Made by a program: the position numbers and the translations under genes | Assembly: GCA_964527905.1 (NCBI GenBank) | Contig: CAZGQL010000005.1 | Span: 1 to 60,670 of the forward strand | Reading direction: 5' to 3' | Length of the DNA stretch: 60,670 nucleotides | Source: an uncultured Syntrophobacteraceae bacterium | GTDB taxonomy: Bacteria; Desulfobacterota; Syntrophobacteria; Syntrophobacterales; Syntrophobacteraceae | The notes under the pieces: model-generated | Told to the model about the DNA's origin: nothing | Database searches by the model: none | Seen by the model: only the letters and a program-made list of their open reading frames with translations | In this document: positions 1-60,670 of the stretch, piece by piece | How positions within the stretch are numbered: position 1 is the stretch's first letter | Layout of the letters: each line of letters starts with the position of its first letter

Positions 1-1143
1 CTCGGAGGCGGACCAGCCGTTCCCCTTCACGATGTCCTTGTGCTTCTCGGTGATTTCCTTGCGGAAGGTCGCATTCACCTCCTCGATGCGCTTCTTTTCT
101 CCCGCCAGCTTGACGTCGTAAACGTTGCCCACGGGGATGTCAAAAAAGGAGCGCACGCCACCCGTGAAGGCCACGGCCTTTTCCTGGTTCGAGCCCGGAG
201 GACCCTGGACCTTATATTTGGGCGTGATGGGATAAACCCCCAGTTCGGAAACCAATTTTTGCCCTTCCTCGGAAATCAGGAATTCGATGAACGCATGGGC
301 GGCCTTCGGGTGGGGAGCTCCCTTCAAAACGGCCATCGGTTCCGGTGTAACGTAGGCATTGGTCGGATACACATACATGAGCTCATAACCGCCCAGAACC
401 TCCGCAAAGGCCATGTAGCTCGGGACGCCGAAGCCAACGGCAAACTCACCCTTGGCCACGACATTGGGCACGTCACGGGAACGGGCGGTGAAAATGCCCG
501 TGTTGGCGGCCAGCTTGGTGAGCCATTCCCATCCCTTCTCCCATCCGAAGGTTTGAAGAATGACCTCACAGGTCGCGTGGCTGGAGCTCGATCGATCGGG
601 GGTGCACTGGGCGATCTGACCCTTCAGCTTGGGATTGAGCAGGTCGTCCCAGTCCTTGATCTCGACGTCCAGGCGCTTGAGGAGCTTCGGTTGGTAAATG
701 ATGCCGTAGGGTTCCAGCATGGTGCCGACCCAGAACCGGTTTGGGTCCTTGATGGGCAGCGGCACGGGCTTGCCGATGGCCGCAGGGATTTCATCCCACA
801 TGGCTTGGGGAAGCTGGATTTTCTCCAAAAGCCCCTGGGAAGCCAGGTCGTCAAAAAGAATGCCTTCCCCGCCCCAGAAAATATCGGCTTGAGGATTGCC
901 TTTCCACTCGAGAATCTGCCCGTATGCCACGGGGGTCCCTTTGGGGATCGCACTGGTCTTGACCTCGATTTGCCACTTCTTTTTGGCATAATCGGCGAAC
1001 GCCTTGAGGACGGGGTCCGTGACATCCTTGGAAACCGGCGTGATCAGGTACAATTCGTTTTCAATGGGCTGGGCGTGGAGGGGGCTCCAACACGGAAAGG
1101 CCAAACCCACAATCAGTACGGTCAGCACGAAGATCTTTTTCAT
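1..1143 (-). CDS. ABC-transporter periplasmic solute-binding protein (family-1 extracellular SBP type); C-terminus runs off the window start
   Basis: Missing from the ORF track because no stop lies inside the window. Reverse-complement translation from ATG 1143-1141 gives MKKIFVLTVLIVGLAFPCWSPLHAQPIENELYLITPVSKDVTDPVLKAFADYAKKKWQIEV..., a signal peptide followed by SBP-like sequence. A GGAGGGAG Shine-Dalgarno lies just upstream. The listed + ORF 40..1158 is its antisense shadow. Confidence 0.7.
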   Translation of the reverse strand, partial: MKKIFVLTVLIVGLAFPCWSPLHAQPIENELYLITPVSKDVTDPVLKAFADYAKKKWQIEVKTSAIPKGTPVAYGQILEWKGNPQADIFWGGEGILFDDLASQGLLEKIQLPQAMWDEIPAAIGKPVPLPIKDPNRFWVGTMLEPYGIIYQPKLLKRLDVEIKDWDDLLNPKLKGQIAQCTPDRSSSSHATCEVILQTFGWEKGWEWLTKLAANTGIFTARSRDVPNVVAKGEFAVGFGVPSYMAFAEVLGGYELMYVYPTNAYVTPEPMAVLKGAPHPKAAHAFIEFLISEEGQKLVSELGVYPITPKYKVQGPPGSNQEKAVAFTGGVRSFFDIPVGNVYDVKLAGEKKRIEEVNATFRKEITEKHKDIVKGNGWSASE

Positions 1144-1514
1144 GAGTCTCCCTCCTAGGGCTTGTTGTGAACAGAAATCATGCTGGCTCTCCTCCCGACG
1201 CGCCCGCTTCGGGGTACAAGCGGTCCCAACCGGGTGACAATCCGACTGCCAATGCTCGGTCGAGGGTTGTGAGGCGGTCAAGCGGTTCCCGGGATGGTTG
1301 GTCTGCAGGTCGAACGGCATTCGACGGACGAGGGGGCGAGCCGGGCGCCGCGGGTCTGGTGCGTCATGAAGCGAAGCCACTATGATGGAAAGCTGCCCGA
1401 CGAGTCAAGTCAATTGGAGGTTCGGGGGCGAGGTTCGAGGAGGTGGAGGACTTGGGAGCAAACCAGCGACGGCAATAGATCTGTGCCGCGGGCGTCGCCA
1501 TTCTCTCAGAGGAC

Positions 1515-1591
1515 TGGTGCCCCCGGCAGGACTCGAACCTGCGGCACCGAGATTAGGAATCTCGTGCTCTATCCGCCTGAGCTACGGGGGC
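1515..1591 (-). tRNA. tRNA-Arg (anticodon CCT)
   Basis: The reverse complement GCCCCCGTAGCTCAGGCGGATAGAGCACGAGATTCCTAATCTCGGTGCCGCAGGTTCGAGTCCTGCCGGGGGCACCA folds as a 77-nt cloverleaf. It has a 7-bp acceptor stem, a GTTCGAGTC T-loop, anticodon loop TTCCTAA and an encoded CCA. Confidence 0.95.
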
Positions 1592-1851
1592 AACGGGCGA
1601 CGAAAGCGGGCTGGCGCTTCATCCGCCAGCCGTTGGCATGGGCTCACATATCCTTTCTTTTTTCCAAAAAGTCAAGCGCACATCATCGTGCCGGGCTCGC
1701 TCAACCCTTGTCCGGACTGTGAGTCGGGGCCCGCTCGGCATGCCTGGACTCAAGCCCCCGAAGGCGAACTGGGGACACTCGCCCAACGGCGCACCTGCTA
1801 CAGGACCGCCGTGCTGCCTCGCCGCTCAGATCTACCGAAGGGGTTTTTCGC

Positions 1852-1880
1852 TTGCCTATCGGTTTGGACTTTGCTAGATA
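1852..1880 (+). promoter_or_regulatory. sigma70-like promoter for tRNA-Arg(ACG): TTGCCT-N17-TAGATA
   Basis: TTGCCT (1852-1857), an exact 17-nt spacer and TAGATA (1875-1880) end 15 nt before the mature tRNA 5' end. Confidence 0.45.
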
Positions 1881-1895
1881 TCCTCCGTTCCACAG

Positions 1896-1972
1896 GCGCC
1901 CGTAGCTCAGCTGGATAGAGTGCCGGACTACGAATCCGTAGGTCGCACGTTCGAATCGTGCCGGGCGCGCCA
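1896..1972 (+). tRNA. tRNA-Arg (anticodon ACG)
   Basis: GCGCCCGTAGCTCAGCTGGATAGAGTGCCGGACTACGAATCCGTAGGTCGCACGTTCGAATCGTGCCGGGCGCGCCA is 77 nt. It has a perfect 7-bp acceptor stem, anticodon loop CTACGAA, a GTTCGAATC T-loop and an encoded CCA. Confidence 0.95.
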
Positions 1973-1980
1973 AGAAAATC

Positions 1981-2018
1981 AAGGGCTTAGCCGAAACCCG
2001 GCCAAGCCCTTTTTTGCT
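1981..2018 (+). terminator. Rho-independent terminator after tRNA-Arg(ACG)
   Basis: AAGGGCTTAGCC-gaaaccc-GGCCAAGCCCTT forms a 12-bp stem with one mismatch, followed by TTTTTGCTTT. Confidence 0.8.
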
Positions 2019-2554
2019 TTCGCCATTTTGTCCCCGTTCTGTCCCCGTTTTTCCAAAGACGCTCATCACGCCTTCGCCATGCAAAGGCGGCTTCCATACC
2101 TTACCTCCACTGCCGGGGACACTCACCATAGGGCCTTGAGTTCTCCAAGACGCCGGCATCAGCCACCAGAGGGCCGGCCCCACTCGAAAGTCCCCTGCCC
2201 GGGGAGTCACTGATCGATCCTTCCGCTGGTGCTCTCCGAGACCCATAGCCGATCCATCCGCGCTCTGCGGGTGGCGGTGATCTGCCTGGGAGAGGCCCGG
2301 CAGGCTGCTTCTCAGGAATGGGGGACTTCTCTTGTCCGTGATAACACGGCTCCCGTTGGCTTGGTTCCTGGTGATCGATCACCTTGCGCCCTTGTTCGCG
2401 GGCGCGCTTTGCGCACCGAAGGACAATGCATAAAGAGCGTGAGCGCCACGATTTCCCCGGAAGCGAAGCGCGTCCGGGGAACGGGCTGCGGCTGAGCCGC
2501 GCCACCAACGGCGGCGTCGGCTCGAGCCGCTTGTTAGGCCGCCCTTGTCACATT

Positions 2555-3148
2555 TTAGGGTTTCCAGATCTCCCATACTTTGCCTACAAGCGCTGGGTCT
2601 GGCTTGAGTGTGGTTTGACCTGGCTGCCAGCCTGACGGCGTTACTTCTCCAGTGGCTCGCACGTGCTGGAACGCCTTGATTTGTCTTAGCAATTCATCAG
2701 GATTACGACCTACCTCCGGGGTCAGCACCTCCATCGCCCGAATAACAAAATCTGGGTCAATGATGAACCGGCCCCGAATGTCTACCCCAGCCGCCTCGTC
2801 ATGTACCCCATAGACTGCACCTATCTTCCCACCGGCATCTGCAAGCATCGGAAATGGTACGCCACCGCTCACCATTTTGCACAACTCTTGCTCTTGCCAA
2901 ATCTTATGCACAAAGCGACTGTCGGTGCTCATCGCCAGCACTTCTATCCCAAGAGCCTTAAACTCCTCATACCGGGCGGCGACCGCCGCCAGTTCGGTCG
3001 GTCAGACAAACGTGAAATCTCCCGGGTAGAAACAAAGAACTATCCATTTGCCTCTATAGTCGGAAAGCTTGAGAGGCCGGAAGCCTTCCCCTTCAATGTA
3101 GGCATTGGTCTCAAAATCAATCGCCTCTTGGCCAACCCGTGCTAACAT
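2555..3148 (-). CDS. Selenocysteine-containing peroxiredoxin (AhpC/Prx1-type), 197 aa, with in-frame UGA (Sec) at 3004-3002
   Basis: Track ORFs 3002..3418(-) and 2555..2941(-) share a frame and are separated only by TGA. The read-through junction is [38 protein letters not shown], i.e. the Prx motif DFTFVCPTE with Sec at the peroxidatic Cys position. The start is ATG 3148-3146 (MLARVGQEAIDFE...), 6 nt after AAGGAGG. Confidence 0.85.
2975..2990 (-). promoter_or_regulatory. Putative bacterial SECIS hairpin (GGCGGC-GGUC-GCCGCC) 11 nt downstream of the UGA
   Basis: The mRNA reads UGA CCGACCGAACU GGCGGC GGUC GCCGCC CGG. This gives a 6-bp GC stem with a GGUC apical loop. The CCG directly after UGA can also pair with the CGG after the stem. 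Confidence 0.6.
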
Positions 3149-3321
3149 CTTGACCTCCTTTCCCATTGTGCTTCTCTCGGACGTTGCTGTGGATTCAGTT
3201 GTCGGTAAGATTGGTCCACGTGCCGGTTTGACACAACCATCCTTGAGTTCTGCCATTGCAACCTCCTCAATATCCATCGTTAGTTGTTTTTTGCAGCCAA
3301 GCTCTTCAGAGCTGGCCAACA

Positions 3322-3353
<32 letters not shown>

Positions 3354-3526
3354 TGAGCGGCGTCAGGTTCAAGCGCGTGTTCCAGTAAGCCGCTCGGCGG
3401 CAGGTTCCTTCGCCACAACCCTCGCCGACTCGCGCCAGTTTTGATTCTTCCTCAGTGATAACCTCCTTTGGGCTACCATACCTCTCCAAGGAAGAGTCAC
3501 TCGTTCGCACAAACGACGGGAGAGGT

Positions 3527-3895
3527 ATGGTCATGGAAAACTGGTACGAGCGAGCGATCAAGGCCCTGCAGCTCAACGGCGAGGAGGAACGAACCCCGCA
3601 GTGCTAAGGCGAGCGGTGCGGATGCTGGTGCAATTCTACGGCAGGACCCCCGACCGTGTCACGGAGGAAGAGCTTCAGGAGTATTTTCTCCATCTCAAGA
3701 AAGCCAACAAATGGTCTCCCAACACCATGCGGATCTGCTGCTGCGGCATTCGCTCCCTCTTTGAGAATGTGCTCCGGCGGGACTGGCACCTCCTCGGGAT
3801 TCTGCGAGCCCAAAACGGGCGCAGGCTTCCGTCCGTCCTCAGCGTCGAGGAAGTCCGAAGGCTTCTCGGCGAGGTCAAGGCAGTCCAGAATCACA
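3527..3895 (+). pseudogene. Tyrosine recombinase/integrase fragment (N-terminal SAM-like domain only; frameshifted and 3'-truncated)
   Basis: MVMENWYERAIKALQLNGEEERTPQC* is followed, after a frame change, by RAVRMLVQFYGRTPDRVTEEELQEYFLHLKKANKWSPNTMRICCCGIRSLFENVLRRDWHLLGILRAQNGRRLPSVLSVEEVRRLLGEVKAVQNH. The catalytic domain is absent. Confidence 0.7.
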
Positions 3896-4140
3896 CGTTC
3901 TTCCAGAAAAGCCGGCGCTGCTCCTTCATGCAGTGGGCCGTGAAGACGGGCTCATTGGCAGAGAGCAGATGGTGGAGGCGCTCCTTGCGATCGACGCTGA
4001 GATGATCGTAGTTCGTCAAGAGGAGGAAACGACTGCCTTTGAGGGTTTTCTTGCCAAGCTCATCGAGCTCCCTTTGCTGTTTTCGACGGAGCTCATCGAT
4101 AGCTTGGTTGACCAGTGCTGCCACAGGGTAATCGTGCCAA
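3891..4140 (-). pseudogene. ISL3-family transposase fragment (middle part)
   Basis: FWHDYPVAALVNQAIDELRRKQQRELDELGKKTLKGSRFLLLTNYDHLSVDRKERLHHLLSANEPVFTAHCMKEQRRLFW matches the ISL3 DRFH...VRR...LKGSR.LLLKN...LKE..R..W region. It is cut off where it abuts the integrase fragment. Confidence 0.65.
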
Positions 4141-4400
4141 AACTGAGCAGGTTAAGAACCATAAGCGCAACGGGTGGAGCCGGCGCTTGAAGTAAAGCAT
4201 CCCCCGGAACCCGTAGGCCTGTCTTTTGAGAGTCTTGATCTTGTTGTTGCCCTCGAGCCGTTGTTGGTGATGAAGTGCTAGAAATAGTCGAGCAGTCCCA
4301 TTTTGTAGGCGCCCAGGGTCCTGGCCACTTTCGTCAACTCCTCGATTCCTGACTGCACGACATCCCGGCCCCGAAAACCATCTCGGACCGACCTGGAAAA
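4141..4400 (-). pseudogene. ISL3-family transposase fragment (C-terminal end; in-frame stop plus frameshift)
   Basis: The reverse complement gives RDVVQSGIEELTKVARTLGAYKMGLLDYF*HFITNNG, then after a frameshift LEGNNKIKTLKRQAYGFRGMLYFKRRLH. This is the ISL3 C-terminal signature ..TNG.LEG.NNKIK.LKR.AYGFR. Confidence 0.65.
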
Positions 4401-4542
4401 ATCAACTCCAAAACCTCGTAATTTCCCGAGGTGTATTGGTCCCCTGTCTCTGGTTCAATGACGACCAAGAAGAGCGGTTGGATCGGCTGCCGGTTCGAGG
4501 GGCAGCCTCAGAGAATCGGAACCTTTGAGAGGAGACCACGCA

Positions 4543-6081
4543 ATGTCCACAAACAACGGGAACAAGACCAGTATTCGCAATGTCGTGTTCATCATGCTCG
4601 ACACGCTGCAGTTCAACTATCTCGGGTGTTATGGCAACCAGCAAGTAAAGACCCCGAATCTCGACCGTTTCGCCCGAAACGGGATCCTTTTTGAAAATGC
4701 TTACAGTGAAGGGCTGCCCACAGTCCCGGTTCGTCGCGCCATCATGACCGGCCGCTTCACACTGCCGGTTGCCGGCTGGCAACCGCTTTCCCACGAAGAC
4801 ACTACCCTCACCGACATACTGTGGGGACGTAAAGTTCAGACCGCGCTCGTCTACGATACGCCGCCCATGCGGCTGCCCAAGTACGGCTATTCCCGGGGGT
4901 TCGACTATGTCAAGTTTTGTCCCGGCCACGAGCTCGACCACACCACCTACAAGGACGACCCTCTCGACCCGGGCATGCGCGCCATCGACTACACCTCCCC
5001 TTCCATGGTCTACGACGAGAAAGGCGAACTGATCGACGACGCCAGCCAAGCCCTTCTCGACGAGATCGACTGTTTCCTCCGCTTCAGACAGAACTGGCGT
5101 TCCGAAGAGGACAACTATGTCAGCGTTGTGGCTCGCGAGGCGGACCACTGGCTCCGCCACAAACGCATCAAGAACCGTCCTTTCCTGCTCTGGATCGACT
5201 CTTTCGATCCTCACGAACCATGGGATCCTCCATCAGTCTGGAAGGGAGAGCCTTGCCCCTACAATCCCGACTACGAGGGCAACCCCATTCTGCTGGCCCC
5301 TTGGACTCCCGTGGAGGGGAGGATATCGGAGCGTGAAGCAGAGCATATCCGAGCTCTCTACGCCGAGAAAATCACCCTGGTGGACAAACAGATCGGCAGG
5401 CTGCTCGACTCCATCCGAGACCAAGGGCTCTGGGATGAAACCATGATCATCATCACCTCCGACCATGGTCAGCCCATGGGGAACGGGGAGCACGGTCATG
5501 GGATCATTCGAAAGTGCCGCCCCTGGCCTTACGAAGAACTGGTACACGTCCCCCTCATGATGCACATCCCGGGGATGGGTGGGAACAAACGAATCCAAGG
5601 CTTCGTGCAGAACGTCGATATCCCCCCTACCATCTTGGACGCTCTGGAGCTGCTCGATGCAAAGAGCATCGATAGCGGCTATGGCTTTCCGGTCTTTGAC
5701 GCGTTCGATATGCAGGGCCAGAGTCTTTTGCCCCTTGTCAGGGGTGAGGTTGACAAGATCCGTGACTATGCCATCGCCGGGTACTTTGGCATGTCCTGGT
5801 CTCTCATCACCGAAGACTACAGCTACATCCACTGGATCCTGAAAGATGCCAGCCAGCGCGACTACACCAGCACCCAAAACCCCGGCAAGGAAACCATGAA
5901 AGACGATTCCATGTGGTCCTGCACCGTGGGAGCCAAGCAGGAAGTCCCCGAAAGCGACGAGATGTATGACCGTCGAACGGATCCTTTTCAGCTCAGGAAC
6001 ATCATTAAGGAACATCCCCAAAAGGCGGAGGAGCTTCTCCGGCAGTTGAAGGAAACCATCGGCGAACTGAGGAGCTCGTAA
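4543..6081 (+). CDS. Sulfatase-family (alkaline-phosphatase superfamily) hydrolase with Thr at the formylglycine position
   Basis: MSTNNGNKTSIRNVVFIMLDTLQFNYLGCYGNQQVKTPNLDRFARNGILFENAYSEGLPTVPVRRAIMTGR... plus a downstream ITSDHGQPMGNGEHGHG metal-site motif. GAGGAG lies 8 nt before ATG 4543; the track start at 4525 is a TTG. Confidence 0.8.
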   Translation: MSTNNGNKTSIRNVVFIMLDTLQFNYLGCYGNQQVKTPNLDRFARNGILFENAYSEGLPTVPVRRAIMTGRFTLPVAGWQPLSHEDTTLTDILWGRKVQTALVYDTPPMRLPKYGYSRGFDYVKFCPGHELDHTTYKDDPLDPGMRAIDYTSPSMVYDEKGELIDDASQALLDEIDCFLRFRQNWRSEEDNYVSVVAREADHWLRHKRIKNRPFLLWIDSFDPHEPWDPPSVWKGEPCPYNPDYEGNPILLAPWTPVEGRISEREAEHIRALYAEKITLVDKQIGRLLDSIRDQGLWDETMIIITSDHGQPMGNGEHGHGIIRKCRPWPYEELVHVPLMMHIPGMGGNKRIQGFVQNVDIPPTILDALELLDAKSIDSGYGFPVFDAFDMQGQSLLPLVRGEVDKIRDYAIAGYFGMSWSLITEDYSYIHWILKDASQRDYTSTQNPGKETMKDDSMWSCTVGAKQEVPESDEMYDRRTDPFQLRNIIKEHPQKAEELLRQLKETIGELRSS

Positions 6082-6171
6082 ACGACAATTTGTGCGGGGT
6101 TGGTGGGGCCCGCAGCAGCCCCACACTCCGTGCAGCACAGCCCGCAACCTGTCCTTAAACGAGGAGAAGTC

Positions 6172-6480
6172 ATGTTTCAGGCCATAGCAGATGACGTTTT
6201 TGTTTCCACCGTCGAGAGCGTTGACAGCGGAGTCGTGATTTTCGTCAAGAAGCTCTGCCCTCATTGCAAGAACATGCTGAAAATGCTTGAAAAATTCATA
6301 AAAATCGTCCCGGCGGCTCAGGTCTTTACCGCGGACATCGAGGAGTGCCCACTGTCCACGGCAGCTTTGACGGTGGACCGAGCCCCTACGGTTTGTGTCG
6401 TGAAAAGCGGGAAAATCGTGGCTCGGAAAACCGGCCTCATGAATCCCAGGGAGATGGCGGCGTTCTACGAAGGCGTCTGA
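6172..6480 (+). CDS. Thioredoxin-fold protein with CPHC redox motif (102 aa)
   Basis: MFQAIADDVFVSTVESVDSGVVIFVKKLCPHCKNMLKMLEKF... A GAGGAG SD lies 5 nt before ATG 6172. Confidence 0.75.
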   Translation: MFQAIADDVFVSTVESVDSGVVIFVKKLCPHCKNMLKMLEKFIKIVPAAQVFTADIEECPLSTAALTVDRAPTVCVVKSGKIVARKTGLMNPREMAAFYEGV

Positions 6481-6514
6481 TGCCTGCGCTCGCACTGAAA
6501 AAAGGGGGGCTCCC

Positions 6515-7447
6515 ATGAAAGAAACCCGTTCCTTCGATGTTCTGATCATCGGCGGCGGCATCGCCGGAATGACGGCGGCCATTTATCTCGCCAGGGCCAA
6601 TGTCAAGGCCGTGATCCTCGAGAAAGCCATTTGCGGCGGTCTCTGCAATTACACGTATGTCGTGGAAAACTTCCCCTCCTACCCCTCCATTCACGGGATG
6701 GACCTCATGCAGAAGGTTCGGGATCACGTGGACCATCTGGGCGTGGCAGTGGAGGAAGTGTGTGAGATCCAGCGGCTGGATATCACCGGCCGGGAAAAGG
6801 TCATTGAAACGGATGAAGCCCTTTACAAGGGAGCGGCCGTGATCGTCGCCACGGGGCGAAAGCCCATCCTGCTGGATGTCCCAGGGGGCGAGGCCGTTCA
6901 CTACTGCTCTGTCTGCGACGGTTTCGCCTATGCCGGAAAGCGGGTGCTGGTGGCCGGGGGCGGAAACAGCGGTTTCGACGAAAGCCTCTACCTCTTACGG
7001 ATCGGGGTCCGGCACATCACACTGGTCGAGGTGATGGACCGCTTCTTCGCCGCCCAGTCCGCCCAGGATGAACTGTTGAACCACGACAACGTCGACGCCC
7101 GCACGGGCACCAAGGTCATTGAAATCCTTCAGGAGAACGGCAAAGTCTCGGGGGCGGTCCTGGAAAAGGTGGCTACAGGGGAGCGGGAAACCATCGAAAT
7201 TGACGGCGCCTTCGCCTTCCTTGGCCAGAACCCGACCACCGAGTTCCTCAAGGGCATCGTGGATCTCGATGACTACGGCTACGTCCTGGCTGGAGAGGAC
7301 ATGAGCACCAGCGTCCCTGGCGCGCATTCCGCAGGGGACCTGAGCTGCAAGCGGTTCCGGCAGCTCACGACGGCCATGAACGACGGCACGATCGCGGCCC
7401 TGGCCTGCGAGCGCTATGTTCGCACTCAGCAATCCTGTGCCGTGTAG
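6515..7447 (+). CDS. Thioredoxin-reductase-like flavoprotein (low-Mr TrxR fold, CSVC redox centre, NADPH 2'-phosphate motif not conserved)
   Basis: It has an FAD GxGxxG motif (DVLIIGGGIAGMTAA), redox motif HYCSVCDG, second dinucleotide motif VLVAGGGNSGFDESLYL and C-terminal GAHSAGD. The HRRDxxRA region reads VEVMDRFFAAQ. Confidence 0.8.
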   Translation: MKETRSFDVLIIGGGIAGMTAAIYLARANVKAVILEKAICGGLCNYTYVVENFPSYPSIHGMDLMQKVRDHVDHLGVAVEEVCEIQRLDITGREKVIETDEALYKGAAVIVATGRKPILLDVPGGEAVHYCSVCDGFAYAGKRVLVAGGGNSGFDESLYLLRIGVRHITLVEVMDRFFAAQSAQDELLNHDNVDARTGTKVIEILQENGKVSGAVLEKVATGERETIEIDGAFAFLGQNPTTEFLKGIVDLDDYGYVLAGEDMSTSVPGAHSAGDLSCKRFRQLTTAMNDGTIAALACERYVRTQQSCAV

Positions 7448-7470
7448 CGATGACCAGGAGGGAAGACACC

Positions 7471-8874
7471 ATGTCGGAAAATGTCAGATCGATTTCGGCG
7501 GACGGAACCATCGCGCTGAATGGAGGCATCGCCGTGGGCTTGACGAAGCCCGTGCCGAAGATCGTTAACAACTACTTCGACTCCCTCCCCGTGACGGGAG
7601 TGCACAAGCTCCTTTTCTTCATCATCATGGGAGCTTACTTCTTCGAGCAGCTGGACAATTGGAATTTCGGATTCATTGCTCCCGCCATCGCTCAATCGTG
7701 GAACCTCCAGATGACGGACATCGCCACCATCGTCTTCTGGTATTTTGTTGCCATGACCACCGGAGGGTTTCTGGGAGGGGTAATCTCCGACCTCATCGGC
7801 AGACGGAGGACCTTCCTCGGTTCCATCGTCGTGTTTTCGGTCGCTTCCATAGTGACAGGCTTCACGGACAGTTTCGTCGTCTTCACGGTATTCAGGGCGA
7901 TCACGGGTTTCGGCGTCTTCTGTCTGATGGTGACCTCGCAGGCGTACATCGCGGAAATGGCACCCGCTGAGAGCCGGGGCAAGTGGCAGGGGCGAGTCGC
8001 AGCCGTGGGTTTTTGCGCCGTTCCAGTGGTCGCCTTCCTGTGCAGGCTGATCATTCCCATGGGGCCGGAAGCCTGGAGGATCATCCTCTATGTCGGAGGA
8101 CTGGGGATGATCGGGTTCTTTGTCGGATTGAAATATCTCAAGGAATCTCCGCGGTGGCTGGTTTCCCGGGGCCGCATCGATGAAGCCGAAGAGATCATGG
8201 AGTTCCTCACCCACAAGAGGATAGATCTTTCAGAGGCAGCCAAGAAGGTCGAAAAGAAGATCAAGGTCTCCGAAGTGCTGGTGGGCATGTTCACTCAGCA
8301 GTACATCGTGAGAACGTTGCTGCTCATGGCCCTGTTTGTGACCATCACACCGGCCGGGTTTCTTTTCACGACCTGGACCACCCAGCTGATCAAGATGAAG
8401 GGGTTCTCGGTGGCCGACAGCCTCACCGCCACGACGATCATCAGCATCGGAGTGCCGGCCGGCTGCTACCTGGCCTCCCTCGTATCCGACCTGGGAGGCA
8501 GAAAGATCCCGCTCATGATCTTCGGGGTTCTGTGCGGTTTCGGCGCCGTCGCTTTCGGTTTCATGGACGGGTTGACGGGGCTCACTGCCGCAGGGTTTAT
8601 GCTCAGCGTTTTCAACCTTGCGCTTAACTTCATTCTGTTCTCCTACACGGCGGAGTCATATCCCACCAAAATGCGGAATACGGCCACCGGCTTTCACAAT
8701 GGGCTGGCGCGACTCTCGGTCTCCGCGTCGCAACCGCTCGTCCCCATGGTTCATCAGGCCTATGGGTTCGCCGGCGTTTTCAGTGCCGTGGGCTTCCTCT
8801 ACCTGATTCCGGTGGTCCCTCTGTTGATCTGGGGCATGAGGACGGGGGGAAAGAGCCTCGAAGACATCAAGTAA
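7471..8874 (+). CDS. MFS transporter
   Basis: Predicted multi-TM protein with MFS loop motif DLIGRRRTFLGS. AGGAGGG lies 8 nt before ATG 7471; an alternative ATG is at 7450. Confidence 0.8.
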   Translation: MSENVRSISADGTIALNGGIAVGLTKPVPKIVNNYFDSLPVTGVHKLLFFIIMGAYFFEQLDNWNFGFIAPAIAQSWNLQMTDIATIVFWYFVAMTTGGFLGGVISDLIGRRRTFLGSIVVFSVASIVTGFTDSFVVFTVFRAITGFGVFCLMVTSQAYIAEMAPAESRGKWQGRVAAVGFCAVPVVAFLCRLIIPMGPEAWRIILYVGGLGMIGFFVGLKYLKESPRWLVSRGRIDEAEEIMEFLTHKRIDLSEAAKKVEKKIKVSEVLVGMFTQQYIVRTLLLMALFVTITPAGFLFTTWTTQLIKMKGFSVADSLTATTIISIGVPAGCYLASLVSDLGGRKIPLMIFGVLCGFGAVAFGFMDGLTGLTAAGFMLSVFNLALNFILFSYTAESYPTKMRNTATGFHNGLARLSVSASQPLVPMVHQAYGFAGVFSAVGFLYLIPVVPLLIWGMRTGGKSLEDIK

Positions 8875-8901
8875 CCTCTCCAGACAGGCATTTCGGTTGG
8901 G

Positions 8902-8931
8902 GGAGAGGGCTGGAAGGTTGTAGCCCTCTCC
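8902..8931 (+). terminator. Possible terminator hairpin after the MFS gene
   Basis: GGAGAGGGCT-ggaaggttgt-AGCCCTCTCC is a perfect 10-bp stem, but the T-tract after it is weak. Confidence 0.35.
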
Positions 8932-9003
8932 ACTCCTGTTCTCAGCATTTCTGAAAAACCCGCTGGATTGCCTTGACGTCGGATGATAGCATAAACTGGA
9001 ATC

Positions 9004-10923
9004 ATGGGATATTTCAGCAACATGAGGGAGGACCGAGTGCCACGTGGGCGGGCGAAACCAGTCTTTTGGGGGAGGTGGTCCTTTCCGAAACGGGGCCTGC
9101 TGAGAGGCGGCGTATTTCTCTCGGCCCTTCTCATCTTCTTCTTGGGCGCTGGAGAAGCTATCGGTTCTGAACCCGTGGTCGATTCGAGGCCGGTCAAACG
9201 GGTGGTGGTGCTTTATTCCGAACCGCTTGATTTTCCTGCGACGGTCATGACCGAAAGGGGGATTCGGGAAGTCCTCCTCGGCGACCCGAGCTATTCGATC
9301 CAAATCTTCTCGGAGTACCTCGATCTGTCGCGGTTTCGGGACTTGGGGCAAAGAGAAGCCCTGGCTGGTCTTCTGCAGCACCGATACGGCAAAGGCGACA
9401 CCGACCTCGTGATCAGTGTCGATGTGCCGGCCGCCGACTTTCTGATGGACAAGGGGGAAACGGTCTTCCCCAATCTCCCCATTGTCTTTTGTTCCATTCC
9501 CGCGTCACTTGCCGAGCGGTTGAATGCCTCTCCCCTCAGGACGAGAATGACTGGGGTCTTCGAACCGGCGAACGCGAAAAGCATCGTCGAGTCTGCCTTC
9601 GCGCTCAAGCCGGGAACGAAGCATGCGGTTCTCATTGCCGGCGCTTTTGAGAACGACCGAGTACGTGCCGTCGAATTCCGCAAGGCGATCGAGGCGTTCG
9701 GCGATCGGCTGACGCTCGTTGACCTGACGGGGCTTTCCTTCGGCGACATTGCCGAGCAGGCCAAGAAGATCCCGCACGACTCCGTGATCTTCTTTTCGAC
9801 CTTCTTTGTCGACGGAAGAGGCAGGAGTTTTGTTCCGCGCGATGTGCTCAAGTTTCTCTCCAACGTCTCGGAGGTTCCCATTTTTGGGCCCTATGAATCG
9901 TATCTCGGCCACGGCATCGTCGGCGGACAGCTGACCAGCATGGTGCTGCAGGGGAAAAGAGCGGCACAGCTGGGTGCCATGGTCCTGAACGGCAAATCTC
10001 CCGACGCCATCCCTTTTGACGATGGGAGGGACACATGGACCATCGCCTACGACTGGCGTGAGCTGAGACGCTGGAATATCACCGAAAGTGCTTTACCCCC
10101 GGGCAGCACAGTGCTCTACCGTGAAGCCACCGTTTGGGACCTTTACCGCTTTTACATCATCGGCGTTTTTTCTCTGATCGTTGTCGAATCGATACTGATC
10201 ATCGCCCTCGTCATCAATCTGCAGAGTAGAAAGAGGGCTGAAATCGCCCTCCGCGAAAGTCGGGAAGAGCTCAGGACCCTTGCAGGCCGTTTGATCTCGT
10301 CCCAGGAAGAGGAACTCAGCCGACTTTCCCGGGAGTTTCACGACGATATCGCGCAGAGGCTCGCCGCGGTCGCCATCGAATCGGGGACCCTGGAGCTACG
10401 CTCCAAGAGTCTCGAGCCGGCTGTTTTGGCCAAAATAGCTCAAATCAAAGAACAATTGATCACCCTCTCCGAAGACGTGTCCGTCATTTCAAGGCAAATA
10501 CACCCGGCCATTCTCAAGGACCTGGGGCTCGTGCGGGCGATAAACTCCCAGTGTGTCATGGCTGCGGACCGGGAGGGTATTGATGTGGAATTCGATGCCG
10601 GGGATCTTCCGGAGGATATTCCCCGGGACCTGGCCCTTTGCCTCTATCGGGTCACTCAGGAGGGTTTGAGGAATATCGCCAAGCATTCCAAGGCAAAGCG
10701 CGTTAAGATCTCTTTGGAATTTCAGGATAATGCAATAGACCTGTGGATCCAGGACGACGGCATTGGGTTTGTGCCGGAGGACGTCCGTTGCACGCCGGGA
10801 ATCGGGCTTGCAAGCATGAGAGAGCGGGTGGAATACGTCAACGGTCGGTTCAAGATCAGCTCCAAACCGGGAAGGGGAACCGTGATTCATGTTTCGGTGC
10901 CCTTGGAAATGAGGAATCGATGA
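9004..10923 (+). CDS. Sensor histidine kinase: periplasmic ABC-substrate-binding-like domain, TM, HisKA_3 and HATPase_c
   Basis: N-terminal TM and a roughly 330-aa periplasmic region, then TM FYIIGVFSLIVVESILIIALVI. The H-box is REFHDDIAQRLAAV (NarX/DegS type), with C-terminal DDGIGF...GIGLASMRERV. Confidence 0.85.
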   Translation: MGYFSNMREDRVPRGRAKPVFWGRWSFPKRGLLRGGVFLSALLIFFLGAGEAIGSEPVVDSRPVKRVVVLYSEPLDFPATVMTERGIREVLLGDPSYSIQIFSEYLDLSRFRDLGQREALAGLLQHRYGKGDTDLVISVDVPAADFLMDKGETVFPNLPIVFCSIPASLAERLNASPLRTRMTGVFEPANAKSIVESAFALKPGTKHAVLIAGAFENDRVRAVEFRKAIEAFGDRLTLVDLTGLSFGDIAEQAKKIPHDSVIFFSTFFVDGRGRSFVPRDVLKFLSNVSEVPIFGPYESYLGHGIVGGQLTSMVLQGKRAAQLGAMVLNGKSPDAIPFDDGRDTWTIAYDWRELRRWNITESALPPGSTVLYREATVWDLYRFYIIGVFSLIVVESILIIALVINLQSRKRAEIALRESREELRTLAGRLISSQEEELSRLSREFHDDIAQRLAAVAIESGTLELRSKSLEPAVLAKIAQIKEQLITLSEDVSVISRQIHPAILKDLGLVRAINSQCVMAADREGIDVEFDAGDLPEDIPRDLALCLYRVTQEGLRNIAKHSKAKRVKISLEFQDNAIDLWIQDDGIGFVPEDVRCTPGIGLASMRERVEYVNGRFKISSKPGRGTVIHVSVPLEMRNR

Positions 10924-11561
10924 AACGGGCCAGAATTCTGCTGGCAGATGACCATCGCATTGTCGCAGAGGGACTCAGGGGATTGTTGGAAGCCGACTTC
11001 GACCTGGTCGGCATTGTGGAGGACGGACGCGCCATGCTGGAAGCGGCCGAGAAACTGAAGCCCGACGTCGTGGTGGCCGATGTATCCATGCCTCTGCTGA
11101 ATGGGATCGAGGCCTTACGCCAGCTGAAAAAGAAGAACAAGCACATCGCGGTGGTCTTCCTGACCATGCACGCCGATGTGAGCTATGCTTCGAGCGCTTT
11201 CGAGGCGGGAGCCCTGGGGTACGTCCTCAAACACTCCGCCCCGATGGAGCTGATCACGGCCATCAACAGTGCGCTTAAGGGAAGAACATACATCACGCCC
11301 CTGCTCGCGGGCGAGTTGCTCCAATTTCAGGCCCAGAAGCCACAGCGCAGGGGCAGTGAAGTCGACAAGCTCACCTCACGCCAGCGTGAAGTGCTGCAAT
11401 TGCTTGCAGAGGGGCGATGCGTCAAAGAAATCGCAACGATTCTGAACATTTCGACGAGGACCGTCGAATTTCACAAATACTCGACCATGGAGGCCCTGGG
11501 CCTGAAGAGTTCGGCGGATCTCGTGCGGTTTGCGGTGAGGCATGGGATCATCAGCGAATGA
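10920..11561 (+). CDS. NarL/FixJ-family response regulator (REC + LuxR-type HTH)
   Basis: MKRARILLADDHRIVAEGL...DVSMPLLNG... and LTSRQREVLQLLAEGRCVKEIATILNISTRTVEFHK. The ATGA overlap with the kinase stop suggests translational coupling. Confidence 0.9.
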   Translation: MKRARILLADDHRIVAEGLRGLLEADFDLVGIVEDGRAMLEAAEKLKPDVVVADVSMPLLNGIEALRQLKKKNKHIAVVFLTMHADVSYASSAFEAGALGYVLKHSAPMELITAINSALKGRTYITPLLAGELLQFQAQKPQRRGSEVDKLTSRQREVLQLLAEGRCVKEIATILNISTRTVEFHKYSTMEALGLKSSADLVRFAVRHGIISE

Positions 11562-11567
11562 GCCTTC

Positions 11568-12094
11568 TCAAATCTTTACGGAATGCAGCTGCAGGTTGAA
11601 CTGAGACCAATACCTCAGGAACTTGCCGGGTTGATGAGGGCCGGGGAGGCTGCAAAGAGTCGAAGAAAGATCGTGAGGGGATTCAGGCGCACCAAGCAAT
11701 GCCCGATCCCACCCAATCAAGATATTGTCTTGCAACCGGCCCCGGCCGTCCATGCGGATGCGAACTCCGTTACGTTCCAAGGCGCCGGTGAACTTCCCGC
11801 TGGTGAACTGACTGCCCTGATCCGTGTTGAAGATCATTGGGGTCCCATGACGATGCAATGCCGCTTCGAGTGCTGCCACGCAGAAGTCCGTATCCTAGGT
11901 GTTGGATAGAGCCCAGGAGAGCAGCTTGCGGCTGTACCAGTCCATGACGGCCATGAGATACATGAATCCATGCCGCATGGACACACATGACGGCTTGCCA
12001 GCTCCGCAACAGTCAATTCCTCACGGAGCGCGGCCAAAGCCACCTTTGCTTTGAACTCAGCGCTGTAGTGTGTTCTTTTCTTGCTCATGGTCAT
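11568..12094 (-). mobile_element. IS3-family element remnant (OrfA N-terminus fused to a piece of the OrfB DDE core; internally deleted and frameshifted)
   Basis: MSKKRTHYSAEFKAKVALAALREELTVAELASRH is an IS3 OrfA HTH. AALEAALHRHGTPMIFNTDQGSQFTSGKFTGALERNGVRIRMDGRGR.QDN is the rve integrase core. Only about 0.5 kb remains. Confidence 0.75.
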
Positions 12095-12149
12095 CTCCGG
12101 TTTTGAATGACCCAGAGCTTACACCATTGTCCTAATCTTGGGGACCACC

Positions 12150-12368
12150 TCACTATCGCTTGGCCACCAGGGAGCAAACCTCTTCTTCCAGATCATCAGC
12201 GCACGGCACTAGAAAAAGTCGACCATCCCGACGACCAATCTGCCCTTCACCGACTGGGGAAACGTGTTTGACTCGACCGCGGTGGCCACGGCCATTGCTG
12301 ACCGTCTCGTGCAACGATCCGAAGGGCTCATCCTGGAGGGGACAAGCTATCGAAGAAAATCACGCTGA
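12150..12368 (+). pseudogene. IS21-family IstB helper ATPase fragment (C-terminal ~65 aa, in-frame stop)
   Basis: GANLFFQIISARH*KKSTIPTTNLPFTDWGNVFDSTAVATAIADRLVQRSEGLILEGTSYRRKSR* matches the IstB C-terminus (LF.lis.RYE..S.i.TSN..F.eWg..F.d...a.AilDRL.H....i.l.G.SYR). Confidence 0.7.
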
Positions 12369-13043
12369 CGCCTCAACACCATAACGCATCAAGCGGACAC
12401 ACTGGTTTGCTCCGGTGGGGTCTGCACACACCCCCTGCGCGCTCCGCGCCGCAGGGCAGCGCACCGTTACGCCCACGCCACGCCCTGGCCGATTTCAGAA
12501 CCGCCGATTTTGGCGGGATTCGTCACCGCCGCCAATACGCGGGTGCGCCCAGGTAAGGATAAGCTCCTGGGGGCTGCGCGAGATGTGCTCGATGTTTATG
12601 TTTCATAAAGACCCTTTGAGCTAGCAGCATGGCTGAGCTCTCCTTGGCACCTTCATCTGCTTCACGATCCCCAGGATAGCCTGGAGGGCCTGCTCATCTT
12701 GATCTTCCTCCTCGAGCTCCACCAGGTCGGTGCCGTCCAGCCTGTTCCGCAACTCTGCTCGTTACATTCAGGATCCACGATCCTGGGCCTCATGACCCGC
12801 CTCGGCACATCGCCGGACGGGATGAGGTTCGTGAGCCTAGGCGCCTACCGGCCCGAAATTCCCACCTCCCAGCAGCCTGCCGGCTTAGAGTCCTTCCCAG
12901 GAACATCCTCACAACAGACGGAGAGAAATTCTTCCAGTACCCAGAAAAAAGTGCCGCATGGCGGGGAGAGACGAAGTCTGGACTGCGCGGCATCCAATTC
13001 AAAAAGCTAATGTTAACAATGGCATGGAATTATCGGTGTGGCT

Positions 13044-13058
13044 TGGCATCGACATTGC
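13044..13058 (+). promoter_or_regulatory. sigma54 (-24/-12) promoter upstream of fliK: TGGCATCGACATTGC
   Basis: Exact GG-N10-GC spacing. It matches TGGCACG-N4-TTGC at the key positions and lies 60 nt upstream of the fliK ATG. Confidence 0.7.
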
Positions 13059-13117
13059 TTTTCGGCGGAGCACAGTGTCAACACAAACGCGACACCCGTT
13101 AGGAGAAAAGGGAAACG

Positions 13118-15178
13118 ATGGGCTCAAGTGGACTCAGCGCAGCGGCACTGCTCATGAACGTGACTTCGGGCGAACGATCCAAGATCGCGCAGCGAATCAC
13201 TTCGAACGAATTCTCGCACGAGCTCTCGCAGCTGCAGCAAATCCAATCGGCCATCCCGGGGGTGATCCCGGAGTTGCAGAGCCCCCAGCGCGCAGCGGAA
13301 CAGGCTCCCATGGCTGCCGGCCCGGGGCTCGTTGTCGTGCCTCAGCCTGCCATCGAGTCCTCGGATGCCAAGGCGGCGCCGGTCGGTGAAGCGTCATCGG
13401 TCCAGTGCGGCCATGGAAAGTGCGGGGGCACCCAGACGCGGGTCAGCCAGGTGAAGAGCAAGGCACTCTCCCAGCAGCAGGTCCTGGATACGCTCTATTT
13501 CACCGATGTCACGGCCCTCGAGCGCGTCCTGGCTCAACTGAGGATGCCGGCGGAGGTCCGGCAGACCCTCCAGGGGACTGGGGACAAGCAGAGCCGGATC
13601 CCCCTGAAGACGGTGCGCGGTTTGCTGCTCACCCATTCTCCGGAACCCGGCCCCAACGGAGCTTCGCTGGTGGCCGCAAAAGACGTACAGGAGCTCGTGA
13701 AGTCCTTGTGCCGGCTTCAAGACGGGGCCGCAGTTCCGCTCGATCCGCTCAAGACCAAAGTCGATGGTTCGTACTCGCTGGCTGAGCTTGGCGACCTGTT
13801 ATCGAGGATCGTGCGGGATGCGAGTGACAAAGAGCTGCGGAGCCTTCCCCTCAGGGAAAGGCAAGGAAACACGCTCCCCGTCACCGATCGCGCAGCGGGA
13901 ATCCCCGAACTTGAACCGACCGTGCTTCCCAAAGGCCAAGTGGAGCGCCTGACTCGGCAAAGGATTCCGACCTTCTTGAGGACCTCGACGAAGGATTGGG
14001 AAGAGGCGGGGGAACGAGTGACCCAGAATTCCGAGATGCAGGCAAGAGGAGGCTCCGTGTCGATGACACCCTTTGGGTTCGTTCCCCCGAGCGGGATCAT
14101 TTCAGCGGGTGCGCGTCAATCGCACGTTCCGGAGGACGGGAGCAACCCGTCGGTCACGGGGTTACCCCCGTCTTCGTCTGCGGACTTGCCCGAGGAGATC
14201 TCTCGTGAGGTCAAAATCACGCCAGCCCCGGTAAATGAAGAGGTCTGGTCCGCAAGGCCCGAGGTGGCACGAGTGGATGGACTCGTCGGCGTGGAAGCCC
14301 GACAACGGCCGCAGCCCTTCGAGACGGGTCCAAACGGGGGTGGAGACCCGTTTGCATCCGATGCATGGGGATCCGGGAGCCATGCGGTGTCCCGCCCGGA
14401 AGCGCCCGTCATCGCGCTGCGTGCGGTCCAAGTGGACGGGCAGGCTCGTGAAAATGAATTGCATGTGGAGAGGCCTGATGGGGCCGATGTCCGCGAACCG
14501 CTCTCCAGTTTGGAAGGGCGTGGGGCGATCTCCCTCGCAAGGGGGGGCCAGCTGACCTCGAGCAATGAGGGCGGTGAGTCGGGGGGAGGGCTGGATCCGT
14601 CACGGACGGATCAGGAAACCCCGAGACAGGTCGCGGATAGCACCGAGGCGGGATCGAGCGGATTCGAGACGCTCCACCTGGAAGGGGAACGCTTGACCCA
14701 GGCGACACGATCGTCCTCCATCGGAGGGGCCGATTCCGGCGCCAAGCTGCGCCTGGTCGAATCCACGTGGCCGGAGAGTCTGTCGAGGCAGATCGAGGAA
14801 TCCCATCGGCAGGGTCGGTCGCATCTTACCATCGAACTGGAACCGGAAGCGCTTGGGAAGCTGGTCCTCCGCGTTGAATCCGACCGCAACCACGTGACGG
14901 CCTGGGTGTCCACGCAAAGCGAGGAAGCCAGAAAGGTTCTGCTTCATGGAGCGTCGGCTCTGCGGCGGCACCTGGAAGAGCAGGGACTGACTTTGGGCCA
15001 GTTCAATGTGGACGTGGGGCGTCAGGGCGGCGAACAGCGCTTTGCGCAGGCGGGTCCAAGCCGCAAGACGACTGGAAGGACTTCGGGAATCCGCGTGGAT
15101 TCATCCGTCGACGGGGTGGCGCCCCGCAGGATGGACGCCTATGCGAGCCCGGACCGTCTCATCAATGTTTTGGCATGA
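13118..15178 (+). CDS. fliK: Flagellar hook-length control protein FliK
   Basis: Long low-complexity N-terminal part. The C-terminal Flg_hook domain reads HLTIELEPEALGKLVLRVESDRNHVTAWVSTQSEEARKVLLHGASALRRHLEEQGLTLGQFNVDV. It is followed by flgD-flgE. Confidence 0.85.
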   Translation: MGSSGLSAAALLMNVTSGERSKIAQRITSNEFSHELSQLQQIQSAIPGVIPELQSPQRAAEQAPMAAGPGLVVVPQPAIESSDAKAAPVGEASSVQCGHGKCGGTQTRVSQVKSKALSQQQVLDTLYFTDVTALERVLAQLRMPAEVRQTLQGTGDKQSRIPLKTVRGLLLTHSPEPGPNGASLVAAKDVQELVKSLCRLQDGAAVPLDPLKTKVDGSYSLAELGDLLSRIVRDASDKELRSLPLRERQGNTLPVTDRAAGIPELEPTVLPKGQVERLTRQRIPTFLRTSTKDWEEAGERVTQNSEMQARGGSVSMTPFGFVPPSGIISAGARQSHVPEDGSNPSVTGLPPSSSADLPEEISREVKITPAPVNEEVWSARPEVARVDGLVGVEARQRPQPFETGPNGGGDPFASDAWGSGSHAVSRPEAPVIALRAVQVDGQARENELHVERPDGADVREPLSSLEGRGAISLARGGQLTSSNEGGESGGGLDPSRTDQETPRQVADSTEAGSSGFETLHLEGERLTQATRSSSIGGADSGAKLRLVESTWPESLSRQIEESHRQGRSHLTIELEPEALGKLVLRVESDRNHVTAWVSTQSEEARKVLLHGASALRRHLEEQGLTLGQFNVDVGRQGGEQRFAQAGPSRKTTGRTSGIRVDSSVDGVAPRRMDAYASPDRLINVLA

Positions 15179-15220
15179 TCGGGCGTCGTCGAGGACGTTC
15201 GATCCAACAGGAGTACCTCC

Positions 15221-15904
15221 ATGCCTGAGATATCCCCGATTCAGACGCTGGATGGCGGCGGCACGAGTGCCAGCGGCAGTGCTTCAAGGAGCAAGTCACT
15301 GGACATGAACGCGTTCTTGAGGATGTTCACAACCCAGCTCAGGTACCAGGACCCGACGAACCCTCTGGAGTCCTACGAGCTTGCCGCGCAGCTGGCCCAG
15401 TTCAGCACCGTTGAAAAACTGACGGACATCAGCGCCCGTCTTGAAGAGCAAAAGCAGTACCTGGTGTCGCTGACCAACACGCACATGGTCCAGATGATCG
15501 GCAAGGAGGTAACCGGTGCCTATGATGGAATCCGTGTTCAAGACGGGAGCGCTAGCAAAGCCTCTTATGAGCTCTCCGATCAGGCGGCTACGGTCACGGT
15601 GAAGATCTACACCGAGAACGGCGTGCTGGTACGGACCCTCGAAATCGGCCCCCAGAATCCCGGTCGGCACGACATTCAGTGGGACGGGAAGGACCAGTCG
15701 GGAAAGAGCGTTCCCAACGGGACGTATCGTTTCAACGTGGAGCCGCTGGCGTCGGACGGCTCCAAACTCGAAGCCCAGGAGTATGTGCAGGGCAGCGCGT
15801 TTGCCTTTCGGTTGGTGAACGGAGTGGGATACCTGGTTTTGGGTGGTGAAAACGGACTTCTCCTGCCGGCATCGACGATCACCGAGGTCGTCAACGCTGG
15901 GTAG
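15221..15904 (+). CDS. flgD: Flagellar hook capping/assembly protein FlgD
   Basis: FLRMFTTQLRYQDPTNPLESYELAAQLAQFSTVEKL plus an Ig-like C-terminal part (GRHDIQWDGKDQSGKSVPNGTYRFNVE). Confidence 0.9.
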   Translation: MPEISPIQTLDGGGTSASGSASRSKSLDMNAFLRMFTTQLRYQDPTNPLESYELAAQLAQFSTVEKLTDISARLEEQKQYLVSLTNTHMVQMIGKEVTGAYDGIRVQDGSASKASYELSDQAATVTVKIYTENGVLVRTLEIGPQNPGRHDIQWDGKDQSGKSVPNGTYRFNVEPLASDGSKLEAQEYVQGSAFAFRLVNGVGYLVLGGENGLLLPASTITEVVNAG

Positions 15905-15991
15905 AACGAAATCGAAGCAGGCACAGGCCTCAGCGGCATTCGGAACGCTTGAGGGCGTTTCGCAGAGGAAACGGGGAAAGGAGATCGGACG

Positions 15992-16786
15992 ATGGGAATC
16001 GGCACTGCAATGTACAATGGCGTCAGCGGTCTGAACAGCTTCAGTTCGGCGATGGGCGTCGTGAGCGACAATATCGCCAACGCGGCGAGCACCGGTTTCA
16101 AATCTAACAGCATCCGCTTTGGGGATATGGTGAACAGCTACTATTCGATCAACTCCAACGATACGGAGGGGGAAGGCTCGGGCAGCATGGTGCTTGGCGT
16201 CGCCACCGATTTCGCCCAGGGGACCATCCTGCCTTCCTCGCAATGGAGCGACGTGGCGATGAGCGGCGAAGGGTTCTTCATCCTCGATGGTCCCAATGGG
16301 ATTCCCTACTACACCCGGGACGGAAGCTTCCACGTCGATGCCTCCAACACGCTGGTCAACCAGCAGGGGATCCCCGTCATGGGCAATGTGGGCGGGGCCC
16401 TGGGGCACATCACCATCGACGTCATGAGCTACATCAGCTTCCGCGTGGAAACCGACGGCGATATCATCGGGATTGCGGCGGACGGCACCGAAACCACGCT
16501 GGGCCAGCTGGGTCTTGCCACGTTTTCCAACAAGAACGGTCTGGTGCGTCAAGGAAGCAACCTCTACATAGAGGGACCGGAAGCCGGCACGCGAATCACC
16601 AACACCGATCCCGCAAACGCAGGCTACTTCGGCATGGTGTTGGATTACAGCCTGGAGGGTTCCAACGTCGACATCGCCAAGCAGATGGTCGACATGATCA
16701 TCTATCAGGCCGACTTCAACGCCAACTCGAAGACCATCACCACGTGCCAGCAGATGATGGAAACGACCATTAACATGGTCCGCTAG
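15992..16786 (+). CDS. flgE: Flagellar hook protein FlgE (short form, 264 aa)
   Basis: N-terminal rod/hook motif MYNGVSGLNSFSSAMGVVSDNIANAASTGFK and C-terminal LEGSNVDIAKQMVDMIIYQADFNANSKTITT. It sits directly after flgD. Confidence 0.75.
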   Translation: MGIGTAMYNGVSGLNSFSSAMGVVSDNIANAASTGFKSNSIRFGDMVNSYYSINSNDTEGEGSGSMVLGVATDFAQGTILPSSQWSDVAMSGEGFFILDGPNGIPYYTRDGSFHVDASNTLVNQQGIPVMGNVGGALGHITIDVMSYISFRVETDGDIIGIAADGTETTLGQLGLATFSNKNGLVRQGSNLYIEGPEAGTRITNTDPANAGYFGMVLDYSLEGSNVDIAKQMVDMIIYQADFNANSKTITTCQQMMETTINMVR

Positions 16787-16854
16787 CACTGGTTTTCTCC
16801 CCGTCGGCCGTGGAGTCCCGTCCGCCCGGACATGGGACTTCCCGACCTTGAACC

Positions 16855-16903
16855 GGAAGTCATGGTTTTGATCCTTTTCCGAAGTGTCAAAACCATGGCT
16901 TCC
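16855..16903 (+). terminator. Large stem-loop (17 bp, one G-U, 15-nt loop) 69 nt after flgE; probable operon-boundary or mRNA-stabilising hairpin
   Basis: GGAAGTCATGGTTTTGA-N15-TCAAAACCATGGCTTCC pairs along its full length. No T-tract follows it. The next sigma54 promoter is about 105 nt downstream. Confidence 0.45.
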
Positions 16904-17007
16904 AGCCCTTCCGCCAGGGGGCCCCAATTTCCCCGGGACGGGTGCCGCCGCACGGTTTCCAGCCCCTTGATCCCTCTCGGCCTTCCCGGATGTTTCCCTC
17001 TGATCCG

Positions 17008-17022
17008 TGGCATGCTCGTTGC
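17008..17022 (+). promoter_or_regulatory. sigma54 promoter upstream of fliL: TGGCATGCTCGTTGC
   Basis: Same TGGCAT-N5-TTGCT pattern as the fliK and flgF sites; 111 nt upstream of the fliL ATG. Confidence 0.7.
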
Positions 17023-17132
17023 TTTATCGGTCGTGCAATCCGTCAAGGGAATTCGGTCACGCCGGCTCTCGCCGGCTGGGCTTCGTTCAAGATCATCCGT
17101 TGAAACATCGTACAGGAAGGGCAGGGAGAATC

Positions 17133-17639
17133 ATGGCTCAGGAAAACTCCGGTGGACAGAACGAAGAGCCGAAAAAGGGCTCGCCCCTCAAACTGATCGT
17201 CATCCTTGTGGTGGCTTTGGGCGCCCTCGGAGGAGGCGGGTTTTTCGCCTACAGCAAGTTCTTCAAGAAGGCGCCACCAGCGGAACAGGCGGGAGAGGCC
17301 CACGCGAAACCGGCCGACGCCAAAGGGCAGCCCGAAAAACTGGTCATCTTCGATTGGGAGCCGCTCCTGGTCAACCTCGCCGACCCCGGCGGGAAGCGCT
17401 ACCTGAAGCTCAACATGAAGGTGGAGCTGACGAACGAAAAGGCCCTCGAAGAGCTCAAGAATCGGAGTTTCCAGCTCAAGGACGCCATGTTGATGCTTTT
17501 GTCGGGGAAGGAATTCGAGGACATCTCGACGGCATCCGGCAAACAGGCCTTGAAGCAGGAAACGATCGCTCAGGTCAACAAGCTCCTCAAGACGGGGCAA
17601 GTCAAGGAAATCTACTTCACGGATTTCATCGTTCAATGA
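17133..17639 (+). CDS. fliL: Flagellar basal-body-associated protein FliL
   Basis: MAQENSGGQNEEPKKGSPLKLIVILVVALGALGGGGFFAY has a single TM. It is followed by LLVNLADPGGKRYLKLNMKVEL...EIYFTDFIVQ. GGGAGAA SD precedes ATG 17133. Confidence 0.85.
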   Translation: MAQENSGGQNEEPKKGSPLKLIVILVVALGALGGGGFFAYSKFFKKAPPAEQAGEAHAKPADAKGQPEKLVIFDWEPLLVNLADPGGKRYLKLNMKVELTNEKALEELKNRSFQLKDAMLMLLSGKEFEDISTASGKQALKQETIAQVNKLLKTGQVKEIYFTDFIVQ

Positions 17640-17657
17640 GCTGAAGGGCTTGTCCGC

Positions 17658-18647
17658 ATGGAAAAAGTGCTTTCCCAGGATGAAGTCGATGCCCTGTTGA
17701 GGGGCCTTTCCGACGGAGAGATCGAAACAGAGAAAGCGGAAGCGGAGGAACAGAGCGGCATCAGGAAATACGACCTCACCAGCCAGGATCGTATCATCCG
17801 GGGCCGCATGCCAACGCTCGAAATCATCAACGATCGCTTCGCCCGGTTGTTTCGGGTCAGCCTTTCGAGCTCTCTGCACAAGGTCATCGACATCACCGTG
17901 ACCCAGACCGAGATGATCAAGTTCGGGGAGTTCGTGCGAACGCTCCCCGTGCCCACGAGTCTACACGTACTCAAGATGGATCCACTTCGAGGCCACGCGC
18001 TCCTGGTCGTGGAGAGCCGGCTCATTTTCAATCTGGTGGACTGCTTCTTCGGGGGAACGGGAAAGAGCAACTTCAAGATCGAGGGGCGGGATTTCACCTC
18101 CATCGAGCACCGGGTGATCCACAAAGTGGTGGAGGCGGTGCTTCGGGAGTTGGATCAGTCCTGGAAGCCCGTGTGCCCCATCAGTTTCCAGTTTGTGCGT
18201 GCGGAGGTGAACCCCCAGTTTGCGACGATTGTTCCGCCTTCTGAGGTGGTGATCGTCATCCACTTCGAGCTCGAATTGGACCGGTTGATCGGGAAGATGA
18301 TTCTTTGCCTGCCTTATTCCACCATCGAGCCCATCCGCGACAGGCTCTACGCGAGCTACCAGAGTGATCAGCTCGAGGTGGATCAGGCCTGGATCACCCG
18401 CTTAAGGAAGCGCCTTTTGGATGTGGAAGTCAATGTGCTCATCGAGCTCGGCAAAACGACCGTGAGGGGCCGGGAGCTCCTTCACCTGGGAGTGGGGGAT
18501 GTGCTGCTCCTGAGCCACGACATGAACGAACCCCTCACCGTCAACGTGCAGGGAGTCCCGAAATTCAAAGCCATTGCGGGAACGTCCCGGGGAAACCGGG
18601 CGTTTCAAATCGTTGAAGCGACCCCCATGAATCAGGAGCCCGCCTGA
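17658..18647 (+). CDS. fliM: Flagellar motor switch protein FliM
   Basis: The N-terminal CheY-P binding peptide is LSQDEVDALLRG. The FliM middle and C-terminal SpoA-like domains are present. Confidence 0.95.
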   Translation: MEKVLSQDEVDALLRGLSDGEIETEKAEAEEQSGIRKYDLTSQDRIIRGRMPTLEIINDRFARLFRVSLSSSLHKVIDITVTQTEMIKFGEFVRTLPVPTSLHVLKMDPLRGHALLVVESRLIFNLVDCFFGGTGKSNFKIEGRDFTSIEHRVIHKVVEAVLRELDQSWKPVCPISFQFVRAEVNPQFATIVPPSEVVIVIHFELELDRLIGKMILCLPYSTIEPIRDRLYASYQSDQLEVDQAWITRLRKRLLDVEVNVLIELGKTTVRGRELLHLGVGDVLLLSHDMNEPLTVNVQGVPKFKAIAGTSRGNRAFQIVEATPMNQEPA

Positions 18648-18671
18648 TTCGGGGCCGAGGGAGGTAACACG

Positions 18672-19049
18672 ATGGAATCCAAGGAACAGGTACAGCAAAC
18701 GCAACAGGAGGGGCCCGCTTCGGCCCCCGCCAGGGACGGAGCACAATTCCCGGCCCTTGAACAGGGCGGGGCACGCCAACGGGCTGCCTCGAGGGACCTG
18801 GACTTCCTGTTGGACATCCCGCTGGAGGTTTCCGTCGAGCTGGGGGCGACGACCATGCTCATCAATGATCTCCTTCAGTTGGGGCAGGGTTCGGTGATCG
18901 AACTCAACAAGCTGGCGGGTGAGCCGCTCGAAATCCTGGTCAACCACACCCTGATCGCCAGGGGGGAGGCGGTGGTCATCAACGAAAAGTTCGGCGTGCG
19001 GATCACGGACATCATCAGTCCGACGGAACGGGTCAAACAGCTCGGATGA
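18672..19049 (+). CDS. fliN: Flagellar motor switch protein FliN
   Basis: LDFLLDIPLEVSVELGATTMLINDLLQLGQGSVIELNKLAGEPLEILVNHTLIARGEAVVINEKFGVRITDI. Confidence 0.95.
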   Translation: MESKEQVQQTQQEGPASAPARDGAQFPALEQGGARQRAASRDLDFLLDIPLEVSVELGATTMLINDLLQLGQGSVIELNKLAGEPLEILVNHTLIARGEAVVINEKFGVRITDIISPTERVKQLG

Positions 19050-19082
19050 TTCGGGCGCTTCCCCTGAACTGAAAGGGACGCC

Positions 19083-19403
19083 GTGGAATTCGGTGTGGAA
19101 TTCATCAAGATGCTCGGTGCGCTAAGCCTCGTTCTCGCCGTACTGGTGGGGGCGCTCTTCGCCCTGAAGAAGGCCGGCAAATGGGTTCGGAAGCCCGACC
19201 GGAACGACTGGATTCAGGTGGTGGCGCAGCACCCCATCGGCATCAAGCATCATCTCGTGCTGGTGCGAGTCCGGGAGGAGTTGCTGCTGGTGGGCGTCTC
19301 GCCTCAGGGCATGCATCTGCTGAGCCCGTCCCGCCCGGCTCCGGCCACCGGTTGGCCGGCAGACCTTCCGGAGCTGCATCCACCGGGAGATGGCCCACGA
19401 TGA
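19083..19403 (+). CDS. fliO: Flagellar biosynthesis protein FliO
   Basis: Single TM (LGALSLVLAVLVGALFAL) and ...HHLVLVRVREELLLVGVSPQGMHLL. It starts with GTG after AGGGA and overlaps the fliP start (ATGA). Confidence 0.75.
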   Translation: MEFGVEFIKMLGALSLVLAVLVGALFALKKAGKWVRKPDRNDWIQVVAQHPIGIKHHLVLVRVREELLLVGVSPQGMHLLSPSRPAPATGWPADLPELHPPGDGPR

Positions 19404-20167
19404 GACATGCATCCGCATACCTGTTGGGATCCGTGATTCTGTTGCTCGGCGTGCTGCTTTTCACCTGTCCCGGTGAGGCCGCCTCGGAGCTGGCTCTTCC
19501 CGGAATTCGATTCAATCTCGATGATCCTTCGGCTCCCAAGCAGATTTCCGGAATTTTGAACACAGTCCTCATCTTGACGGTCATGAGCCTGGCCCCGGCC
19601 ATCCTGATCCTCACCACCTCGTTCACCCGTCTGGCCGTGGTGTTGGCGTTCCTCAAACAGGCTCTGGGGACCCAGGGAACTCCCCCCAGCCAGGTCATCG
19701 TCGGATTGGCGATGTTCCTGACCTTCTTCGTGATGCAGCCCGTCTGGGAGCGGATTCACCAGGAAGCGGTCGTGCCGTATCAGCGCCACGAGATCTCGGG
19801 GGAGGAGTTCCTGACCCGGGGGATGAAGCCTTTGAAGGACTTCATGCTGAAACAGACCCGTAAACAGGATCTGGCGCTGTTCGCGTCCCTTGCACTGCAT
19901 GAGAAACCCAAGAATGCCGATTCCCTTCCGATCACCACGGTGGTCCCGGCCTTTGTCATCAGTGAGCTCAAGACCGCCTTTCAAATCGGTTTTTTGCTGT
20001 ACCTGCCCTTCATCATTCTCGACATGGTGGTTTCGAGTATCCTGCTTTCCATGGGCATGATGATGCTTCCCCCGGTGATGATTTCCATGCCCTTCAAGCT
20101 CATGCTGTTTGTGTTGGTTGACGGGTGGAACCTGCTGATCACCTCGCTCGTAAAAAGTTTTCATTGA
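19400..20167 (+). CDS. fliP: Flagellar export apparatus protein FliP
   Basis: MRHASAYLLGSVILLLGVLLF signal, then ...LTVMSLAPAILILTTSFTRLAVVLAFLKQALGTQGTPPSQV... and FLLYLPFIILDMVVSSILLSMGMMMLPP. Confidence 0.95.
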   Translation: MRHASAYLLGSVILLLGVLLFTCPGEAASELALPGIRFNLDDPSAPKQISGILNTVLILTVMSLAPAILILTTSFTRLAVVLAFLKQALGTQGTPPSQVIVGLAMFLTFFVMQPVWERIHQEAVVPYQRHEISGEEFLTRGMKPLKDFMLKQTRKQDLALFASLALHEKPKNADSLPITTVVPAFVISELKTAFQIGFLLYLPFIILDMVVSSILLSMGMMMLPPVMISMPFKLMLFVLVDGWNLLITSLVKSFH

Positions 20168-20177
20168 AGGAGCGGTC

Positions 20178-20447
20178 ATGACTCCGGAATCGATCATCGG
20201 CCTGGCCAAGCAGTCCCTGGAAACCATGCTCTACGTTTCCATGCCGGCCCTTCTCCTCAGCCTGATCGTAGGCTTGATCGTCAGCGTGTTTCAGGCGGTG
20301 ACCCAGATCCAGGAGATGACCATCGCGTTCGTGCCCAAGATCGTGGCAACGTTTCTATCGCTGCTGGTCTTTGGGGCCTGGATGCTTGGAAAGCTTTTGG
20401 ATTTCACGCGAGAAATCATAACCAACATCCCCCAGTGGGTTCAGTAG
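20178..20447 (+). CDS. fliQ: Flagellar export apparatus protein FliQ
   Basis: An 89-aa two-TM protein (MTPESIIGLAKQSLETMLYVSMPALLLSLIVGLIVSVFQAVTQIQEMTIAFVPK); AAGGAG SD. Confidence 0.95.
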   Translation: MTPESIIGLAKQSLETMLYVSMPALLLSLIVGLIVSVFQAVTQIQEMTIAFVPKIVATFLSLLVFGAWMLGKLLDFTREIITNIPQWVQ

Positions 20448-20532
20448 GGCCGCAGGATCTCCGCCCGGTACAATGGGCCAATGCCGACGGTCCTCGACCG
20501 ATGGTTGAGGGGGGGAAGATGCCAACCCGAAT

Positions 20533-21303
20533 ATGGTCGATCTTCAGATCAATCCCACGGAAATCGGAATCTTTCTGGCCATCCTGCTCCGGCTGAGCCT
20601 GTCTTTCTTCATGGTCCCCCTGTTTTCCAACGCCCACCTGCCGGCCATCGTCAAAGCCTTCACGGCGCTGGGGCTTTCGGTCCTGCTCCATCCCCTGGTT
20701 CGGGGATCCGTCACGCCCCTGCCCACCGACCCGATATCGCTCGCCTGGATCGTCATGGGTGAAATCCTCTTTGGCGTCATCCTTACCCTGACCGTCATGC
20801 TGTTGTTCAGTTCCTTTCAGCTGGCCGGTGAGCTGATCAGTTTTCAGATGGGATTTGGCTTCGCCATGGCGGCGGACCCCCAGAGCGGGGTGACCATGTT
20901 GGTTCTGAGCCGCTGGTTCCAGATCACAGCCACGTTGATTCTGTTTTCGATCAATGGGCACCATCTGATCTTGAAGGCTATAGTCGACAGTTTCGGGGCC
21001 GTTCCGATCGGAGGCTTCGCGGCCATGGAGCCGGCTTTCGGGCGTCTGATGCACTTGGGGGCCCAGATGTTCGTCATCGGTCTCAAGGTGTCCGCGCCGA
21101 TCATGCTGGCCATGCTGCTGGTTCAGGTGGGGCTGGGCTTGATGGCCAAGTTCTCCCCCCAGGTGAATTTGCTTGCCACCACGCTGCCGTTGACGATCGT
21201 GATGGGGTTTGTGTTGCTGGCCCTGTGCGCGGCTCTCTGGGGGGCGGCTCTGGAGGGTAACCTCACCCGGCTGGGCCCGCTGTTGGCAGGGGCCGTCCGT
21301 TGA
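20533..21303 (+). CDS. fliR: Flagellar export apparatus protein FliR
   Basis: Polytopic protein with FLAILLRLSLSFFMVPLFS... in the position following fliQ. Confidence 0.9.
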   Translation: MVDLQINPTEIGIFLAILLRLSLSFFMVPLFSNAHLPAIVKAFTALGLSVLLHPLVRGSVTPLPTDPISLAWIVMGEILFGVILTLTVMLLFSSFQLAGELISFQMGFGFAMAADPQSGVTMLVLSRWFQITATLILFSINGHHLILKAIVDSFGAVPIGGFAAMEPAFGRLMHLGAQMFVIGLKVSAPIMLAMLLVQVGLGLMAKFSPQVNLLATTLPLTIVMGFVLLALCAALWGAALEGNLTRLGPLLAGAVR

Positions 21304-21408
21304 CCAGCGCTTAGGGGAAGCGTGGAATCGGATGGGCAGGGGACGGCCTCAGGACAAAAGATTGACTGCGGGAAGGTTTTTGACGAGTGAGGCCATAAGG
21401 GAACATTC

Positions 21409-22476
21409 ATGTCGAGCGGCCAGGAACGCACGGAAAAGCCAACCAGCAAGCGCCTTCAGGATGCCCGAAAGAAGGGGAACATCCCGAGGAGCGCGGAGCT
21501 CACGAGCGCCGCCCTGATTCTGGTGGGGGGGACGGTGGCGCTGTTCAGCGTCCGGTTGATCCACTCCCGTTTTGAGAATCTGTTGCATTTTCTCTGGGGA
21601 CAGGGGTTCTCCTCAACCGCACGTGACGCGATCTACGACGGCAACCAGGCGATCACGATCATGGGCAACTTTATCCTCATGATCGCACCGGTTCTCCTGG
21701 GCGTCCTCCTCACGGCCCTTGGGATCAACCTGTTCCAGACTCGAGGGCTGCTCGTATCCGCAGAACCCCTCCAGTTTGACTGGTCCAGGGTCAACCCCCT
21801 GACCGGATTCAAGCGTTGGATTTCCCTTCGATCCCTGATTGAGCTCGCCAAGTCGCTGCTCAAGATCGGGATCGTCGCCTACGCCGTGTACACGGTGCTT
21901 CGTTCCGGAGCCCCGATGCTCGCCACGCTATGCGACGTGGAGGTGATCGAATCCGTTCGAATCCTCGGCAGCCTGAGTTCGTCGATCCTGTACCGGGTGG
22001 GGGGAATCATGCTGGCGGTCAGCATCCTGGACTATGCCTACCAGCGTTGGCAACATCAGAAGGATCTGCGCATGACCAAGCAGGAGGTCAAGGAAGAGCA
22101 CAAGCAGACGGAAGGCAACCCGCAGATCAAGTCTCGCATTCGATCGCTCCAGCGGGCGATGGCCCGACAGCGCATGATGGCCAATGTGCCGAAGGCGACG
22201 GTGGTGATCACGAACCCGACGCATTATGCGGTGGCCCTCGAGTACCACACGGGGATGGAGGCTCCGAAAGTCACGGCCAAGGGCATGGACTTCGTGGCGA
22301 AGCAGATCATCAAGCTCGCCCGAAGGAGCGGCGTCCCGGTGCACCAGAACCCTCCCTTGGCACGTGCTTTGTATTCCCAGGTGAAGCTCGACGAATCGAT
22401 TCCCATGAATCTGTACAAGGCAGTGGCAAGGGTACTCGCCTACATCTTTCAACAAAGGAAGAACCGATCGGGATAG
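21409..22476 (+). CDS. flhB: Flagellar export switch protein FlhB
   Basis: MSSGQERTEKPTSKRLQDARKKGNIPRSAEL..., with the NPTH autocleavage motif (VVITNPTHYAVAL). Confidence 0.95.
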   Translation: MSSGQERTEKPTSKRLQDARKKGNIPRSAELTSAALILVGGTVALFSVRLIHSRFENLLHFLWGQGFSSTARDAIYDGNQAITIMGNFILMIAPVLLGVLLTALGINLFQTRGLLVSAEPLQFDWSRVNPLTGFKRWISLRSLIELAKSLLKIGIVAYAVYTVLRSGAPMLATLCDVEVIESVRILGSLSSSILYRVGGIMLAVSILDYAYQRWQHQKDLRMTKQEVKEEHKQTEGNPQIKSRIRSLQRAMARQRMMANVPKATVVITNPTHYAVALEYHTGMEAPKVTAKGMDFVAKQIIKLARRSGVPVHQNPPLARALYSQVKLDESIPMNLYKAVARVLAYIFQQRKNRSG

Positions 22477-22486
22477 CAGGTGATCC

Positions 22487-24592
22487 ATGGCAGCGACGGC
22501 TCAGAGCACAACCTCTCTCCTTGAGCGCCTGAAAACCGTTTCCGACAGCGATGCGATGATGGGTTTGGGAGTCGTCGTGATCCTGTCGGTCATGCTCCTC
22601 CCCCTTCCGAGCTCCATTCTCGACGTTCTCATCGCCGCAAACATTTCGGTTGCACTCGTGATCCTCCTGACAGCCGTCTACACGGTCAAGTCGGTCGAAT
22701 TCTTCATCTTTCCGTCGCTGCTTCTCATCCCGCCCCTTCTCCGTCGCGCCCTCAACGTGGCCTGTACCCGGCTCGTGCTTTTACACGGTCACGAGGGGAC
22801 GGCGGCCGCCGGGCACATCATCGACGCCTTCGGCAATTTTGTGGTCGGAGGCAACTACGCCGTCGGCCTCGTCATGTTCATCATCCTGGTGATTGTCAAT
22901 TTTGTGGTCATCACCAAGGGCACCGAGCGGATATCCGAAGTGGCGGCCCGTTTTACTTTGGATGCCATGCCCGGTAAGCAGATGGCTATCGACGCCGATC
23001 TCAATACGGGTCTCATCAACGAACAGGAAGCGCGGCGGCGGCGGGCGGCCATCGCGCAAGAGGCCGACTTCTATGGCACCATGGACGGTGCCAGCAAGTT
23101 CGTTCGCGGGGACGCGATCGCCGGCATTCTGATCACCTTGGTCAACATTCTCGGGGGGCTTTCAATCGGCGTTCTCCAAAACGGCATGAACGTGACCGAA
23201 GCGCTTAAGAACTACACGCTGCTGACCGTGGGAGACGGTCTTGTTTCCCAGATCCCCGCCCTGATCATTTCAACGTCGGCCGGCATCCTCGTGAGCAAGG
23301 CGGCGTCGGATTCGGGGCTCGGGAGGACCTTTGGAAAGGTCTTTCGGGTTCAGGCCAAGCCCTTGGGTATCGCCGGCGGCATTCTGTATGCGTTGGTCCT
23401 GGTTCCGGGCTTTCCGGCGGTTCCCCTGTTGCTGGTGGGCAGCGTGTTCACCGTCACGGCCTATTACCTGTCGAAGCGAACCCAGTCGACGGAGGACTTG
23501 CCGGTGGACAGCCAGGGGACTCCCATCGAGGCGGGCCAGTCCGATGCCCCGAAGCTCCCCCCCCTTCTGGACACTTTGGAGCTCGAAGTCGGCTATGGGC
23601 TCATTCCCCTCGTGGACGAAGCCCAGAACGGGGACCTCCTCTCCCGCATCAAGGCCATCCGTCAGCAGCTCGCCCTCGACTACGGCATGATCATCCCCGC
23701 ACTCCACGTCCGTGACAATTTGCAGCTCAAACCTTCCGAATATCGTCTCCTGCTCAAAGGAAACCCTATCGGAAAGGGGGAGCTGATGCTGAACCATTTT
23801 CTGGCTCTCAGTCCCGGCGACGATGCGGATCCGATCGACGGCATCCCGACACGGGATCCCGCTTTCGGGCTCCCGGCCCTCTGGATCTCGGAGAGGGTGC
23901 AAGAGCGCGCCATGAGCCTCCAATACACGGTCATCGATCTATCCACGGTGATGGCAACCCATCTGACCGAGCTCTTTAAGAAATACGCCTATGAACTGCT
24001 CGACCGCCAAACGGTGCAACAACTCATCGATCACTTGGCCGAAGTGCAACCGAAGCTGGTAGAGGAGCTCGTTCCGAGTCTGATGTCCATTGGCTCCATC
24101 CAGCGGGTTTTGCAGAACCTGCTCTATGAGCAGGTGTCCATCCGTGATCTCCAGACGATCTGCGAGACGCTCGCGGACCAGGCCCATATCACCAAGGATC
24201 CCGACATCCTGACCGAATACGTCCGTCAGGCGTTGGCTCGAGGAGTCACGAAACCGTACGAGACACCGGATGGCAAACTCCACGTGGTAACGCTGCAGCA
24301 GGGGCTCGAGGAGCAGTTGGTGCGGTCGGTTCAAAAGACCGATCAAGGCAGCTTTTTGACTCTTGACCCCAACACGCTGCATCAGCTGATCCAGGCGGTG
24401 AGCACGGAAACGCGAAGGGTGTTGAATCTGGGGCACCACGCCTTGATCTTGTGCTCTCCGATGCTTCGGCGTCACCTGAAGAAGCTTCTGGAACGGTTTT
24501 TGCCAGAGACAGTTGTCATCAGTCACAATGAACTGCACAGCGCGTTGGAGATTCAGGCGATCGGAGTGATCAGGGTCAATCATGCAGCTTAA
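22487..24592 (+). CDS. flhA: Flagellar export gate protein FlhA
   Basis: 701 aa; contains the conserved FHIPEP region GNFVVGGNYAVGLVMFIILVIVNFVVITKGTERISEVAARFTLDAMPGKQMAIDADL. Confidence 0.95.
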   Translation: MAATAQSTTSLLERLKTVSDSDAMMGLGVVVILSVMLLPLPSSILDVLIAANISVALVILLTAVYTVKSVEFFIFPSLLLIPPLLRRALNVACTRLVLLHGHEGTAAAGHIIDAFGNFVVGGNYAVGLVMFIILVIVNFVVITKGTERISEVAARFTLDAMPGKQMAIDADLNTGLINEQEARRRRAAIAQEADFYGTMDGASKFVRGDAIAGILITLVNILGGLSIGVLQNGMNVTEALKNYTLLTVGDGLVSQIPALIISTSAGILVSKAASDSGLGRTFGKVFRVQAKPLGIAGGILYALVLVPGFPAVPLLLVGSVFTVTAYYLSKRTQSTEDLPVDSQGTPIEAGQSDAPKLPPLLDTLELEVGYGLIPLVDEAQNGDLLSRIKAIRQQLALDYGMIIPALHVRDNLQLKPSEYRLLLKGNPIGKGELMLNHFLALSPGDDADPIDGIPTRDPAFGLPALWISERVQERAMSLQYTVIDLSTVMATHLTELFKKYAYELLDRQTVQQLIDHLAEVQPKLVEELVPSLMSIGSIQRVLQNLLYEQVSIRDLQTICETLADQAHITKDPDILTEYVRQALARGVTKPYETPDGKLHVVTLQQGLEEQLVRSVQKTDQGSFLTLDPNTLHQLIQAVSTETRRVLNLGHHALILCSPMLRRHLKKLLERFLPETVVISHNELHSALEIQAIGVIRVNHAA

Positions 24593-25655
24593 GACGTACC
24601 GGGCAGCAACGATTCGAGAGGCACTCGACCAGGTGAAACGGGACCTGGGCGAGGATGCCATCATCCTGGGCAACCGCAAGGTTGCGGTTTCGGATAAGGA
24701 AACCCAGGTGGAAGTGACGGCCGCCATCGAACCGGTCGGCGCGTCGGCGCCTTCTCAAGAGCTGTCGGGGGAGATCCGGGAAATCAAGGATCTGCTGTCT
24801 CTTCTCATTTCGTCCAAGGACTATTTCGCCCGCTTGCAGCTCGAGGAGCCGGTCAACACGTTGTACCATTCCCTGTTGGCTCGTGGTCTGGATGAGAAGC
24901 ACTGCTTCGTGTTGTTGAAGCGCGTGTTGACGGAGCAAAACGGGTGTTGCGCGGATCGTCGGAAGGTCATCGAGCATTTCAGCAGGCTGGTGCTCGAACG
25001 AGTTCGCTTCAGCCGGCCTTTCAGCAATCCGCAATCGTCCCGAACCGGCCGAAAGGTGTATTCCTTCGTGGGTCCAACGGGCGTCGGAAAAACAACGACG
25101 CTGGCGAAGCTTGCGGCCCACACGCGGCTCAAACGCGGCCTTCGCGTGGGCCTCATTTCCCTGGATACCTACCGAATCGGCGCCGTGGACCAGCTGCGCA
25201 CCTACGCCAACATCCTGGGGGTTCCCCTGATGGTTGCGCAGTCCCGTGAAGAGTTCGGCAAGGCACTGGCCTCCCTCGGGCAGCAGGACGTGGTGTTGGT
25301 GGACACCATCGGCAAAAACTTCCTGATCCAGGATCAGGTACGGGATCTTCAACAGACGTTCGCCGATACCGATGGGGTGCAGCATTTCCTGGTCCTGAGC
25401 GCCACGGCCAAGGACGAGGATCTCAAGCAGACCGTTCAGCACTTCAGGCCCCTGGAGGTGCACAGCCTCATCTTCACAAAACTCGATGAAACCGCGAGCC
25501 ACGGTTGCGTGATCAACCAACTCCTCCGCTTTCCCCATGCCGTGTCGTATTTCGGGACGGGCCAGAGGGTCCCGGAAGACATCGAACTGGCGACGCCAAA
25601 GCGGTTACTGGCTCTGCTCTTTCCCTTTGGAAATGGTTCGATCGGAAAGGAATAG
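24582..25655 (+). CDS. flhF: Flagellar SRP-type GTPase FlhF
   Basis: GPTGVGKTTTLAKLAA P-loop, DTIGKN and TKLDET motifs. It overlaps the flhA end by 11 nt. Confidence 0.9.
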   Translation: MQLKTYRAATIREALDQVKRDLGEDAIILGNRKVAVSDKETQVEVTAAIEPVGASAPSQELSGEIREIKDLLSLLISSKDYFARLQLEEPVNTLYHSLLARGLDEKHCFVLLKRVLTEQNGCCADRRKVIEHFSRLVLERVRFSRPFSNPQSSRTGRKVYSFVGPTGVGKTTTLAKLAAHTRLKRGLRVGLISLDTYRIGAVDQLRTYANILGVPLMVAQSREEFGKALASLGQQDVVLVDTIGKNFLIQDQVRDLQQTFADTDGVQHFLVLSATAKDEDLKQTVQHFRPLEVHSLIFTKLDETASHGCVINQLLRFPHAVSYFGTGQRVPEDIELATPKRLLALLFPFGNGSIGKE

Positions 25656-25659
25656 TCTC

Positions 25660-26550
25660 ATGGATCAGGCGTTAGGACTACGAGAAGGGGGCGGGAAGTA
25701 CACCCCCCGCAAGAGCACCATGCCGTTGGCTCCCCTCGGTCAAACTCAGCCGCCCGTGCGGGTGATCACGGTCAGCAGCGGTAAGGGAGGAGTGGGCAAG
25801 AGCAATGTGGTGGTCAATCTCGCCTATGCCTTCGACCGGATCGGGAAGCGTGTGCTCATCCTGGACGCCGATCTGGGACTGGCCAATGTGGATGTCCTCC
25901 TGGGCCTCACCCCGAAAGAAAACATCACCCACGTGTTGCAGGGCAAGCGCCATCTGAAGGAAGTGCTCGTGAACGGCCCCGGCAACATCCGCATCATGCC
26001 GGCGAGCTCCGGGGTTCAGGAACTCACACGACTCACAGACGAACAGAAGCTCCTTTTTCTCGAAATCCTCGACGAACTGGAATCCGAAATCGATATCCTC
26101 CTGGTGGATACCGGCGCGGGCATATCCGATACGGTGCTCTACTTCAACATCGCCGCCCAGGAGCGTGTGGTTGTGGTGACTTCGGAGCCCACCTCGCTCA
26201 CCGATGCCTATGCGCTCATCAAGGTCCTCTACACGCGACACGGTGAACGTTCCTTCAAAGTCCTGGTCAATTCCGTGCCCGACGAAAAGGTGGGAAAATC
26301 GGTTTTCGCCAAGATCAGCAAGGTTGCGGACCACTTTCTGGACGGGATCTCCCTGGATTTCCTCGGGATCATTCCACACGATCCCCACATTCCCAAGGCG
26401 GTGATTCAACAGCGGCCCCTGCTCGAGGTTTTTCCTGCAGCACCCTCTGCAAAGGCGTTTTGCGCGATCGCCGAGAAGATCCGGAAAAGCCCGATCAATC
26501 TCAATCATGGAAACGTCAAGTTCTTCTGGAAACGGTTGCTACAGGTCTAA
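25660..26550 (+). CDS. flhG: MinD/ParA-type ATPase FlhG (FleN)
   Basis: Deviant Walker A (ITVSSGKGGVGKSNVVVNLA), in the position between flhF and fliA. Confidence 0.9.
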   Translation: MDQALGLREGGGKYTPRKSTMPLAPLGQTQPPVRVITVSSGKGGVGKSNVVVNLAYAFDRIGKRVLILDADLGLANVDVLLGLTPKENITHVLQGKRHLKEVLVNGPGNIRIMPASSGVQELTRLTDEQKLLFLEILDELESEIDILLVDTGAGISDTVLYFNIAAQERVVVVTSEPTSLTDAYALIKVLYTRHGERSFKVLVNSVPDEKVGKSVFAKISKVADHFLDGISLDFLGIIPHDPHIPKAVIQQRPLLEVFPAAPSAKAFCAIAEKIRKSPINLNHGNVKFFWKRLLQV

Positions 26551-26571
26551 CCAACTAAGAAGAATGAGAAA

Positions 26572-27426
26572 ATGCTGCAGGCACCTTACTCCCAAAAAAG
26601 GAATCCGTACTTGACACAAAAAGCAGAACGAGGCGTCTCTGCCGAAGAGAAAGAGCGTTTGATCCTCCAGCACGCCCCACTGGTCAAGTACATGGCGCTG
26701 AGACTGGTTTCGCGTTTGCCCAGCAGTGTGCAGGCGGACGACTTGTTCAACGCGGGCATCATCGGGCTCATCGATGCCATTGACAAGTTTGATCCCACGC
26801 AGGGCATCCAGTTCGAGACCTATGCGAAGATTCGGATTCGGGGCGCCATGTTGGACGAGATCCGCTCAATGGATTGGGTTCCCCGCTCGCTGCGGCAAAA
26901 GAGCAGCAGTTTGGAACGAGCCTGTTCCGCCCTGGAGCAGCGGTTGGGCTGCGACCCCACGGACGAGCAGATTGCCCAAGAGATGGGGATTTCGCTCGAC
27001 GAGTATTTCCAACTCCTGGACGACATCAAGGGTATTTCGGTGCTTCCGGAGGACATTCACGAGGCGGTTCAGGAGAACCGATGTTTTCGTGCCATTTCCA
27101 CCGATGGGGACGAGCCGTTTCAGTTGATGCATCGGGCGGAATTGAAGCGGGTTCTGGCCCAAGCCATCGGCACGCTTCCCCAGAAGGAACAACTGGTGCT
27201 TTCGCTCTACTATTACGAAGAGCTCACCATGAAGGAAATCGGCGCCGTGCTGGGGTACACGGAATCACGCATCTCGCAGATCCACACCAAAGCGGTGCTT
27301 CGACTGCGTACCAAACTGGCGCGCAAGCTGAAAAAAGATGATCTGCCCGAGGAGATCTGCTTAGTGGATCTAAGCCGTCGGGACAAGCCCGTCAAACAGC
27401 GGGCCAACGGTCGGGCACGCCGGTAA
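26572..27426 (+). CDS. fliA: RNA polymerase sigma-28 factor FliA
   Basis: Region 2 (DLFNAGIIGLIDAIDKFDPTQGIQFETYAKIRIRGAMLDEIR) and region 4 (LTMKEIGAVLGYTESRISQIHTKAVLRLR). Confidence 0.9.
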   Translation: MLQAPYSQKRNPYLTQKAERGVSAEEKERLILQHAPLVKYMALRLVSRLPSSVQADDLFNAGIIGLIDAIDKFDPTQGIQFETYAKIRIRGAMLDEIRSMDWVPRSLRQKSSSLERACSALEQRLGCDPTDEQIAQEMGISLDEYFQLLDDIKGISVLPEDIHEAVQENRCFRAISTDGDEPFQLMHRAELKRVLAQAIGTLPQKEQLVLSLYYYEELTMKEIGAVLGYTESRISQIHTKAVLRLRTKLARKLKKDDLPEEICLVDLSRRDKPVKQRANGRARR

Positions 27427-27518
27427 GACTTGGGGGATTCCATCGCCAGCGTCGCTCGCGTGCATCGTCACCCGCAACCACAAGCTGCCGGCTCAATGAG
27501 CTCATTTGACCCAAATGG

Positions 27519-28289
27519 ATGCGATCCATGGAGCGTCCCATCGCCCGAAAAGCCATCGAAGCCAACCCTCAGGGGGGCGAGTCGCCCGAAGACGCCCTTT
27601 TCAATTCTTCCAGCGGTGATCCGCTGCTGAGTTTTTCAAACGACGAGGATCTTGACCGGTTGCCCAGTCTCGATGAGGGAGACGGCGAAGGGGATTCGTT
27701 TCCCAAGTATTCCCTAGATGACTTTCCGCTCTCCGAACCCCCGGCGGCGGCCCAAGATCCCTCAAAGGGCGACTCAAGTGCGGCGCGGCCGACGACGAAT
27801 CGATGGGCATCCATGCTCGGAATGGGGTTCCTCGCAAACGTCAGGGCCAGAAAAATCTGTCTGATCGTGCTGAGCGTGTTGGTTGTCGCGTCGGGTGTCG
27901 GGGTTACGGTACGGCACTACAAGTCCACTCCTTCAGTTCCCAAAGTGGATCGTGTGATCAACAAGTCGCTCAAGCGCTCCATCACGGTTCCGGACTATCG
28001 GGAACAGGTGGAACTGCTCGTTTTTGTCGGAGGCGAACAGGACAGGCGGCTGGTGGCTATGCAGCTGGAGTTCGGTTTTATCGCTGAAAATGCATTCCAG
28101 GACTTCCAAAAGGACATCGTTCGTTTCCGAGATCTATCCTATCAGTTCGTCAGCAGGGAGCAGCCGGTCAGGAACACGCAAAAAGGCTGGCAAGATATCG
28201 TCGAAAAGAAGCTGGCGGCCTATCTCAAAGCCAGCCAACCGAAAAGCGGCCTCCAATCGGTTCGTATAGCTCATTGGGAACGCCTGTAG
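27519..28289 (+). CDS. Uncharacterised single-pass membrane protein in the fliA-flgF interval
   Basis: Acidic N-terminus, one TM (ICLIVLSVLVVASGVGVTV), then a roughly 120-aa C-terminal domain (VELLVFVGGEQDRRLVAMQLEFGFIAENAF...). An alternative ATG is at 27528. No family was recognised with confidence; the topology is FliL-like. Confidence 0.55.
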   Translation: MRSMERPIARKAIEANPQGGESPEDALFNSSSGDPLLSFSNDEDLDRLPSLDEGDGEGDSFPKYSLDDFPLSEPPAAAQDPSKGDSSAARPTTNRWASMLGMGFLANVRARKICLIVLSVLVVASGVGVTVRHYKSTPSVPKVDRVINKSLKRSITVPDYREQVELLVFVGGEQDRRLVAMQLEFGFIAENAFQDFQKDIVRFRDLSYQFVSREQPVRNTQKGWQDIVEKKLAAYLKASQPKSGLQSVRIAHWERL

Positions 28290-28310
28290 GAGCCGGACCC
28301 GGACAACGTC

Positions 28311-28793
28311 ATGAATCTGCTTGTGGAATGGTTTAGCGAATCGTCGAACCTCACCTCGGTCCTGCAGCTCATGCTGGATCTCAGCCTGTTGATCCTGGTG
28401 GTTTACCTCCTGAGGCGCCGTCCTAAAGCCTCTGTCCCTTCGCTCGACGTGGCGGAATCCATTGAGAAGGTCATCGCCGAGACCAAGGAAATCGCCGAAT
28501 CCTTCGATGCCAACCTTCAGGAGCGTCAGAAGCTGATCCAGCAGCTGCTGCGGAAACTCGATCAACAATTGGAGGAAGGCCGAAAGGTTTGTCAAAAACT
28601 GCAACAGCTTCAAGAAAACCTTCCGAATTTCCCCCCTGTTGGCTTAGTGTCTCAGCCCGCCACCGACCAATTGGACATCCTCATGCTTGCCAAGAAGGGG
28701 CTGGACGCCGCGGCCATCGCCAAACGTTTGCAAAAGCCCGTGGGAGAGGTCGAACTGGTCCTCAAGCTGCAGCAGATCCACCCCGACCGATGA
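28311..28793 (+). CDS. Uncharacterised membrane-anchored coiled-coil protein with a C-terminal HTH-like segment (possibly DUF2802-like)
   Basis: TM LTSVLQLMLDLSLLILVVYLL, a heptad-rich middle, and C-terminal LDILMLAKKGLDAAAIAKRLQKPVGEVELVLKLQQ. Confidence 0.55.
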   Translation: MNLLVEWFSESSNLTSVLQLMLDLSLLILVVYLLRRRPKASVPSLDVAESIEKVIAETKEIAESFDANLQERQKLIQQLLRKLDQQLEEGRKVCQKLQQLQENLPNFPPVGLVSQPATDQLDILMLAKKGLDAAAIAKRLQKPVGEVELVLKLQQIHPDR

Positions 28794-28940
28794 GTCGTTC
28801 CCGCGTCGCGGCGCCATGCGGAAAGCAAGGAATTATTTGCCGCGGCTCGGAAGACTTGATCCTCCCTCATTCTCCTCCCTCTCAAGCGTCCCTCGCCGCT
28901 CCGGCCACGCTGCACCACCCTGGCCCCAATCCGGCACAAC

Positions 28941-28955
28941 TGGCATTCTCATTGC
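28941..28955 (+). promoter_or_regulatory. sigma54 promoter upstream of flgF: TGGCATTCTCATTGC
   Basis: Exact -24/-12 spacing, 29 nt upstream of the flgF ATG. Confidence 0.7.
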
Positions 28956-28983
28956 TAACTCTCCCGGTGAAGGGAGTGAGACC

Positions 28984-29661
28984 ATGAGAATCGGATACTA
29001 CGCGGCGGCTTTGGGTTCCTTAGAACAGGAAAAGCGTTTGGATGTCATTGCCAACAACCTGTCCAACGCCGGCACGGCGGGATTCAAGCGGGACGGGGTT
29101 TACTTCAAAGGCATTCTCGATCAGTGCACCTATACACAGATGACCCAGGGGCGGGTGAGGCAGACCAACAACCCTCTGGATGTGGCGCTCAACGGCGAAG
29201 GCTATTTTCGAGTCAAGTCGGATCAGGGAATCCTCTTCACTCGCGCCGGGAACTTTACCCTCAGCAAGGACAAGACGCTGGTCACGCAACAGGGTTGGCC
29301 GGTGCTCGGCAAGAATGGACAGCCCATCCGGGTCGAGACATCCAATCTGCGCATTGAGGAAAATGGTCAGGTGTTTGACGATGGGAACGAAGTGGACGTT
29401 TTGGACATCGTCAGATTTCCGCCGGGCACTCGACTCGAGAAAGCCCGAAATGGGCTTTTCACGCCGCCTCCGGGTGTGGCGCCGATCCCGGCAACGGACA
29501 TCAGCGTCTACCAGGGATCCCTCGAGGACGCCAACCTCGAGATGGTTTCCGAAATGGCTCAACTGATTGAAACCATGCGTACATTTGAATCGCATCAAAA
29601 GACACTGCAGTTCCTGGAGCAGCTGGATTCACAGATCACGAGCAAACTGGGCAGCATATGA
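28984..29661 (+). CDS. flgF: Flagellar proximal rod protein FlgF (225 aa)
   Basis: MRIGYYAAALGSLEQEKRLDVIANNLSNAGTAGFKRDG... and C-terminal GSLEDANLEMVSEMAQLIETMRTFESHQKTLQ. GAAGGGAG SD. Confidence 0.85.
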   Translation: MRIGYYAAALGSLEQEKRLDVIANNLSNAGTAGFKRDGVYFKGILDQCTYTQMTQGRVRQTNNPLDVALNGEGYFRVKSDQGILFTRAGNFTLSKDKTLVTQQGWPVLGKNGQPIRVETSNLRIEENGQVFDDGNEVDVLDIVRFPPGTRLEKARNGLFTPPPGVAPIPATDISVYQGSLEDANLEMVSEMAQLIETMRTFESHQKTLQFLEQLDSQITSKLGSI

Positions 29662-29725
29662 GTGCTCAGTTGGTGTGAACCCTCTCATCGCGTTCCATCA
29701 TCGGAAACATAAGGGAGTTCTGCAC

Positions 29726-30508
29726 ATGATTCGGAGTCTCATGACGGCCGCCACTGGGATGGCCGCACAGCAGTTGAACATGGATACCATCGCGCACAAC
29801 CTCGCCAATGCCAGCACGACGGGTTTCAAGCGGGGCAGGGCCAATTTCGAGGACTTGATGTACGAGACCATCGTTCCGCCGGGTGCCGAGACGGCCAGCG
29901 GCACGAAGACCCTCACGGGCATTCAGCTCGGGATGGGGGCCAAGTCTACGGCCGTTCAAAAGATTTACAGCCAGGGCAATTTCACCGAAACCGGCAATCC
30001 CTTGGATATCGCCATCGAGGGAAAGGGTTTCTTTAAGGTGATGCGGGGCTCCGAGGAAGTCTACACGAGGGCCGGGGCGTTCAAGCTGGACCAGGACGGG
30101 TATATCTGCGATGCGGAGGGAAACCGACTGCAGCCCGAAATCAGCCTGCCAGCCGGTGCGGCTGGGATCCACATCGATCCGGGTGGCAAGGTGACCGCCG
30201 TTGACCAGAGCGGGAAAGTCCTTGCCAGTCAGAACATCACCCTCTTTGACTTCGCCAACCCGGCGGGCTTGCTGAACATCGGTCGCAACTATGCCGTGCC
30301 CACGGACGCTTCCGGTGACGCGGAGTCCGGGGAGCCGGGGACGGAGCGCTTCGGAACCGTCCTGCAAGGCTTTCTTGAGAGCTCCAACATCAACGTCGTG
30401 GAAGAGATGGTGAACATGATCATGGGGCAGCGTGCCTATGAAGCCAATTCGAAGGTCATCAAGACGGCGGATGAAATGCTCCAGATCGCGAACAACGTCA
30501 AGGCGTAG
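29726..30508 (+). CDS. flgG: Flagellar distal rod protein FlgG
   Basis: MIRSLMTAATGMAAQQLNMDTIAHNLANASTTGFKRGRANFEDLMY... and LESSNINVVEEMVNMIMGQRAYEANSKVIKTADEML. Confidence 0.95.
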   Translation: MIRSLMTAATGMAAQQLNMDTIAHNLANASTTGFKRGRANFEDLMYETIVPPGAETASGTKTLTGIQLGMGAKSTAVQKIYSQGNFTETGNPLDIAIEGKGFFKVMRGSEEVYTRAGAFKLDQDGYICDAEGNRLQPEISLPAGAAGIHIDPGGKVTAVDQSGKVLASQNITLFDFANPAGLLNIGRNYAVPTDASGDAESGEPGTERFGTVLQGFLESSNINVVEEMVNMIMGQRAYEANSKVIKTADEMLQIANNVKA

Positions 30509-30513
30509 GCGGT

Positions 30514-31530
30514 ATGAGACACCGGACGATCCTCAGCATGTTTTTCTTCCTTGCCTGGGCCCTTCTTGAGGCAACGACGGGTGGTCGGGAGATAAGGGCT
30601 GCCTGGGCGGACGGCGGCAGCCTGAACCTGGAGATGACGAGCGAAGTCCAGGTCGAGCATCGGCGCGTGCGCCTCCTGGACTTGTTTCCCCGGGCAAGTG
30701 TCCCCGATGACGTACGAACGGTTCTTGCCAGAACCGACATTGGTGAAGCCCCCTCCGTAGGCTCGGAGAAGGTGATCCATCGGGATCAACTCAAGACCTA
30801 CCTGGGCCGCCTGCTGTCGCCCTTGGGCTATGACCAGGCGCGGGTCCAATTGAAAGGCCCGGAGAGCCTTATAGTACGGCGGGCGTCCGTTCAGGTCCCC
30901 CGGGAACGAATCGAAGCGATCTATCGGGAATTCATCGCCGCCAGGGCTCCGTGGGATGCCGCGGACGTGGTGGTGCGCGGGGTTTCGTTTTCGGGGGCCG
31001 CGGTGGAATTGCCCGCGGGCGACGTGAGCCATGAGGTCGTGGCCAACCCCAACGAGCGCTTCTTGGGCAACGTGGCCGTCACGATTCATTTTTTCGTGGA
31101 TGGAGAAAAGGAGCGCAGCGTTCGGGCCACCGGCAAAGTGGAGGTCTTCCGCAACGTTGTGCACGCCGTCAGAACCCTTCGACGCAACGAAGTGATTCAA
31201 GCCTCCGATGTCGAATATCTGAAGATCAACATTGCGGATGCGCCGGATCGATTCGCCACGCAATTGGACCAGGTGGTCGGCAAACGGATACTGCGTGAAG
31301 TGGGCTTTCATCAGCCGATGGCTCTCGCAGATCTGGACCAGCCCCTTGTCCTGAAACGCGGCGCCGCCGTGACCATCCTGTACGAGAAACCGGGGCTGAG
31401 GCTCTCGGCCAAAGGGCAGGCCAAGGAAGAAGGAGGCTCGGGGGATACCATCCGGGTCCTCAACGTGACGACCAACAAAATCGTCCTGTGCCAGATCGTC
31501 GACGAGACGACGGTACGGGCGGTGCCATAA
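30514..31530 (+). CDS. flgA: Flagellar P-ring assembly chaperone FlgA
   Basis: Signal peptide, then a C-terminal SAF/FlgA region (VVGKRILREVGFHQPMALADLDQPLVLKRGAAVTILYEKPGLRLSAKGQAKEEGGSGDTIRVLN). Confidence 0.85.
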   Translation: MRHRTILSMFFFLAWALLEATTGGREIRAAWADGGSLNLEMTSEVQVEHRRVRLLDLFPRASVPDDVRTVLARTDIGEAPSVGSEKVIHRDQLKTYLGRLLSPLGYDQARVQLKGPESLIVRRASVQVPRERIEAIYREFIAARAPWDAADVVVRGVSFSGAAVELPAGDVSHEVVANPNERFLGNVAVTIHFFVDGEKERSVRATGKVEVFRNVVHAVRTLRRNEVIQASDVEYLKINIADAPDRFATQLDQVVGKRILREVGFHQPMALADLDQPLVLKRGAAVTILYEKPGLRLSAKGQAKEEGGSGDTIRVLNVTTNKIVLCQIVDETTVRAVP

Positions 31531-31558
31531 GAAACGCGTCAGAAAGGGGACAGACTTC

Positions 31559-32347
31559 ATGAGAGAGACTGCCGTGCGACGAGCCGAAGGGCCTAGAGCA
31601 GACCACAGCGGAAGCGCCCGACATCCGCTGGCGGCAATGGGACTTGTTCTTGGAGTGCTCTGTTTTGGCTCGTGGGGATGCGTCACGACCCAAGACAGCC
31701 CACGCCAAGCCATGCCGGCCGCGCCTCCTCCTCCCTTCGTTGTATCCCAAGGCCAAGCACCCCCGGTTCCGGCCCCGGGTGGACGGGAGGCGCCGTCCGG
31801 ATCGCTCTGGAGCGAGAATTCGGGTTCCCTTTATCAGGACATCAAGGCCAAGCGGGTGGGGGACATCGTGACCATCACCGTGAGTGAGGAGTCCAAAGGG
31901 ACCAAGCAGGCTGCAACCAACACCAACAAGGACAAGTCCCTCGAGGGATCCATGAAATTCACGGGGTTTGCGACCAACGGGATGTCGAGTCCGGTCGGCG
32001 GCTTCACGTTTGGTCCCTATCAGGGGTCGTTCAAAAACGACTTCACCGGAAAGGGAACCACGACGCGCACGGATTCCATCTCCGCCTACATGACGGCGAC
32101 CGTGGTCGATGTGTTGCCCAACGGCAACCTGGTCATCCGAGGCTCGCGCTGGACGAAAGTCAACGATGAGATGCAGCAGACGATCCTAGAGGGCGTGGTT
32201 CGGCCTTCCGACATCACGCGCAACAACACGGTCCTGTCCCAGAACATCGCCGATGCCAAAATCTTTCTGGTCGGAAAGGGGCCTGTGAGCAACCAGCAGA
32301 AACCCGGCTGGCTCGGACAAATCATCGACGCCATTTTACCTTTCTAG
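31559..32347 (+). CDS. flgH: Flagellar L-ring lipoprotein FlgH
   Basis: Lipobox-like FGSWGC, then SLWSENSGSLYQDIKAKRVGDIVTITVSEES... Confidence 0.9.
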   Translation: MRETAVRRAEGPRADHSGSARHPLAAMGLVLGVLCFGSWGCVTTQDSPRQAMPAAPPPPFVVSQGQAPPVPAPGGREAPSGSLWSENSGSLYQDIKAKRVGDIVTITVSEESKGTKQAATNTNKDKSLEGSMKFTGFATNGMSSPVGGFTFGPYQGSFKNDFTGKGTTTRTDSISAYMTATVVDVLPNGNLVIRGSRWTKVNDEMQQTILEGVVRPSDITRNNTVLSQNIADAKIFLVGKGPVSNQQKPGWLGQIIDAILPF

Positions 32348-32357
32348 TGGGTGTCCC

Positions 32358-33467
32358 ATGATCACACGCCTGTTTGCATCCCTAGCGGCGGTCATCCTTC
32401 TGGTCCATGGGACGGCCGTCGATGCGAAAGCTGCCCGTATCAAGGACATCGCCTCCTTCCGTGGGACGGCGACCAACCCGCTCATCGGATATGGGCTGGT
32501 TGTGGGTTTGAACGGAACCGGCGACAAGGACAAGACCATCTTCACGGTGAGCACGCTGGCCAACCTTCTCGACAACAAGGGCATCCACGTCGATCCGGTT
32601 CTGGTCAAGGTCAAGAACGTCGCCGCCGTGATGGTGACGGCGAAGCTGCCTCCGTTCGCCCGCGTGGGGAGCCGGATCGATGTTCAGGTCTCATCCATCG
32701 GCGATGCCAAGAGCCTGGAAGGGGGGACGCTTCTCATGACGCCGCTCCAGGGTCCCGACGGGCGAACCTATGCCGTCGTCCAGGGGCCCATCTCTGTCGG
32801 GGGGTTCAGCGCGGGGGGCCAGAGTGGCACGAGCACCCAGAAGAACCATCCTACCGTGGGATTCATCGCTGGAGGAGGGACAGTCGAAAAAGAGCTACCC
32901 GGCCAGTATGACAATGTCCGAGTGCTGGATCTCGTCTTGAAAACCCCTGACTTCACCACTGCCAAGAAGGTTGTAGCAGGGATCAATCAGGTCATGGGGA
33001 CAGGCTGTGCCAAGGCGATCGATGCGGCCAGCATTCGCCTCCAAATCCCTCCGAGTCACGAGGAGCGAATTGTCGAGATGATGACGGAGCTGGAAAACAT
33101 CGAAATCCAGCCGGAAGCAGTCGCGAAGGTGGTCGTGAACGAACGCACGGGGACCATAGTCATGGGTGAAAAGGTGCGCATCTCCCCCGTGGCCGTCGCC
33201 CATGGAAACCTTACGGTCCAGGTGACGGAACAGTCGAATGTCTCTCAACCCATGCCGTTCAGCAAGGGACAGACCGCTGTGACGCCCGAGAGCAAAGTGG
33301 AAGTGCAGGAGCAAAAAGGATCCCTCGCCGTCATCGGGGGTGGAGTCACCATCGGAGAGGTGGTGCACGGCATCAATTCCATAGGAGCCACACCGCGGGA
33401 TCTCATCAATATCTTACAGGCCATCAAAGCGGCCGGGGCGCTCCAGGCTGAGCTTGAAATCATCTAG
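32358..33467 (+). CDS. flgI: Flagellar P-ring protein FlgI
   Basis: ARIKDIASFRGTATNPLIGYGLVVGLNGTGDK... Confidence 0.95.
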   Translation: MITRLFASLAAVILLVHGTAVDAKAARIKDIASFRGTATNPLIGYGLVVGLNGTGDKDKTIFTVSTLANLLDNKGIHVDPVLVKVKNVAAVMVTAKLPPFARVGSRIDVQVSSIGDAKSLEGGTLLMTPLQGPDGRTYAVVQGPISVGGFSAGGQSGTSTQKNHPTVGFIAGGGTVEKELPGQYDNVRVLDLVLKTPDFTTAKKVVAGINQVMGTGCAKAIDAASIRLQIPPSHEERIVEMMTELENIEIQPEAVAKVVVNERTGTIVMGEKVRISPVAVAHGNLTVQVTEQSNVSQPMPFSKGQTAVTPESKVEVQEQKGSLAVIGGGVTIGEVVHGINSIGATPRDLINILQAIKAAGALQAELEII

Positions 33468-33476
33468 AGGAATCTC

Positions 33477-33785
33477 ATGATCGAATCCGTCCAAGGCACA
33501 AGCCAAAGTGGGTCAGTCTCGCAGGTCGAAGCCGAGAAGCAGCGTCTCAGGAAGGCATGCCAGGAATTCGAATCCATCATGAACCAGTATATGCTCAAGT
33601 CCATGCGGCAGACAGTCGTGCGGGCCGAGGAGCCCGGGCAAGGGCGCGAGATCTACGAGGAAATGATGGATGAGGCGTTGGCCTCGGAGATGAGCAAATG
33701 CGGTGGGAAGGGCCTCTCGGAGCTGCTCTATCATCAGCTGGCGCCCATGATTCATCAGGGGCGTGGTACCCCGAACGAGGCCTGA
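33477..33785 (+). CDS. flgJ: FlgJ-type rod-binding protein (rod-binding domain only, no muramidase domain)
   Basis: A 102-aa protein (QRLRKACQEFESIMNQYMLKSMRQT...EEMMDEALASEMSKCGGKGLSELLYHQL). Confidence 0.8.
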   Translation: MIESVQGTSQSGSVSQVEAEKQRLRKACQEFESIMNQYMLKSMRQTVVRAEEPGQGREIYEEMMDEALASEMSKCGGKGLSELLYHQLAPMIHQGRGTPNEA

Positions 33786-33817
33786 AGCGGTCGCCGGTGG
33801 ACAGGGTGCAGGAAGAG

Positions 33818-33845
33818 TCAAGGACCAAAGTGAAGCTGCCGATAG
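33818..33845 (+). promoter_or_regulatory. sigma28 promoter upstream of flgN-flgK-flgL: TCAAG-N15-GCCGATAG
   Basis: TCAA (33818-33821), a 16-nt spacer and GCCGATAG (33838-33845). Same architecture as four other sites in this window. Confidence 0.7.
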
Positions 33846-33892
33846 CACAAATGACGCAGGTGCATCTCGAACTAGCACGAAAGGGATATCGC

Positions 33893-34369
33893 ATGGCGAG
33901 CCAGGATCGCTCCACTTGCGGGCATAGCCAGATCTTGCCCCAGGCGCACTCGGATGCCGCCGCCGGCAGTCGGTTGCACGAATGCAGCCGACGCGCCGAT
34001 GAAATCATCGATTTGCTGGAAGAGGAATCATCGGCGCTCCGAAGCTTCAACGGATCCCAGTTGATGCATCTTCTCGCCAAGAAGGAACATCTCTTCAACG
34101 AGCTCAAACGGCAGGTGGAATCCCTGGCCTCCGAACCGACCTTCGATGAGGTGGCAGAGACGGAACCGGGACGAGCTCGATTGAGGGACCGGCTGAGGCG
34201 GATTGCCGTTCTGAACGAGGACAACCGGATCTTTATCCAGAACACGCTTGCCCACTACGAGGACTTCCTGAACTGTCTCTGCCCTTCCCCTTATGGCCGC
34301 GGCCAGGAGGGTCGTGCCGAGCGAACGCCTGTCGCCGTGCGAGGCATGGCGTTCACAAAGGAGATGTGA
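33893..34369 (+). CDS. flgN: FlgN-like flagellar export chaperone (by position and helical character)
   Basis: A 158-aa helical protein immediately upstream of flgK. The start at 33893 follows AAGGGA. The earlier ATG at 33851 would lie only 6 nt after the predicted -10 element. Confidence 0.5.
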   Translation: MASQDRSTCGHSQILPQAHSDAAAGSRLHECSRRADEIIDLLEEESSALRSFNGSQLMHLLAKKEHLFNELKRQVESLASEPTFDEVAETEPGRARLRDRLRRIAVLNEDNRIFIQNTLAHYEDFLNCLCPSPYGRGQEGRAERTPVAVRGMAFTKEM

Positions 34370-34370
34370 C

Positions 34371-35783
34371 ATGCCCGGCCTTCAGCATTGTCTGGAGATT
34401 TCAAAGGGGACCATCCTCAATACCCAGGCGCAGATCCAGACCATCTCCCACAATATCGCCAATGCGGACCAGAAGACTTACGCCCGCCAGCAAGCGGTTC
34501 AAGTCACCAACCCGGCTTTGCTCGCCCGGGATATCTGGTTCGGTACCGGGGCGACGCTGGATCGCGTGGTGCAGCAACGCGACCAGTTCGTCGAACGGCG
34601 CCTGCTCGATGCCATCTCCAAAGAGGCAGACTACAAAGCGCGTTCCATGCACTTCGGGATTGTCAGTAATTATCTGGCTGACAACGGAGACAGTGGCATT
34701 TCCAAAATCCTGGGGCAGTTTTGGGATTCCTGGGAAGCCCTGAATCTCAATCCGACCGGTGCTTCCGAAAAAACAAATGTGTCGCAGATCGCGGAACAAC
34801 TGGCGGATGTGGTGGGGCAGACCTATGAGCGTCTCGTCAGCAACGCTCAAGAGATCGAAAACCAAGTCCAGGGAGACGTCACGAAGGTCAATTCCCTGCT
34901 CTCACAGATAGCTGAATACAATGGCGAAATTGTCAAGAAACAGTTCGGCGGCCAGCAGATGCCCAATGATTTGATGGACTTGCGCTACAAGGCATTGACC
35001 GAGCTGGCGCAATTGCTGCCTGTGAAGTATACCGAAGAACCCAATGGATCGATCACCGTGGCGGTGCAGGACTATTCGTCGAGCATCACGTTGGTTTCCG
35101 GGACGCAGGCGGGAAGCCTTTCCTATGACGCAACGAACCACCGCGTCGTCTACGCGGACGCCCAGGATCCGCCAAGTTCCTTTCCCGCATCGGGAGATCC
35201 ATCGGGCAATACCCTAAGCGGAGGCGAGATTCAGGGCCTGCTCCAAGTTTACCAGACCGTGGGAACCGCCCACGACCTCGCATTCACGTTGGCGAATCCC
35301 AACGATCCATCCCTGACCTACCTCGATCGGCTCAACGCTTTCGCCGCCACACTGATTACGTCCGTCAACGCGGTCCACACTCAGAACGGCGGCTCCAAGG
35401 TGTTCGACGACAGCTCCCTCGGTGCCGCTTTCAAGGCGAGTGATCTCAAAGTTGACTCCGGCTTTCAGCCTAACGGGGCCGAAGCGCTCAACATCGCGGA
35501 TCTCCAGCATCAGACCAGGACGGAACTGGGCGGGGTGGATTTTGGACAATACCTCAGCGGAACACAGAGCCGCATCGGGCTGCAACAGCGCCAGGCGACA
35601 ACGCAGCTTGAATTCCAAAGCACCCTACGGCTGCAGCTTGAGGCGGAACAACAATCCGCATCGGGAGTCTCGATCGATGAGGAAATGGTCGACCTCTTGA
35701 GGCAACAACAGATTTACCAAGCTGCGGCGAAGATCATCTCGCACACGGCCGAAATGCTCGACGCCGTCATCAACATGGTCTAG
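34371..35783 (+). CDS. flgK: Flagellar hook-associated protein 1 FlgK
   Basis: ISKGTILNTQAQIQTISHNIANADQKTYARQ... and C-terminal GVSIDEEMVDLLRQQQIYQAAAKIISHTAEMLDAVINM. AAGGAG SD. Confidence 0.9.
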   Translation: MPGLQHCLEISKGTILNTQAQIQTISHNIANADQKTYARQQAVQVTNPALLARDIWFGTGATLDRVVQQRDQFVERRLLDAISKEADYKARSMHFGIVSNYLADNGDSGISKILGQFWDSWEALNLNPTGASEKTNVSQIAEQLADVVGQTYERLVSNAQEIENQVQGDVTKVNSLLSQIAEYNGEIVKKQFGGQQMPNDLMDLRYKALTELAQLLPVKYTEEPNGSITVAVQDYSSSITLVSGTQAGSLSYDATNHRVVYADAQDPPSSFPASGDPSGNTLSGGEIQGLLQVYQTVGTAHDLAFTLANPNDPSLTYLDRLNAFAATLITSVNAVHTQNGGSKVFDDSSLGAAFKASDLKVDSGFQPNGAEALNIADLQHQTRTELGGVDFGQYLSGTQSRIGLQQRQATTQLEFQSTLRLQLEAEQQSASGVSIDEEMVDLLRQQQIYQAAAKIISHTAEMLDAVINMV

Positions 35784-35797
35784 AGAACGAGGGAACC

Positions 35798-36694
35798 ATG
35801 CGTCTCACGTTTGCTTTGAACTACGACAGGATGAATCAAAATATCCAGCTCCGTCAGGAAAGTCTGGCCCGGATCACCACGATGGCGTCCTCTGGCAAGC
35901 GTCTGGAGCGCCCCGCGGATGATCCCCTCGCCTGGGCCCAGGCGATGGACCTCAAACAAGGCCTCAGGGAGCTCGACGCCATCGAACGGAACCTCAACCA
36001 CGGCGTTCAATGGAATCGGGCCACCGAAAACGCGCTCAACTCGATTTCCGACTTGCTGATTCGGGCGAAGGAAGCTGGAATGCGCTTCTCGAGCGCCGCC
36101 ACAAACGAAGCGCGAGCGGGGCTCGTGCAAGAGATGGAGCAGATCACCGAAGAGGTTTACAACCTCGCCAACTCGCGTTTTGGAGATCAGTATCTGTTCA
36201 GCGGGAAGACAACTTCGATCCAACCTTTCCAGGTCGGGAATCCAACCACCTATTTCGGGGACGACTCGGGGGATCTCGAGGTGCGGGCAGGGGCGTCACA
36301 GCGTCAAAAGATCAATCTCGGGGGCGGGACGGTCTTCTTTGTGGACCCTACGGACCCCAATTCGAGCCTTTTCAAGACCTTGACGGATCTCAAAACGGCC
36401 ATGGAAACAGGGGATGCGGATCAGGTCCGCACGGGGCTCGCAGCACTCGATGCCGCCTTCAGTCACATCACGGCGATGCAGACGAAGGTCGGCGCCCGGC
36501 TCAACCAACTGGAGGAGAAGTTGACGAGTCTAACGAACCTCAAGACGGACCGGACGAGTGTCCTGGCCGAGACGGAAGAGGCGGATATGGTTGATGTCCT
36601 CACGCAACTGCAGCAAAAAAGGACCGCTCTTGAAGCCGCGCTCCGCGTAACCACTTATGCCGACAATCTGAATTTGACCCAGTACCTGAGATAG
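35798..36694 (+). CDS. flgL: Flagellar hook-associated protein 3 FlgL
   Basis: Flagellin-like N-terminus (MASSGKRLERPADDPLAWAQAM) and C-terminus (EEADMVDVLTQLQQKRTALEAALRVT), following flgK. Confidence 0.85.
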   Translation: MRLTFALNYDRMNQNIQLRQESLARITTMASSGKRLERPADDPLAWAQAMDLKQGLRELDAIERNLNHGVQWNRATENALNSISDLLIRAKEAGMRFSSAATNEARAGLVQEMEQITEEVYNLANSRFGDQYLFSGKTTSIQPFQVGNPTTYFGDDSGDLEVRAGASQRQKINLGGGTVFFVDPTDPNSSLFKTLTDLKTAMETGDADQVRTGLAALDAAFSHITAMQTKVGARLNQLEEKLTSLTNLKTDRTSVLAETEEADMVDVLTQLQQKRTALEAALRVTTYADNLNLTQYLR

Positions 36695-36724
36695 TTGCCG
36701 AAGCGGTCCCAATCCTCGGGTCCA

Positions 36725-36781
36725 AAACAAATCGACCAGGGTGTGGCAGGCGAAGGCCGGCCAACCCTGGTCGATTTGTTT
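36725..36781. terminator. Bidirectional terminator between convergent flgL and flgM (18-bp perfect inverted repeat)
   Basis: AAACAAATCGACCAGGGT-N21-ACCCTGGTCGATTTGTTT. The T-rich 3' arm continues (TTTGTTTGT / TTTGTTTTGG) on both strands. Confidence 0.75.
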
Positions 36782-36796
36782 GTGGGCGAGGTTCCC

Positions 36797-37090
36797 TCAC
36801 CACAATTCTTCGAGCATCTTTTGTGCGATCTTCTCCGGATCGATTTCGTACTGGTTGTTTTCAATCAGGTTGCGAATTTGATCAACGCGATCCATGCGGA
36901 GCTCCCCACCCTCCATCACAACTTTCCTTGCCTGAGTCATCTCCTGATACCTATCCGAGAGCTTCACGCTGTCAGCCTCCACCCGAGGATCACCTCCCGG
37001 CTTGCGGTCGACCTGTGCGACTCGGGAGTTTTGCTCCTGAGGCTGTTGTATGCCTTGGGTGCCATAGGGAATGGTTTTTCTGATCTCCAT
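36797..37090 (-). CDS. flgM: Anti-sigma-28 factor FlgM
   Basis: A 97-aa protein with C-terminal RMDRVDQIRNLIENNQYEIDPEKIAQKMLEE, the typical FlgM sigma-binding helix. Confidence 0.85.
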   Translation of the reverse strand: MEIRKTIPYGTQGIQQPQEQNSRVAQVDRKPGGDPRVEADSVKLSDRYQEMTQARKVVMEGGELRMDRVDQIRNLIENNQYEIDPEKIAQKMLEELW

Positions 37091-37197
37091 GCTAGATCCT
37101 CATCCTGAAGCGCGGTGCGAATGGAATGATGCCGAAACCGTGAATCCTTACGCCCATCCTATCCCTGCCCGAGACCATTGGCAAGACCGGAATCGCC

Positions 37198-37401
37198 TCA
37201 TGTCTGACGAGCCTGTTCCAAGGCTTGCGTAGCAACTCGATCCATGATCATGCGGCGTCGGGCCTCATCGGAGATAGTCACCCTTTCCTGAGGACTCGTT
37301 CCATCCTCGGATTCGCTCCGGCTGCCAGGCCGCTTCGATCGCTGCAGTTGCTTGCAGTACGTTCGAAGCACGCTTTGGACACGATAGTCGGTGATGACCA
37401 T
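37198..37401 (-). CDS. Small conserved-looking hypothetical protein (67 aa) upstream of flgM
   Basis: MVITDYRVQSVLRTYCKQLQRSKRPGSRSESEDGTSPQERVTISDEARRRMIMDRVATQALEQARQT. GGAGTAGGAG SD. The sigma28 promoter lies directly upstream. Confidence 0.55.
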   Translation of the reverse strand: MVITDYRVQSVLRTYCKQLQRSKRPGSRSESEDGTSPQERVTISDEARRRMIMDRVATQALEQARQT

Positions 37402-37423
37402 GGCTCCTACTCCTTCGCTATTC

Positions 37424-37451
37424 CTATCGGTCCGGCATCCGGCCCACTTGA
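37424..37451 (-). promoter_or_regulatory. sigma28 promoter for the small ORF-flgM unit: TCAAG-N15-ACCGATAG
   Basis: On the minus strand: CTCAAGTGGGCCGGATGCCGGACCGATAGG, with a 16-nt TCAA-to-8-mer spacing. Confidence 0.65.
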
Positions 37452-37535
37452 GGGAAAAAGGAGCACGATCACTGGCGCGCAGGTTGATGGCATGCGGCAT
37501 CACACCACCCAGCCATGGCTCTCTACACCCTGGGG

Positions 37536-38594
37536 CTAAAAACCGAAGTCCGCGAGCAAGCTGTCCACATCATCCTGGGAATGAAGGGCATCGATCTTCC
37601 CCTTGTGCGCGGGACCGTATAGGTCATCCTGCTCCACCTCGACCTGTTCTTCCCTCACACCGAAGACCTTGACCAAGTTCACCAGTCTTGTCTCGAGGTC
37701 TTTCAAAAGGGTCAGGACTCTCTGGATGATCTGCCCCGTCAGATCCTGGAAATCCTGTGCCATCAAGATGCTGACCAGATCATCCCGGGATAGGCCGGCC
37801 GACGATGCGAGGTGCTCCGTGACGGTGGCCGCCTCGTTGAGGTGGGCCTTCGCTTTTGGGCCGATCGCCTTCAGGACGTCCAGAATCTCCCCGAGGCGTT
37901 TGATTCGTTTGATGTCCTCCTCGTTTCTCCCCTGCATGGCTTCGACCTTGTCCAGCGTGGTGTTGGCCGCCCTTTCGGTGATCTCCAGGATGTGTTCCAG
38001 GCGAGATCCGGAATCGGGAAGCTTTTCCTCCACGAGGATGCGAAAAGCTGGATCCAGGGTTTCCGTCAAGTCGGAAAGCGAGGTGTGAAACTCGCGGGCC
38101 AGCTGGCCGATCTCGACGAACAACTCTCGCTGGGACTGCTGGTCGGCGAAACGTCGGAGGAGATCGCGACAACGGGCAAGATCCCCTTCGCAAAAGGCCT
38201 GCATGAACTGCTTGGTCGTTTGCAGGATTCGGTCGATTTCCTCATCGCTTCGGTACCCCTGCACCTCGCTGGAACTCCCAGCTTCTCCATCCGGGACGCC
38301 TGAACACAGCAGTGCCTCGATCCGTTCCACCAGAGCAGGAGAGGATTCAAAATGCACGGAGAATTTGACGAGTCCGTTTTCATTGGGATGAACGACCATT
38401 ACTCCGCCGAGACCCGCCATGATCGCTTCAACCCTTGAGAGGGCTTCCATCGTGCGGGGACTTGCCGAGTGGATGGGTTCGGCAACCGCGGCAGAAGGTT
38501 TCGCCTCAATGTTCGCCACCAGGGTTGACTGGTGGTCCACACAAGGGACAGCCCTATCCGCGTGACCCATGCCGGATGTCTCAAGACCATTCAT
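37536..38594 (-). CDS. cheZ: CheY-P phosphatase CheZ with a ~140-aa N-terminal extension
   Basis: Catalytic region ILMAQDFQDLTGQIIQRV and C-terminal CheY-binding peptide SQDDVDSLLADFGF. It is 352 aa versus about 210 aa for classical CheZ. Confidence 0.8.
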   Translation of the reverse strand: MNGLETSGMGHADRAVPCVDHQSTLVANIEAKPSAAVAEPIHSASPRTMEALSRVEAIMAGLGGVMVVHPNENGLVKFSVHFESSPALVERIEALLCSGVPDGEAGSSSEVQGYRSDEEIDRILQTTKQFMQAFCEGDLARCRDLLRRFADQQSQRELFVEIGQLAREFHTSLSDLTETLDPAFRILVEEKLPDSGSRLEHILEITERAANTTLDKVEAMQGRNEEDIKRIKRLGEILDVLKAIGPKAKAHLNEAATVTEHLASSAGLSRDDLVSILMAQDFQDLTGQIIQRVLTLLKDLETRLVNLVKVFGVREEQVEVEQDDLYGPAHKGKIDALHSQDDVDSLLADFGF

Positions 38595-38730
38595 TGACGC
38601 CTACCTTATGAGGGATTGATCAAGTGGTTGCCAAACTCGCCGGGATGTGGCTCCGCCGTGCGACAAGGTCCACGGGACGTCGAGGGAGCTCCGAATGCCA
38701 TGGCGGACCGTGATGCCGGGTTCCGACCTC

Positions 38731-41049
38731 TCAGCGAGGGTTGACCTTGGTTTCATAGTGGGAGACAACCCCCTTGACGTCGATGATCAAGGCTACGCGT
38801 CCATCACCGAGAATCACGCCGCCTGAGACCCCCGGGACGTTCTGCAGGCTGGATCCAAGACTCTTGATCACGACTTCCTGGCGGCCGACGATTTCATCGG
38901 CAAGCAGGCAGTAGGAAGCACCATCTTCATTGACCACCAGCAGCAACCCGTCCCATGGGTCACGGAACCGAGGCTCGACACCAAAGAGGTCGTGGAGCCG
39001 AACGAGGGGCATGAGGGTGTCTCGGACTTTGATGGTCTCTCCTTTGCCATGGACGGTCAGATAGGCCTCTTTCTCGGGGCGGAAGGACTCCTTGAGGGAA
39101 ATGGTCGGGACGATGTAGCGCTCGGTGCCCACCCGTACGATCATGCCGTCGATGATGGCCATGGTCAGCGGCAGTTTGAACTGAAAATGGGATCCTTTCC
39201 CGGGATAGTTGAACACCTCGATTTTACCCCGCAGCCCCTCCACGCTCTTCTTGACCACGTCCATTCCGACGCCTCGCCCCGAAACATCCGTGATGACTTC
39301 CTTCGTCGAGAAACCCGGATGAAAGATGAGGTCATAGATCGCCTTGGGTTCCAACTGATCTTCGGGCGAGATGATTTTCCTGTCGATGGCTTTGGAGCGG
39401 ATCTTTTCGGCGTCGAGGCCGCGACCGTCATCCTTCACGTCGATGAGGATGTTTCCGCCCTTCTGTTCCGCTGCGATCACGATGGTTCCGACCGGATTCT
39501 TGCCGAGGCGCTCCCGCTCCTCCGGTGATTCAATGCCGTGATCGATGGAGTTTCGGATCATATGCACCAGGGGCTCATAAATCTCCTCCACCATGTTGCG
39601 ATCCATTTCCGTATCTTCGCCTTTCATCTCCAACACGGCTTCCTTCCCGGATTTCTTGCATAGATCCCGGACCAGGCGGATCATTTTCTGGAAGGTGCTC
39701 TTGATGGGAACCATGCGCATCGACATGGCGATGCGCTGAAGCTCGTTGGTGATCCGGCGCAGTTGAACGCTGTCTTTCTGATACTTCTGATCCTTGATGT
39801 TTTGCAGGTATTCATTCTGCAAGACCATGGACTGGGCGATCACAAGCTCACCAACCATGTCCACCAGGTTGTCGAGCTTCTGGGTGTCGATGCGGACCGA
39901 TGCCGCATTTTCCTTGGAGATCCTCTGTTCACGGAGGGCGCACGAAACTTCTTTGGCCGAAGCGAGTCCCTCGCTGACCAGTTCCTCGCCGATTTTCCTT
40001 CCCTTCACTTTGCTTTGGGTCGCGGCCTGTTCCACGATATCCGGTTCCACGACTCCCCGGTCGATGAGGATCTCGCCCAGCTTCTTTCCGACCACTCCGG
40101 CACCGCAAGCCTCTCCATCCCGGGAACGTCTGATCTGCTCCAGGAAGACATCGACCGCGGCGCGTGAGGAACGGAGGGGTGTGGACTGGTTGACCGCCGC
40201 GTGCACCAGCTCGAGGAGACCTTTCAGCATGTCCACCGACTGCAGGATGATGTCGATCATGGCGTCCGTGACGATGATCTTCTGAGACCTTGCATCATCC
40301 AGGAGGTTTTCCACTTCATGGGTCAGACGATGAATGTCCTTGAGATTCAAGAAACCGGCCACGCCTTTGATGCTGTGGAACGGACGAAAGACGGCGTTGA
40401 TGGCTTCCATGTTGGACGGGTTTTCTTCCAATGCCAGGATGTTGAGCTCGATGGAAGCCAGGTGTTCATTGGATTCCTCAAGAAAATCCTTTACAAGGTC
40501 CGGATCGAGGAGCGTGGTCGTTTCTTCTTCGGCATCAGAAGCCGTTTCCGGCGTGCCGATGGCGCCGAAAGGATCTTGGCTCGGGGCCGGAGGAGATTCC
40601 TCAGGTTGGGCCGTGGACTCCCCGGGCTTCGATTCCTCCGAGCACACCTCTTCGAGAAGCCGCTGAATGGTTTCCCAGTCGCCGTCGGACGATTGACCCG
40701 GGCTCGCCGCTTCGTCCATGTTTCCGGGGGCAGGGGTCAATGACCGATCCACCGAGACAGAGGTTTCGGAGGAGGGGAGCGCCGTGCACTCGCCGTTGGA
40801 GCCGCTCGCCGAGCAGATGGATTGGATCAGGGACTGTATCTGGGACCAATCCTCCTCGACATTTGGGGATTCCCCGAGAATGACGCCATTAAAGAGGAGC
40901 TTCAATTGATCGATGTTTTCTCCCTGCCCCGGTGCAAGGCTGCCTCCCGATTCCAGTTGCTCGAGGAGGTTCAGGCATTCCCCGATGCCCATCAAGTCAT
41001 CGGGGCCGGCAACGATCCCGTTGGCTAGCTTCGCAATGATTTCCTGCAT
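38731..41049 (-). CDS. cheA: Chemotaxis histidine kinase CheA
   Basis: HPt (FRPFHSIKGVAGFLNL), dimerisation domain, HATPase (DDGRGLD...GRGVGMDVV) and a C-terminal CheW-like domain. GGAGGAA SD. Confidence 0.95.
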   Translation of the reverse strand: MQEIIAKLANGIVAGPDDLMGIGECLNLLEQLESGGSLAPGQGENIDQLKLLFNGVILGESPNVEEDWSQIQSLIQSICSASGSNGECTALPSSETSVSVDRSLTPAPGNMDEAASPGQSSDGDWETIQRLLEEVCSEESKPGESTAQPEESPPAPSQDPFGAIGTPETASDAEEETTTLLDPDLVKDFLEESNEHLASIELNILALEENPSNMEAINAVFRPFHSIKGVAGFLNLKDIHRLTHEVENLLDDARSQKIIVTDAMIDIILQSVDMLKGLLELVHAAVNQSTPLRSSRAAVDVFLEQIRRSRDGEACGAGVVGKKLGEILIDRGVVEPDIVEQAATQSKVKGRKIGEELVSEGLASAKEVSCALREQRISKENAASVRIDTQKLDNLVDMVGELVIAQSMVLQNEYLQNIKDQKYQKDSVQLRRITNELQRIAMSMRMVPIKSTFQKMIRLVRDLCKKSGKEAVLEMKGEDTEMDRNMVEEIYEPLVHMIRNSIDHGIESPEERERLGKNPVGTIVIAAEQKGGNILIDVKDDGRGLDAEKIRSKAIDRKIISPEDQLEPKAIYDLIFHPGFSTKEVITDVSGRGVGMDVVKKSVEGLRGKIEVFNYPGKGSHFQFKLPLTMAIIDGMIVRVGTERYIVPTISLKESFRPEKEAYLTVHGKGETIKVRDTLMPLVRLHDLFGVEPRFRDPWDGLLLVVNEDGASYCLLADEIVGRQEVVIKSLGSSLQNVPGVSGGVILGDGRVALIIDVKGVVSHYETKVNPR

Positions 41050-41209
41050 GACCGTGGTGTTCCTCCGTCCAGTGCGGGATACCCTGTTGGAGGCATCCGC
41101 TCGCGACCGGTCCCGGGCCCCGTTGGAGCGCCCGTGTCGGGTGTCTCTATTGGGTGAGAAAGACGTTACAGCCCTGCGGCTGGAGTTGCATGCGCCGCGC
41201 GTCGATTCG

Positions 41210-41590
41210 CTACGGTGGCAGGATCTTGGCTAGCTTTTCCGCCAAGGTCGCAGCCGTGAAGGGTTTGACGATGTAGTTGCTGACCTTCGCCTTCACCGCT
41301 TCGATGATGTTTTCCTTCTGGGCTTCGGCGGTGATCATCAAGAAGGGGAGTTCCTTGAGATTGTCGTTGGAGCGCACATATTTCAACAGTTCGATCCCGC
41401 TCATTTTGGGCATGTTCCAGTCCGATACCACCAGGTCGACTTTTTGACTGGACAGGACCTGAACAGCAGTGGTTCCATCCTCTGCTTCCAGCACGTTCTT
41501 GAATTCAAGATCCCTGAGGATGTTCTTGACAATGCGACGCATGGTTGAAAAGTCATCAACGACCAGGGCGGTCATGTCCTTGTAAGCCAT
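41210..41590 (-). CDS. cheY: Chemotaxis response regulator CheY
   Basis: ALVVDDFSTMRRIVKNIL...DLVVSDWNMPKMSGIELL...LMITAEAQKENIIEAVKAKVSNYIVKPFT. Confidence 0.9.
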   Translation of the reverse strand: MAYKDMTALVVDDFSTMRRIVKNILRDLEFKNVLEAEDGTTAVQVLSSQKVDLVVSDWNMPKMSGIELLKYVRSNDNLKELPFLMITAEAQKENIIEAVKAKVSNYIVKPFTAATLAEKLAKILPP

Positions 41591-41655
41591 CTTCTACTCC
41601 TTGTTGACATTGCATCCCAGAATAACAGGCGAAGCCCATCTTGGCTTAACGGACC

Positions 41656-42819
<1,164 letters not shown>

Positions 42820-42825
42820 CTATGG

Positions 42826-43272
42826 TCAGGATCGGACTTGATCTTCCCAGAGCACGACACCGGCGAAATCGCCCATGAACGCAAGTTGCACACGGGACGA
42901 CACGGTCTCCATTTCACCCTCATACGCTTCAAAGGACGGAATGCCCAAATGGAACCCGTCCTCATCCAGTCGGTCGAGAAAATTACCGCCCACCATATTG
43001 GCCAGTTCGCGCATCACGTCGGCCAGATCCTCTTCCTGGATTTCTTCCTCATCGATTCCCAGAAAATTGGCGGCGGCCATTCGCGCAAAATCCGCGGCCA
43101 ACCGGAAACGGAGTTCGATGGCCTTGGCATGGTTGAAGATCTGAATTTTCGAGTCCCGGTAAACGGTGTTGGGTGGTGGATTCCAATCGGCAACGTCCAC
43201 GGATACGAAGAACATCGTCTCCAAAACTTCAGAAATCGCCTTCATCATTGCCAGTCGAGGTTCCATCGCCAT
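42826..43272 (-). CDS. cheX: CheX/CheC-like chemotaxis phosphatase-family protein
   Basis: MAMEPRLAMMKAISEVLETMFFVSV...DLADVMRELANMVGGNFL... (148 aa). GGAGAAAG SD. It overlaps the preceding REC gene by 44 nt. Confidence 0.6.
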   Translation of the reverse strand: MAMEPRLAMMKAISEVLETMFFVSVDVADWNPPPNTVYRDSKIQIFNHAKAIELRFRLAADFARMAAANFLGIDEEEIQEEDLADVMRELANMVGGNFLDRLDEDGFHLGIPSFEAYEGEMETVSSRVQLAFMGDFAGVVLWEDQVRS

Positions 43273-43651
43273 CACTTTCTCCGATGATTGCATACAGGTG
43301 TGCTCGGATTTCTTCTGGTTTGAAGGGCTTTCGAATGTACCCACGGGCTCCCAGGGACAGTGCCTCCTGGATCCGATCCTCATTGGACTCCGTCGTGACC
43401 AACACCACGGGGAGATCGCTCCAGTCTTCATGCTCGCGCAGCGCACGCAGCAACCCGAATCCGTCCATCACCGGCATGTGGATGTCCGAGAGGATCAAGT
43501 CCACCCAGTTGCGCTCCAGAACGCTGAGCGCCTCCTCGCCGTTGCCGGCCTCCAGACACTCACCCATTCTGAATCCTGACACCACGAGGATCTTGCGCAG
43601 GATCTGGCGCATGGACTTCGAATCGTCAACAATCAAAATATTGTACGGCAT
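43229..43651 (-). CDS. Stand-alone receiver-domain protein (second CheY-like response regulator)
   Basis: MPYNILIVDDSKSMRQILRKIL...DLILSDIHMPVMDGFGLL...VVLVTTESNEDRIQEALSLGARGYIRKPF. Confidence 0.85.
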   Translation of the reverse strand: MPYNILIVDDSKSMRQILRKILVVSGFRMGECLEAGNGEEALSVLERNWVDLILSDIHMPVMDGFGLLRALREHEDWSDLPVVLVTTESNEDRIQEALSLGARGYIRKPFKPEEIRAHLYAIIGESDGDGTSTGNDEGDF

Positions 43652-43675
43652 GTCGGTTCGCCTCGCATGAGTCGC

Positions 43676-44155
43676 TCAGAGTTCAAATTCCCCCATTCCA
43701 GAAACCTTCAGGATCACCCGGCCCGTGCACAAGTCCAGGCGCACGGTTCGGTTCACGTTTCCACCCACATGTTCCGCGGAAACCATCACGTTGTTTTTCC
43801 AAAACAATTTTCTGAGGGCCAGGTAGTTGCGTTTGCCGATGTTGAAGACCCCGTTTTCGTCCATAATCTGAGCGCCGCCCACAACCTTGACCACCATGTT
43901 CTTTTTAGATGCTCCCAGTTGATAGCTTTGCTTGAATAGACTTGGAACGCCGGTGTCGGCAAACATCGCAGGATTTTTTTTCGCCTTCTCTGGATCCATG
44001 CTGGATTCAGGCAGCATATAATGAAGCATGCCACCCACCTTTACGGTTGGGTCGTATATGACCACGGCAATGCAAGACCCGAGGGAGTATGTTATCAGCT
44101 CTTCACCTGAGTTGTTGCTCACTGCAAGATCTGCGACACCGATAATCTTCTTCAT
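43676..44155 (-). CDS. cheD: Chemoreceptor glutamine deamidase CheD
   Basis: LITYSLGSCIAVVIYDPTVKVGGMLHYMLPES... Confidence 0.9.
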   Translation of the reverse strand: MKKIIGVADLAVSNNSGEELITYSLGSCIAVVIYDPTVKVGGMLHYMLPESSMDPEKAKKNPAMFADTGVPSLFKQSYQLGASKKNMVVKVVGGAQIMDENGVFNIGKRNYLALRKLFWKNNVMVSAEHVGGNVNRTVRLDLCTGRVILKVSGMGEFEL

Positions 44156-44189
44156 TAGTTTGGATCTCTATGAGAAGTAGTCAAGTCTA

Positions 44190-45047
44190 TTATTTCCTGT
44201 AAACAGCTGGACGAACATATTTCATATTGTGATTCAATCCCATTAAACTTTCAGAATGTCCAACAAATAAATATCCTCCAGGAATCAAATAATTAGACAT
44301 TTTTTGTATCAAAGATTCCTGAGTTCTCTTATCAAAATAGATCATTACATTCCGGCAAAAGATGAAATCAAATGGGCCTTTGAAAGGATAAGTCTCATTC
44401 AAATTCAATCGTGCAAACTTGACGATGTTCTTCAAGAGAGGAACGACTTCGTGACTATCCGGGCTGACGCTTTTTCCGGAAGGCTTTCTAAAGTATTGCT
44501 TCCGCAGGTCAGGACGTACTCGTTGCAGCTTATCCGCTGGGTAGATCCCTGCCTTGGCGACGTTGAGGGCGCGAGTGGATATGTCGGTCGCCAAGATCTT
44601 GAAATCAAACCGTTCCGGATCCTTCACGTGCTCCAAGACGGCCATCGCCAGGCTGTAAGGCTCTTCCCCGGTGGAGCAGCCGGCACTCCATACCCTCATG
44701 CGCGGGGGGCCCTGTTTTTCCTTCGCCGCCAGGAGTTCGGGAATGATTTGAGCGAGGAAGTCAAAATGCTGTGGCTCCCGAAAGAAATACGTCAAATTGG
44801 TCGAGATGCAGTCAAGGAAATGAACGATCTCCTCGCCGCTTTCCGTCGATGTCAGATACTGAAAGTAGCTCTCGTAGGAGGCAAACCCGGTGATTCTCAG
44901 CCTCTTGTTCAACCTTGCCTGCAGCAGGGACTTCTTGCCCTCGTGCAGATTGATGCCGCACTCGCGGTAAACCAGTTCGCTGAATTGACTGAAAAGGCGA
45001 TCCGACAACACCATGATTCCACTCGTAGCCACGACGGTTGATTGCAC
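44190..45047 (-). CDS. cheR: Chemotaxis methyltransferase CheR
   Basis: FFREPQHFDFL...RVWSAGCSTGEEPYSLAM...ILATDIS...IFCRNVMIYFD. Confidence 0.95.
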   Translation of the reverse strand: MQSTVVATSGIMVLSDRLFSQFSELVYRECGINLHEGKKSLLQARLNKRLRITGFASYESYFQYLTSTESGEEIVHFLDCISTNLTYFFREPQHFDFLAQIIPELLAAKEKQGPPRMRVWSAGCSTGEEPYSLAMAVLEHVKDPERFDFKILATDISTRALNVAKAGIYPADKLQRVRPDLRKQYFRKPSGKSVSPDSHEVVPLLKNIVKFARLNLNETYPFKGPFDFIFCRNVMIYFDKRTQESLIQKMSNYLIPGGYLFVGHSESLMGLNHNMKYVRPAVYRK

Positions 45048-45134
45048 ACACGAAGACCGCGTTCATGCAGCTGATTGTCCACTCGACGCCGGGATCCTTG
45101 ATCCATGCAGGTTTGCAGGCTGGCGTTGCCCAGT

Positions 45135-45162
45135 TAATCGGCAGCGGGTCAAGGCATCTTGA
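45135..45162 (-). promoter_or_regulatory. sigma28 promoter upstream of the cheR operon: TCAAG-N15-GCCGATTA
   Basis: On the minus strand: ATCAAGATGCCTTGACCCGCTGCCGATTAAC, with a 16-nt spacing; about 88 nt upstream of the cheR ATG. Confidence 0.7.
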
Positions 45163-45231
45163 TATGAAAAATCCGTGCCGATGTGCGGGCGAAAGGCGCG
45201 GTTATGTTTCGTGTGGCAAAGCGGGAACGGT

Positions 45232-45672
45232 CTACGGGGAGGATTGGCGTTGCTTTCGGGGTGGTTTTACAGGGGGAGACGGCGGTGGGGCCCCATGCTT
45301 GTCCCGCGGGTAGAGGTTGAGGTTGAGGTTGTTGAGCAATTCCCAGGAGCGTTCCTCGCGGTCCAACTGCTCCCGCCGGTCGCATTCACCATCGCTCGGG
45401 GGCGATCCGGCCTCGTACCGGACGGCATTGTCGGTCTCCCACATCCTCGCCAAATGGGGGGGTGTCCCTAAACCTTCCAAAGCCCTGTTTTGAGCCGATC
45501 GGTTCCGCGACACCAAAATTCCGCCTGAGTTCAGCACCCATTGCCCGGTGTCCGGCATTCCCTCCAAGGCGGTGCAACCCAGGATCAGCAGCGCCAGGAT
45601 CCCGGACCGGTATCGCAAGAGGTATCCGTGTCGGGGAGGCTTCCCGATCACAGGTAATCGCCCCGCTTCCAT
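45232..45672 (-). CDS. Hypothetical lipoprotein
   Basis: RYRSGILALLILGC has a lipobox-like signal. The rest has no recognisable family. It overlaps the upstream ORF by 25 nt. Confidence 0.45.
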   Translation of the reverse strand: MEAGRLPVIGKPPRHGYLLRYRSGILALLILGCTALEGMPDTGQWVLNSGGILVSRNRSAQNRALEGLGTPPHLARMWETDNAVRYEAGSPPSDGECDRREQLDREERSWELLNNLNLNLYPRDKHGAPPPSPPVKPPRKQRQSSP

Positions 45673-46118
45673 TTGATAGACTCCACGTAGGCCAACACCT
45701 CAAACTCGTCCGCAACGGTTTTCAAGGGATCCGTACTCGCAAGGCCGCCCAGTTCGGACTTCAAGGATTCCGACTCCTTGACCAGGAGCTCGATGACGCT
45801 CTCAACCTTTTTGGGGTTACCCTCAGCGGAATCCAGCAGGGCCTGAACCTGTTGCAGTCGATTTTCCAAGTTCCTTTCGAGGCCGTGGTCTTCGATGCGG
45901 GAGAACCCTGGAAGCGGGAGGCTGGAAAGCACCTCGTTGCTCTTGGGAATCTCTCCACTTTCGGAAACCTTCTGACTCTTCGCCGGGGTAGTCGCGGTGG
46001 CACCGATCGCTTGATCCAATATGGATTCGAACACGTTGGCACCTTCAGTGCGTCCCTGGCGAGCGGACTCTTGCAATGCCTCAGGCCGCTGTCTTGCGAT
46101 GATTTCGTCGATCTTCAT
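45648..46118 (-). CDS. Hypothetical helical protein (start ambiguous: 46118, 46163 or 46385)
   Basis: MKIDEIIARQRPEALQESARQGRTEG...LENRLQQVQALLDSAEGNPKKVESVIELLVKESESLKSEL...VADEFEVLAYVESIKWKRGDYL. GGGGAGAAGG SD precedes 46118. The in-frame upstream extension also has high third-position GC. Confidence 0.5.
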   Translation of the reverse strand: MKIDEIIARQRPEALQESARQGRTEGANVFESILDQAIGATATTPAKSQKVSESGEIPKSNEVLSSLPLPGFSRIEDHGLERNLENRLQQVQALLDSAEGNPKKVESVIELLVKESESLKSELGGLASTDPLKTVADEFEVLAYVESIKWKRGDYL

Positions 46119-46530
46119 GGCCTTCTCCCCATGGTTCAATCCCCTGTGTGCATCGTACTGCATCGTACCGGCTTCCCTATCCGGACGGGAAACGGCTCGC
46201 AGCGTTCCAGGGAAGCTGAAGGCAAATTCTCTGCCACCCGGTGCCCCCTGTTTCTCGATGCTTGACCTGAGGATCTCGAAGAGGTTGGCTCTGTCGTAAA
46301 CCCTTGTCGCGACTGGTTTCAGACCCGGCCGCACCGGTGTCGAGGGGCGTCTGTCCGAGGTGCCAATCAGCCCGGATGGGTTCATTATGGACGGAAGCAG
46401 GAAAGAAATGCCGCCCGGGGTGGAAGAAGATACCAGTCTGCAGCAAGACCGTTCTGCTCAAAGTGGCAGGCCGGCGTACCGAGGACAAGCCCCCGAGAAG
46501 CACTTCCCGGCATCGAACCGTGATTTACTG

Positions 46531-47412
46531 TCATACGGGGAAGTCAAGAATTGCCCGGGTCTCATCGGCTTCCCACCTGAGGTCCAATTTCACGCCATAG
46601 GGGTCCATGAGTCGGCGCACTGCATAGAGACCGAATCCTTGAGGCATGTCGTGGTCTTTCGTGCCGTCCGATGCCTCCGCCCAGTTAGAGTAAAACAGTT
46701 TGAAATAGGTGTGCCTAGGCAATGAGCGATCCAAACCGATGCCTGTGTCGCAGATGCTCACGCGAATCCAGTTGTCCTGGCGACGACAGCGGATGGTGAG
46801 TCGTTTGTGGGGGGCGTCTCGCAGGGCCAGAATCGCGTTCTCAAACAGGTGCATGAGCGCGGGCACGACATGTTTGCCCGGGATGCGGACGGGGGGAAGG
46901 TTTTCCTGGAGGTCCAGGACGACTTCCACCTGATGTTTCAAGAACAGATCGGCCCGAAAGATTTTCGACAGTTTGACCAGCACGAACGGAAGGTCCACGT
47001 CGGAATCGCTGCTCTCGATCTCATGAATGATCATAAAATCCTGAAGCATGTCGGCCAGAGCGGACACCTGCCTGGACAGTTTGTCCAGGCGCTCTTGTTG
47101 TTTCGTGAGCAGCTTTTGCCAGGCTTCCCTCTCTTCCGGGGGCAGTCCTTCCCCCAAGCGGTGGAACTGCCTTTGGCCCTGCTCCATCATTTCCACCAGC
47201 ATGGAGAGATTGTGGAGCGGCCCGTTGATGTTATGGATCAGGCCCCTGACCAACTTGCCTGTGTGCCCGATGCGGTCCTTGTGCATGAGAGCATCAAGGA
47301 GGAGCTTGACCTGACCATCCGGGCTGTCCTTTTCAGCCGTTTCGGAAGCCATTGCGTCGTCACTTTCACGTGTGGGGTGAGCCAACATGGGATTGAGGCG
47401 TCCAGGGCGCAT
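46531..47412 (-). CDS. Soluble histidine kinase (no TM; HisKA-like H-box + HATPase_c)
   Basis: H-box region GKLVRGLIHNINGPLHNLSML. ATPase region RVSICDTGIGLD...GFGLYAVRRLMDPYG. Confidence 0.75.
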   Translation of the reverse strand: MRPGRLNPMLAHPTRESDDAMASETAEKDSPDGQVKLLLDALMHKDRIGHTGKLVRGLIHNINGPLHNLSMLVEMMEQGQRQFHRLGEGLPPEEREAWQKLLTKQQERLDKLSRQVSALADMLQDFMIIHEIESSDSDVDLPFVLVKLSKIFRADLFLKHQVEVVLDLQENLPPVRIPGKHVVPALMHLFENAILALRDAPHKRLTIRCRRQDNWIRVSICDTGIGLDRSLPRHTYFKLFYSNWAEASDGTKDHDMPQGFGLYAVRRLMDPYGVKLDLRWEADETRAILDFPV

Positions 47413-48920
47413 CAGGATGATTCTCCCTCCAAGGAAGACAGGAATGCATTCACGACATCTCGATCGAACTGTCGACCGCTGTTGCGTTTCAGTTCATCCA
47501 GTGCCGCCGACCGGGACATGGCCTTTCGGTATGCCCGTTGGGACGTCATGGCGTCAAACGCGTCGGCCACCATCACAATGCGGGCAAGGACCGGAATGTC
47601 TTCACCCCTCAATCCGTCCGGGTAGCCGCTGCCATCCCAGCGCTCGTGGTGATGACGAATGATCGCCCTTTCCTGTGGACTCAAGCCGAGTTCCGAGACG
47701 ATCGATTCACCGATCTCCGGATGCCTGCGCACGATCTCGTATTCCTCGCGGGTCAAGGCAGAGGGTTTGTTGAGGATGCTGTCCGCGATACCGATCTTGC
47801 CTATGTCATGCAGGTATCCAACGGTTCGAAGCGCTTCCATCTCCTCAGCCCCGCATCCCATCTTCCGAGCGATTTTGTGAGCGTAGTGCGTCACACGCTC
47901 CGAATGCTTTCCTGTATATAAGTCCTTTGCTTCCAAAGCGTTTACCAAAGACCTCAGAATGCCGTAAAAATTGCTCACCATGCTCTCGTAAAGAGCCATG
48001 TTCTCGATGGCGAGGGCGGCCTTTTTCATCAGGAAATCCAAGAGCTTAAGTTGGACACCGGGTTGTTCGCAGAGGGGATCGCTCCCCAGCGTCGCCAGAA
48101 ACCCGAACAGCTCCCCTCGGATTCGAAGAGGCCAGCAAGAGTAGAGGGGCCCCTCGGAGGGGTCATGTCCGCTGGCCGCCTTGCCGAGAAAGTCGCCAGC
48201 CCGCATCTGAAAGAAACCCGTGGTCCCGTTCAAGCGCCTCCTCATCCCGTCGCCTTCGATCTCGAAATAGGCCCCCGACGCGCTGATCTCATCCAGTCCG
48301 TGCCCCGAGATGAGGATGAGGTGATGCTGGTCCGGCGGCAAAATGAAAAATCCCACCTTGTCGGCGGCCGTCAGGCGTGCCGCCATCTGTACAATGCGGG
48401 GATACAGGTCCTCTGTCGATCTCACCGCGTCGATCTGGCCCGAGATCTCGAAGAGCTTGATCTGTTCATCGACTTTGGCTTCCAATTCCCTGTTCACGCA
48501 CTCGAGTTGTTTCTGGGTCTGGATTTCGAGCTTGAGCCTCAGGTTCTCCAAGAGGAGACTTCGCTCCTTGGTCACGCGCTCCAATGCCAGGACCATGTCC
48601 TGAAGCGTAAAGGGTTTGGGAAGAAAATCCGAGGCCCCCTTGCGCATGGCTTGAATGGTGTTGCTCATCGTTGGGTAGCCGCTCATCATAACAACCGGTA
48701 GAGTCGGGTCCTCGGTTTTCAGAATCCCCACCAACTGAATGCCGTCCATGTCGGGGAGGCGGAGATCCACAAACGCACAATCGTACGTTTCCTGCTTGAT
48801 GGCCCGCAGTGCCTCGTGCGCGGAAGTGCAGGTCTCCACGCGCTCGTGCTGCAGTTGCTGCAGGTACTCGCGCAATAGGTCACAGAGGATCGCGTCGTCC
48901 TCAACGATAATGATTTTCAT
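47412..48920 (-). CDS. Response regulator with REC-GAF-HD-GYP architecture (predicted c-di-GMP phosphodiesterase)
   Basis: MKIIIVEDDAILCDLL...FVDLRLPDMDGIQL, a central GAF-like region, and an HD-GYP domain (YLHDIGKIGI...HHERWDGSGYPDGL). Confidence 0.85.
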   Translation of the reverse strand: MKIIIVEDDAILCDLLREYLQQLQHERVETCTSAHEALRAIKQETYDCAFVDLRLPDMDGIQLVGILKTEDPTLPVVMMSGYPTMSNTIQAMRKGASDFLPKPFTLQDMVLALERVTKERSLLLENLRLKLEIQTQKQLECVNRELEAKVDEQIKLFEISGQIDAVRSTEDLYPRIVQMAARLTAADKVGFFILPPDQHHLILISGHGLDEISASGAYFEIEGDGMRRRLNGTTGFFQMRAGDFLGKAASGHDPSEGPLYSCWPLRIRGELFGFLATLGSDPLCEQPGVQLKLLDFLMKKAALAIENMALYESMVSNFYGILRSLVNALEAKDLYTGKHSERVTHYAHKIARKMGCGAEEMEALRTVGYLHDIGKIGIADSILNKPSALTREEYEIVRRHPEIGESIVSELGLSPQERAIIRHHHERWDGSGYPDGLRGEDIPVLARIVMVADAFDAMTSQRAYRKAMSRSAALDELKRNSGRQFDRDVVNAFLSSLEGESS

Positions 48921-48928
48921 GCCGATGC

Positions 48929-49615
48929 CTACATGGGTCCCACGTGATGAAAAAGCGCCCTCTTGAGCGCGTTGAATTCGCTTTCGTTCAGCGCACCCTC
49001 ACGTTTGAGCTCCGCCAAGCGCTCCAACCTTCTTAGAACGACCGTGGGAGAATCCTCGGGCGCTTCATAATAGTATAACGGCAGGGCCCGCTGGGGGTAG
49101 AGGCGGTAAGGCTCTCGTCTCTTGTCATCTCGCAACGCCATGTTTTCTTCCATCTTGTCGGGGGCGGCTCGGCCTTCCAGCAACTGGAGCTTTCGGTAGG
49201 CGCTCTCCAATTCGCTCAAGAGCCTGGCCTTCTCCCTGGACACCCGGATCAGTTCTATGGCGTTTCGTGTCACCACCCCGATCCGTTCCGTGGTAAACGG
49301 CTTCTGCACATAGTCGTAGGCGCCTTTGCGGATGGCTTCCACGGCGGACTCAAGGCTACCGTATCCCGTGATGATGATTGACAGGAGCTGGGGAAGCAGT
49401 TGACGGGCGTGGCTCAGAAGTGTCAAACCGTCCATGCGCGGCATATGGAGGTCGGTGATCAGCAAGTCGGCCGGGCGATCCTGAAGCAGGGTCAGGGCCT
49501 CCATGCCATCCCCGGCCAGATCCACCTCGACGCCCTCTTCAACAATTGCATCGTGGATCAACCTTCGGCAGACGTCGTCATCATCGGAGATGAGAATTCT
49601 TACGGGAGCCTCCAC
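48929..49615 (-). CDS. Response regulator: REC domain with a C-terminal SHOCT-like motif
   Basis: VRILISDDDDVCRRLI...LLITDLHMPRMDGLTLL...AYDYVQKPF and C-terminal LRRLERLAELKREGALNESEFNALKRALF. The start is taken at GTG 49615, 6 nt after AGAGGA; the track start at 49630 is a TTG. Confidence 0.75.
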   Translation of the reverse strand: MEAPVRILISDDDDVCRRLIHDAIVEEGVEVDLAGDGMEALTLLQDRPADLLITDLHMPRMDGLTLLSHARQLLPQLLSIIITGYGSLESAVEAIRKGAYDYVQKPFTTERIGVVTRNAIELIRVSREKARLLSELESAYRKLQLLEGRAAPDKMEENMALRDDKRREPYRLYPQRALPLYYYEAPEDSPTVVLRRLERLAELKREGALNESEFNALKRALFHHVGPM

Positions 49616-49681
49616 GCACGGTCCTCTCAAGGTCTCGGTTCATGATCCAAACCCGTGCCGCCTTATATGGTTTTAAGGAGA

Positions 49682-49697
49682 AGCACATTCCGTGCCG
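49682..49697 (-). promoter_or_regulatory. sigma54 promoter upstream of the REC/HD-GYP/kinase operon: CGGCACGGAATGTGCT
   Basis: GG-N10-GC spacing is exact on the minus strand; about 65 nt upstream of the GTG start. Confidence 0.55.
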
Positions 49698-50071
49698 GTC
49701 GTGAAAAGATGCCGCAAATGGGCTGGGTGCGAGAATTCCTTCTGGGGCAGGGTGGTCCGACAGACTCTATCGGGCGTGTTGGCACCCTCATGGGGTGCCG
49801 AGTCCCCCAAGGAGCCCGGCCCTGCGGAGAGCGATAGACGGAGTGGAACGACGGTCGAGGGAGGGCTGTCCCGTGAAACCCCGACTTCAGGTTTGAACGA
49901 TGGATTTCGAGGAGGTTTGCTCCAGGGGGATCGGAATCGTCAACAGCAAGACCCAGGGGGAATCACCCCCCCGGCTCAGCGAGCAGGACTCCTCATGACG
50001 AACGCTCCCATTGTGAGGTCATCCACGTTGCCTCATCGGTCCTCATGACAACCCGCTGAACCGTCCAGCAA

Positions 50072-50470
50072 TCAAGCTTTCTTGTCGAACAGTGTCCCTC
50101 GAAGCTCGTCGAGCTTGTCCCGCAGTGCGAGCAATTCTTCCGGAGGCAGCTGGCGAATCACCTCTCCACTTTCCCGGTCCAGAACACGAACGACCGTGTC
50201 GCCCGTCTTCTCGTGAATCGTGAATGAGAGCTGGATGTTGAGCGTGTCGATGTAGTCCTGGACTTCTTGCACGAGCTTGAGGGTGTCACCCGAGTCCCGT
50301 GGTGTCGGGTTTTTGTCCTTCCCTGCCTGCTTTCCGCCGAGCCCCTCCGACTTGGCGCCCGGCTCGGTTTTGGCGACCGGAGCGATGAGGGGTGTCTGCT
50401 GGGAATCAGTGTCGTAGCGAATCCACGATTCCGCAACCAGAGGCTGAACTTCACGAATTCTTGCTTCCAT
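50072..50470 (-). CDS. flaG: FlaG-family flagellar protein
   Basis: LNIQLSFTIHEKTGDTVVRVLDRESGEVIRQLPPEELLALRDKLDELRGTLFDKKA is the FlaG signature region. Confidence 0.85.
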   Translation of the reverse strand: MEARIREVQPLVAESWIRYDTDSQQTPLIAPVAKTEPGAKSEGLGGKQAGKDKNPTPRDSGDTLKLVQEVQDYIDTLNIQLSFTIHEKTGDTVVRVLDRESGEVIRQLPPEELLALRDKLDELRGTLFDKKA

Positions 50471-50502
50471 GGGAAACCCTCCCCGAATTGATGGCGATCC
50501 CC

Positions 50503-50530
50503 TATTCGGTCGATGTCTCCTGAAGCATGA
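50503..50530 (-). promoter_or_regulatory. Weak sigma28-like site upstream of flaG: TCATG-N15-ACCGAATA
   Basis: Same 16-nt spacing as the strong sites, but both boxes are degenerate. Confidence 0.3.
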
Positions 50531-50545
50531 GCAATTTGGTATGAA

Positions 50546-51189
50546 CTACTGGAAAATCCTCCACGCAGACGCGCTGAGTTGTCCGGCGGCTTGTTCGGCG
50601 AGCAGTTCGGCGAGGCCGTGGATTCTGAGGGCGGGGTCACCTTGGATCACCCTCCAGTACAGGTCGACGTCCGAGCCGGGAATAGACTGACCACGCTGGC
50701 GGTAATAGGCGAGAAGGACGCCCGATTGGGTCTCCAAGACCCGGACGTTTACCTCGTCGTGGGTGTCGCCCCGGAACTGTCCAAAAGGGTGTCGATCTCT
50801 CCCATGAGGACGGCGTCGCATTGGGCCTGGAGGCCGATGCGCACGGCGTCCTGTTCGTTTCTTGGCTCCTGTCGAACCAGCAACGTTTCCCTAAATGGCC
50901 CGTTGGCCAAAAGTTTTTCGAAATAGAGTCGTGCGATGATCTCGTTGCTGCGGCCGCCGTGGGCCGGCCCGCAAAAAGACAAGACTCCAAGTCTCATTCC
51001 CCGCGTTGACCCAAGATCGCGTTCGCTCACCACTTCGATGGGGGCGATCATCACCGCACGCTGCGCAAGGACGCGATTCTTGAACATGCAGCCCGTGAGG
51101 CCGCTTGCGGCCAACAGGACGCAAACCATCCCGACCCTTAACCGGATGCGTGTTGTTCGTTTGGCCTCAGGGAGTGGGGTCTTGATCAA
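50546..51189 (-). pseudogene. Lipoprotein gene interrupted by a 1-nt frameshift at a G4 run (50772-50769)
   Basis: TTG start at 51189, 5 nt after AGAGGAAG. Signal is RTTRIRLRVGMVCVLLAASGLTGC. Frame 1 ends ...LMGEIDTLLDSSGATPTTR*. Frame 2 continues ...GDTHDEVNVRVLETQSGVLLAYYRQRGQS... One extra G restores ...DSSGGDTHDEV... Confidence 0.6.
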
Positions 51190-51437
51190 AGCTCACTTCC
51201 TCTCGTTCAAAGGGGGCGCATGCCCTTGGTTCCGATCAACTTGTCCAAAAATGCTTGCTTGATCGGTCCTCGATTGGATAGAAGCGCCTCATGGCGCGGT
51301 CGTTTGATGCTCCCCTTCCGGAGACCGTGGCTATGCAAAGATCCTGCCGCTTGGAACCTCCTTGGGCGCCGGTCGAAGGGGGACAACGTTGGCGTTCGAA
51401 CCGCCCTAACCGATTCAAACGTGGGAAGGAGCACAGC

Positions 51438-52346
51438 ATGCGCGTGGCTTTGGTGGGAAACAAGGGGATGTTGGCCCGGGACTTAGCCCGGTTGCTCGAT
51501 GAATCCGGCATTGCTCATTGGGGGGCGGATCTTCCCGAACTGGACATTACGAGGCCGGAGAGCATCCGATGGGGGCTCGAGCAGTCCGAAGCGAGCGTTG
51601 TCATCAACTGTGCCGCCTATACGGCGGTGGACCGGGCGGAATCCGAACCGGACCTTGCCTTTGCGGTCAATCGAGATGGGGTGGGCCATCTGGCCATGGC
51701 GTGCAAACGGCTGAACCTTCCGCTCCTCCACCTGTCCACGGACTACGTGTTTGACGGGGCGTTGAGGCGGCCCTACCGGGAGGAGGACCCACCGTCCCCC
51801 CTCGGGGTCTATGGGGCCAGCAAACTGGCGGGTGAGGAGGCGCTTCGAGCGACCCATCCCAGGCACGTCATCGTTCGAACCTCCTGGCTTTTTGGCGCCC
51901 TGGGGCAAAGCTTCGTCAAAACCATCCTGCGGCTTGCCCGGGAACGGGAAGACCTCCGCATTGTGGACGACCAGTTTGGATGCCCGACCTGGACTCGGGA
52001 CTTGGCCGAGGCGCTGATCCAGATCGCACGGGCTGTGGAATCGCCCATGGGAGCGGATGGACTCTGGGGGACGTACCACTACTGTGGGCTGGGCCAGACC
52101 AGTTGGTGCGGGTTCGCCCGAGAAATTATCGAACGCGCGAGGGAATGGGGTCCGGTCAAGGCACAGTGCGTGATGCCGATCCCGACCGCGGAATACCCGA
52201 CGCCGGCCCAACGGCCCCTCTGGTCGGTCCTCGACTGCGGCAAGATCTGTGGTTCGTTTGGGATCGTGCAAAAGGACTGGCGGGTGGGTCTTGCCGAAGT
52301 GGTTCAAGATCTGCTGGCCGACACGCCGCAGATTCCCAGCCAATGA
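51438..52346 (+). CDS. rfbD: dTDP-4-dehydrorhamnose reductase (RmlD/RfbD family)
   Basis: MRVALVGNKGMLARDL...VVINCAAYTAVDRAESEPDLAFAVNRDG...LLHLSTDYVFDG...PPSPLGVYGASKLAGE. GGAAGGAG SD. Confidence 0.85.
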   Translation: MRVALVGNKGMLARDLARLLDESGIAHWGADLPELDITRPESIRWGLEQSEASVVINCAAYTAVDRAESEPDLAFAVNRDGVGHLAMACKRLNLPLLHLSTDYVFDGALRRPYREEDPPSPLGVYGASKLAGEEALRATHPRHVIVRTSWLFGALGQSFVKTILRLAREREDLRIVDDQFGCPTWTRDLAEALIQIARAVESPMGADGLWGTYHYCGLGQTSWCGFAREIIERAREWGPVKAQCVMPIPTAEYPTPAQRPLWSVLDCGKICGSFGIVQKDWRVGLAEVVQDLLADTPQIPSQ

Positions 52347-52389
52347 AAGCGGCTGGGGCCGTTAGAGCCTTTCCACATCCTGCAGACGG

Positions 52390-52770
52390 TCAGACGGTTT
52401 CGATGCCGCGGTAGGCTTTGGTGGCTCGCTGAGCACGCCGCATGCTTTCCAGTTCCTCCGCGACGGCATTCCTTCTGATTGAAAGCGCCGTGATGCAGTG
52501 TTGCAGGCTTTCCCCTGCCTGCAGCAGGAGCGCCCTGAGAACTGCATCGCATGCGGCATCGTCGGTTTCGGAGGTTTCGGGGCCATCCTTGGCTTTTGCA
52601 ATCCCGTGCCTATCGAGTAGCGTCCGCAATTGTGCGAAGGTCCGTTCACACTCCGTGACCTGGCTCAACACCAACTCGTTGGAGAGCGCTTTGTCGCCGG
52701 CGATCCTCTCCGCCGTCCTTATCAGTTCGTTCACGATGCCTGTGATTAATGCGCGGTCAGACTCGGTCAA
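52390..52770 (-). CDS. Hypothetical helical protein, last gene of the fliD-fliS unit (FliT-like by position only)
   Basis: A 126-aa protein with no recognisable motif. It sits downstream of the fliS genes on the same strand. Confidence 0.4.
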   Translation of the reverse strand: MTESDRALITGIVNELIRTAERIAGDKALSNELVLSQVTECERTFAQLRTLLDRHGIAKAKDGPETSETDDAACDAVLRALLLQAGESLQHCITALSIRRNAVAEELESMRRAQRATKAYRGIETV

Positions 52771-52824
52771 GTCGATTCCTTACGCTTTGGCTGCTGCGAG
52801 CCCTATTGCTCGTGGGAAGTGGAT

Positions 52825-53256
52825 TCACGCTCGAGCTTCCCATGTCTTCCCTTCTGGAAGTGGGATGGGGCTGAGGGACTCGGAGGCCGTCTTGCGGACC
52901 TGCTCCCAAGCCTCCTTCAACTCGGAGAGCATGCGGATGATGTGTCCGTAAACGCTCGTGTCCTGAGAGCTGTTGATCCCCATGAGTTGGCGGAGCATGA
53001 AGTTGTAAAGCTTGCTCAAATTGACGGAGATCTCTCCCCCTTGCTCGTAGTCGAGCCCGAGGAGCAACTCCGTGATGATGTCCTGAGCGTGATGGATCTT
53101 GTCATAACCCTGATCAATGGCATTTTTCTCATGCAGATCCCTGGCAATTTCGAGATCTCGGATGGCCGTCTCATAACACAAGATGACGAGTTTCAGAATA
53201 TCAGCGGTTTCCACATGGGTCTTTTGATACGATTTGAGCGCCGTGCCGTAAGACAT
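52825..53256 (-). CDS. fliS: Flagellin-specific chaperone FliS (copy 1)
   Basis: MSYGTALKSYQKTHVETADILKLVILCYETAIRDL...AQDIITELLLGLDYEQGGEISVNLSKLYNFMLRQL. GGGAGG SD. Confidence 0.9.
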   Translation of the reverse strand: MSYGTALKSYQKTHVETADILKLVILCYETAIRDLEIARDLHEKNAIDQGYDKIHHAQDIITELLLGLDYEQGGEISVNLSKLYNFMLRQLMGINSSQDTSVYGHIIRMLSELKEAWEQVRKTASESLSPIPLPEGKTWEARA

Positions 53257-53269
53257 TCCGAAGCCTCCC

Positions 53270-53638
53270 TCAATTGTTCTCATTATCGATCTGGACCCAG
53301 GCCTCTTTCAAGCAGTCAAAGATGGTGATGAGCTGGTCATAGGTCACCGCGTCGGATCCGGGTCCCATGCTCACCAGTTGGCGGAGGGCGAAATCGTAAA
53401 GCCGACTGAGATTTCTCGCGATTTCCCCTCCCTGCTCGTAATCGAGGCCAAGCAGCAGTTCGGTGATAAGATCCTGGGCGTGTTGATTGCGCTCGATGGC
53501 ATGATCTTGCGACTGGTTCAGCCAATGGGTCTTTGCTTGACGTAGGTCCTGGATCACCCCGTCGTAGGCCATGATGGTGACCTGCAGGGGATTGAGTGTT
53601 TCCATTGCGATGTGGTTGTGGGCGAGGGCAGTGTGCAT
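53270..53638 (-). CDS. fliS: Flagellin-specific chaperone FliS (copy 2)
   Basis: ...LNPLQVTIMAYDGVIQDL...AQDLITELLLGLDYEQGGEIARNLSRLYDFALRQL. The start is taken at ATG 53638, 14 nt after the fliD stop, because the longer track ORF would overlap the fliD C-terminus. Confidence 0.85.
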   Translation of the reverse strand: MHTALAHNHIAMETLNPLQVTIMAYDGVIQDLRQAKTHWLNQSQDHAIERNQHAQDLITELLLGLDYEQGGEIARNLSRLYDFALRQLVSMGPGSDAVTYDQLITIFDCLKEAWVQIDNENN

Positions 53639-53652
53639 TCGGGTCTCATCCT

Positions 53653-54980
53653 TTACGATTTGCTGGTTCGCTGTTGACTCGACATGGACGCTAGCTGGGT
53701 CGAGAGCCACGACGACATGTTCTGCATCTGCGCCATGGCGGAATCCAGGGTGATGAATTGCTTTTTAAGCATTTCCATCTTGCGGTTGATGGATTCCTCG
53801 GTGGAGCTGATGCGTTTGTCCAGTGTTTTCATGGCGGACTGAATGCTATTTTGCTGAACCGTCACGCCGCCGTTGACGAAGTCCGTGACCTTCTTGATGG
53901 TCGTGTCGATGCTTGTGGCGATGTGGTTGAAGGCGCTGAGGGTGTTGCTGAAACTTCCGTCCAGGGCGCTGGCGAGCTGGCCCCATCCAAGGACAGCTTG
54001 TTGTCGCCGCCAAAAGACAGTCCGAGGCTGCCGAGACCGGCCTCCGCGAGGATGCCTTGCAGCGAGCTTTTGATGTTCTTGAGCGTCGTGTCGCCGAAAA
54101 GCGGGCCCCCGGTTTTCTTGTTGGAAGCGTCATAGGACATCTGCTGGCTGAAGAATCCCACCAGGTCGTTGTAGGCATCCACGAACTTCTGGATCTTTTC
54201 CTTGATGCCGTCTCTATCGCGGTCGATGTCGAGGGACAGCGTAGCCGAGGGGTTTTCACCCCGGATCGTCAGGGTCACGCCGGGGATGGCATCGGTGACC
54301 TTGTTGCTGGCGCTCTTCATGGGAAGACCATCGATGGTGAATTCAGCATCGACACCCTCTTGAAGCGGGGTTGTGGAAAACAGGGCATCGGCCCCGGGGA
54401 GGTCGGTCAGGGCGATCCCGGCCGCTCCCTCGGTTTCGCTCGAGAGGATGAGGTGGTACTGCCCATCGGCGTCGCGCAGCACGCTCGCGATCACGCCGGC
54501 ATCGAGGGCGTTGATTTTGGTGCGAAGTCCCGCCAGGGACTCGGTCCCATCCAAAACGAGCTCTTTGGAGTTGATGGTCACCGTCCCCGTTCTGTTGAGC
54601 GCCGTTGTGGTGTCCGCATAGGTCACCGCCGACTGGAGCTTTTCGGCCCGCGCCATTCGAGTGACGACGATGTCGTAGCGGCCCCTCGCGGCGCCTGTTC
54701 CGACACTGGCGGTGATGAGGGAGTCAGCCGATACGGACGACGATGAGGTCGCGAGCGTAGCCTTGAAGACGTCGAAGTCGTCGGAATCCTTAAGGTTGAG
54801 AGCGGCCGTCTGCAGCGTGCTCAGTTTGGTCGACAGTGACTGCCAGGCAGTCAATCTCTTGTCGTACTGATCTTTTTGGGTTTTTAGCGATGTGAGCCGC
54901 TGGTTTTCCACCTGGCGTAGCTGGTCGATCACGCTCTGCCAGTCAAACCCGCTTCCCAATCCGCTCAGTGAGATGCCCAT
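53653..54980 (-). pseudogene. fliD: Flagellar filament cap protein FliD, interrupted by a 1-nt frameshift at a G4 run (53984-53981)
   Basis: N-terminal MGISLSGLGSGFDWQSVIDQLRQVENQRL... runs to ...GLSFGGDNKLSLDG. The authentic C-terminus continues in another frame: QLASALDGSFSNTLSAFNHIATSIDTTIKKVTDFVNGGVTVQQNSIQSAMKTLDKRISSTEESINRKMEMLKKQFITLDSAMAQMQNMSSWLSTQL. Confidence 0.85.
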
Positions 54981-55022
54981 GGTGTCTCCTTTTCCGTCTT
55001 GTCGGTCCGGCTGTCCTCTTGG

Positions 55023-55050
55023 AAATCGGCTTGGGGAGAGGATTTCTTGA
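55023..55050 (-). promoter_or_regulatory. sigma28 promoter upstream of fliD: TCAAG-N15-GCCGATTT
   Basis: On the minus strand: TTCAAGAAATCCTCTCCCCAAGCCGATTTCC, with a 16-nt spacing; 43 nt upstream of the fliD ATG. Confidence 0.65.
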
Positions 55051-55143
55051 AGCCAACCCCATCGAGGCCGATTGCTGAAGCGACCGGTCCGCCAAGGTGA
55101 CGGTTATGGATAGCAACATTCAGACCAGCAGTTTCGCACAGAA

Positions 55144-55172
55144 CAAAAAAAAGGCGACCCGAAGGTCGCCTT
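55144..55172 (-). terminator. Rho-independent terminator after flagellin copy 1
   Basis: On the minus strand: AAGGCGACC-TTCG-GGTCGCCTT followed by TTTTTTTT. Confidence 0.9.
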
Positions 55173-55195
55173 CCAACTGTAGGGGGTGAGCGGGG

Positions 55196-56017
55196 TTACC
55201 TGCCGATGAGGGACAGGATTTGCTGCGGAGCCTGGTTGGCCTGGGACAGCATGGCGATGCCGGTCTGCTGCAGGATCTGGTTCTTGGTGAAGACCGTCAT
55301 TTCGTAAGCCATGTCCGCATCACGAATGGCGGATTCCGACGCCGCGAAGTTCTCGATGGTGATCGCCAGGTTCTCGATCGTGTACTGCAGGCGGTTCTGG
55401 TAGGCGCCCACATTCGCCATGTATGAGTTCATGCTCGAGAGGGCACTGTCGAGGGCCAGCATCGCATTCGACGCGGCGGCCGCGGTGCCGATCGTCACAG
55501 ATCCCAAGTTCAAGGCCCCTGTGCTGACGGCGGTGAAAACGAGGGCAAGCACGTTATCCCCTCCGCCGCTGCCGGCTCCGACCTGGAACGTGTACGTAGC
55601 CGTCGCATTCGTGACGGTCATGTTGCCGTACTTGGTCGAACCGGCGATTCGATCGATTTCCGCTCGCAGTGCGGTGAATTCGGTGTCCAGTTTGTCACGC
55701 TGTTCCGTCTGGTCGGAAGCTGCCTGGGTGGCCAAATCACGCATCCGAACCAGGATGTCGGTGATCTTGTTGTAAGCGCCATCGGCCACTTGGAGCATCG
55801 AGTTGGCCTCCGTGGCGTTTTGGCTGGCTACCCTCATGGACGAGATCTTCGCCCGGAAATTGTTGGCCACCGCGAGGCCGGACGCATCGTCTCTTGCCGA
55901 GTTGATGCGCTTCCCGGATGACAACCTCTTGAGCGAATCGGCGACCTTGTTGTTGGTGATCACCAGGTTGTTGTGGACATTGATTGCTTCGACATTGGTA
56001 TTGACTCGAAGTGCCAT
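55196..56017 (-). CDS. fliC: Flagellin (short, 273 aa), copy 1
   Basis: MALRVNTNVEAINVHNNL...LSSGKRINSARDDASGLAVANNFRAKI... and C-terminal AYQNRLQYTIENL...ILQQTGIAMLSQANQAPQQILSLI. GGAGGAA SD. Confidence 0.95.
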   Translation of the reverse strand: MALRVNTNVEAINVHNNLVITNNKVADSLKRLSSGKRINSARDDASGLAVANNFRAKISSMRVASQNATEANSMLQVADGAYNKITDILVRMRDLATQAASDQTEQRDKLDTEFTALRAEIDRIAGSTKYGNMTVTNATATYTFQVGAGSGGGDNVLALVFTAVSTGALNLGSVTIGTAAAASNAMLALDSALSSMNSYMANVGAYQNRLQYTIENLAITIENFAASESAIRDADMAYEMTVFTKNQILQQTGIAMLSQANQAPQQILSLIGR

Positions 56018-56115
56018 GGTATTCCTCCATGAATGTGCTCGGTGTGACGTCCATGTCACACGCTAGTCCTAAAACTCTCACCTTAACCTACAGCTGGTGT
56101 TGCTCTCTGTGACCA

Positions 56116-56143
56116 CTATCGGAACCTGCCCGGCACTCCTTGA
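56116..56143 (-). promoter_or_regulatory. sigma28 promoter upstream of flagellin copy 1: TCAAG-N15-TCCGATAG
   Basis: On the minus strand: CTCAAGGAGTGCCGGGCAGGTTCCGATAGTG, with a 16-nt spacing; leader of about 90-100 nt. Confidence 0.65.
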
Positions 56144-56200
56144 GAACTTTTCTCCGGTCAGTTGCCCATGGCTGCGCGTCTTCCCGATCGCGGAGTCCCC

Positions 56201-56234
56201 AAAAAGCATACAGGGCAGCCCGAAGGCTGCCCTG
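56201..56234 (-). terminator. Rho-independent terminator after flagellin copy 2
   Basis: On the minus strand: CAGGGCAGCC-TTCG-GGCTGCCCTG, followed by TATGCTTTTT. Confidence 0.85.
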
Positions 56235-56279
56235 TATTGCCGAAAGAAGGCGCAACGTGAGTGGGATTGTCACTCACCG

Positions 56280-57098
56280 TTAGCGGTTGATGAGCTGCAT
56301 CAACTGCTGAGGGGCTTGGTTGGCCTGGGAGAGCATGGCGATGCCCGTTTGCTGGAGGATCTGGTTCTTGGTGAATTGGGTCATCTCATAAGCCATGTCG
56401 GCATCACGGATTGCCGATTCGGAGGAGGCGAAATTCTCGATGCTGATGGCGAGATTTTCAATCGTGTATTGGAGTCGGTTCTGGTAGGCCCCGACATTGG
56501 CCATATAAGTGTTCAGACTGGAGAGCGCCGAATCGATCGCGGCCATGGCCGATCCGGCTGCTGCTGCAGTGCTGATGGCGACGGATCCGACGCCGAGCGC
56601 GCCAGTGCTTACGGCCGTGAAGCTGATGGCGAGACTGTCGTTGTCGCTCGTGCCCGCTCCGATCTGAAAGGTGTAGGTTTGCGTCCCGTTGGTGACGGTC
56701 ATGCTACCGTACTTGGTTGATCCTGCAATTCGATCGATCTCCGACCTCAACGCCAGGAATTCTGTGTCGAGCTTGTCCCGTTGTTCCGTCTGGTCCGAAG
56801 CCGCCTGAGTTGCGAGGTCCCGCATTCGGATGAGGATATCCGCGATCTTGTTGTAGGCGCCGTCGGCCACCTGGAGCATTGAGATGGCCTCGGTGGCGTT
56901 CTGGCTGCAGACCCGCATGGACGAGATCTTTGCGCGGAAGTTGTTTGCGACCGCCAGCCCGGAAGCATCGTCCTTGGCCGAATTGATGCGTTTGCCTGAT
57001 GAGAGTCGCTTCAGGGACTCTGCGACCCGATTGCTGGATATCAGCAGATTGTTGTGCACATTGATTGCTTCAACGTTGGTGTTCACCCGTAAAGCCAT
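56280..57098 (-). CDS. fliC: Flagellin (short, 272 aa), copy 2
   Basis: Same N- and C-terminal flagellin domains as copy 1, roughly 85% identical by eye. AAGGAGGAA SD. Confidence 0.95.
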   Translation of the reverse strand: MALRVNTNVEAINVHNNLLISSNRVAESLKRLSSGKRINSAKDDASGLAVANNFRAKISSMRVCSQNATEAISMLQVADGAYNKIADILIRMRDLATQAASDQTEQRDKLDTEFLALRSEIDRIAGSTKYGSMTVTNGTQTYTFQIGAGTSDNDSLAISFTAVSTGALGVGSVAISTAAAAGSAMAAIDSALSSLNTYMANVGAYQNRLQYTIENLAISIENFASSESAIRDADMAYEMTQFTKNQILQQTGIAMLSQANQAPQQLMQLINR

Positions 57099-57246
57099 GA
57101 CCGTTCCTCCTTGAATTATCGTTTTCTGACCATTCTGCCAGGACTTGGCTGCCCAGGAATCCCCATCGTCTTTCTAAGAGACGTCTGTCTCTGAGCATTC
57201 GCTGATCCACGACAATAAACGGCTCTTCCCATCCATGCTGACTGGC

Positions 57247-58770
57247 TCATAAGCAAGTGCCATGCCAAGGCCTTGCCCTGTCTTCGCCCAGCTCCGGTTT
57301 CATGCCCCCAGCATCGCCCAGTCGATCTCGGCCTCGTGTCCCGTTCCTGCTGGTGGAAAAAACCGTTCTTCGATCGGCAAAGATTTCCTCTTCAATTCCA
57401 TCCATCGCCGATCGCTCATCTTGGAAACGGCCAGCCTGTGAATGGTCCCCCATCTGCCTGAGGGTATCGCCTAGGGCAGTTCGTGTTTTGGAATGGGTGG
57501 GGTCTTTTTCGAGACCCAGCTTGAACGTGGCGACGGCTTTACCGAGGAAGCCGCGTTGTTTGTACAAGCAACCCAGGAAATAGCACCCCATGGCGCTGAT
57601 TTCCCCCGCGCGTAGGGCGGATTCGTACGCCTGGAGGGCAATGCTCCACTCCCCCGCGTTGAGACCAATGAAGCCGAGGAGCTCCCAGACTTCGGAGGGT
57701 TTTGATGCGAGTGTCTGGGCCTCTTCAAGGCGTGCCATCGCCACGTCATATTCCTTCAATCGCAAGTGACCGAAGGCAATGTGAGCTAGTACCTTTTCAC
57801 GGCTAGGCATTGGTGCTGCGGGAAGAACGCTCCTCACCGTTTTGGACCCCAAGGCGCGCTCAAAACAGCGAATCGCCTTGCGTGGCTCCCGGCATTCCTG
57901 GAACACGAGCCCCAAGTCGAAGAGAGATCGTGCGTCTTCCCCAACGAGTGCCTGGGCCTTGGTCAAGTGCCGCAAAGCTTCCCGGCCGTGATCGGCTCGG
58001 CTGTGAAACCGAGCCAAGTGGAAATGAATGTTCATGGTGGTGCTCAAGTTCATCTGCCGTGCATGAGGCCCTGGGCTGTTCCAGGTTTGGGTTTGCATTC
58101 GGCGAAGGGCACGTTCCATGTGATCGATGGCTTCATCGAGGCGCCCCAAACTTTCGGAGCTCAGGGCCAAATAATAGTGTATGAATGCGTCGTCCCGCCC
58201 ATCATCACGTTCCTTTTTCAGTAGAGCAAGATTCCGCTCGATCTTGCCCCGGTGAATGTCCCTATGGAGGTACCCATGGTGGCGAATCACCACATCCACG
58301 GTGTGAGGTAGCAGGCCGTCGAGGCTCAATTGTTCATGAATGCGCCCAAAGAATCGGACATTGTTCCGACGCGGTACGCATCGGAGCTGAAAGAAAGAAC
58401 ATGTGGGTCCGTCCGCCCCCAGGTCTTCAAGGATAAAGTAGAAGGCGTTTCGGCCGTCGAAAGCCGCCTTCAATCCCACGATGCGCTCGGCCATCTCGGG
58501 TTCGACGCGATCGTCGGCGTCCATCCAGAGAACATAATCCCCCGTGGCCTTATCGAGGGAGCAGTTGCGCGCCGCCGAGAAATCGTCGCACCAGGGGAAG
58601 TCGAACACCCGATCGGTGTATCGCGACGCGATCTCCTTGGTGTTGTCCGAGGAGCCCGTATCGACCACGATGATCTCGTCGGCGAAGGAACTGAAGTTTT
58701 CGAGAGCCCCCGCGAGTTGATGGGCCTCGTCTTTGACGATCATGCAAACGGACAGGGACGGATGATTCAT
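57247..58770 (-). CDS. Family-2 glycosyltransferase fused to C-terminal TPR repeats (copy A)
   Basis: LSVCMIVKDEAHQL...IIVVDTGSSDNTKEIA...FDFPWCDDFSAARNCSL...WMDADD, then TPR-like repeats. Start is 58770 or 58782; the track start at 58797 is a TTG overlapping the upstream stop. Confidence 0.8.
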   Translation of the reverse strand: MNHPSLSVCMIVKDEAHQLAGALENFSSFADEIIVVDTGSSDNTKEIASRYTDRVFDFPWCDDFSAARNCSLDKATGDYVLWMDADDRVEPEMAERIVGLKAAFDGRNAFYFILEDLGADGPTCSFFQLRCVPRRNNVRFFGRIHEQLSLDGLLPHTVDVVIRHHGYLHRDIHRGKIERNLALLKKERDDGRDDAFIHYYLALSSESLGRLDEAIDHMERALRRMQTQTWNSPGPHARQMNLSTTMNIHFHLARFHSRADHGREALRHLTKAQALVGEDARSLFDLGLVFQECREPRKAIRCFERALGSKTVRSVLPAAPMPSREKVLAHIAFGHLRLKEYDVAMARLEEAQTLASKPSEVWELLGFIGLNAGEWSIALQAYESALRAGEISAMGCYFLGCLYKQRGFLGKAVATFKLGLEKDPTHSKTRTALGDTLRQMGDHSQAGRFQDERSAMDGIEEEIFADRRTVFSTSRNGTRGRDRLGDAGGMKPELGEDRARPWHGTCL

Positions 58771-58793
58771 TGGTGGCCCCATGAAAGAGATTC

Positions 58794-60575
58794 TCAACGT
58801 TGCTTCAAGACTTGATGTGCACGTGCTCTGTCGCCGACCGACGCGTAAAGTCCCGCAAGAGTCCGGCGGAAGGATGGATTTTCGGGAGCGAGAGCGATGA
58901 GACGCGAATAAACCTCGATGGCCTGCAGAAAGTCCCGCTGCTTGATGGACGCGATGCCCAGGGCCGCCAGGAAGACGGCATGGGACGGATGGCTTTCATT
59001 GAGGGCTCTAAGGGTGGGGAGCAGTTCGGGCAACCGGTTCTGGGTCGCGAAATACTCCATCACGCCGCCCAGGAGCGCTTCCACCTCGGCCAAACGGTGG
59101 TGCAGGAGTCCAAAGAGGCTTTCCATCGCTTTGCGATGTCCGTTGAGTGCCAGGGAAGAGACCAATTGCCCCAGCTGCTCAAAGGTCACGCGTTCCAGCA
59201 GATGATCTTTGCGTTCCAGAAGGGCAGGCAGACCGGAGCCCGTGCGTTTGTCCCGCGCGAGGAGAAGGAGTAGACGGAAGCTGCCCTCGACCGCCTCGGC
59301 GTCGAGTTCCCGGAATCCCATGAGTAGCTCGACGCATCGGTCCAGTGCTCCCAGCTTGAAATGCGATACGGCCAAGGCCAATGTGACTTTCTCCCGCTCC
59401 AGGCCCAAGGCAAGCGATTCCTCCAGATGGTGGAGGGCAGCGCTGTAGTTTTCCAGGTTTGCGAAGGCCAAACCCATGATGTGGTGGATTTCCGGATCCT
59501 GGCTGTTGATTTGGAGCATGCGACGCGCATAAATAACAGATTTATGGTAATCTCGGATGTTGGCAAAACAAACGGCAATAGCTTTCAGGATATCATACTC
59601 TGGTACGTGATATTCTTGAGGAATGGACGTTGTCTTTTTGTCTGTCGGAAGGTTGCAGTACTGGTAACAGTATAGAAGATGTGGAAGAGCTTCCTTATAC
59701 TTGTTGCTACTGTAATACGCTCTTCCTAGAAAATAATGTGCTGTATTTTGATTTGGTTTTATATTAAGCGATTGCTTGGCGCTCTCAATGGTTTTTTCGA
59801 TATTCCCAACCGTTAAATAAGTGGAACTCATGGCATTAAGCATCATTGCTTTAAGGCAGTCGTTGGTCTCCTCCAGCTCGAGGCCCTGCTCCAAGGCCTT
59901 GAGTCCCTCTTCGAGCCTCCCAATGGATGTGTATGTAGCTCCCAGGTAATAGAGCGCAAAGGGATCCTGCGGTGTTTGCTCAAGCCGCCGTTTCAGGATT
60001 TCCAGGTTCCGCTCAAGCTTGCCTCTGAGGGACACGCCATCGTCTCTGTAGCCCTCATGCTCGATAACAAACGGCGCGTTGGCCGTTCTGGCTCCGGCTC
60101 GCAGCAGAAAAGGCTCGACGGACTCGTGCACTTCCCGCTCGTAATGGATGCCGGGGAGCTTCCTAAAGAACCGGTAATTATGGCTCACGCTGTAATTGGA
60201 TTGGTCCTGCGCCCCACGGTGGCACACGATCAAGACCACGTAGCCATCCACCCCCGGGGCCATGGCCGCCTCGCGCAAAGCCTGCGGAGAACCCAGCAGG
60301 TCGAGGCGCTCGTCCGCATCGAGCTGGAGCACCCAGTCGCCCGTGGCGTGTCGCAGGGACTCGTTGCGGGCGGCGGCGAAATCATGGACCCAGTCGAAAT
60401 GATAGACACGGGCGCCGAAGGATCTGGCGATCTCGACCGTGCGGTCGGTGGAGCCCGTGTCCACGACCACCATTTCGTCCACATAGGGCGCAGCACTCGC
60501 GAGGCATCCGGGAAGGAATTTCTCCTCGTTTTTGACAATCATGCAAAGAGAGATGGTCGGCCCCGCGTGCATCAT
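58794..60575 (-). CDS. Family-2 glycosyltransferase fused to C-terminal TPR repeats (copy B)
   Basis: ISLCMIVKNEEKFL...MVVVDTGSTDRTVEIA...YHFDWVHDFAAARNESL...LQLDADE, then an extended TPR region. Confidence 0.8.
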   Translation of the reverse strand: MMHAGPTISLCMIVKNEEKFLPGCLASAAPYVDEMVVVDTGSTDRTVEIARSFGARVYHFDWVHDFAAARNESLRHATGDWVLQLDADERLDLLGSPQALREAAMAPGVDGYVVLIVCHRGAQDQSNYSVSHNYRFFRKLPGIHYEREVHESVEPFLLRAGARTANAPFVIEHEGYRDDGVSLRGKLERNLEILKRRLEQTPQDPFALYYLGATYTSIGRLEEGLKALEQGLELEETNDCLKAMMLNAMSSTYLTVGNIEKTIESAKQSLNIKPNQNTAHYFLGRAYYSSNKYKEALPHLLYCYQYCNLPTDKKTTSIPQEYHVPEYDILKAIAVCFANIRDYHKSVIYARRMLQINSQDPEIHHIMGLAFANLENYSAALHHLEESLALGLEREKVTLALAVSHFKLGALDRCVELLMGFRELDAEAVEGSFRLLLLLARDKRTGSGLPALLERKDHLLERVTFEQLGQLVSSLALNGHRKAMESLFGLLHHRLAEVEALLGGVMEYFATQNRLPELLPTLRALNESHPSHAVFLAALGIASIKQRDFLQAIEVYSRLIALAPENPSFRRTLAGLYASVGDRARAHQVLKQR

Positions 60576-60670
60576 TCGGTGCGTGTCCTGTCCAGACCCG
60601 GCGAAGGCGGGAATGTCTGGGAGCGCATCCCCGAAATCCCAAGCGTTGGATCCAACTCGGTGGCCCGATC

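Follow-up and report, generated by a model that had tools for sequence, protein, structure and literature searches.

A UGA-interrupted peroxiredoxin frame from an uncultured Syntrophobacteraceae bacterium is very probably a prxU selenoprotein gene

Near one end of a 60,670-nucleotide stretch of DNA from an uncultured Syntrophobacteraceae bacterium (contig CAZGQL010000005.1 of assembly GCA_964527905.1; the whole stretch is called the window below), a peroxiredoxin (Prx) is found as two open reading frames separated by a TGA codon. Are these the remains of a dead gene, does the codon stand for one of the standard amino acids, or is UGA translated as selenocysteine (Sec) in a single functional gene? 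Here, we argue that the region 2555..3256 on the minus strand is very probably one intact prxU gene, coding for a thioredoxin-dependent member of the PrxU family of peroxiredoxins in which a SECIS-type hairpin causes the UGA to be read as Sec85. Comparison of the nucleotide and predicted protein sequences with those of homologues establishes that the UGA lies at the peroxidatic position, that the protein downstream of it is under purifying selection and that the hairpin is under selection at the RNA level. The decoding itself would follow from what is known of Sec insertion in bacteria.

One reading frame and its two starts

The two minus-strand reading frames, 3002..3418 and 2555..2941, form one frame that is split only by the TGA at 3004..3002; on this point, re-reading of the sequence agrees with the initial annotation of the locus. 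Translation of 3148..2555 (-) begins MLARVG, ends WKP before the terminal stop, and meets the TGA as its single internal stop, with no frameshift or further stop. The complete frame is longer, running over 2555..3256 (-) with 233 codons and a TAA stop at 2555..2557. In the numbering of this long form the UGA codon (3002..3004, minus strand) is residue 85, and it occupies the peroxidatic position of the motif P78-xxx-T82-xx-U85, exactly the Cys codon at which it had first been placed.

Where does translation begin? The protein was originally described as a 197-residue peroxiredoxin starting from the ATG at 3148. That start has a conserved Shine-Dalgarno sequence: AAGGAGG at 3154..3160 (-) stands 5 nt, not 6 nt as first given, before the in-frame ATG 3148..3146 (Met37). 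The description is incomplete, however, in that the frame is also open to an ATG at 3256..3254, which by the sequence is preceded at the same distance of 5 nt by GAGGAGG (3262..3268, minus strand). Because this upstream start is itself conserved and gives 233 residues, the 197-residue product is one of two likely isoforms.

Both starts recur across the family. All 80 genomic homologues match query residues 1-233, and when the equivalent upstream start is placed 7 codons before the conserved Cys, 77 of 78 orthologues have a Shine-Dalgarno-like motif ahead of it, mostly AGGAGG or GGAGG. The internal start position has such a motif, again mostly AGGAGG or GGAGG and lying 5 or 8 nt upstream, in 80 of 81 sequences. 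The residues encoded at the internal site are variable (KEV, QEV, PEG, REV, SGG and others), and two loci hold the motif in another codon register, so the internal site appears to be kept at the nucleotide level. A further set of prxU forms, those with long signal-peptide-like N-termini, is without the internal site and keeps the Cys motif. On this pattern of conservation, the two in-frame starts probably yield a 233-residue form with an N-terminal Cys motif and a 197-residue form without it.

The codon and the protein beyond it

The recurrence of the TGA among related genes goes well beyond chance. The 80 closest loci from species-representative genomes, at 75-88% identity, all have TGA. Most of them belong to metagenome-assembled genomes (MAGs) of Chloroflexota; the remainder carry the labels of Desulfobacterota, Nitrospirota, Acidobacteriota and other phyla, and the nearest relatives, at 86-88% identity, are from Anaerolineae MAGs. 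A scan of metagenomes, seeded with the Cys form P0037 in order to gather Cys controls, yielded Sec forms with TGA at 47 of 48 loci. More distant homologues carry Cys (TGC or TGT) at the Sec codon. The comparison with homologues that the initial annotation had called for thus places close relatives with TGA and distant relatives with Cys at one and the same codon.

The protein sequence beyond the TGA is conserved as well. Measured against 73 equally long orthologues, pN is 0.080 and pS 0.782 over the 148 codons that follow the TGA, while the 48 codons before it have values of 0.120 and 0.840; the downstream part is therefore at least as constrained as the upstream part. Exactly 148 codons follow the TGA in 74 of 81 sequences. 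Loss of conservation past the TGA, which had been named at the start as a result that would speak against a selenoprotein, is not seen. Given selection of this strength on the codons downstream, translation must run through the UGA.

Several features of the locus do bring a pseudogene to mind. TGT and TGC are each one base from TGA, so that a single nonsense mutation could have killed a Cys-peroxiredoxin and left the two reading frames as decaying fragments, and the window contains no Sec machinery (see below). The gene is also an outlier in composition, with a GC3 of 0.54 where the 35 other genes of the window have 0.73±0.05 and a minimum of 0.59, and it lies beside the debris of mobile elements: an N-terminal fragment of an integrase (3601..4005) and a fragment of an ISL3 transposase (3891..4124, minus strand) are found just upstream. 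Homology to other loci is limited to 2479..3297, and two tRNA-Arg genes lie on the downstream side. Judged from sequence, these observations are consistent with a self-contained prxU cassette that was acquired horizontally, and function in this host is for that reason not guaranteed. A dead gene is nonetheless highly improbable, considering that the same TGA is present in all 80 genomic and 47 of 48 metagenomic homologues, which are independent of this copy, that the 148 codons beyond it are constrained without any frameshift or extra stop, and that the hairpin described below covaries.

A different kind of doubt is raised by the public protein sets. Among the best 120 clusters from a search of 5.8 billion proteins, 53 have 'W' where the Sec would be, 28 have Cys, and about 21 are C-terminal fragments of 145 residues starting just past the UGA, at 86-90% identity. 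The initial annotation had expected that standard procedures would report such a gene in fragments, and the truncated and 'W'-containing entries bear that expectation out. Might the 'W' be correct, the UGA being read as Trp, or as Gly or Cys, through a reassigned code or near-cognate read-through? The 53 clusters would speak for this, but they reflect instead the choice of code 4/25 by gene callers working on short contigs. TGA here serves as a stop codon in the usual way: it ends 15 of the 35 Pfam-supported genes in the window (prxU itself ends with TAA) and also terminates 19 of 81 prxU orthologues, so the code is standard and a reassigned code is excluded. Moreover, a Trp at the peroxidatic position would be catalytically dead, the family includes an experimentally verified selenoprotein, and a standard amino acid would leave without explanation the conserved SelB-type hairpin with its invariant GU at the canonical distance from the UGA. 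We consider a standard amino acid at this codon even less probable than a pseudogene. The preferred reading thus remains that of a Sec codon, and the question turns to the RNA signal that would specify it.

A candidate SECIS-type hairpin

The candidate bacterial SECIS-type element occupies 2975..2990 on the minus strand and starts 11 nt after the UGA. Its arms are GGCGGC (2990-2985) and GCCGCC (2980-2975), which form a 6-bp stem closed by the loop GGTC (2984-2981; GGUC in the RNA), and, with the U of UGA taken as nucleotide 1, the G and U of the loop are at 22 and 23. This distance and the position of the GU are as the initial annotation gave them. A small apical loop with a conserved G (GU) is a feature of the published bacterial SECIS consensus (PMC1088965).

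As a single sequence the element is not impressive. The stem-loop forms on folding, as had been proposed, but with little excess stability: in its own context it has a minimum free energy between -16.6 and -21.6 kcal/mol and a z-score of about -1.2 for segments of 41-61 nt against dinucleotide shuffles, and only the bare 16-mer hairpin reaches -3.0. The fold of this one sequence, in a context so rich in G+C, is statistically unremarkable, and the element is established by comparison of sequences, not by thermodynamics. RNAfold added a 4-bp lower stem, ACCG/CGGU, to the window sequence; this was rejected, being paired in 62% with its middle pairs mostly unpaired. Rfam, searched at the gathering threshold and at E<=10, gave only chance matches around prxU, and it holds no family for bacterial SECIS elements.

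The comparative evidence comes from 81 ungapped sequences, in which 99.0% of the cells of the stem are paired. Stem positions changed on both sides 32 times, against 7.1±2.1 in shuffled alignments, and none of 500 shuffles reached this number. The wobble pair 18-27 covaries as G-C in 57 sequences, A-U in 22 and U-A in 1, and the second free wobble pair as G-C in 67, A-U in 6, C-G in 1, U-A in 1 and G-U in 3. The loop is GGUC in 71 sequences, AGUU in 7 and GGUU in 3; its apical G and U columns are invariant, and its first and last bases covary and can pair in every case (G with C in 71, A with U in 7, G with U in 3). In other subclades, replacements of amino acids in one arm are compensated in the other (S..V, T..V and S..D), giving the stems GUCGGC/GCCGAC, GACGGC/GCCGUC and AUCGGC/GCCGAU.

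How much of this could be dictated by the protein? The arms encode part of the peptide Leu-Ala-Ala-Val-Ala-Ala, and GCN codons pair with one another, so that the hairpin might be a mere by-product of the peptide, with the UGA recoded by some other signal. Of the six stem pairs, the Ala-Ala-Val-Ala-Ala codons indeed force four; 4-6 of them also form in Cys forms that share the peptide, if G·U is counted, and the modest z-score would fit. Because four pairs are forced in this way, the RNA-level evidence has to come from the two wobble pairs, the loop-closing pair and a dip in entropy. At those sites, however, the by-product explanation fails. Covariation at the free wobble positions is nearly perfect, with all 22 A residues of pair 18-27 facing a U, and the entropy at four-fold sites averages 0.75 bit over the five hairpin codons against 1.75 bit at 60 other sites of the gene, where the minimum is 1.21. 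Arm changes in the other subclades, moreover, alter the peptide and restore the pairing.

The Cys forms provide a further, small control. The 81 Sec forms have only the three loops listed above, while the loops vary (GGTG, TGTC, AGTC, AGTG, TGTG and GGTC) among six Cys forms whose peptide is identical or almost so. Watson-Crick pairing is found in one of the six Cys forms at the outer wobble pair and in one of six at the loop-closing pair, compared with 75 of 81 and 78 of 81 Sec forms, respectively; with only six Cys sequences in the comparison, the loss of pairing has Fisher p values of 7e-5 (outer wobble) and 9e-6 (loop-closing). A hairpin that merely echoes the peptide is therefore, in our estimation, as improbable as a standard amino acid at the UGA. 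The reading we favor remains that of a hairpin selected for its own sake.

The obvious point of reference is the fdhF gene of E. coli, whose minimal SECIS is a 17-nt stem-loop placed 11 nt beyond the UGA, with an essential G23/U24 in the apical loop and a bulged U17 that is contacted by SelB (PMC8659212). Like that element, the hairpin of the window lies inside the open reading frame, 11 nt past the UGA, and presents a G and a U in a small apical loop. The initial annotation had called the two geometries essentially the same, and the spacing and the apical GU justify the comparison. The match is not complete, however: the hairpin in prxU is a perfect 6-bp helix, nearly pure G-C, with neither a bulge nor a conserved lower stem, and since the bulged U17 is missing, the GU is one nucleotide nearer to the UGA than in fdhF. 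The bulged U17 is not known to be part of the general bacterial SECIS consensus.

By analogy with established Sec decoding in bacteria, the hairpin at 2990..2975 would act as a SECIS and hold SelB·GTP·Sec-tRNA(Sec) on its GGUC apical loop, while the ribosome stands on the UGA 11 nt upstream. In this position the SelB complex would beat release factor 2 to the codon, and the UGA would be decoded as selenocysteine-85. In the finished enzyme, the selenolate would attack the peroxide, and the resulting selenenic acid would be recycled through a thiol and, in the end, thioredoxin.

The protein, its host and its relatives

When Cys is substituted for the stop, the product contains AhpC-TSA, Redoxin and 1-cysPrx_C domains. 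Scored in the same manner against the NCBIfam model NF040737 (peroxi_PrxU), an equivalog model with a curated cutoff of 270 bits, the long form reaches 370.6 bits over profile positions 2-230 of 233, and the 197-residue form 353.2 bits over positions 35-230. As the product passes the threshold, it is another member of the known PrxU selenoprotein family. The upstream residues lift the score and extend the match to position 2, and thus the model includes an N-terminal extension, which in the window gene is 36 residues long. The active site of peroxiredoxins, PxxxTxxU/C with a conserved Arg (motif according to PMC13188914), is present as P78, T82, U85 and R161, and the matching columns are invariant in an alignment of 36 sequences.

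This active-site motif, with Cys in place of Sec, and the conserved Arg are held in common with the typical 2-Cys peroxiredoxins such as PRDX2, PRDX4 and Salmonella AhpC. The closest solved structures belong to this group, which the protein resembles in core fold and sequence; human PRDX2 (7kj1_A, E 3.5e-47) aligns to query residues 39-220. Beyond the Sec that replaces the peroxidatic Cys, two further residues distinguish the protein from that group. Thr206 (codon 2639..2641, minus strand) stands at the position of the resolving Cys, reading GEVTPSGW against GEVCPAGW in the alignment to human PRDX2, and Thr is at least 90% conserved there within the family. Cys75 (codon 3032..3034, minus strand; context LCFYPGDF), ten residues before the Sec, is family-invariant (alignment column C76, 36 members) and takes the place of a Phe in typical 2-Cys enzymes, as judged from the same alignment to PRDX2. 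Because the resolving Cys is absent, the protein would not be a typical 2-Cys peroxiredoxin in mechanism.

The N-terminal extension is the other departure from the 2-Cys enzymes. It contains the motif C8-V-K-P11-A-R-G14-P15 (3212..3235, minus strand), after which comes a hypervariable linker some 20 residues long. Among 36 N-extended family members with 54-76% identity, C8, P11 and G14 never vary, and P15 is kept in at least 90%. Solved peroxiredoxin structures offer no counterpart to this Cys-bearing extension, the best match beginning at query residue 39. In the AF2 model of the Cys form P0008, which is 77% identical, residues 11-20 are placed with moderate confidence (pLDDT 74) and include a short strand (14-16); the linker comes out disordered, and confidence drops to a pLDDT of 61 over the active-site segment 81-90. 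Perhaps Cys8 of the long isoform, carried on its flexible linker, serves as the resolving residue, forming a selenenylsulfide with Sec85 in substitution for the lost C-terminal Cys, while the short isoform would be a 1-Sec enzyme or would use Cys75. We offer this proposal tentatively and judge it rather doubtful. In the literature searched, no description of a two-isoform peroxiredoxin with such a tethered thiol was found.

Can the host insert selenocysteine? ARAGORN, Rfam and Pfam (the last on about 45 reading frames) found no selA, selB, selD or tRNA-Sec in the 60.7-kb window, and the flanks of the 80 related loci, with ARAGORN used for the tRNA, contain no tRNA-Sec or sel gene either. Because none lies in these regions, we infer the machinery from lineage only. 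By that argument the host is likely to possess it: Syntrophobacter fumaroxidans had 31 selenoproteins, including SelD and a peroxiredoxin, in a survey of 2006 (PMC1794560). The lineage of the window can be followed through its FlhA, for which the best named relatives, at 68-76% identity, are from Syntrophobacteraceae MAGs and Desulfoferrobacter.

The two tRNA-Arg genes downstream of prxU are the only tRNAs of the window. No second selenoprotein candidate was found among the roughly 45 Pfam-annotated reading frames of the window, and the in-frame TGA codons between its other long reading frames were set aside as adjacent-gene artefacts. Otherwise, Pfam identifies a sulfatase, an MFS transporter, a two-component system and a neighbouring pair made up of a thioredoxin-like protein and a TrxR-like flavoprotein (6100..7447), along with a large flagellar cluster at about 13-36 kb and 53-57 kb that includes FlgH and FlgI, chemotaxis genes (CheZ among them) and glycosyltransferases. 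Clustering of the gene neighbourhoods of 81 loci uncovered no strongly conserved neighbour of prxU. The commonest, identified by eye, are a MinD/ParA-like Fe-S ATPase at 15 loci, an Mrp-like protein at 13 and a Fur-like regulator at 8, and all three are absent from the window.

The closest functional precedent is PrxU of Eubacterium (Peptoclostridium) acidaminophilum, which, like the gene described here, belongs to the NF040737 family, described as thioredoxin-dependent peroxiredoxins, and has Sec at the peroxidatic position of TxxU. That protein is reportedly a short form, of about 203 residues with the Sec at position 47. The gene of the window differs from it by its 36-residue N-terminal extension with the invariant Cys motif, by its second start, and by a host that is probably a member of the Syntrophobacteraceae rather than a Firmicute. 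PMC13188914, which cites Söhling 2001, counts the Sec-peroxiredoxin (TxxU), demonstrated in Eubacterium acidaminophilum in 2001, as a prokaryotic selenoprotein with experimental verification. Nearer in lineage, the Sec-peroxiredoxins of Syntrophobacter fumaroxidans and Desulfococcus multivorans appear, from their descriptions, to be genes of this kind within the same broad lineage; that of D. multivorans is annotated under two locus tags (dmul_C20060/70), divided at the UGA, and a SECIS is noted downstream of it (PMC5109826).

What, then, does this gene add? Sec-peroxiredoxins have been known since 2001, and prxU of the window, although correctly recognized, is an ordinary example with nothing fundamental to teach about biology. 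To our knowledge, no survey of bacterial selenoproteomes lacks Sec-containing peroxiredoxins, and anaerobes have them in abundance. For annotation, the locus should be entered as one coding sequence with a Sec translation exception at 3004..3002, instead of as two fragments or a pseudogene, and the PrxU family as a whole is mis-rendered on a large scale in public protein sets. The set of 81 sequences provides clean natural covariation data for a minimal bacterial SECIS made up of 6 bp and a GGUC loop. Finally, the paired conserved ribosome-binding sites, together with an N-terminal Cys motif that accompanies loss of the resolving Cys, could refine the picture of how this clade of peroxiredoxins is recycled.

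Translation starts and cysteine pattern of PrxU

The selenocysteine peroxiredoxin gene prxU (2555..3256, minus strand) has two in-frame starts, ATG 3256 and ATG 3148, and both are conserved among the 80 homologous genomic loci (L001-L080; window region 3146..3268, minus strand). An SD-like motif, mostly AGGAGG or GGAGG, precedes ATG 3256 in 77 of 78 orthologues and ATG 3148 in 80 of 81. At the internal motif the nucleotides are conserved while the encoded residues vary, and family members with signal-peptide-like N-termini do not have it. Because each conserved start carries its own SD-like motif, the sequences suggest that long and short isoforms of PrxU are made.

The N-terminal region contains an invariant motif, C8-x2-P-x2-G-P (3212..3235, minus strand), carried on a hypervariable linker. 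Cys75 is also invariant (3032..3034, minus strand), and Thr206 occupies the place of the canonical resolving Cys (2639..2641, minus strand). This cysteine pattern is family-specific. Perhaps Cys8 serves as a tethered resolving thiol; the AF2 confidence for the N-terminal Cys motif is moderate (pLDDT 74).

Loop of the SECIS-type hairpin

In the ungapped 81-sequence alignment across the hairpin, the two ends of the GGUC loop (alignment column 21, at window 2984, and column 24, at 2981) covary, with G..C in 71 sequences, A..U in seven and G..U in three. Once these end bases are set aside, the apex consists only of an invariant GU dinucleotide. This pattern would fit a model in which the loop ends form a loop-closing pair, such that the G and U are presented to SelB.

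A second Sec-Prx subclade (L106-L124), a short form with the sequence FV-U-PTEISHIAVGY, likewise has TGA at the peroxidatic codon. The GGCGGC-GGUC-GCCGCC hairpin is absent from this subclade, where the role of SECIS may fall to another stem-loop located further downstream (AUAGCC-GUA-GGCUAU is one example).

Genomic setting of prxU

Within 1515..4124, prxU looks like a horizontally acquired cassette. The GC3 of prxU is 0.54 versus 0.73±0.05 for the other window genes, and homology to other genomes is confined to 2479..3297. Upstream of prxU lie an integrase SAM-like fragment (3601..4005, plus strand) and a fragment of an ISL3 transposase (3891..4124, minus strand), and downstream are two tRNA-Arg genes (1515..1591, minus strand; 1896..1972, plus strand).

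What might reduce PrxU? About 3 kb away, on the opposite strand, 6100..6480 (plus strand) encodes a protein of thioredoxin fold whose site reads CPHC. It is followed by a gene for a low-Mr thioredoxin-reductase-like flavoprotein with CSVC (6515..7447, plus strand), and this pair is a possible source of reductant. No pairing of prxU with such genes was found among the gene groups common to at least 6 of the 81 loci.

Most of the window is filled by a flagellar and chemotaxis super-cluster (13118..57098) that includes FliK, FlgD, FlgE-like, FliL, FliM, FliP, FliR, FlhB, FlhA, FlhF, a FliA-like sigma factor, FlgG-like, FlgA, FlgH, FlgI, FlgK, FlgL, FliD, two flagellins, CheZ, CheA, CheB, CheX and CheR. 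Both CheZ and the rings, which are of diderm type, are consistent with a Desulfobacterota host. For several window ORFs there is no Pfam match (40..1158, 25678..26508, 27519..28289 and 45648..46385).

Distribution and database rendering of the family

Among the genomic and metagenomic loci (L001-L137), the MAGs with near-identical Sec-prxU genes (75-88% identity) carry the labels Chloroflexota, Desulfobacterota, Nitrospirota, Acidobacteriota, Gemmatimonadota, Armatimonadota, Cloacimonadota, Fibrobacteraceae and Gammaproteobacteria. Such a range points either to frequent transfer between phyla or to noise in the binning. Close relatives with Sec greatly outnumber those with Cys (127 of 128 loci). 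The most similar homologue (88%), from Anaerolineales UBA3905 (L056:9990-10100), has a 700-nt match, has its N-extension out of frame and lacks an in-frame Cys motif, the result of a frameshift or assembly error in that MAG.

Among the top 120 protein clusters (P0001-P0120), 53 have Trp at the Sec position, which comes from short contigs where TGA was translated with code 4/25. About 21 others are C-terminal fragments of 145 aa whose starts are artificial. The PrxU family is mis-rendered in public protein sets.
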